32,000 bases of DNA from Zestosphaera tikiterensis (GTDB lineage Archaea > Thermoproteota > Thermoprotei_A > Sulfolobales > NBVN01). Where the stretch lies: positions 90,001 through 122,000 of the forward strand of contig NBVN01000002.1 of the NCBI GenBank assembly GCA_003056265.1. Direction: 5' to 3'. The translations under genes were made by a program, and so were the position numbers. The notes under the pieces are model-generated. The model was given only the letters and a program-made list of their open reading frames with translations, was not told where the DNA came from and made no database searches. Below, in pieces: positions 1-32,000 of this stretch; position 1 is the first letter of the stretch, and the number at the start of each line of letters is the position of its first letter.

Positions 1-261
1 TTTCGAAAGGTTTAACGGACTACCATACCTTGTTAATTCCTTCCGCGCCTCAGCCATCAACCTACTTTCAAGCTCAGGTAGATTCAAATGATTTTGAGGC
101 GGAACCACTTCAAGCAAATCCCCCTTCTCACTCACCACATACATCTTTAACTTCATAACTCGAACCCTACTTAAACTTAACGATCTCCACACAAACACAG
201 CTATAAACACAGCAATTTGAATTAACGCAATCACCAACGCTTCAACAAACCCCACCCACAT
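1..261 (-). CDS. partial hypothetical membrane protein (N-terminal 87 codons; continues off the left edge)
   Basis: ATG at 261-259 on the minus strand, open frame to position 1. Translation MWVGFVEALVIALIQIAVFIAVFVWRS... begins with one hydrophobic helix. Not in the ORF track, presumably because it is truncated. Confidence 0.35.
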   Translation of the reverse strand, partial: MWVGFVEALVIALIQIAVFIAVFVWRSLSLSRVRVMKLKMYVVSEKGDLLEVVPPQNHLNLPELESRLMAEARKELTRYGSPLNLSK

Positions 262-693
262 TACCTAATAACTAAGGCTCATGAAACACGACTTAATCTT
301 TTAATCGTCAAGTTATATATTAATAGAAAACTTATAAGTTTTCCCTCCCTCTTCAAGTAGTAAGCTAGCTTACCATCTCTTAAAGGGCATCGCACCATCA
401 AATAAGGAACGATGCCGGAGCTGATAAACCATTCAATGCTTCGATAGATAAAACACCGACGACTTCAATTAAAGCATCATCAGCCGATAAGCACATTAAA
501 CCCAACACACGGAACATCACATATCTACACAATACATAAATATACTGAATCGTGATTCACTCACATTACTAAAAACTAAACCCGCTGATTCCTCATCCTC
601 TGGCGCTTGATTAAAATCCCAGAAAATCTAGGTTTTAACGCCGTTAAAGTTAGGTACGCGTGCGTTTTAGCGTGGTTTGATTGGTTTTGTTTT

Positions 694-2070
694 TTACTTT
701 ACGTTATTGAGTGTTTCATGACTTGCCTCATGTGCTGGGGAGTCTTTTCTTGTGGGTACTTGAGATATGTATATCGTATTGTCTTTAGAGATTAAGAAGG
801 AGGTTGCTATTGCAACCATCGCGTTAGGTAGCATTTGCAGGCCTGAAGTCATTTCGGTAACCATCAGTAAAGTAGCTATTGGGACTCTTCCAGCTGCGGC
901 AAAGAAGCTTATCATACCTATTATGACGAATGGGGCTATGTTGGGTACGATACTTGGGAAGAGGTGTTTGAAGATAAGGCCTACGTTCGCACCTACATAC
1001 GCGCCTATGAATAGGCCTGGAGCGAAAACGCCTCCACTACCTCCGGATGCTATCGAGAATGAAGTCGCCAGTATTTTCAGGAATGGTAGGAGCGCTATTA
1101 AAAGTAGTGGGGGAAGGATTGGAGAGTATAACGCAGCAAACCTTTCATACTCAATTAAGTTTACCCAACCATAGCCAGGTCCAAGCACTTCCGGAGCTAT
1201 TAAAGCGATTAACCCCGTCACCACCCCACCCACTGCTGGCTTTATATGGTTCGGCATTCTTAACTTTTTGAAGAACGTGTTAACTTTGTAGAATGTCTTA
1301 ATGTATAAGATAGCTACCAAGCCTGTGGCGAGTCCTAAAACCGCGTACATAGGTAGTTTAAGTGGGTTATATACTTCATAGTAAGGCCCGAAAACCGGGG
1401 TGAAGCCAAATACGCTTCCGAAAATCGCGTAACCAATCGCTGAAGCTATAATAGCTGGGTAAATAACCTCAGATTCTATATCTCTTTTGTAGAGTATTTC
1501 AGCCGCTAGGATTGCGCCTCCAATCGGTGCTTTGAAGATCGCTCCCACACCAGCACCGAGTCCGACAGCCAACGCTATCCTTCTATCCTTCGGGCTTAAA
1601 CGAAGTAAGTCAGCGATGACTGAGCCTACACCAGCTGAAAATAATGCTGTAGGTCCTTCCCTACCGGCACTACCTCCAGAACCTATGGTTACTGCGGAAG
1701 CTATGATTTTAACTGGTATTACAGACCACCTTATCTTGCCTTGACGGAAGTGATATGCTTTTATTGCTGCGTCAGTGCCGTGACCTTCAGCCTCGGGGGC
1801 GAAGGTATACACTATAAGACCGGAGATCAACCCACCAACAGTTGTTGAAATCGGTATGAGGAGGTAGTTTCCGGGGTTGAACGTGAAATCTAACGTACCG
1901 CCTTCACCAAGCGGTTTTGGACTGCTCATACCTATGAAGTAAGTTATGAACACCTCTTCAAATAGTTGAAGCAATATATAGAACGTAACTGCCGTTAAAC
2001 CGGCTACAACCCCGATAATAGCTCCTAAGATAAACCACTTCTCGTAGTAAGGCATTGAAGCCAGCTTCAC
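694..2070 (-). CDS. ClC-family chloride channel / H+:Cl- antiporter (no C-terminal CBS domains)
   Basis: Polytopic membrane protein with ClC selectivity-filter-type motifs GREGP and [11 protein letters not shown], plus a GSGGSAG stretch. GTG start at 2070, alternative ATG at 2055 (MPYYEKW). Confidence 0.85.
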
Positions 2071-2367
2071 GTACTTCCCTCCAGCTTCAATGATAGGTAT
2101 GATAGCATTTTATAGCGGATGCGATATAAAGTTTTCATAAGATTTAAACAACTCTTTAATCCATTTAAAGAACGCAACAATTTAAAAGAGTAGGTAACTC
2201 AACTCCTTAAAGAGTTGATAAGCTGTTGCACCCTACACCTCCGTGACACGCTTTAAACTCCTCCCTAACCCCTTACGGTTTAGAAGTCTACTACGTCCCT
2301 CCTTCATCTACTTTAATCGATTCTCCATGTTCACCTCCGAATTCGCTTACTATATTTGAAGAACGGC

Positions 2368-2571
2368 TTAAGGCAGGCTTACGTTTTTAATCTTCTCGCT
2401 GGCCTGTTCTCCGCCTACACCCCAGTTTTCTTTAGGGACTTCATGAATTACTACTTCAACCGCTTCCTTCGGTATGCCTAATTCCATGAAAACCTTAGTT
2501 ATGCCTGATATTACTTTCTTTTTAGCTTCGTTGGAGAAACCAAGCCATACATATACGTGAACTATAGGCAT
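2368..2571 (-). CDS. 4-oxalocrotonate tautomerase family enzyme
   Basis: 67 aa beginning MPIVHV (catalytic Pro1 after Met removal). Beta-alpha-beta size and pattern are typical of the tautomerase superfamily. Confidence 0.7.
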   Translation of the reverse strand: MPIVHVYVWLGFSNEAKKKVISGITKVFMELGIPKEAVEVVIHEVPKENWGVGGEQASEKIKNVSLP

Positions 2572-2773
2572 GGCTTAACCCACCCTCTCTAATATAGTCT
2601 GAAACTTTAATTAAACCTTCATCGTTGGGTATTCATTCTTTACTTTCGGTTTAACTTACGTTAGTTTGCCTCTATTAATGAATTTATTACAACGTAATGA
2701 GGGGTCTTACGAATGTTATACTACTTTAGTAGGCCTTATCGTTTAGAAGATAGCTATATGCGATGCTTAGCAC

Positions 2774-4339
2774 TTATGAAATTACTTGTTTTTCTAGGTA
2801 TTCTCTGTAGAAGCCTTTAAGGTTCTTGTATAGTTTAGTAAAGTATTTGAATCTCTCCTCAAGGACTTTAGTAAGCTCTGGGTCGGGGTTGAATATCTTC
2901 TCCGGTTTGACGATTTTCTTAGCTATACTGAAGTCGAATGATTTAAGCCCTACTAACCCTATTATTGACGCTCCAATAGCTGACGCCTCTCTAGCGCTGG
3001 TAACACGTATAACCTTAGTGTTAAGTAGGCTAGCTAGGAACATACATAAGCTATTGTATAACGCCCCACCGCCAACTATGTTAACGTGGTCTACCTCCTT
3101 ATTGAGGAGCCTCTTATAGTATGTATACGCCCATTTAACGTTGAATGCTATACCTTCAATAACCGCCTGCGCCACGTGTTCCAACCTGTTTTCTAAGCTG
3201 ATGTTTACTATTCCGCCCCTAACGTACGGATCGTCTATTGGCGACCTCTCCCCGAACAACCACGGTAAAAATAATACTTTGTTATTCTTAGGATCTATAC
3301 TTGAAGCTAGTTCGTCTATCTTTTTATATAGGTCCTCCTTAACCTCCCCAAATATTGTTTGAAGGAACCAATCTATCGTGGCAGACCCCGTTTCCTGCTC
3401 AGCTATAAGCATATACCTACCCGGTATAGCGCTAGGTAAGCAACCCATGTAATGGTATACATCTATCTTACGCCGCGGTATATGAGCTATTATCCAGTCG
3501 CTCGTCCCCACATATATATGGATTTCATAGTCTTCAACCGCTCCCGAACCTACAGCTGTGGCGGTCATATCACCACATCCAACAACTACTTTTACGTCTT
3601 TCGAAAGACCTAATTCTTCAGCTGCCTCCTTAGCTAACGTACCAACTATATCGGTTGGTTGCTTAATTTCAGGTAGTTTGCTAGCGTCTAAGCCTACCGA
3701 TTTAATAAGGCTTTCACTCCACACCACAGCGGTTGGTGTTCTAGTGTCTGTAAGCCATGTGAGGTTAGCTTCGTCGGTGCTTATAACGGTTTTTCCAGTC
3801 ATCTTATACGTTAAGTAACCTTTCACATCGAGGAACTTCCACGTCTCTCTATAGATGTCTGGCTGTTCATTCATTAACCATACATACTTCGATAATGGAT
3901 CCTTACCGGCTTTGCCTGGAACGCCCCCGCTTATTTGAAGGAATTTTATTAATTTGAAGACGTTATAGCCTGCGATCTTTGGGAATCCCTTAAATAATTC
4001 GCGTGGGTAGCCGGCTGACCTAGTGTCAAGCCATGTAAGTATGTTAGTTAGTGGGGTTCCGTCCCTCGACAACGGAACTACCCCAGCCATTTGAGTATCC
4101 ATCACTATCCCCATTACATCCTCCGGGTTCACGCCAGCTTCATCGATAACTTTATTCGTAGCGTCTACAAGGGCCTTCCATAACTCGTCTGGTGATTGTT
4201 CAGCATGGCCTGGCTTAGGTATATAAAGGTTGAGCTTAGCAGTTGTTTTATAGCGTATGGTGCTGTTTGCCGCATCGAATAGAACGGTCTTTATGGAACT
4301 AGTGCCTACGTCATATGCGAAAATATACATCTGCGTCAC
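2774..4339 (-). CDS. FGGY-family carbohydrate kinase (xylulokinase/glycerol-kinase-like)
   Basis: N-terminal YIFAYDVGTSSIKTVLFD phosphate-1 motif, GCGDMTATAVGSG, C-terminal VGGGA. Length of 521 aa is typical of FGGY kinases. The GTG start overlaps the upstream stop by 4 nt (GTGA); alternative ATG at 4330. Confidence 0.85.
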   Translation of the reverse strand: MTQMYIFAYDVGTSSIKTVLFDAANSTIRYKTTAKLNLYIPKPGHAEQSPDELWKALVDATNKVIDEAGVNPEDVMGIVMDTQMAGVVPLSRDGTPLTNILTWLDTRSAGYPRELFKGFPKIAGYNVFKLIKFLQISGGVPGKAGKDPLSKYVWLMNEQPDIYRETWKFLDVKGYLTYKMTGKTVISTDEANLTWLTDTRTPTAVVWSESLIKSVGLDASKLPEIKQPTDIVGTLAKEAAEELGLSKDVKVVVGCGDMTATAVGSGAVEDYEIHIYVGTSDWIIAHIPRRKIDVYHYMGCLPSAIPGRYMLIAEQETGSATIDWFLQTIFGEVKEDLYKKIDELASSIDPKNNKVLFLPWLFGERSPIDDPYVRGGIVNISLENRLEHVAQAVIEGIAFNVKWAYTYYKRLLNKEVDHVNIVGGGALYNSLCMFLASLLNTKVIRVTSAREASAIGASIIGLVGLKSFDFSIAKKIVKPEKIFNPDPELTKVLEERFKYFTKLYKNLKGFYREYLEKQVIS

Positions 4340-5580
4340 TTGCTTAACTTCATGAATAACTCTTCAATGCTATAGGTCTTCCTCCCCTCAGGCCCTTCCT
4401 CAACTACTTTTATAGGTATGCCCCTCCCCATCGGCGTAGTAACGTATTTGTTAGCAAGCCTGAATAACTCCATGGGGTTAACTACGGCTTCAGGTGGGTA
4501 TACACCATACTCTTTTATCAAACCCTCCTTGATTAATAGTCCTCCTAAAGCTAGCGGTATCCCCGTACCTTCACCCATGCCGAGTCCTTTAGCAACCGTG
4601 TAGAATGTGTATTTGAATTTCACACCTTCACGCAACCCTTCAATCGTGATCATTAAGCATCCGGTGGGTTTAGTTAAACCTGCTTTCTCGAGTATCTCCT
4701 TCCTCTTCTTTAATACGTAGGCAGTCGCGAAGTCGCGTGCTTTAACAACTGTGTTATCTATTGTGACTTCTTCATCGCTAAATAACCCTGCTTTAACAAG
4801 TGTCCTTATAAGGTATGCGTACTCAGGTGGTAGGACAAGACCTAGATTAGTTACTCTTTTCTTTACGTTGATATACTTAGGTAACGTGATAGTTTCTGGG
4901 TGGGGATATAAGTATACTTTGTAAGTACCTATCTCCGGGAATTCCACGTCGTACTCAAATTCCTTGGCCAAGTCGCTATCTAGCTTAGTGTAGACTATCC
5001 TACCATCAAGGTATATAGGTATATCGATCATCATGGAATGAGCTCTATGTTGTATGACGGCAGGACCTTCATATGGTTCTCCTCCATGGGCGTGATATAT
5101 GTCGATGGCGTGAACCTCACTTAGTAGGTAGTCTGAAACCAATCTAGCAAGAATATTACTTAACCCTGGACTACTTCCCATACCGATAAGGGCTTTAACC
5201 CCGTTCTTAACCGCCTTACTAGATAATTCAAGCATTTTAACGGTTGCGTCATAGTCGTCACATACATCCACGTAATCCACTCCCGCATCTAACGCCGTTT
5301 CTAAGACTTTAACGCCGAACCTATAGAACGGCCCCACAGCGTTTAACACTATATCGGAATCCTTCATTAGCTTCATAAGGTTACTCCTATCCTCGACGTC
5401 AACGTATTCTAACGATACAGCATGAGGGTATATCTCCTTAAAGACTTCCTTTAAAACATCCACCCTCTTATCGGCGAGGACCATCTCCTTAAAGACTCCT
5501 GAATTAACTAGGAAGAAGGAACATGCTCTGCCAACCGCACCAGCGGCTCCGAGAATAAGAACACGAGACAAATTTACCAC
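4336..5580 (-). CDS. saccharopine-dehydrogenase-like NAD(P)-dependent oxidoreductase
   Basis: N-terminal Rossmann motif ILGAAGAVGRA. The 414 aa two-domain layout resembles the Sacchrp_dh_NADP / Sacchrp_dh_C family. Confidence 0.65.
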   Translation of the reverse strand: MVNLSRVLILGAAGAVGRACSFFLVNSGVFKEMVLADKRVDVLKEVFKEIYPHAVSLEYVDVEDRSNLMKLMKDSDIVLNAVGPFYRFGVKVLETALDAGVDYVDVCDDYDATVKMLELSSKAVKNGVKALIGMGSSPGLSNILARLVSDYLLSEVHAIDIYHAHGGEPYEGPAVIQHRAHSMMIDIPIYLDGRIVYTKLDSDLAKEFEYDVEFPEIGTYKVYLYPHPETITLPKYINVKKRVTNLGLVLPPEYAYLIRTLVKAGLFSDEEVTIDNTVVKARDFATAYVLKKRKEILEKAGLTKPTGCLMITIEGLREGVKFKYTFYTVAKGLGMGEGTGIPLALGGLLIKEGLIKEYGVYPPEAVVNPMELFRLANKYVTTPMGRGIPIKVVEEGPEGRKTYSIEELFMKLSK

Positions 5581-5852
5581 CGTATTATAAATAGAAATTG
5601 TTACATTTATATTTTAAACTACGTCAGCAACGCGTTGTAAAAATATGTATTTATATCGTATGTTACTTCTTAAACAACTTTAGTTAATGGATTCATTTGT
5701 TCTTACCTAGCTTCAGATTATACATGCTAGCTAATTTACTATCTATTAATGATAAGGCAGAACCTATAGTATGGTGTTATTGGAGTATATCTACAGTAAT
5801 ACGTTAGTTGTTAAGCTTAGTTCTAAGCATAGTTAATACTATACTAGCTACG

Positions 5853-6356
5853 CTAGCTACGTTGCTGAAGTTTCTCCGTTATCTCCTTAACAAGTTTATC
5901 TAGCTTATCTCTATCTTTATCTGGATCTACTACCGACAAGCAATCTACTACGTTGTATTTCATGTCTTCAAGCTCTCTCCTAAGTTTTGATGCGTAGTCC
6001 ACATTAAGATCGGCTGTTGTTACGCAATATACAGGGTTGCTGTACTTTCCAGTGTGTTTAGTTATGAATGAGTATATTGGTGGTGAAGCCGCACCCCACC
6101 ATACTGGAGTAGATATTACTAATGCGTCACAGTTTTCTAGCTTAATATCACTGTTAATTAACTCAACAGGCTTTCTCATTAGGGCTTCGTAGAGTATCCT
6201 AGGGTTTAAATGGAGGAATTTATCGAAATATTCTCTAGTAGGCTTTACTAGGAAGACGTTAACATTAATGCCTGACTCCTTAAGCCTCTCCTTAATATAC
6301 TCAACTAATTTACGTGTTTTACCTGTCTTGCTATAATATACTACGCATACATTCAC
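5853..6356 (-). CDS. flavodoxin-like fold protein
   Basis: N-terminal VVYYSKTGKTRKL FMN phosphate-binding-loop-like motif; 167 aa. Confidence 0.55.
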   Translation of the reverse strand: MNVCVVYYSKTGKTRKLVEYIKERLKESGINVNVFLVKPTREYFDKFLHLNPRILYEALMRKPVELINSDIKLENCDALVISTPVWWGAASPPIYSFITKHTGKYSNPVYCVTTADLNVDYASKLRRELEDMKYNVVDCLSVVDPDKDRDKLDKLVKEITEKLQQRS

Positions 6357-6428
6357 TAAAAGTCCCTGTTAATAAAGCATATAGCATAACTATAAATGTT
6401 TTAAAGAGGTAAAACTACATGTATTTAT

Positions 6429-7664
6429 TCATAAGCCCAACATCATCGCCAACGAGCCTTTCTTATATGCTTCGATAGCTGCCTTCAACTCTGTATTTTC
6501 CTTAGCGTATTCCTCCAGCGGTATGTTCTTTAACGTAGCCTCGATTGCTTGCCTCATGGATTTAGCCCCAGCTCTTGAACCCATTGGGTGGGCGTGAATT
6601 GCTCCTCCAGCTGATATACCCACGTCTACCCCTAAATCCTTCATTAACTGAGGTACGTGAAGCTGTGTTATCCCTCCTGAGGGGCATGGTAGTGTTGGTT
6701 TAATACCCTCCATTGGTGCTCGAAGATATTTAGCAACTCTAATATACTTCTCCTTAGTGTAGGTTGGGACCTTACCGTATGGTGCGGGGTAAATATTCAT
6801 GTCAGCTCCAGCCAGTCTAATCAGTTTTCCAAGTATGAGTGTAGAGCTTATCCCTCCGTAGGGAGATGTGTATATAGTTCCCGCGAAGTCTATGCTATGT
6901 GCTAAGATAGGTAGCTTAATGCTTGGATCCTCAGTTAGTGATTTAAAAGCTCCTAATCCAACTGATACAGCGTTAACCATTAAGGCATTAGCGCCTAGCT
7001 CCTGTGCTTTTTCAGCTAAGTCGAATAGCTTAGGTGGATCGCTTGTTATGTTGACTGTATATAGTTTCTTCTCACCTGTCTCAGCTACTGCTTTATCTAA
7101 AGCCTCCATGAACTTCACCACCCTTTCCTCTACTTTATTATAGCTTTGATTAGCTAGTAGTTCATCGTCTTTTATAATGTCTACACCGCCAACCCATGCT
7201 TCATAAGCTAGTTTCGCACCTATATCAGGTGGGTAGTATACGCAAGGCTTTATCATAGCGACTATGAAGGGCCTTTCGTGGATTCCCATAAGGTTTCTCA
7301 ACCCTTCAACGCCGTATTTAGGTCCTTTGAAGAGCTTTAGATATTCCTTAGGCATCCATATATCTAGTAGTTTTATTTTACCGTAAGCCATTATATTGCC
7401 TGTGATGGTTGAAAAGATTACTGAAATATCGGATTCGAAATTTACCCATGGAAAGCCTATAGCTATGATGAACCACCTTAACCCTTCCTTAGGCGTTTCA
7501 GTCTCGTAGTCTGGGATTTCATATACTCCTAAGACCTTCGCTCCAATGTTCCTCCGCATCTCAGGAGTCTCCATAGGAGTTCTAATCCACGTACCCGTTG
7601 TCTGCTCAGCCGCTAAAGCTCTAGCAACTACATCAGGCTCGAAGCCTGAAGATATGCCAATCAT
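6429..7664 (-). CDS. RuBisCO-like protein (form IV RLP), not a bona fide carboxylase
   Basis: RuBisCO large-chain signatures are present: AAEQTTGTW, GNIMAYG, IKP, GGVDIIKDDE (carbamylated Lys and metal ligands), PSGG, AGGAIHAHPMG. Positions equivalent to K177 (IKPC), R295 (AHS) and H327 (GADMNIY) are substituted. Confidence 0.8.
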   Translation of the reverse strand: MIGISSGFEPDVVARALAAEQTTGTWIRTPMETPEMRRNIGAKVLGVYEIPDYETETPKEGLRWFIIAIGFPWVNFESDISVIFSTITGNIMAYGKIKLLDIWMPKEYLKLFKGPKYGVEGLRNLMGIHERPFIVAMIKPCVYYPPDIGAKLAYEAWVGGVDIIKDDELLANQSYNKVEERVVKFMEALDKAVAETGEKKLYTVNITSDPPKLFDLAEKAQELGANALMVNAVSVGLGAFKSLTEDPSIKLPILAHSIDFAGTIYTSPYGGISSTLILGKLIRLAGADMNIYPAPYGKVPTYTKEKYIRVAKYLRAPMEGIKPTLPCPSGGITQLHVPQLMKDLGVDVGISAGGAIHAHPMGSRAGAKSMRQAIEATLKNIPLEEYAKENTELKAAIEAYKKGSLAMMLGL

Positions 7665-7689
7665 GTATAAAGCTATAACGTACTTGTCT

Positions 7690-7915
7690 AGATCTATCGA
7701 TTCGAAGAGTAAGTCCAGAAGATCAAAATAATCAACCTTATATGGAGACGTATTTTCACCTCACATGATTGTTTAGAACAAAGGTTTATAAAACTAACGC
7801 TATGCTGAGGTTTTATAAAAGTAAAAGAACCACAATAGCTTAGATCTATAGATGTAGAGTGCTTTTGCAACTGAAAGCCCCGCCTCTTTAGGGCGGGGAG
7901 GAGGTCAGATCTATA
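7690..7915. repeat. three copies of the 8-mer AGATCTAT (7690-7697, 7842-7849, 7907-7914); the outer two are 9-mers AGATCTATA flanking a 7-bp GC hairpin (CCCCGCC 7878-7884 / GGCGGGG 7892-7898)
   Basis: Read directly from the sequence. The palindromic AGATCT core reads as (T)ATAGATCT on the minus strand, upstream of the RLP cluster start at 7664. Confidence 0.6.
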
Positions 7916-8371
7916 CAACATATATAAACACTCTGATACTTCACTAGCAAATAAATGATAGTTTATTGTGCCTTCAATAATGCAGAATAAACTAACTGTA
8001 AGCAAAGCGGTTTTAACTTTATATTTTTATAATTGGCAACGCCTTAATCACATATAAGAACTCACTTTCATGTTTGCAGAATAAATAAACTTTAACTTAC
8101 ATTCTAGTAAAGCTAAACCAATGCTATAAAGAAGCGCATACTTTACTAGGCTAAACTAATTTAATTGAATCTTATTACTAGTTCTGTAGGGGAAGTTCTT
8201 AAACTTAAACTAGGATAGGGATTACTTTAGTCTTGTTTTTGATGAATCCGCGTGCTCTATCAGCCTCCTTAACTTTAGCTGTTTTTATAACGTATTTCAT
8301 AATTCAATAAATATTTTCTAAATGTTTTTAATTCTGTAATTTGAGAGACGCTTTTGTTTTATTGCGTAATG

Positions 8372-9115
8372 CTAGCTTATGAATTCGTAGATATAGTCCT
8401 CAAGTTTCTGGAACTCTGGCGATCTTCTATTCCTAGGTCTTGGGAGGTTAACTTCAACTACCTTCCGTACTTCCGCAGGTCTTGGAGTTAGTATCGCGAT
8501 TCGATCAGCCATGAAGAGTGCCTCATCTATTGAATGCGTGACCATGACTACGGCTTCAACTCCTGCGACGCCGCTGAGCCATATATCCAGGAGCTCCGCC
8601 CTTAAGGCTTCTGCGGTTAATGGATCGAGATTTGAGAATGGTTCGTCGAGGAGAAGTATTTGAGGTTTTATTGCTAACGCTCTCGTGATATTCACTCTTT
8701 GTTTCATCCCTCCAGAAAGTTGATGAGGGTAGGCGTTTTCAAAGCCGCTTAAGCCAACTAACGAGAGATACTTTCGTGCTTCATCCCTAGCTTCCTTAGG
8801 TTTTATTCCAGCGCTTTCTAATGGTAGGGCTACGTTCTCAAGTATTGTAAGCCAGGGAATCAACGTCGGGAATTGAAACACGAACCCTATCCTAGGCCTT
8901 TCAGAACTTATGTGGAATTCTATAGTGCCCTTCGTAGGCTTCTCCACCCCCGCAAGTATTCTGAGGAGGGTTGATTTACCGCATCCACTCGGCCCTAGAA
9001 TAGCTAGAAACTCACGTCGAATCTCTAGGTTAATCTTATTAAGCACTTTAATCCTAACCCTGCCGGAGAGGTATTCCTTCTCCAACTCCTTAATGCTTAC
9101 TACGACTTCAGTCAT
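8372..9115 (-). CDS. ABC transporter ATP-binding protein, NitT/TauT (nitrate/sulfonate/bicarbonate) type
   Basis: Walker A GPSGCGKSTLL, signature LSGGMKQRV, Walker B LLLDEPFSNLD, H-loop VTHS. Confidence 0.9.
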   Translation of the reverse strand: MTEVVVSIKELEKEYLSGRVRIKVLNKINLEIRREFLAILGPSGCGKSTLLRILAGVEKPTKGTIEFHISSERPRIGFVFQFPTLIPWLTILENVALPLESAGIKPKEARDEARKYLSLVGLSGFENAYPHQLSGGMKQRVNITRALAIKPQILLLDEPFSNLDPLTAEALRAELLDIWLSGVAGVEAVVMVTHSIDEALFMADRIAILTPRPAEVRKVVEVNLPRPRNRRSPEFQKLEDYIYEFIS

Positions 9116-10686
9116 TCCACCACCCTATACTTCATGAATGCTTGGGTGAAGAGCCACCTCCAGAAAGTTCTATTCACGATAACTATGAAGATAGCTAGGT
9201 AGAGAGCGTAAAATAATGTGGCGTTGATATCGCCACCTATGGTAGCTACGTTAAGTAGGTAGCCTATACCGAAAAATTCAATTGTTTTAGATCCTATTTG
9301 AGCGTATTCAGCTGCGATGACGCTGTTCCAAGCACCTCCCCAAGCGGCTGAAAGCCCTGCGGTAATTCTAGGCATCATCGACGGGAGGTATATTCTAGAA
9401 AACCTTTTAAACACTCCTAACCTGTATATCTGAGCCACCTCATAGAGTCTCCGTTCAGCTTCTGTAGGTGGTGCTAAAGGCGTGTTGAAAAATATATACC
9501 AGGCGGTCCCCTGAAACAGTATCAGGAATGAAACTAATAGCGGGCTTATGAGGCCGTTTTCAACCGCTAGTGAGAATATCGACCACCAAAGGAATGCTGG
9601 CATAGATGAGAGGACTTCACCAAGCTGGATAAGGATATACTTCGCTACCTTACCATGTTCGAAGGCATAGAAACCGGCAAACGCTATGAAAGCAAATGAA
9701 GCTAAAATCGTAGTGAAGACCCTAAATAAACTATGCAGAAGCCCTACCGTTGCGTTAAACCACGGAAGCCCCGCTAGATCAACTTTTAAAGTGTTAACGT
9801 TTTTAAAAACTACGAGGCAAGCGATCGTTAAGGTCGTAAGAACTGCTGCGATAGCAAGGACTCTCGACGTTGAAGCTTTAAATAATTTCCGTAGATTTAT
9901 GCGGCTCAACACTACATCTAGGTTTCGAGTTGAGAGTAGGTAAATCACGTAATTACTGGGTGAAGGCATCCTGCCGAAGATATGTGGTGATAGAGCTCTG
10001 AAGATGTTTACCGCCGGATAAGAAACTGCGGATCCCCCAGCTAACGCAGACACCGCATTAACTAAGGGGTTCCACAACAGCATATATAGAGCTAACGACA
10101 CCCCAGTTAGGAGGGCTACCCCTACGTATGCGCCGAGGAAATCACCTCCAGCAGTTAAGTTCACAATATCCGCTCCGATACCTCTTAACCTGAATTCCTC
10201 GCTTCCTAACGAAATAACTTCACAAGCTGTTAAGAAGAAAAGACCGCCTGCCCAGGAGACTATACTGTTGGAAGCTATTGACAGCAGCGCTGTAGGTATG
10301 TAGATCTTAAACAATCTTGCCGCTAAGTTAAACCTATATATTGCTGACATCATCAGAAAGTCTTCAGGAACTGCTTTTACGGCTGAGTAGACGCCTAGGA
10401 TTAGATTCCACGCTTGCCCGGTAAATATGAGGATAACGGAGGCGAGCTCCGCCCCCAGCGGTGGTTGAACAGCCTTCGTTACGAGCAGTAGGACAGCAGG
10501 GAAAAAACCTAAAACAGGTATTGACTGGAGGACGTCTATTAAAGGGTAGAGAGTAGCTTCTAAGAGTTTAGACCTTCCCATAGGAATCCCTATTAGAAGT
10601 GCTGCTACGATAGACATCGTATATGCTGTTAATAGCCTCAGTAAGCTATAGGTCAGGTCCGTCAGTAGGTAGCCATAATCCATCAA
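9112..10686 (-). CDS. ABC transporter permease, fused duplicated transmembrane domain
   Basis: 524 aa polytopic protein, about twice the usual permease size. 4-nt overlap with the downstream ATPase gene. Confidence 0.75.
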   Translation of the reverse strand: MMDYGYLLTDLTYSLLRLLTAYTMSIVAALLIGIPMGRSKLLEATLYPLIDVLQSIPVLGFFPAVLLLVTKAVQPPLGAELASVILIFTGQAWNLILGVYSAVKAVPEDFLMMSAIYRFNLAARLFKIYIPTALLSIASNSIVSWAGGLFFLTACEVISLGSEEFRLRGIGADIVNLTAGGDFLGAYVGVALLTGVSLALYMLLWNPLVNAVSALAGGSAVSYPAVNIFRALSPHIFGRMPSPSNYVIYLLSTRNLDVVLSRINLRKLFKASTSRVLAIAAVLTTLTIACLVVFKNVNTLKVDLAGLPWFNATVGLLHSLFRVFTTILASFAFIAFAGFYAFEHGKVAKYILIQLGEVLSSMPAFLWWSIFSLAVENGLISPLLVSFLILFQGTAWYIFFNTPLAPPTEAERRLYEVAQIYRLGVFKRFSRIYLPSMMPRITAGLSAAWGGAWNSVIAAEYAQIGSKTIEFFGIGYLLNVATIGGDINATLFYALYLAIFIVIVNRTFWRWLFTQAFMKYRVVE

Positions 10687-10755
10687 CTACTACCGATAAA
10701 CATTAATAGAAAGTTTAAAAGGCTCTAAATACATAAACCTATCGGTTGCTCTGGA

Positions 10756-11268
10756 GTGGATGGAGAGAACCAGCCGCAAAATAGGAAAGTCCTCGACGTT
10801 GCCCCCGTATGTTTAACACCAGATCACATACTCGGCCTTATTGAAAGCGTGTACAGCGTTGGAGGTAAGATCGACTCTGAAGAGCTGAATAACCTTATAG
10901 ACGTGGATATGGATCTATTAACACACGCTATTGACGTGGCTGAAGCTCTTGGACTCGTAGTCTTCGATAGAGGTGATATTACAGTCACAGAACTTGGTGC
11001 GAAGGTCGCGGTAGCTCCCCCAAAGGAAGCGAGGAAAATCGTTAGAGACAAGCTTGCTGCGTTAGAGCCTTTTACAACGTTAATTAATGAGGTAAAGATG
11101 CGTGGAGGTAGGATGTCTGTATCAATGGTTAGGAAGGTGTTAGCAGGTTTTTACGGTGAGGAAAACGTTGATTCAGCCTTAAACTGTTTAAGGCAGTGGT
11201 GGAGGTATTTCGAGCTGTTCTCGAGGCGTGGAGGGTATATTGAGCTTTCTAAGTCGTCACAGACGTAG
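10756..11268 (+). CDS. stand-alone AAA-associated C-terminal domain protein (domain normally fused to NitT/TauT ABC ATPases)
   Basis: The pattern LTPDHILGLIE...GKIDSEEL...AIDVAEALGLV...GDITVTELG...WWRYFELF matches my recollection of Pfam AAA_assoc_C. GTG start. Divergent from the ABC operon. Confidence 0.5.
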   Translation: MDGENQPQNRKVLDVAPVCLTPDHILGLIESVYSVGGKIDSEELNNLIDVDMDLLTHAIDVAEALGLVVFDRGDITVTELGAKVAVAPPKEARKIVRDKLAALEPFTTLINEVKMRGGRMSVSMVRKVLAGFYGEENVDSALNCLRQWWRYFELFSRRGGYIELSKSSQT

Positions 11269-11976
11269 GGACTTACATTTAATGAAGCTTAGGTATAAGC
11301 TTAAAGCCCTTCTCTCCACCTTCCTCAGTAGTTTAGCGTAGGCTGTCTTAGATATTTGAAGCTCTTTAGACAGCGTGTTAAGGTCTACCTTCCTTGGGTG
11401 GTTGTAGTAACCTCTTTCAAGCGCTAGTGAAGCCGCTTTAAACTGCCTTTCAGTTACCTTAAGGACTTTCTTCAAGTCCTCGCTTGCTGTATATAGGGTT
11501 GTTACGCCTCCCCGCATCAAATGCTCAAACTCTTCATAGCTTAATGAAGTCTCTACCTGCGCTTCATTACCTCCCTTTGATAAAGCCTCTAACACCCTAC
11601 TCTTCCCTGTCTTCGATACGACGAACCATTTTTCAATGCCGTCATATGCTATGAATGGGAAGTAGTACACGGTAACATCCTCTAAAGTTTTCATGGCGTT
11701 CGTAACCTCACGAGTTACTAACAACCCTAAAACCTCACGATCCTTTCTTCCGAGGACTTGAAACATTGAGACGTTAGGGTAGTTTGAAAGCTTATTAACG
11801 AATTTATGCGTGGCTAGCGTACTATCTGATGAAATCTTAATTAAAGCCTCCACATGGTTATTCTTTATTTTCGAGTTGATCACAAATACCTTAACATGAT
11901 CTCCTAAGAACTTCTCCGAAGTATTAACTACCGGGCAGTCAGGTTGCCAGACTTTAAGTATGTATGCTTTCATCAA
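11257..11976 (-). CDS. HTH_10 (bacterio-opsin-activator-like) transcriptional regulator
   Basis: C-terminal LTERQFKAASLALERGYYNHPRKVDLNTLSKELQISKTAYAKLLRKVERRAL is typical of the HTH_10 domain. Confidence 0.65.
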   Translation of the reverse strand: MMKAYILKVWQPDCPVVNTSEKFLGDHVKVFVINSKIKNNHVEALIKISSDSTLATHKFVNKLSNYPNVSMFQVLGRKDREVLGLLVTREVTNAMKTLEDVTVYYFPFIAYDGIEKWFVVSKTGKSRVLEALSKGGNEAQVETSLSYEEFEHLMRGGVTTLYTASEDLKKVLKVTERQFKAASLALERGYYNHPRKVDLNTLSKELQISKTAYAKLLRKVERRALSLYLSFIKCKSLRL

Positions 11977-12075
11977 TACCCACGGTAGATAGTTGTCCTC
12001 ACGTTTATAAATATGGGTTTACATGTAAACCACTATGTTTTTCCTACTTGACGAGGTCATTACTTGTGGGTTGTT

Positions 12076-13737
12076 ATGAGGAGTGACGTAACTAAGGTAG
12101 GTCTGGAGAGAGCTCCGCATAGATCTCTCTATAAAGCTTTAGGAATTACCGATGAGGAGTTGGGGAAGCCTTTCATAGCTATTGCGAACTCATTTAATGA
12201 AATCATACCTGGCCATGTACACCTGCGGGAAATCGCTGAATACGTTAAAGCCGGTGTGAGGATGGCTGGAGGTGTGCCGATTGAGTTCGGCATTATTGGT
12301 GTATGTGATGGCATCGCAATGGGTCACGAAGGGATGAAGTACTCACTACCTTCCAGGGAGCTCATAGCTGACTCTATAGAGTTGATGGTTAAAGCACATG
12401 CGTTTGACGGCTTAGTAGTTGTTGCTTCATGCGATAAGATAATCCCAGGGGCTTTAATGGCTATAGGGAGGTTGAACATACCGTCGATATTTGTTTCGGG
12501 AGGGCCTATGCTTGCTGGAACATACCGAGGTAGGAAGGTTGCCTTAAGCGATGTTTTCGAGGCTGTAGGGGCTGTGAAGTCTGGTAGGCTATCGCTTGAC
12601 GAGTTAAGTAGGCTGGAGAATCTTGCCTGCCCGAGTTGCGGGTCGTGCGCTGGTATGTACACCGCCAACACGATGAACTGCTTAAGCGAGGCTTTAGGTC
12701 TTTCCCTACCTGGGAATGGAACCGCCCCAGCACCTCTTGCCGAAAGACGTAGGATAGCTAAGTATACTGGTATGAAAATCGTTGAGCTTGTTAAGAAGGA
12801 CGTAAGGCCTAGAGACATAGCTACGAGGGAAGCTTTCCTAGACGCCATAGCCGTTGACTTAGCTCTCGGCGGGTCAACAAATACTGTGTTACATTTGCCG
12901 GCGATAGCGAGGGAGTTTAACGTTAAGATAACGTTAGATGATTTCGATGAGTTAAGCGAGAAAACACCTACGCTTGCTAAGTTAAGCCCCGCAGGCCCTT
13001 ACCACATTGAGGATCTTCATGAGGCTGGAGGCGTTTTAGCCGTTATGAAGGAACTGGATAAAAAGTCCTTAATACATAAGGATAGGATGACGGTCTCGCT
13101 GAAGACTGTTGCTGAGTTGTTAAGGGGTGTTGAGGTTTTACGTCGCGACGTCATCAAACCTGTTGAGGATCCATGGAGGTTAACTGGCGGTATAAGTATA
13201 TTGAAGGGCTCCCTCGCTCCTGAGGGGGCGGTTATTAAGGTGTCGGCGGTGGCGGAGGGGTTGACTGAGTTTGAAGGGTATGCGAAGGTATTTGATTCTG
13301 AGGAGGAGGCTGTGGAAGCCATTATGGCTGGTAAGGTAGGGCGTGGTGATGTAGTCGTAATAAGGTATGAAGGCCCTAAAGGAGGGCCTGGAATGAGGGA
13401 GATGTTAACACCTACGTCGTTAATTAGCGGTATGGGTTTGGATAGGGATGTAGCGTTGGTCACTGATGGGAGGTTTTCCGGCGCTACGAGAGGTATATGC
13501 GTTGGTCATGTGTCGCCTGAAGCTGCTGAGGGAGGGCCTATAGCCGTGGTTAAAGATGGTGATCCAATCAGAATAGACTTGAAAAAGAAGAGTATAGACC
13601 TGCTGCTTTCAAGTGATGAAATTAAGGAGAGGCTCTCGAGGTGGAGGCCTCCGGAGCCGAAGGTTAGGGAAGGATACCTCATTAGGTATTCGAAGCTTAC
13701 ATCTTCAGCTAGTACTGGAGCTGTGTTCAGGTGGTGA
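12076..13737 (+). CDS. ilvD: dihydroxy-acid dehydratase
   Basis: [19 protein letters not shown]-terminus, [21 protein letters not shown] Fe-S cluster ligand region, [13 protein letters not shown]. The ORF track begins at a TTG (12064); ATG at 12076 is preferred. Confidence 0.93.
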
Positions 13738-13744
13738 GGTGTTT

Positions 13745-14722
13745 ATGGACGCGAAAGCTTTGAAGGTCTTAAGTAAGATACCTGACTTTCTATGGCTCTA
13801 TACGTTGGTGGCGATGGCGTTAGGCCTTACATACCCAGCAACGTTTAAGCAGTTGGCGCCGGCTATAACGCCTCTCTTAGGTTCGGTGATATTAGCGATG
13901 GGTTTAACGTTAAGGGGTTCGGACTTTATGAACGTCTTTAAAAACCCGAAGAAGGCGTTAGTTGGTATCCTATCTCAATATACGGTTATGCCGTTGGGAG
14001 GATTTATAGTTGCTGTGGCTTTACTTGGTGCCGTACCTGAGTTTATAGCTGGTCAAGTCCTTACAGGAACTTGCCCGACCGGTGTAGTTTCAAATGTTTA
14101 CACGTACTTAAGTATGGGCAACGTAGCTCTCTCCATAACTCTCTCAGCCATCAATACGGTTATAGCTCCAATACTAACACCCACTTTAACAGGCGTTCTT
14201 GCCGGGAAGTTCGTTCCAGTTGATGTGTGGGCGCTCTTTCTAGATATGGTGCAGGTAACTTTAATACCTGTAACTATCGGCGTAGTCATCAACACAGTCG
14301 CGTCTAAGTATGTAGCGAAGATTAAACCGATACTGCCGGCATATTCAAGCTTTGCCGTAGCTACAATTGTTGCTTACGTAGCAGCGAGCGGGCAGGCGCG
14401 GATACTAACCTTAACGCCATTCATGATCTTGTTGTTGATAGTGGCGACGTTAATACACCTATTCCTAGGTTATGCGTTAGGCTACGCATACGGTAAAGCT
14501 TTTAAGTTAGACTTACCTGATAGGATAACTATCAGTACAGAGACAGCCATGCAGAACTCAGGCCTTGCCACGGTCTTAGCTATAAAGCATTGGGATGCTT
14601 TAGCAGCGTTGCCGGCGGTGACTTACAGCATCGTGCAGAACGTTTTAGGGCCGTTTATATGTCAATTCTTCAGGAAGAGAGTGGTTAAAACAACGCAGCA
14701 AGCTAAAGGAGGGAAGACTTAA
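13745..14722 (+). CDS. bile acid:sodium symporter (BASS/SBF) family transporter
   Basis: Polytopic protein with SBF-like motifs (LTLRGSDF, GILSQYTVMPLGGF, CPTGVVSN). ATG at 13745 is preceded by GAGGTG, which is complementary to the 16S 3' end. The track's longer ORF from 13613 overlaps ilvD out of frame. Confidence 0.8.
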   Translation: MDAKALKVLSKIPDFLWLYTLVAMALGLTYPATFKQLAPAITPLLGSVILAMGLTLRGSDFMNVFKNPKKALVGILSQYTVMPLGGFIVAVALLGAVPEFIAGQVLTGTCPTGVVSNVYTYLSMGNVALSITLSAINTVIAPILTPTLTGVLAGKFVPVDVWALFLDMVQVTLIPVTIGVVINTVASKYVAKIKPILPAYSSFAVATIVAYVAASGQARILTLTPFMILLLIVATLIHLFLGYALGYAYGKAFKLDLPDRITISTETAMQNSGLATVLAIKHWDALAALPAVTYSIVQNVLGPFICQFFRKRVVKTTQQAKGGKT

Positions 14723-14950
14723 TTAAAATTCTTTGTAAGCTGCTGATGAATGCAGGAAATACCGCATGTGATTACGCCTTTAATTTTCCAACACTTTCCC
14801 TAACTACTGTGATGTTAGTACCTAAATCATAAACAAGCGCTTTAGAGCAAACATACTTTATCTCAACCTACATAAAGTTAAGAAAATACTCTATCCAGTA
14901 GTGAACACGTTCTTCATAACAGGTATGATTACACCGAATCCTTCAAGGAT

Positions 14951-15056
14951 AGGATGATGGGTTGGAGGCCCAACCCGGGGCTAAACGAAGCGGACGTAGC
15001 CCCAAACCAATGAACCTCTAGGGGGCTCTCACTCTTCAGGGCGGGGGAGGAAATCG
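14951..15056. ncRNA. GC-rich structured island, candidate small non-coding RNA (class and strand unresolved)
   Basis: About 105 nt of markedly higher GC inside an AT-rich intergenic region. Two perfect 7-bp hairpins: GGGTTGG/CCAACCC at 14959-14976 and GGGGCTA/TAGCCCC at 14977-15003. No ORF. Confidence 0.35.
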
Positions 15057-15183
15057 GTAAAAACGTAATCTTTCTGGGAGGACTTGATAAATGCCGGATT
15101 AATCAAAGGTTTTAAGAGAGGGTTCTATTCATTGAAGTATAAGAAGGTAAGGGTTAAGATTGTTTAAGGGGTGTGAGTAGTTA

Positions 15184-15366
15184 GTGAGGTTGAGTATGGA
15201 TCGTAGGTACGGGTGGATTATAGTAGATCCTAACATATGTCATGGAAAACCTGTGTTTAAAGGGACGCGTGTATTAGTTGCTGATGTACTTGATATGATA
15301 GCTTCTGGGATGGGTATTGATGAAATTTTAGAGGAATATCCTCAATTAAGTATATGTTTTACGTAG
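15184..15366 (+). CDS. DUF433-domain protein (antitoxin-like), apparently C-terminally truncated
   Basis: DPNICHGKPVFKGTRVLVADVLDMIASGMGIDEILEEYPQLS matches the DUF433 core. It ends abruptly (ICFT*) where family members normally continue for about 15-20 aa. Confidence 0.55.
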   Translation: MRLSMDRRYGWIIVDPNICHGKPVFKGTRVLVADVLDMIASGMGIDEILEEYPQLSICFT

Positions 15367-15602
15367 TGAAAACGTAATTCTTACTTACCTATGTTTTTAG
15401 GTGTGGTTAGAGCTGTTGGTTTAATGTTACTGTTCGTCGGGGTTGTAGGTTATTCAGCAATTGCTGTTCTTACTTTATTTATAAGTGGCCGGTGATGTGT
15501 TTACATGGTTTTTAACTAGGTGTAAGTGATTGTCCAAGCACTTCTGCTCCCGTTCCTAGTGAAGCATACAGTACGTACGTTACCATTCTCTACGTTGTCT
15601 GC

Positions 15603-18017
15603 TTAGCGGTAATACACTACTAGCGTTGTTGGGCTTTCTACTTCCACCCAAACGCTAAGGGGGCGGTCTTCGATATGTGGAGCTAGTTCTTTGGCGATGT
15701 AGTCAACCCATTGCTTATGGAATAGCGGTGAGTAGAGCTTAAGTACGTCCCAAGTCCATCGTATTCTCCACGAGTATTCCGACCTGCAGGCGTATGTACA
15801 TGACGCACCTAGTATCGCCGCAAGTTCCTTACAAACATCATCAGCAAACTTGGAGGGGATCGCGTCACTGAAGTAGGTGTCCCTGTAATCCTTGCTTAAC
15901 TTATAGAACTCTACTGTGGGTCCGCCCTGTGTATCATATGACACTCTATAGACATACACATACCCTAATATGTTGACTTCATACTCAAGATAATCACTCC
16001 ACTCCGCTACTGGTAGGTGCTGGTCTAAGACGAAGAGCGTGTCATTTATCTCTACGGCGGCTGTAGCGTGTCGGCCCTCCGTCGTGTTGAGTGAGAGGAT
16101 GTACACAGGTTTAACGCCAGCTGAGATGAGTGTAGCAACAAGAAAAACTGCGTAATCCGCACATACTCCGCTCCTCCTCTCGGCGAATTCTATCGGGTCG
16201 TATATATTTGAAACGCTTACTAGCCCTGCTTTCACATAATCGTACCCTGCATTCTCGTCAACCCACTCTAGAGCTTTCCAGGCGGCCTCTTTAACGTCTC
16301 TTGGGGGGACGTTATCATACACTAGTTTCCTTAGGTAGCTAATCGTAGTCTCGTTGAAAGAGCTAAGAATTACGTCATAGAATGTGTTTCCAAAACTTAA
16401 GGATCGTATAAAAATAACGTTTTCACATCCCCCGAAACTCATTGATTTCTTACTCCAGTCGACGCGCAACTCACATGTCTTGCTAACGTCGTATAAATCA
16501 ATCTCGAAATTCGATATCCCGGCTCTCTTTAATGCCTCTAGTATTTCGTTTAGTGGGAATAGGGCTTTAGCATATGTCTTATTAACGAACACGTACGCAG
16601 CGATAACATGTGATGTGCTTGGATCTATGGGGTAGGGCGTTAAATGAAGTTTATACTCACCCCCCTTGATAACGAAGTAGGGATAGCTAGGCTTCCCGCT
16701 CCAAAACTCCTCTATGATTAAGTGCGTATCGTTTACGTAGATTTTCATGGAGCCGAGGTCGAGGCGCTCCCTATATTGTTGAAGCATGCTGGGTGTAAAC
16801 GGTGATGTCTCACGTAATAAAGCTGTAGTTGCAGTCGTAGTTGTAGGTACAAGGCTAACTAGTACATCAGACTTAAGACTTTCTGCCGTAGTCGTAGGTG
16901 GGGTTTCGTTGAGTTGTTGATGGAAAAGTAAACTAGCAGTAGGCAGTAGTGCTAAAACAGCTATCAGCGCAATCACAACCTTAGCAAAAACACTTAATCG
17001 TTTTGATCTTACCTCTTTTCCTTGCGAGTCCACTGTTGTCCTACCGATTTCAGTGCTTCTTTCTTCAGTGCCGACCGTAATTGTTCTCAAGCATCCTTCA
17101 GTCCCTGCTTCTTTTTCATTTGGTTCGTACTCAATTCGAACCGGTATAACATATTCTTTATCTTTAGCCTCTAAGCGTTCTTTCGGTCGTTCGCTAACGA
17201 TGCGGGACGTCCATGAAGCAATTACATCGCTTACTGATCTGAGTGTTTTAAATCTAACGTCTGCTCTCGCGAGATCGGGTAGTAACTTGATATCTTGTAT
17301 CTTCGCAGCCGCTTTAATTACGTTTGGATGTTCAAGTACTTGCTTAAGCACTTCCCTAAGGTCTAGCCCTAACCTCAGCTCGGTATTTAGGGAGCTGAAA
17401 TAAGAATATACGCTATCAATCGCCATAGCTACGCAGTACGCCGTCCTACAGAACCCTAATGACGTAGTAAGCTTCTCAGATTGCTCGCGTATAAAGCTCT
17501 CAAGCATAGACTCTACGTATGAGGCCATCTCCGCATGAGTAGGCATTCTTTGTGAATAGGGCCTCTCCTTAAACCCCATAGCTTCTAAGAACTCACCAAC
17601 GGACTGGCTATAACCTACCGCCCCGCTCTTACTTCTTTCCCCCAACCCTAGGTAAGTCCTCACAACCTCCCTAACCTTTACGTACACATCGGGTTGCAAT
17701 ACAGGGATAACGCCATCCTCGACAAACGCCCTCCCGCGATTCGTGACCGTATATAAGATTTTCTCGAGCTCGGAGGTAGTGCCGTACACATTTATATACT
17801 TCCGCATGTGTAGCGTTTGTATATCGCGGTAAAGCTCTGAATGAATAGTGGAAGAGACTGCGACGTCAGCGTAGAGTCCCTCGAAGTAATTACTCAATTC
17901 TGGAACTGAAGACTGAACACGTAATACAAGCTCTTTAAGCCTATCCATACCTTTGACGCTATTGGCAAGATATACCACAAACAACGGTAGAGCGTATCTA
18001 GGGAGCTTCACATTCAC
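15603..18017 (-). CDS. membrane protein with an unknown cytoplasmic N-terminal domain, one TM helix, a Thr-rich linker and an extracellular transglutaminase-like cysteine-protease-fold domain
   Basis: TM helix VFAKVVIALIAVLALLPTASLLF, linker PPTTTAES...PTTTTATT. Cys-His-Asp core candidates are SGVCADYAVF, GRHATAAVE and FVLDQH. GTG start at 18017; first ATG at 17948. Confidence 0.6.
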   Translation of the reverse strand: MNVKLPRYALPLFVVYLANSVKGMDRLKELVLRVQSSVPELSNYFEGLYADVAVSSTIHSELYRDIQTLHMRKYINVYGTTSELEKILYTVTNRGRAFVEDGVIPVLQPDVYVKVREVVRTYLGLGERSKSGAVGYSQSVGEFLEAMGFKERPYSQRMPTHAEMASYVESMLESFIREQSEKLTTSLGFCRTAYCVAMAIDSVYSYFSSLNTELRLGLDLREVLKQVLEHPNVIKAAAKIQDIKLLPDLARADVRFKTLRSVSDVIASWTSRIVSERPKERLEAKDKEYVIPVRIEYEPNEKEAGTEGCLRTITVGTEERSTEIGRTTVDSQGKEVRSKRLSVFAKVVIALIAVLALLPTASLLFHQQLNETPPTTTAESLKSDVLVSLVPTTTTATTALLRETSPFTPSMLQQYRERLDLGSMKIYVNDTHLIIEEFWSGKPSYPYFVIKGGEYKLHLTPYPIDPSTSHVIAAYVFVNKTYAKALFPLNEILEALKRAGISNFEIDLYDVSKTCELRVDWSKKSMSFGGCENVIFIRSLSFGNTFYDVILSSFNETTISYLRKLVYDNVPPRDVKEAAWKALEWVDENAGYDYVKAGLVSVSNIYDPIEFAERRSGVCADYAVFLVATLISAGVKPVYILSLNTTEGRHATAAVEINDTLFVLDQHLPVAEWSDYLEYEVNILGYVYVYRVSYDTQGGPTVEFYKLSKDYRDTYFSDAIPSKFADDVCKELAAILGASCTYACRSEYSWRIRWTWDVLKLYSPLFHKQWVDYIAKELAPHIEDRPLSVWVEVESPTTLVVYYR

Positions 18018-18210
18018 AAAGCACCTACAAGATACTTACATGAGTAAGATAAAAATTAATAAAATAAATTAATTTGACGCCAATCAGCTTAGTTCTTCCT
18101 CGACTACCTCTAGTTTGCTTCACAAGCGTTTCTTAGACCTAGATAATGAACGTGGACACCTTACCCCACAAATTTAAATATTATTCACAATTAAGGTATT
18201 TAGTAGGGAT

Positions 18211-19266
18211 TTGGTGTTAAGCCTTGAAGACGAGATAAAGAGGTTTGTAATCTGTACGGATACTTGTCGAACCGTTGACTGTGTTCTTGTGTGTCTCTCT
18301 TTGGCGTTTTCCGAGATTAGCGATTTTGTCAAGGGTTTTCCGACAAGTGCTAGTGAGGAAAAATTGGTCAATGACTTTCTTAATCACCCTGATGTTAAGA
18401 GGGGTTTAGCGGGATTAACTGGTAGCACAGGAGCCTTAGAGATCAAGATTAATAAGGATCCCCGCTTTAAAAATCTCCGTCAATACATTCCTCAGATAAT
18501 AGACGTCATTAGACACGCTTCCGCAGAATATGCTCCTCAACGAGTATACCAAGACATTGAAAGACCCCCGTTATGGCGTATAGAGTACGAAGAGCGCGAA
18601 GCTGGGAAAATAGATGTGAGGGAGGTAACGCATCATACGAGCTACAAGAAATCCTATGCTGAGCGGTCTAGCAAAGAGACGAACATGGATTCCGGAAAGG
18701 CATATACTGTGCCAGTATTGCATCTAGATGAGACTCGGGGTGAGGAGAAAGGTAGAAGACACCTATCTCTCAGGATAAACACTTCGAAAACTTCTTTAGT
18801 TTTGTATGTACTGATGTTATTGATAAACGCTTATGTGTTTATAGAGATTCCATGGGTATCATACTACGGTAAGCAATACCGTATAGGTACACTGGAGATT
18901 ACAGAAGTTAGAGCAACTTATACAGGGTGGGATATGACACGCTTCTTTATAGAGCTTTGGCGACTTTTCAATGTACGTCCGCCAATATTTATGGTGTACT
19001 TTATCGGTTTGCTTATAGCGGTTATAGCTCTCGTAGTGAAATCTCCAGCTTTATCGACGATTTCTGGGTTGGCGATGCTTATCGGGTGGAACGATTTCTA
19101 TACATCGGCCACTCTACTTTACAAACTCTATCTCCAGCTCGTAGGTCTTCTCGGACTTATCTCCATAGAGTCCGCAGAATTGGAAGTAGGAGCAACACTT
19201 GGAGGTATTCTGTCGCTCCTACAATTAGTGATCGGAACATACTTAATTTACAAAGCATCGCACTGA
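18211..19266 (+). CDS. multi-pass membrane protein whose N-terminal ~135 aa are paralogous to residues ~175-305 of the divergent 804-aa protein
   Basis: Collinear shared motifs: CRT..C, (L)xHPxV, DxRFKxLR, RIEYExxExEAG, then (K/R)(R/H)LS(V/L) before the first TM helix. About 5 hydrophobic helices in the C-terminal half. TTG/GTG start; no ATG near the 5' end. Confidence 0.5.
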   Translation: MVLSLEDEIKRFVICTDTCRTVDCVLVCLSLAFSEISDFVKGFPTSASEEKLVNDFLNHPDVKRGLAGLTGSTGALEIKINKDPRFKNLRQYIPQIIDVIRHASAEYAPQRVYQDIERPPLWRIEYEEREAGKIDVREVTHHTSYKKSYAERSSKETNMDSGKAYTVPVLHLDETRGEEKGRRHLSLRINTSKTSLVLYVLMLLINAYVFIEIPWVSYYGKQYRIGTLEITEVRATYTGWDMTRFFIELWRLFNVRPPIFMVYFIGLLIAVIALVVKSPALSTISGLAMLIGWNDFYTSATLLYKLYLQLVGLLGLISIESAELEVGATLGGILSLLQLVIGTYLIYKASH

Positions 19267-19384
19267 AGTAACCGATTAGGATGATGAAGAGCATTATTTC
19301 CATACCTGAATTGCTAATAACCTTGATAATCTTTCATTAAAATTTAAATGTGTTTAGAAGCCTAAAATAGCTGGAGAAAGCTCT

Positions 19385-20800
19385 ATGAGTATAAAACAAA
19401 CGTTTTCAGAGGTAAAGATTCTTGCTATAGTAGCCACATTACTTATTCTATCACATCTTTTAATCATCGCTAAAGTGATGTATGCTCAAAGTACTGAATA
19501 CACATATGCTATAGCTGTGGTGAGTGTGCGTGCTGGTGTTAGAATTTCGTCTGGAACCTTTAAGATAGAGACTCCCAAACACCTGCTAGTAAACAGGAAT
19601 AACATTTTGAAGGTGTATTTTGAAAGAAGTGGAGATAGCAATGATGTTATTGTAATATTTACAATAGGAGCAAGAATTAACACTGCCGACGGTAGTAAAG
19701 AGTATAGTCTTCAAACAGTTTCATTTCCGCTAAAAGGTGATGCATCACAGCAAGCTTTGATAGATTTTAACGTTCCAGAGGAACTATATAGACAATCAAC
19801 AGATAAAAAAGTAAAGGTATTCGTGAAAGGTATGGTTTGCTCGCCAATGTATATAAGCACGTTCATTGATACGTGTAATATCGGTGAGAATATTCCTGCT
19901 GAAGCTTACCTTGTTTACGGCGTTCCTCAGCCTCAGTTGTCTGTGAGGGGTTTAGGTCTTGGTTATGTGAATATGTCGGTGGGCGAAGTTAGGAGTATAT
20001 TTATTGATGTTAATGCTATGTATGCACCAATACTTGTGAGAAGTGTCGACATATCTATCCCATCGTTTGTGGCTGTCTACATAAATACCCCGCTTCCTCT
20101 AAATGTAGGTGTTAATGAGTCTATACCTATCGCAATATCTGTGAAGGGTGTTCAGCCTGGTGCTGGGGTTATTGACGTAGCTATTCGTTATTATACAGGA
20201 GTTGATGAAAGGTACATCACCATATATATACCTGTCGTAGTTGAAGAGAAACACATCTTTGAACTTATTAATCAATACAGGTATGAATTGCAACAATTGC
20301 TACAAGATGTTGAAAATCTTGAGACACAACTAAATATAAGAATCAGCGATATACACGATTTGACACAGAGACTTGCAACAATATTCAATACGTTAGTAAA
20401 TCTTGAGCGTCAATATAGCGAAGCATTAAATAAGATAGACATAGCTTCATCGAAAACATCACAACTTAGCAATAGTATCACCAGCTTAACACAGCAACTC
20501 AATCAAGTCAATATAGAGATAGCTAACCAGAAAACAACGTTAGAAACACTTAATCGGTATACTAATAGCTTATCACAGCAAATTCAGCAACTAACACAAC
20601 AAATAAACCAAATAGAGAAAACTATAAACAATCTAAGCAGTTCAGTAAAAGACATCAGAGGTTACATAGACGAGCAGGACACCTCAATAAAAGAACTACA
20701 GCAAGTTATAGACAGAAACACTATATTGGTCTTAGGAATCACAGGCATATCCATAGCTACATTGATATTAGTTATAAGAATCATTAAAGGCAGATATTAA
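19385..20800 (+). CDS. surface protein with N-terminal signal/anchor, beta-rich ectodomain, long coiled coil and C-terminal TM anchor (SlaB-like architecture)
   Basis: ILAIVATLLILSHLLIIAKVMYA at the N-terminus. Heptad-rich region about residues 288-440 (LTQQLNQVNIEI, LSQQIQQLTQQINQIEKTI). C-terminal ILVLGITGISIATLILVIRII followed by KGRY. Confidence 0.6.
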   Translation: MSIKQTFSEVKILAIVATLLILSHLLIIAKVMYAQSTEYTYAIAVVSVRAGVRISSGTFKIETPKHLLVNRNNILKVYFERSGDSNDVIVIFTIGARINTADGSKEYSLQTVSFPLKGDASQQALIDFNVPEELYRQSTDKKVKVFVKGMVCSPMYISTFIDTCNIGENIPAEAYLVYGVPQPQLSVRGLGLGYVNMSVGEVRSIFIDVNAMYAPILVRSVDISIPSFVAVYINTPLPLNVGVNESIPIAISVKGVQPGAGVIDVAIRYYTGVDERYITIYIPVVVEEKHIFELINQYRYELQQLLQDVENLETQLNIRISDIHDLTQRLATIFNTLVNLERQYSEALNKIDIASSKTSQLSNSITSLTQQLNQVNIEIANQKTTLETLNRYTNSLSQQIQQLTQQINQIEKTINNLSSSVKDIRGYIDEQDTSIKELQQVIDRNTILVLGITGISIATLILVIRIIKGRY

Positions 20801-21048
20801 CACGTTAAAGACGTATTTGTTTTAACAAACTTTTTCTTTAACTGCGGATATTGCCGTTAATTAGCTGATGCTAAGTGATTTAAGACTCGTTAATCCAGTG
20901 CCTACCTTAACCTTATCTAGGAACACACCTCTAATGTATTTCATGAACGAGATTTGCTGTTTTAAACAGTGCTACACTCTATTACAATAGATTTATATTT
21001 TCCTCTATCGCTAAATAGGTTCTAGATGATGGCAATGACACCTAGGAA

Positions 21049-21174
21049 GATAGTAGCGCAAGTAAATGATAAAGAATTAAATATAAGAAGAATATAGAAG
21101 TTGTTGCCTAGCGTAAGGTCGATTTCTATTTAGCTCACTATTCTCTAACTTAACAACGATAGTAGCGCAAGTAA
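21049..21174. repeat. 17-nt direct repeat GATAGTAGCGCAAGTAA (21049-21065 and 21158-21174)
   Basis: Read directly. The second copy encodes the C-terminal LLALLS of the 291-aa protein. The first copy lies in a stop-bounded fragment (ATTSIFFLYLILYHLLALLSS*) downstream of that gene. Confidence 0.7.
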
Positions 21175-22020
21175 CGTGATTAATGCTGTCAGCCCTATTA
21201 AAAAATATCCTATTAAGAGGTAGGGGCGTATTCTTCTCTTTACGTCTAATACAACTTTAACGTTGTTGCTTCCTATAGGTATGTTTATATACTTATCGTT
21301 TGGTGCGATTTTCTTTAATACTTCTCTAGTTCGTTCATCCATTATTGTAGCTTCTTTAATTTTATTGGGTATTATTATTTTAATTTCTGAATATTTTTTA
21401 ACGGGTATTATTAATTCACCGTTATCTCCCGTTTTCATTGTAGCTTCATTAGCTATGATTATTCCTTTTTCAGGTGTTTCAACGTAAATTTTTACGTCAT
21501 AATTTGAAAGAGGTTTTTTGCCTTTCTGCACAATTATTTTTACCCCAACTATATCGCGTTGGTCGGCCTGACCTAAGGATTCCATATACTTAGTATACTG
21601 CTTCAGTATTTCCTCCGTAGGCAGTTTTCGTGAGGATTTTATAGTTAAAGAACATCCTGAAGCTAGTAATATTTCCTTTAAATATGGGTACATTAATGGT
21701 GCTCTATAGTACGTTACAAACGTTAATCGACCAATCTCTTGCCTGAAGACGTTGACATCAATCTTACCGCTAACTAAGAAATGTTTTAAATTATTGAGGG
21801 TATCTATAACTACTTCCTCAAATTTTTTACCGGCATCTTCATGGACGACCTCAACACGAGCGCCTTCATCTTCATTATACCACGTTACCGTCTTCCTATG
21901 TTCGATGTTTTTCCTATAGAATCTTGTGAAAAGCTCCGCAACAATTACGTTATATTTTCTTGTTAAGAAATCGTGTAAATCCTCGATCAAGTTCACACAC
22001 TCAAGTTTATAAGAATTCAC
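21145..22020 (-). CDS. hypothetical tail-anchored membrane protein
   Basis: 291 aa with no N-terminal signal sequence. Single C-terminal TM helix YLLIGYFLIGLTALITLLALLSLLS. Central beta-rich segment (VKIIVQKGKK...GELIIPVKK). No family recognised. Confidence 0.5.
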   Translation of the reverse strand: MNSYKLECVNLIEDLHDFLTRKYNVIVAELFTRFYRKNIEHRKTVTWYNEDEGARVEVVHEDAGKKFEEVVIDTLNNLKHFLVSGKIDVNVFRQEIGRLTFVTYYRAPLMYPYLKEILLASGCSLTIKSSRKLPTEEILKQYTKYMESLGQADQRDIVGVKIIVQKGKKPLSNYDVKIYVETPEKGIIIANEATMKTGDNGELIIPVKKYSEIKIIIPNKIKEATIMDERTREVLKKIAPNDKYINIPIGSNNVKVVLDVKRRIRPYLLIGYFLIGLTALITLLALLSLLS

Positions 22021-22319
22021 AACCCCACCTCTGCTGTCGTAGGTGGCTATAGGTTCTCTCCAACATTATATTGGAGTAAGAACAATATAACCTTTCCTTC
22101 CTTAATTATAAGTCATAGGTCTACTTATAGCAGTTGGAGACATCCGTGTCATAAACCTTATCCTTATGTATGGTTCTAGGAATGCGCTACCTCCGACGCT
22201 AGTATGGAAATCGTACTTGGGATAAATAGTTGGTCTTTGGTCTTAGCACCTATGTGTCATTATTGGTTGTCTAGGAAATAACGCGCGTTATGAGACTTTA
22301 GGAGAATCTAGTTTAGAGG

Positions 22320-22869
22320 TTATTTAGTGAAGTCTCCGTATGCCCTCTCAAGAGACTTTACGAACTGTTTAAGCATGGATGACGTTATATCGAGTACTGG
22401 AGGTGTCTTGCCCACACTCTTCTTAGACATAGCAAATAGCGATTTAGGCAATTTCAGCGTTATATCGAGAATGCTGGTCAATGCCAACGCAATTCCAGGG
22501 TATTTATCCTCAAACAACTGTTCTAGAAACCTATGCCACCTATTAGGTTTCTTGTTCGTCTCAGGGGGAAAGGTAGGCTCCCACTAAGGAACCAAGGTCT
22601 TCCCGTATCGTGTAGGTTCTTCTAGTTTCAGTTGTCTCTCTGGCATGGTAGCATCGCCTAAGTCTACGTACCTCATAACCAAGTCTATAACTGTGTTTCT
22701 TAGCTGGGGATTCGCTAAGCTAGCTTTAACTACTTGGATGAGGGTGTGGGGTCTCTATGCTCTCAATGGCTTAAATTTCTGTAAGCTCAGCCAGCTTCTC
22801 CGCCATTGGATATTCCAGAAGTTTTGTCAGTGCGGTATCAGCTACAGATGTCATCCTATTCTTGATCAT
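22320..22869 (-). pseudogene. decayed ORF of unknown family next to the 3' end of tRNA-Val
   Basis: A minus-strand frame of about 150 codons (RPHTLIQVVKASLANPQL...TLVP*WEPTFPPETNKKPNRWHRFLEQLFEDKYPG...GDFTK) is broken by an in-frame TAG at 22586-22584 and lacks a credible start. An upstream 32-codon ATG ORF (22869-) lies in another frame and is followed by several stops. Confidence 0.35.
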
Positions 22870-22985
22870 GATGGTGTAGGATGGGTGAATACCTAACTCA
22901 AGGCTTCTACACTTCTTCTAAAGATGCGTAAATACACTAGATTAATATATGGCTTGATATTCATGATGGGTAGTGGTGTTGGGTT

Positions 22986-23063
22986 TGGTGGGCCCGCGGG
23001 GACTCGAACCCCGGACCTCCGCCGTGTCAGGGCGGCGTCCTAACCAGGCTAGACGACGGGCCC
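22986..23063 (-). tRNA. tRNA-Val (anticodon GAC), CCA encoded
   Basis: The reverse complement folds by hand as a cloverleaf: GGGCCCG-TC-GTCT-AGCCTGGTTA-GGAC-G-CCGCC-CTGACAC-GGCGG-AGGTC-CGGGG-TTCGAGT-CCCCG-CGGGCCC-A-CCA. 7-bp acceptor stem, TTCGAGT T-loop, no intron. Confidence 0.9.
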
Positions 23064-23099
23064 TATACCAGAAAATCAACGAGTAAGACCTAATAAGTC

Positions 23100-24095
23100 T
23101 TACGTTTGTTGTGTTCTTTTAAGTTCTTCGTTTAGTAGTTCTATGAGTTTGCTTAGGTTTTCTTTAGGTATTCGAGCTCCTGCTGCGTTTTTATGTCCTC
23201 CTCCGCTACCTCCTATTGTTGGTGTTATTTTTCTAAGTGTGTTGTTTAGGTTTAGTTTTTTGTTTGTTGTTCTTAAGCTCATTACTATTAAGTCGTTCCT
23301 CACCTCTCCCGCGATCCCTACTTCCGTGTTTGCTGTTCTTAAAGTGTATATGGCTGCTATGGGTATGCTTCCAGGCGGGTTTAACACGTAGGCCACCCTC
23401 CCCTCAATTCTCACGTTTTGCTCTACCCAAGTCAGTAGTTTTTCGTTTTCCTGTGTTTGGTTTAAAGCTCTCTTAAGTAGTTCTTCATGTGTTGAAGGTC
23501 TTAAGTTCTTGCTTAGGTGGTTTACAACGTCTCTTTTTAGGTTGTATAGTTTTCTAGAGTTTTCAAGTCCTTGGGAGAGGATCCCCGCTTCGAAGTATAT
23601 CTGCCTCTTATCCCACCTACTTAAAGCCTCCTCAACCCACGGGGTTACGTCCGCGTAGTCTGCTATAGCCCCATAGAGAGCAACCCTATCGAAGTCTTTA
23701 CTTAGTTCTTTACGGTATTTCCTATACGTAAGTTCTGAGGTTGATGCTTCCTCAACGTAGTCTACGTAGGTTTCAGTAAAGCCTAAATCCTCCACGGAAG
23801 TGTTTAGGGGTGGTGGGTGGTGGTCTATATACGTTACTTCACCGCCGTAGTTTCTCAGGTAATTCCTTATGTTTTCAACGTGTGTTTCGTTGATGGCTAC
23901 GTCGACTATTATTAAATCGCCTGAGGCGAAGTTCGTTAAGTCTTCAAGCAGTCCCGCCGGGTGTGTGAAGAATACCTTAACTTCATCGTATCTGCTGCTT
24001 AAAGCGGCTTTAGCTATCGCTGCTGAGCAAACCCCGTCTGAGTCTCCATGAGCTAATATGGTTAGGGTCTTACCCACGGTTACCAACCGTCTCAA
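23100..24095 (-). CDS. DHH/DHHA1-family phosphoesterase (NrnA/RecJ-like)
   Basis: Motifs ILAHGDSDGVCSAA, YIDHHPPP (DHH) and GGSGGGHKNAAG (DHHA1 GGGH). Confidence 0.85.
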   Translation of the reverse strand: MRRLVTVGKTLTILAHGDSDGVCSAAIAKAALSSRYDEVKVFFTHPAGLLEDLTNFASGDLIIVDVAINETHVENIRNYLRNYGGEVTYIDHHPPPLNTSVEDLGFTETYVDYVEEASTSELTYRKYRKELSKDFDRVALYGAIADYADVTPWVEEALSRWDKRQIYFEAGILSQGLENSRKLYNLKRDVVNHLSKNLRPSTHEELLKRALNQTQENEKLLTWVEQNVRIEGRVAYVLNPPGSIPIAAIYTLRTANTEVGIAGEVRNDLIVMSLRTTNKKLNLNNTLRKITPTIGGSGGGHKNAAGARIPKENLSKLIELLNEELKRTQQT

Positions 24096-24634
24096 CTCCC
24101 TAGCTCTACTTCCGTGAATTTACTTAACGTTTCTTCAGCGTTTTTTCTTTCTTGTTGGTTTACCTCAACTACGCCGACCCCTACGTTCGGCATTCCTAGG
24201 AAGACGCATGTTTTATTGGGTGCTTCCTTAATTAAAGGAAGCGCCAGTAGGTCTTCCTCCCCGTCGATTACGATTAAGACTTTCAGGTTTTCCTCTACGG
24301 CTTCCTTCAGCGCTTTATTTAACGTTTTAATCGCTTCTAACGTTATATGTCCTGCTGGGTTTTTAACTTGGTATGTTTTGTTGAATTTGCTTGGGTCTAT
24401 CTCTACGTTCACTTCCTTCCTCTGTGTTTTTCCGTCTATAACGCATATGTTCGGTGTTTTACCTGCTTTAATTAACGTGTAGCATATTACGTCGCCTACG
24501 GCTATTACGTAATCGCATGTGGTTTTGTTTAATGCCTCCTCAACTGTTTTTATGGGGTTTTCCCCCGCGAATATTTTCTTAGGTCCTTCAGCTAGTTTAG
24601 GCCTTAACTCTTCAGGCATTTTAAGGGCTTTCAT
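24092..24634 (-). CDS. DUF359 / COG1909 protein, archaeal GTP-dependent dephospho-CoA kinase family
   Basis: VIAVGDVICYTL, ICVIDGKTQR, NPAGHIT and VIDGEEDLLALP match the conserved blocks I recall for DUF359. 4-nt overlap with the downstream DHH gene. Confidence 0.65.
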   Translation of the reverse strand: MKALKMPEELRPKLAEGPKKIFAGENPIKTVEEALNKTTCDYVIAVGDVICYTLIKAGKTPNICVIDGKTQRKEVNVEIDPSKFNKTYQVKNPAGHITLEAIKTLNKALKEAVEENLKVLIVIDGEEDLLALPLIKEAPNKTCVFLGMPNVGVGVVEVNQQERKNAEETLSKFTEVELGS

Positions 24635-24901
24635 GATCTACGCCTTCACTTTTCATTATCTTATTCCTCTCGTTTTTATTTTTGTTGTTTAATTTTATGT
24701 TTGAGGGTTGGTTTGATGATTCGATTAAGAGACGAAGGCAAGGGTGAGATTCAACTGAATGGAGCTTCTACCTTCGCTTGAGGTGTTTAGTGGAGGGGTG
24801 GGGAGGGTTTGAGCTATGAAGCTAGGCTCTCGGAATTCGGGGTAGAGTAAAGAATAGAGGTGATGGAGACAAGTAATTGAAAATACGATGGAGTCGAAAC
24901 C

Positions 24902-25477
24902 CTACGTGATGTCTTCTTTGGTTGCTAGTATTGCCCCTTCTTTTAGGAGTTGTTTTAAAGCTTCTTCGGATGTTTGTTTGTTTACGCCTGCTATCGCGTC
25001 GGTTAGGACTATGGTTTCATACCCTAGTTTTAAAGCGTCTAGGGCTGTTGCTTTAACGCAGTAGTCCGTCGCTATACCGCATATGAAGACCCTCTTAACT
25101 TTCTTTAGGGTTAGTACGTAGTGTAGGTTTGTGTTTTCGAACGCTGAATACGCTTCTTGATCTGGTTCGGTTGCTTTAGATATTATTATCGCTTCCTTAG
25201 GTAGTTTTAAGTTTGGGTGGAACTCAGCTCCTTTACTTCCTTTAACGCAGTGTGGTGGCCAGGGACCTCCCCGCGTCGTGAACGATATGTGGTTTTCAGG
25301 GTGCCAATCCCTACTCGCTACTATAGTTGCTTGAGCTTCCGTGAATAGCTTAACGTAGTCGTTTATCTTAGGTATTATTGACGTACAGCCTTCAACTGGT
25401 AGGGAACCACCCTCGCAGAAATCCACCTGCACATCAACTATTATAAGGGCTGAGTTCTTAACCACGCTTAACTTCAT
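24902..25477 (-). CDS. pncA: nicotinamidase/pyrazinamidase (isochorismatase family)
   Basis: ALIIVDVQVDFCEGGSLPV, SRDWHPENHISF (metal-binding His), ICGIATDYCVKATALDA (catalytic Cys). Confidence 0.85.
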   Translation of the reverse strand: MKLSVVKNSALIIVDVQVDFCEGGSLPVEGCTSIIPKINDYVKLFTEAQATIVASRDWHPENHISFTTRGGPWPPHCVKGSKGAEFHPNLKLPKEAIIISKATEPDQEAYSAFENTNLHYVLTLKKVKRVFICGIATDYCVKATALDALKLGYETIVLTDAIAGVNKQTSEEALKQLLKEGAILATKEDIT

Positions 25478-25598
25478 TCAACCCACCTGAAATACTTAAT
25501 TAATTAACGCTAATAACTTCATTTCAGACCATTATACAAAAACTCTATACTCAAAACAAGAAACCACCCACAACCTAACATAGCGGGAAGGGGAAGAG

Positions 25599-25628
25599 CT
25601 TATTAAGGGTTCAAACAATAATTAGATT
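25599..25628 (+). promoter_or_regulatory. AT-rich TATA-like candidates for the rRNA operon promoter
   Basis: CTTATTAAGG and AACAATAATTAGATT lie immediately upstream of the point where the sequence switches to GC-rich leader (about 25630). The transcription start is not determinable from sequence alone. Confidence 0.25.
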
Positions 25629-25629
25629 A

Positions 25630-25845
25630 CGGCGATAACGCCGCGGTTAAGGCGGCGGCTGGGTAGGACACGGGGTAAAACCCCGAGAGTGAAACACCGC
25701 CCTCCAACCGCGGCGACAACTCACGCTAACAGGAAATGGAGGCCCGAATAACCTGGGGCGCTAACCCCAGAACATTCGGGCCTGACAAGGGATCACCCCA
25801 AACCACGCAGTGGGTAGGTCCTCAACCCCGCGGCCTGCGGCCGCG
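25630..25845 (+). other. rRNA 5' external transcribed spacer with a leader helix and the 5' strand of the 16S processing stem
   Basis: CGCCGCGGTTAAGGCGGCGG (about 25641-25660) pairs with CCGCCCTCCAACCGCGGCG (about 25697-25716). GGGCCTGACAAGGGATCACCCCAAAC (about 25778-25804) is complementary to GTTTGGGGTGATCCCTTGATGAGGC in the ITS (about 28180-28205), bracketing 16S. Confidence 0.75.
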
Positions 25846-25922
25846 ACTCCGGTTGATCCTGCCGGACCCGACCGCTATCGGGGTGAGGCTAAGCCATGGG
25901 AGTCGAACGCCTCGAACACCGA

Positions 25923-25956
<34 letters not shown>

Positions 25957-26122
25957 CTACCCTCGGGACGGGGACAGTCCCGGGAAACTGGGGCTAATAC
26001 CCGATAGGTGAGGGCGCCTGGAAGGGTCCCTCACCGAAAGGGCTTCACGGGGATGTCCGTGAAGCCGCCCGAGGATGGGGCCACGGCCTATCAGGTAGTT
26101 GGCGGGGTAACGGCCCGCCAAG

Positions 26123-26161
<39 letters not shown>

Positions 26162-26168
26162 ATGGGCC

Positions 26169-26213
<45 letters not shown>

Positions 26214-26311
26214 CTCCGCAATGCGGGAAACCGTGACGGGGTCACCCCGAGTGCCCCGAAGAGGGGCTTTTCCCCGCTGTAAATAGGCGGGGGAATAAGC
26301 GGGGGGCAAGT

Positions 26312-26348
<37 letters not shown>

Positions 26349-26400
26349 ACCAGGCCTCACCCATTAACCTATTTAAACATGGGTTGAGGTCCGGCGCGGA
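26349..26400 (+). other. 16S mini-intron 1 (about 52 nt, no ORF)
   Basis: It interrupts the conserved CCCGCGAG|TGGTCGGGACGGTTATTGGGCCTAAAGCG. The intron ends form a helix (CCAGGCCTCACCC / GGGTTGAGGTCCGG). The 5' exon CCGCG pairs with the intron 3' end CGCGG, as expected for a bulge-helix-bulge substrate. Confidence 0.7.
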
Positions 26401-26538
26401 TGGTCGGGACGGTTATTGGGCCTAAAGCGCCCGTAGCCGGCCCGGTAAGTCCTCCCTTAAAACTCGGGGCTCAACCCCGAGCCGGGGAGGATACTGCCGG
26501 GCTAGGGGGCGGGAGAGGCCGAGGGTACTCCCGGGGTA

Positions 26539-27210
26539 ATGGAGGAATCTTGGGCAGGACCGCTTTATAGGGGGAAGTTTCTATTTACAATATTTACAAT
26601 AGGGAGTTATGATGTGTGAAGCATACTTAGCTGGATTAATAGCTGCTGATGGACACATTAATCCTAAGGATTACTCGATAACAATATATACGGGTGATCT
26701 TGGGAGAGCACAGACTATAAAGAATATGCTGGAAAAGCTAACCTGCAATAAAGTTAGTATCAGAAACCATAATGGAGCATATGAAGTCACTGTAACAGAT
26801 AAGAAGCTTACATTAAAGTTTTCCACTAAATACATGATCCCTATTGGTAGGAAGTCTGAACAAATAATATTACCAACAACCAATATTAATAAGAGGGAAT
26901 TATTAGAATTCATAGCTGGATACTTTGATGGTGACGGCTCAATATACAGACGTATACATAGGGCAAGGGATGGTAGAATCAGAGTTTACTACGAGGTAAA
27001 AGTTAAGAGTAAGAGCTTATACTTCCTTAATCAATTGAGAAACCTACTTGCCTCATACAACATAGTTTCTCGTGTGAAAGTATATAAAAACATGATTCCG
27101 TACCTTGTTGTTTCACGTAAAGGCGATGTTATACGGTTCTTTAGAATTTTTAAACCAAGATTTAAAAACCTTTAAAACCCCTAAACCCTGCCTGGGATCC
27201 TCCACCCCAA
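26539..27210 (+). mobile_element. 16S intron 2 (about 672 nt) carrying a LAGLIDADG ORF
   Basis: It interrupts CCGGGGTA|GGGGCGAAATCCGATAATCCCGGGAGGACCACCAGTGGCGAAGGCG. The interior is AT-rich. The terminal helix is GGAGGAATCTTGGGCAGG / CCTGCCTGGGATCCTCC. Confidence 0.85.
26609..27175 (+). CDS. LAGLIDADG homing endonuclease, double-motif
   Basis: Motifs YLAGLIAADGHI and FIAGYFDGDGSI about 100 aa apart; 188 aa. Located wholly inside the intron. Confidence 0.85.
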   Translation: MMCEAYLAGLIAADGHINPKDYSITIYTGDLGRAQTIKNMLEKLTCNKVSIRNHNGAYEVTVTDKKLTLKFSTKYMIPIGRKSEQIILPTTNINKRELLEFIAGYFDGDGSIYRRIHRARDGRIRVYYEVKVKSKSLYFLNQLRNLLASYNIVSRVKVYKNMIPYLVVSRKGDVIRFFRIFKPRFKNL

Positions 27211-27295
27211 GGGGCGAAATCCGATAATCCCGGGAGGACCACCAGTGGCGAAGGCGCTCGGCTGGAACGCCCCCGACGGTGAGGGGCGAAAGCCG

Positions 27296-27329
<34 letters not shown>

Positions 27330-27430
27330 CGGCTGTAAACGATGCGGGCTAGCTGTTGGACGGGCTTAGAGCCCGTCCAGTGGCGCAGGGAAGCCGTTAA
27401 GCCCGCCGCCTGGGGAGTACGGCCGCAAGG

Positions 27431-27474
<44 letters not shown>

Positions 27475-27589
27475 GCCTGCGGCTCAATTGGAGTCAACGC
27501 CAGGAATCTTACCGGGGGCGACAGCAGGATGATGGCCAGGCTAACGACCTTGCCGGACACGCTGAGAGGAGGTGCATGGCCGTCGCCAG

Positions 27590-27631
27590 ACACGCCTATG
27601 GCAAGATCAAGGATGCCATGGCGTGGGCGAA
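27590..27631 (+). other. 16S mini-intron 3 (about 42 nt)
   Basis: It interrupts GCATGGCCGTCGCCAG|CTCGTGTTGTGAAATGT. Internal hairpin ACGCC(T)ATGGCA / TGCCATGGCGT. The 5' exon TCGCC pairs with the intron 3' end GGCGA. Confidence 0.75.
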
Positions 27632-27776
27632 CTCGTGTTGTGAAATGTCTGGTTAAGTCCAGCAACGAGCGAGACCCCCACCCCTAGTTGCTACCCGGCT
27701 CTTTTGGGTCGGGGCACACTAGGGGGACTGCCGCCGTTAAAGGCGGAGGAAGGAGGGGGCCACGGCAGGTCAGCAT

Positions 27777-27808
27777 AAGGGTCTGGCTTTAAGGCCGACC
27801 CTGCTGAA
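27777..27808 (+). other. 16S mini-intron 4 (about 32 nt)
   Basis: It interrupts GGCAGGTCAGCAT|GCCCCGAAACCCCCGGGCTGCACGCGGGCTACAATGG. The 5' exon CAGCA pairs with the intron 3' end TGCTG. Internal stem GGGTC/GACCC. Confidence 0.7.
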
Positions 27809-27965
27809 GCCCCGAAACCCCCGGGCTGCACGCGGGCTACAATGGCGGGGACAGCGGGATCCGACCCCGAAAGGGGGAGGTAATCCCTCAAACCCCGCCG
27901 TAGTTGGGATCGAGGACTGTAACTCGTCCTCGTGAACGAGGAATCCCTAGTAACCGCGCGTCAAC

Positions 27966-28016
<51 letters not shown>

Positions 28017-28083
28017 TCCGAGTGAAGAGGGGGTGAGGCCCACTCTGCCGGGGTTTCCCGGTAGGGTGGGTCGAACCTCCTCT

Positions 28084-28289
<206 letters not shown>

Positions 28290-28679
28290 GAGGCGTCGGC
28301 GCGAAGCCGTCTGGTGGATGGCTCGGCTCGGGCGCCGATGAAGGGCGCGGCAAGCGGCGATATGCCCGGGGTAGGCGCAAGCAGCCGTCGAACCCGGGAT
28401 TCCCGAATGGGACTTCCTGCTGAGGGTTAACAGCCCTCAGCGCCCCCATTCGGGGGCGGGAACCCCCCGAACGGAAACATCTTAGTAGGGGGAGGAAAAG
28501 AAATCAAATTGAGATCCCCTGAGTAGGGGCGACCGAAAGGGGGACAGCCCAAACCAAATCCCCACGGGATAACCGTGGGGAGATGTGGGGTTATCGGCTC
28601 CACGGCTGGGGCTCGACCCCAGCGAGCCGACCCACCGTAGCCGAAGTGGGCTGGAATGCCCCACCGTAGAGGGTGACAG

Positions 28680-28718
28680 TCTGGGGGCAGGCGTTGATTG
28701 CTCTGCCCTCAGGTCAAC
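28680..28718 (+). other. 23S mini-intron a (about 39 nt)
   Basis: It interrupts GAGGGTGACAG|TCCCGTAGGCTAAAC. Internal hairpin CTGGGGGCAG / CTGCCCTCAG. A lineage-specific expansion cannot be fully excluded. Confidence 0.55.
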
Positions 28719-29571
28719 TCCCGTAGGCTAAACGGTGGGGGCTCGTGCCGTGGAGCAGAGTACCACGGCTTGGTTTTGCCGTGGGAAGTCGGGGGTCACC
28801 GACCTCCAAGGCTAAATACGTCCCGAGACCGATAGCGCACTAAGTACCGTGAGGGAAAGCTGAAAAGTACCCCGGAAGGGGGGTGAAAAGAGCCTGAAAC
28901 CAGGCGGCTAATAACGGTGCGGCTCGAAAGGGGTGAATCCCCCCGAAGGAAAAACGGGTGACCGTTGAGTACGAGGGGGGAGGACCGGGGTCGCACCGTC
29001 CGTCTTGAAACACGGGCCGGGGAGTTCACGGCAGTGGCGAGCTTAAGGGGGTTAACCCCGAAGGCGTAGGGAAACCGACCTGCCCGCAGCGGGAAACCGT
29101 GAGGGGCGGGGTCTGCAAGGGCCTGGAGTCACTGCCGTGAGACCCGAAACCGGGCGATCTAGGCGGGGGTAGGGTGAAGCCGGGGGAAACCCCGGTGGAG
29201 GCCCGAAGGGGTGCTGACGTGCAATTCGCTCCTCTAACCTCCGCCTAGGGGCAAAAGACCAATCTAGCCCGGTGATAGCTGGTTCCCTCCGAAGTGTGTC
29301 TCAGCACAGCCCCGCTGGAGGTGGGTCACGGGGTAGAGCTACGGATTGAGGGTGCCGTGAGCCGGAAGGCTCCGGGCTCTCAGTCCAACTCCGAACCCGT
29401 GGCCACCGTAGAAGGCGGGAGTGGGGCGCCCCGGGGTAAGCCTGGGGGCCGAGAGGGGAACAACCCAGGCCGGGGTTAAGGCCCCAAAGTGCCGGCTAAG
29501 TGCCAAACGTAAAGGGCGTCCGCGGCCTAAGACAGCGGGAAGGTGGGCCTAACAGCAGCCATCCTCTAAAG

Positions 29572-29599
29572 GCAGGGCCTAAAACCCTGCCGGGGAGGG
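29572..29599 (+). other. 23S mini-intron b (about 28 nt) in the GTPase-associated-centre region
   Basis: It interrupts GCAGCCATCCTCTAAAG|AGTGCGTAA. Perfect 7-bp hairpin GGCAGGG/CCCTGCC. Exon CCTCT can pair with the intron 3' end GGAGG. Confidence 0.55.
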
Positions 29600-29608
29600 A
29601 GTGCGTAA

Positions 29609-30334
29609 GCCACTTATCTCTCCGCCAATTTTAAAATGAATCGTACTGCATAATAATGGGTCGAGTATGTAAAATGACTGAGAGGATATATTTAAAAGCA
29701 TATATTGCTGGTGCTTTAAGAGACGGTTACATTGGAAGGTATGTAGAAAGAAAGAATAGCAAGGAGCATTGGGTGCTGAGAATATATAGCAAGGATGTAG
29801 AATGGCTTAATGAATTGGTTAAAATACTCAAGTACGCATATGGATTTGAGACAAATGTGATAATCCCACATAGAGGTATACCGTATATAGAGAAATACTC
29901 AAAGAAAATAGTGGAGCATATCGCTAAAGAGTTAAACCACCCAATAGGTAAATCAATAAACTGGGACACGCCAATGTTCATTAAAAACACCAACGATAAG
30001 GGTATATGGAGGTATTACATAGCTGGATTCTTCGATGCAGAGGGTGGAGTGGATATAACTAAGAAGCAATTGAAGATATACCAATCATGGAGAGGTGAAG
30101 TATGTCCCCCATTAATGGATATAAAAGATAAGATGCTAACTCTTTTTGGAATAGAGAGTGGGGAAGTATCCAGGTACCCTAATAGAAGATACAACCCAAG
30201 ATTCGTTGTAAGAATAAAGAAAAAATACACATATATGTTTTACAAAACTTTCCCATTATTAAACCCATCTAAAATAAACAAGATCAAGCTCATTATTTAA
30301 ATCCTTTTAGGGCGGAGGGATGGTGGCCGCAAAA
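29609..30334 (+). mobile_element. 23S intron c (about 726 nt) carrying a LAGLIDADG ORF
   Basis: It interrupts AGTGCGTAA|CAGCTCACCCGCCGAGG. AT-rich interior. Terminal helix GCCACTTATCTCTCCGCC / GGCGGAGGGATGGTGGC. Confidence 0.85.
29656..30300 (+). CDS. LAGLIDADG homing endonuclease, double-motif (first motif degenerate)
   Basis: YIAGALRDGYI (degenerate) and YIAGFFDAEGGV; 214 aa. Inside the intron. Confidence 0.8.
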   Translation: MGRVCKMTERIYLKAYIAGALRDGYIGRYVERKNSKEHWVLRIYSKDVEWLNELVKILKYAYGFETNVIIPHRGIPYIEKYSKKIVEHIAKELNHPIGKSINWDTPMFIKNTNDKGIWRYYIAGFFDAEGGVDITKKQLKIYQSWRGEVCPPLMDIKDKMLTLFGIESGEVSRYPNRRYNPRFVVRIKKKYTYMFYKTFPLLNPSKINKIKLII

Positions 30335-31161
30335 CAGCTCACCCGCCGAGGCCGCGGGCCCCGAAAATACGTCGGGGCTTAAGCCGGCCGCCGAGACCCC
30401 GGGGCACGGCCTCCATGAGGCCGTGATCCGGTAGGAGGGCGTCGGGATGGGGTAGAAGTCGGGCCGTGAGGTCCGATGGACCCGTCCCGAGTGCGGATCC
30501 CGGCGGTAGTAACAGCAAAGTGGGGTGAGAATCCCCACGGCCGGAAGGGCCAGGGTTCCTCAGCAACGGTCGTCAGCTGAGGGTTAGCCGGTCCTAAGGC
30601 AGGCCGTAACTCGGTCCTGCCGAAAGGGAAACGGGTTAATATTCCCGTGCCGCGGAGGTAGGTGCGGCAACGCAAGCCCGAACCCTGACGCGTCGAGGTA
30701 GGCCGACCGAGGCAGCCGCCTCGGCTAACTACCCGAAGGCCGGGGAGTGCCGTAACGGCGAGAACCGGCTGAAGGGAGGAATGGCCCCCGTTAGGGGGTT
30801 CGGCCGAGCCTCGGCGCCCTTGAAAAGGGGTTCGGGAACGAACCTCCGCGACCGTACCGAGAACCGACACAGGTGCCCCTGGGTGAGGAGCCCAAGGCTT
30901 GTGGGGGCTAACCCAGGCTAGGGAACTCGGCAAATTAGCCCCGTAACTTCGGGATAAGGGGTGCCTGCGGTTCTGCGGAAAACCCGTGGAACCGCGGGTC
31001 GCAGTGACAAGGGGGTCCTGACTGTTTAATAAAAACATAGCTCCCCGCTAGTCCGAAAGGATTAGTACGGGGGGTGAATCCTGGCCACTGGCGGTACGTG
31101 AAGCCGGGGTACAACCCGGTGAAGCGCCGCTGAAGGCCGGGGGTAACTCTGACCCTCTTAA

Positions 31162-31745
31162 CGGGGGTCTCCCACCCGCTAGCAACACGGTAGTTTATAC
31201 TTATTACATGGGTGGAAAAGATGCAACTGGGACTGGTGAGGTAATGAGGCCAGAAATAATAGGATATGTTGTGGGCTTCATTGATGCTGAAGGGAGTTTC
31301 TCAGTGAGCGTGAAGTTACAGAAAGACGTTGTATATGGAGTGAGGCTTGATCCCGTCTTCAGCATAACTCAGCAAGGGAGGGAGCCTCTTGAAGTTATCG
31401 CTGATGTACTTAATGCGGGAAGAATAATTCGAAAGCCTGGTCAAAGACACCTGTGGTTGCTTATAGTAGATAGAATGAGTGAGCTGACTCAGAGCTTAAT
31501 ACCGTTCTTGGACAAATACAGGGATCTCCTTCTAGCTAAGAGAGAAATATATGAGCTGTTTAGGGAGATAGTCATTGGCTTGCATAGTGGAATGCATAAA
31601 AGACCTGCGGGTCTTAAGAAGCTTGTGACTTTATCTTACAGCCTCTCTAGATTGAACTCGAAGGCCCATAGAAAGAGGGCCCTTAAACAAATTTTAGAAA
31701 TAATCGATTCCCGTGTTGCCGAGTGGGGGGAGCCCCCGGGAGATA
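31162..31745 (+). mobile_element. 23S intron d (about 584 nt) carrying a single-motif LAGLIDADG ORF
   Basis: It interrupts GGGTAACTCTGACCCTCTTAA|GGTAGCCAAATGCCTTGCC. Terminal helix CGGGGGTCTCC / GGAGCCCCCG. Confidence 0.85.
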
Positions 31746-31750
31746 GGTAG
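31208..31750 (+). CDS. LAGLIDADG homing endonuclease, single-motif (I-CreI/I-CeuI-like, predicted homodimer)
   Basis: Only one motif, VVGFIDAEGSF, near the N-terminus. 180 aa, with an overall pattern reminiscent of I-CreI-type enzymes. The stop codon TAG (31748-31750) falls in the inferred 3' exon. Confidence 0.75.
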   Translation: MGGKDATGTGEVMRPEIIGYVVGFIDAEGSFSVSVKLQKDVVYGVRLDPVFSITQQGREPLEVIADVLNAGRIIRKPGQRHLWLLIVDRMSELTQSLIPFLDKYRDLLLAKREIYELFREIVIGLHSGMHKRPAGLKKLVTLSYSLSRLNSKAHRKRALKQILEIIDSRVAEWGEPPGDR

Positions 31751-31771
31751 CCAAATGCCTTGCCGGGTAAG

Positions 31772-31816
31772 GCAGGCACCACGTATTGCATAATATGTGG
31801 TGTCTGCCCTCGACAG
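31772..31816 (+). other. 23S mini-intron e (about 45 nt)
   Basis: It interrupts ATGCCTTGCCGGGTAAG|TTCCGGCGCGCATGAATGG. Internal hairpin GCAGGCACCAC / GTGGTGTCTGC with an AT-rich loop. Confidence 0.75.
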
Positions 31817-32000
31817 TTCCGGCGCGCATGAATGGATCAACGAGGGCCCCACTGTCCCAGCCTGGGACCCCGTGAAGCCCACGGGGCTGGTGCACAGGCC
31901 AGCATCCCCCCGTAGGGAGAGAAGACCTCGTGGAGCTTTACCGCAGCCTGGCGTTGGTTCTCGGGTTGCGGTGCGTAGCGTAGGCGGGAGGCTGTGAACC

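Follow-up and report, generated by a model that had tools for sequence, protein, structure and literature searches.

On balance, we consider it somewhat probable that the window (the whole 32,000-nucleotide stretch of Zestosphaera tikiterensis DNA analyzed here) carries one copy of a widespread three-enzyme module, comprising a kinase, a C-N enzyme, and a RuBisCO-like protein (RLP), for a pathway in which an amine and a carbonyl are interconverted. The trio of RLP, sugar kinase, and C-N oxidoreductase recurs in many anaerobic archaea and bacteria. The module points to a metabolic route that is widespread and of which no description was found in the published literature searched, in agreement with an earlier sequence-only reading of this DNA, which did not recognize the gene combination as a described pathway and whose interpretation is partly supported overall.

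Gene arrangement of the locus

The observation itself holds: all five open reading frames (ORFs) are present and lie on the minus strand, and Pfam and NCBIfam models bear out the family assignment of every one (Table 1). The earlier gene list and shared orientation were confirmed, as were the 4-nt overlap between the FGGY kinase ORF and the stop codon of the saccharopine-dehydrogenase-like (SDH-like) gene, and the spacing of about 200 nt to the 4-oxalocrotonate tautomerase (4-OT) gene, which begins 202 nt downstream of the kinase and encodes Pro1 directly after the initiator Met. Although the genes do share a strand, the co-directional cluster suggests, when read by eye, two or three transcription units rather than one operon. 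Upstream of the 4-OT gene lie a separate AT-rich, TATA-like region and a GAGGGTGGG motif.

Table 1. Features of the RLP locus, with positions in the window
Feature	Position	Strand	Basis or detail
RLP, probable full coding region, 440 codons	6429..7751	-	Mechanical ATG ORF 6429..7664, 411 aa; Pfam RuBisCO_large 172 bits, RuBisCO_large_N 36 bits
Flavodoxin-like/FMN_red protein, 167 aa	5853..6356	-	Pfam Flavodoxin_5 37.7 bits, FMN_red 32.6 bits
Saccharopine-dehydrogenase-family NAD(P) oxidoreductase (SDH-like), 414 aa	4336..5580	-	Pfam Sacchrp_dh_NADP, Sacchrp_dh_C
FGGY-family carbohydrate kinase, 521 aa	2774..4339	-	Pfam FGGY_N 148 bits, FGGY_C 91 bits
4-OT-family protein, 67 aa, Pro1	2368..2571	-	Pfam Tautomerase 55.5 bits; TIGR00013 62.7 bits (cut-off 56.9, exceeded)
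Putative RLP expression signals	7756..7793	-	TATA-like TTTTATAAA 7793..7785; GAGGTGA 7762..7756

The 411-aa RLP described earlier exists as an ORF from ATG, but the full protein probably comprises 440 aa. Relatives of the RLP (maximum identity 92%, to the nearest relative) are about 440 aa long. The window still contains 29 additional N-terminal codons (7665..7751), which are conserved and share the reading frame, and an AlphaFold model (pLDDT 88.8) places Met30 midway along the first beta strand; the mechanical ORF rule has therefore probably truncated the protein, making the 411-aa ORF an artefact. In the window, ACG stands at the ancestral start position (7751..7749), compared with ATG at loci L086 and L001 and TTG at L011. 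This position is preceded by a conserved GAGGTGA ribosome-binding motif, which, together with a TATA-like element, retains its sequence and spacing at L086, L011, and L001, and we take both as putative expression signals.

Because its start codon is ACG, the RLP copy in the window may be poorly expressed or inactive. At the extreme, the gene would be decaying or silent, having lost its start codon, and the local cluster would be the remnant of a pathway that no longer functions. Replacement of the ancestral ATG/TTG by ACG, an in-frame TGA four codons upstream of the start position, and a next canonical start that would cut into the first beta strand are all consistent with decay. We nonetheless hold this to be very unlikely. 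Beyond the start codon, the remaining 439 codons are intact at 92% identity to the closest relative, both the promoter-like and the ribosome-binding motif have been conserved, and the single T→C difference might just as well reflect an error in sequencing or a weak start that is tolerated.

A distinct RLP clade

Members of the RLP clade share at least 46% identity (median 56%), compared with 33%–43% to G. kaustophilus MtnW, and by this measure the window's protein is part of a clade distinct from MtnW. No NCBIfam RLP or RuBisCO model reaches its cut-off with the window's RLP. All motifs quoted in the sequence-only reading were found in the protein; in an alignment to annotated form I RuBisCO, GGVDIIKDDE corresponds to K201/D203/E204, IKPC to K175/K177, AHS to H294/R295, and GADMNIY to H325/H327.

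Across 75 clade members, the P1 phosphate site and the metal/carbamate site are retained, with K175, K201/D203/E204, H294, and G380/G381/G403 conserved in 75/75 and E60, N123, and K334 each in 74/75. At the distal (P2) phosphate site, the residues have been exchanged: K177 is Cys in 72 of the 75, H327 is Val or Ile in all, R295 is Met or Ser, and a clade-wide invariant Asp (D288) has been gained, so that the site now presents Ile, Cys, Met/Ser, and Val/Ile plus the Asp. In the AlphaFold model, the altered residues and D288 map to the C termini of barrel strands 1, 5, and 6. From its position in the sequence, we propose that D288 may bind ammonium. Replacement of the P2 site and gain of the invariant Asp argue that the RLP is, judging from its sequence, a form IV RuBisCO-like protein, unable to bind the usual RuBisCO substrate and neither a RuBP carboxylase nor MtnW; the earlier assignment to form IV, made on the exchanges at K177, R295, and H327, agrees with the active-site alignment.

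Archaeal form III RuBisCO (T. kodakarensis 3a12, P. horikoshii 2cwx) has the same fold (TM 0.87) and the same N-terminal extension, and the RLP retains its residues E60, T65, W66, N123, K175, K201, D203, E204, H294, K334, S379, G381, G403, and G404. However, P2-site and catalytic residues are changed (T173I, K177C, R295M/S, H298A, and H327V/I), the form III model TIGR03326 gives the RLP 281 bits, short of its cut-off of 497, and AMP phosphorylase and R15P isomerase genes are absent beside the RLP in the window.

The closest characterized sequence (35%–36% identity, 256 bits) is MtnW/YkrW, the 2,3-diketo-5-methylthiopentyl-1-phosphate enolase of Bacillus and Geobacillus (PDB 2oek, 2zvi), which is also the closest characterized relative by predicted fold (TM 0.84–0.85). 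MtnW and the clade have in common the carbamate/Mg site, K175, H294, an IH.HP motif, the loss of R295, H327, and K177, and a non-polar distal pocket. Nonetheless, E60, K334, and G380 are lost in MtnW and kept in the clade, only the clade has an invariant Cys at K177 and an invariant Asp after H294, and the two differ in gene partners.

Automatic annotation and metagenome papers usually assume salvage of SAM by-products (5-methylthioribose/5-deoxyribose), and type IV RuBisCO has been assigned by default to methionine salvage in one such paper (PMC7495880). The FGGY kinase would then supply a methylthio- or deoxy-pentulose 1-phosphate to an RLP that works like MtnW or the R. rubrum isomerase. 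MtnW is indeed the top family and structure match, the distal pocket of the clade is hydrophobic like that of MtnW, many clade members are named MtnW enolase by JGI, and some loci carry families of the Bacillus pathway (class II aldolase/MtnB-like, HAD/MtnX-like, aminotransferase). We consider such a variant unlikely, however, as the RLP scores below both MtnW equivalog cut-offs (342 vs 409 and 296 vs 514), in 74 of 75 clade members Asn takes the place of the MtnW catalytic base K98, and mtnK, mtnA, mtnD, and mtnX are all absent from the window, in line with the earlier remark that no methionine-salvage genes lie nearby. Moreover, the hosts are mostly strict anaerobes, in which the dioxygenase step is not possible, and the amine-handling partner would be left without an explained role. 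The R. rubrum 5-methylthioribulose-1-phosphate 1,3-isomerase (an IV-DeepYkr RLP), compared here by description only, enolises and isomerises a ketose 1-phosphate whose far end is non-phosphorylated, a reaction type like the one proposed below (PMC6302742). In the pathway described for this isomerase, the partner is a cupin methylsulfurylase (PMC6302742) rather than an FGGY kinase, an SDH-like enzyme, or an aminotransferase.

Conservation of the gene neighborhood

We surveyed 80 related loci, counting a partner when it lay within 7 kb of the RLP gene. The RLP/FGGY/SDH-like neighborhood is strongly conserved, spanning at least 10 archaeal and at least 5 bacterial lineages, which bears out the earlier grouping of these three genes; because it recurs across phyla, the arrangement is far beyond chance. 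An FGGY kinase gene was within 7 kb of the RLP at 53 of the 80 loci and directly beside it at 32, co-directionally at 30 of these (median gap 12.5 nt). FGGY and SDH-like genes were adjacent at 18 loci, co-directional in 18/18 and separated by a median of 6 nt. In public gene calls carrying precomputed Pfam hits, the association was confirmed independently at L085, L088, and L090, with the order SDH-RLP-FGGY at L085 and SDH-FGGY-RLP at L088, on an Actinomycetota contig. Against a module, about one third of RLP loci had no partner within 7 kb (some of these being short contigs, and others, such as the Promethearchaeota group and the Theionarchaea locus L084, apparently lacking partners near the RLP), Archaeoglobus has SDH-RLP with no FGGY gene nearby, and Thermofilaceae have SDH-FGGY with no RLP within 6–9 kb.

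The SDH-like gene was present at 29 of the 80 loci and a class-III aminotransferase gene at 19, yet never together (0/80). FGGY accompanied the SDH-like gene at 28 loci and the aminotransferase at 18, and all three co-occurred at none (Fisher p = 7e-9, uncorrected for phylogeny). At least seven switches between the two enzymes are required on the RLP tree, and both occupy one operon slot (L003 vs L004, L029 vs L056). Being exclusive, placed in the same slot, and repeatedly swapped, the two suggest an amine↔carbonyl step, which we judge more likely than alcohol oxidation. The earlier logic of a kinase plus a dehydrogenase thus stands insofar as both are conserved with the RLP, although the "dehydrogenase" step is more likely amine↔carbonyl.

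The best solved relatives of the SDH-like protein are all C-N bond enzymes, namely carboxyspermidine dehydrogenase, saccharopine dehydrogenases, and the L-lysine dehydrogenase PH1688. With the family profile, the match to carboxyspermidine dehydrogenase 8deb extends along the full length (115 bits; 57 bits with the single sequence), and the N-terminal domain aligns with PH1688. Lysine 6-dehydrogenase and lysine epsilon-aminotransferase are a known isofunctional pair, one from the SDH-like family and the other from the class-III aminotransferases, and carboxy(nor)spermidine dehydrogenase/L-lysine 6-dehydrogenase families and class-III aminotransferases (lysine epsilon-, diaminobutyrate) provide alternative aldehyde-amine routes. 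Carboxy(nor)spermidine dehydrogenase and L-lysine 6-dehydrogenase have low identity to the SDH-like enzyme, and, to our knowledge, none of these saccharopine-dehydrogenase-family and aminotransferase comparators acts with a sugar kinase or an RLP. For the FGGY kinase, xylulokinase and gluconokinase models scored highest (top NCBIfam model XylB, 264 bits, under its cut-off of 380), and its best solved relative is deposited as a gluconate kinase.

Proposed pathway and alternatives

From these patterns, we infer a step order, a direction, a substrate class, and an RLP reaction. The FGGY kinase would place a phosphate on a terminal hydroxyl of a small, sugar-like molecule, and the SDH-like enzyme, or elsewhere the class-III (omega-type) aminotransferase, would interconvert amine and carbonyl on the same carbon skeleton. 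The RLP would enolise the resulting keto-sugar monophosphate via its carbamylated Lys, Mg2+, K175, H294, and K334, and then isomerise or epimerise it, or, less likely, (de)carboxylate it, to give a central-metabolism intermediate. Retention of P1 and replacement of P2 suggest that its substrate would bear a single phosphate and a neutral or cationic far end, possibly ammonium. Physiologically, the module would most likely let anaerobic heterotrophs break down or salvage an amino-sugar, amino-polyol, or amino-aldonate; transporter genes (MFS, Opp-type ABC) at several RLP loci favor uptake and catabolism.

Alternatively, the SDH-like enzyme may simply oxidize sugars or polyols as an ordinary dehydrogenase, in which case the aminotransferase loci would have a different entry substrate. 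In a nitrogen-free catabolism of this kind, a plain NAD(P)-dependent enzyme would yield a ketose for phosphorylation by the FGGY kinase, and the RLP would epimerise (at C3) or isomerise the pentulose phosphate, supplying a step missing from organisms without a full pentose-phosphate pathway; aminotransferase loci would arrive at the same keto-sugar from an amino sugar. The xylulokinase and gluconokinase scores of the kinase fit, as do Bathyarchaeia loci with an MFS transporter and a class II aldolase-family gene (best match L-ribulose-5-P 4-epimerase), and a GH51 alpha-L-arabinofuranosidase gene adjoining one Thermofilaceae SDH-FGGY pair. C3 epimerisation is, moreover, possible as a side reaction of RuBisCO's own enolisation step. 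We regard this scheme as possible but doubtful, given the C-N chemistry of every structurally solved close relative of the SDH-like family, the repeated in-slot aminotransferase replacement, most simply read as equivalent chemistry, and the pattern of P1 kept and P2 lost, which suits a phosphate beside the carbonyl better than a pentulose 5-phosphate.

The RLP might instead (de)carboxylate a phosphorylated keto-acid sugar, such as the product of deaminating a 2-amino-aldonate, or carboxylate a ketose monophosphate, in the manner of apiose-pathway RLPs. E60, N123, and K334, which hold CO2 and the carboxylated intermediate in RuBisCO, are retained in the clade and all lost in MtnW, the gluconate kinase relative of FGGY would fit an acid sugar, and the alpha-carbon of amino acids is a common site for SDH-family enzymes and aminotransferases. 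The 3-oxo-isoapionate-4-phosphate decarboxylase OiaX, also of the RuBisCO large-subunit superfamily, follows a common logic in which a kinase and a carbonyl-forming enzyme feed an RLP. However, identity to OiaX is only 27%–28%, its model NF042437 gives 173 bits where 700 are required, its neighbor is a four-carbon acid-sugar (DUF1537) kinase rather than FGGY, and its active site keeps R295 and has N123 replaced by Gly, unlike the clade. As H327 and K177, used in the hydration and cleavage steps of RuBisCO, are also replaced in the clade, and an acid-sugar substrate is without direct evidence, we give (de)carboxylation little probability.

Accessory genes

The two remaining genes, both included in the earlier cluster, differ from the three-enzyme module in their distribution. 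The 4-OT tautomerase does not hold as a cluster member: a homologue beside the RLP was found at 0/80 related loci, and the gene is probably unrelated to the module despite its adjacency. The flavodoxin-like gene is kept beside the RLP only in the closest relatives, L011 (59% identical) and L086, and is a lineage-specific accessory. Flavoproteins unrelated to the window's flavodoxin-like protein recur at other RLP loci.

Organisation of the RLP gene cluster

The sequence-only reading had described a RuBisCO-like protein (RLP) gene in a co-directional cluster with flavodoxin-like, saccharopine-dehydrogenase-like (SDH-like), FGGY kinase and 4-oxalocrotonate tautomerase (4-OT) family genes. All five genes were found on the minus strand, within 2368..7751, with every family call upheld by Pfam and NCBIfam; the 4-nt overlap and the Pro1 tautomerase some 200 nt downstream also held, and the one element that needed correction was the 411-aa length of the RLP. 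The kinase carries FGGY_N (148 bits) and FGGY_C (91 bits) domains, which agrees with the earlier remark that it is of the FGGY and not the DUF1537 type. It scores 264 bits against the XylB equivalog TIGR01312 (cut-off 380) and lower still against other FGGY equivalogs. The SDH-like protein matches PF03435 (63 bits) and PF16653 (34 bits), the NADP-binding and C-terminal domains, and the tautomerase (N-terminus MPIVH...) belongs to the 4-OT family by TIGR00013 (62.7 versus 56.9) and PF01361 (55.5 bits).

Features of the window and their coordinates
Feature	Position	Strand	Remarks
RLP	6429..7664	-	mechanical ORF; Pfam + NCBIfam
RLP start region (ACG, ribosome-binding motif, in-frame TGA)	7749..7763	-	
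Flavodoxin-like / FMN_red protein	5853..6356	-	Pfam + NCBIfam
SDH-like protein (saccharopine-dehydrogenase family)	4336..5580	-	Pfam + NCBIfam
FGGY kinase	2774..4339	-	start overlaps SDH-like stop by 4 nt; Pfam + NCBIfam
4-OT family tautomerase	2368..2571	-	67 aa; Pro1; 202 nt past FGGY; Pfam + NCBIfam
ABC ATPase and fused double permease (both minus strand); AAA_assoc_C protein; HTH_10 regulator; IlvD/EDD-family dehydratase	8372..11976 and 12064..13737		upstream of RLP
HgcC-like match	7807..7920	+	sub-threshold
Hairpin CCCCGCC-N7-GGCGGGG in HgcC-like element	~7873..7895		
Archaeal rRNA operon	25846..32000		
LAGLIDADG homing endonuclease ORFs inside rRNA genes	26609..27175, 29656..30300, 31208..31750	+	

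The 411-aa RLP call is probably a truncation artefact, because homologues of approximately 440 aa (up to 92% identical) are 29 residues longer at the N-terminus, the 29 codons for these residues are conserved and can be read in frame in the window, and both a GAGGTGA ribosome-binding motif (intact in the window) and a TATA-like element are conserved 5' of the gene. In the AlphaFold model (pLDDT 88.8, pTM 0.90), Met30 likewise lies midway along the first beta strand (residues 24-34). The conserved start position reads ACG in the window, versus ATG in two relatives (L086 and L001) and TTG in a third (L011), with an in-frame TGA four codons upstream of the ACG. This ACG could serve as a weak or non-canonical start, or it could stem from a sequencing error or from a recent inactivating change.

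Intergenic gaps measure 72 nt (RLP to flavodoxin-like), 272 nt (flavodoxin-like to SDH-like), -4 nt (SDH-like to FGGY) and 202 nt (FGGY to 4-OT), and AT-rich, TATA-like elements were read by eye 5' of the RLP, SDH-like and 4-OT genes. This arrangement suggests two or three transcription units across the five genes, with clear coupling predicted for the SDH-FGGY pair only. No tie between the module and the window genes upstream of the RLP could be demonstrated.

A search for riboswitches or leader RNAs found none in the cluster, the sole match being a sub-threshold HgcC-like element that lies upstream of the RLP promoter region in divergent orientation (28.5 bits, gathering score 50; local E = 7e-5). 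The match extends over the whole model of this archaeal RNA family, its 3' half is near-identical to the consensus, and its fold z-score is -2.3. Alignment of its hairpin to L086, the closest relative, is poor, with a 7-nt loop gap and several stem-arm mismatches.

A distinct RLP clade with a remodelled active site

The RLP belongs to the RuBisCO large-subunit superfamily (PF00016, 172 bits; PF02788, 36 bits) and falls below the cut-off of every more specific model, namely MtnW NF007095 (the top-scoring family model; 342 bits versus 409), MtnW TIGR03332 (296 versus 513.6), form III RuBisCO TIGR03326 (281 versus 497) and OiaX NF042437 (173 versus 700). Its nearest solved relative is Geobacillus kaustophilus MtnW (256 bits). 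Fold comparison was set aside as a classifier, since the AlphaFold model did not separate form III RuBisCO, MtnW and Photo-type RLPs, all of which gave TM scores of 0.83-0.87. A tree of 75 clade members, with MtnW as the root, places the group around the window protein on its own long branch; identities are at least 46% within the clade (median 56%) versus 33-43% to MtnW. A member from Archaeoglobus is included, which makes it plausible that the clade corresponds to the old single-sequence 'IV-Aful' lineage.

Active-site positions were aligned with annotated form I RuBisCO, MtnW and OiaX, and residues were counted over the 75 members (RuBisCO numbering). The clade keeps E60, T65, W66, N123, K175, K201, D203, E204, H294, S379, K334, G380, G381 and G403, and the KDDE motif comprising the carbamylated lysine and metal ligands (K201, D203, E204) is invariant (75/75). 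The residue set of bona fide RuBisCO (forms I-III) is incomplete, with K177, R295, H298 and H327 all replaced: K177 is Cys in 72/75 members, R295 is Met in most and Ser in the window's subgroup, H298 is Ala, Thr or Ser (Ala in the window), and H327 is Val or Ile in 75/75 (Ile in the window, Val in most). T173 is replaced by Ile, and a new invariant Asp (D288) directly follows the H294 position. The non-canonical K177, R295 and H327 positions named in the sequence-only reading were thus recovered by alignment (Cys, Ser and Ile in the window), and its assignment to form IV rather than to a carboxylase stands, given these replacements and the score below the form III cut-off.

Differences from MtnW are equally marked. 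Both aligned MtnW sequences carry Lys at the N123 position (K98 in the G. kaustophilus enzyme, which we take to be its catalytic base), whereas the window protein and 74/75 of the clade have Asn; MtnW has also lost E60 and K334, both of which the clade keeps. Judged by these residues, the window RLP is neither a RuBP carboxylase nor MtnW, and the enolisation machinery and proximal phosphate site appear intact in the clade while the distal phosphate site appears to be gone. We would expect the clade to act on a keto compound that bears a single phosphate and whose opposite end is neutral or positively charged, a positive charge being suggested by the invariant D288. Because E60, N123 and K334 are retained, (de)carboxylation by the RLP stays a minority possibility.

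Conservation of the neighborhood across archaea and bacteria

Conservation of the RLP-kinase-dehydrogenase neighborhood in archaeal genomes had been proposed as a check on the initial interpretation. Scanning one genome per species gave 560 RLP relatives, and ORFs within 7 kb of the RLP were called and clustered for the best 80 of these 560 loci. The archaea among them span Desulfurococcales/Thermoprotei, Bathyarchaeia, Thor-, Jord-, Hel-, Odin- and Baldrarchaeota, Hadarchaeales, Thermoplasmata and Archaeoglobus, and the bacteria span Chloroflexota, Bacillota and Caldisericota, with Actinomycetota added via a separate look-up. The neighborhood proved conserved in archaea, and in bacteria too: an FGGY kinase was found in 53/80 loci, an SDH-like gene in 29/80 and a class-III aminotransferase (PF00202) in 19/80. 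FGGY and RLP genes are directly adjacent in 32/80 loci (30/32 co-directional, median gap 12.5 nt), and FGGY and SDH-like genes in 18/80 (18/18 co-directional, median gap 6 nt).

Public gene calls with precomputed Pfam assignments gave the order SDH-RLP-FGGY in one further locus (L085) and RLP-flavodoxin-SDH, as in the window, in the closest relative (L086). A second view, started from SDH-like homologues, recovered SDH-FGGY-RLP on an Actinomycetota contig and class II aldolase-MFS-SDH-FGGY-RLP on a Bathyarchaeia-like contig. In the cultured isolate Archaeoglobus neptunius (L089, GCA_016757965.1), SDH-like and RLP genes lie 5 nt apart, and no FGGY gene was found within 6 kb of the pair. Three Thermofilaceae contigs (L087, L091, L092) carry a tight SDH-FGGY pair with no RLP within 6-9 kb. 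The tightest pair is SDH-FGGY, to which the RLP is added in most lineages. One Thermofilaceae pair adjoins a GH51 alpha-L-arabinofuranosidase gene; another is preceded by a nitroreductase gene and has an AMP/thymidine-phosphorylase-like gene nearby. These neighbors may hint at the carbon skeleton of the substrate.

Interchange of the SDH-like enzyme and an aminotransferase

The 53 FGGY-containing loci comprise 28 with an SDH-like gene, 18 with a class-III aminotransferase, 7 with neither and 0 with both (Fisher p = 7e-9, uncorrected for phylogeny). SDH-type and aminotransferase-type loci are interleaved on the RLP tree, requiring at least seven switches, and the two genes occupy the same operon slot, either before FGGY-RLP (aminotransferase in L003, SDH in L004) or after it (aminotransferase in L029, SDH in L056). 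The SDH-like family profile gives full-length matches to carboxyspermidine dehydrogenase 8deb (115 bits), to 4ina and to proteins deposited as saccharopine dehydrogenases, and its N-terminal domain matches Pyrococcus horikoshii PH1688, which we take to be an L-lysine 6-dehydrogenase. Every characterised member of the saccharopine dehydrogenase family known to us reduces imines or oxidises amines, and lysine 6-dehydrogenase and lysine epsilon-aminotransferase are a textbook isofunctional pair drawn from this family and the class-III aminotransferases.

The simplest reading is that one amine-carbonyl enzyme has repeatedly been swapped for another by non-orthologous replacement, and the mutually exclusive alternation with an aminotransferase lends indirect support to the predicted C-N bond catalysis by the SDH-like protein. 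A less favoured reading has the two enzymes yield a common keto intermediate from different starting compounds. The sequence-only reading, in which kinase and dehydrogenase supply a phosphorylated substrate to the RLP, was right at its core and needed trimming of the 4-OT and flavodoxin-like genes and redirection to amine chemistry.

In the mechanism that we consider most likely, an amine-bearing, small sugar-like compound would be imported, the SDH-like enzyme with NAD(P)+ or else the aminotransferase would turn its amine into a carbonyl, and the FGGY kinase would phosphorylate a terminal hydroxyl. The RLP would then enolise the keto-phosphate at its carbamate-Mg2+ site and reprotonate it, giving an isomer or epimer usable by central metabolism. 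The order and direction of steps and the substrate are our inference.

Accessory genes

The 4-OT gene is treated as unrelated to the module and rejected as a pathway member, because no homologue occurs in any of the 80 related loci. Inclusion of the flavodoxin-like gene in the cluster fared somewhat better: the gene is kept beside the RLP in L011 and L086, but only there. Flavoproteins of four unrelated families (FMN_red/flavodoxin-like, nitroreductase, old yellow enzyme and PNPOx-like) nonetheless recur in 17/80 loci and again in L088 and L091 (loci L004, L009, L019-L023, L031, L041-L056, L065, L079, L088, L091 and the window), mostly in SDH-type loci (14/28 versus 2/18 of aminotransferase type). 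As a lead only, their role might be NAD(P)H re-oxidation or the reduction of a reactive intermediate. HAD phosphatases occur in 5/80 loci and Opp-type ABC genes in 2/80, and Bathyarchaeia loci carry a class II aldolase-family gene with an MFS transporter. A shared transporter was dropped as a substrate clue because the L011 ABC system is of the polar-amino-acid type with SBP_bac_3, unlike the window ABC genes, and is separated from its cluster by unrelated genes.

In Thorarchaeota loci (L019-L054, L079), genes for formate-THF ligase, FolD and formiminotransferase-cyclodeaminase always precede the RLP, with a GHMP kinase further upstream and an unannotated 331-aa protein after the RLP. The folate genes and GHMP kinase were set aside as module members, this synteny being probably a lineage-specific gene order. 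A small conserved protein of ~120 aa is encoded immediately after the RLP in L002, L035, L043, L044 and L084 (hosts being Thermoplasmata, Theionarchaea and a Desulfurococcales MAG) and several genes downstream of it in L040 (Anaerolineales). It had no confident family, matching PF25653 (HMG-CoA_red_N) and, weakly, PF19906 (CGDB).

Relation to known RLP systems

Hamamelose oxygenase is among the characterised RLP systems, and we know of no such system in which the RLP has an FGGY kinase, an SDH-family enzyme or a class-III aminotransferase as its partner. Characterised systems also include the MtnW enolase, the Rhodospirillum rubrum isomerase (IV-DeepYkr type, with a cupin methylsulfurylase as partner) and the apiose/tetronate acid-sugar pathways (PMC6302742; NCBIfam names). 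A full-text search of literature open without subscription returned no pairing of an RLP with any of these three partners, in agreement with the earlier impression that the combination is not a described pathway. Methionine-salvage genes (mtnK, A, B, X and D) were absent among the window ORFs scanned, as previously noted, whereas Bacillus velezensis mtnW sits between an aminotransferase gene and mtnX. Likewise, a four-carbon acid-sugar (DUF1537) kinase follows OiaX in Rhizobium johnstonii, in contrast to the FGGY neighbor here. What appears to be new is the set of partners, RLP-centred sugar-phosphate pathways being of a kind already known.

To our knowledge, most RLP clades have no known function, and each solved clade has given new chemistry (methionine salvage, the isoprenoid shunt and apiose catabolism). 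The present clade is large, the best 80 of its 560 relatives alone spanning many archaeal and bacterial phyla, and its members are routinely annotated, wrongly, as the methionine-salvage enolase, an error that probably runs systematically through metabolic reconstructions of these organisms, which are abundant in sediments and hot springs. Metagenome papers equate type IV RuBisCO with methionine salvage (PMC7495880). The conserved partners constitute a concrete, testable three-enzyme system, and the cultured A. neptunius, with its SDH-RLP pair, might serve as a host for experiments.

The clade also bears on RuBisCO evolution because its RuBisCO active site is almost intact. A bolder proposal, which we consider unlikely, is that it is the RLP lineage nearest to true RuBisCO in its active site, with the distal phosphate site alone remodelled, and that it acts on an amino- or keto-sugar with a single phosphate, by (de)carboxylation-type chemistry or by a new enolisation, in a previously unknown pathway widespread in anaerobes in which a saccharopine-dehydrogenase-type amine dehydrogenase and an omega-transaminase are interchangeable. 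If true, sediments and hot springs would host a new route for the carbon and nitrogen of amino-sugars or amino-polyols, and the clade would be an informative intermediate for the evolution of RuBP specificity.

Expanded rRNA genes

At the distal end of the window, the 16S gene of the archaeal rRNA operon measures 2301 nt, against 1478 nt for its model, with a similar expansion of the 23S gene. By their sequence, with LAGLIDADG ORFs inside them, the expanded genes are read as containing rRNA introns with homing endonuclease genes, which are typical of Thermoproteota.
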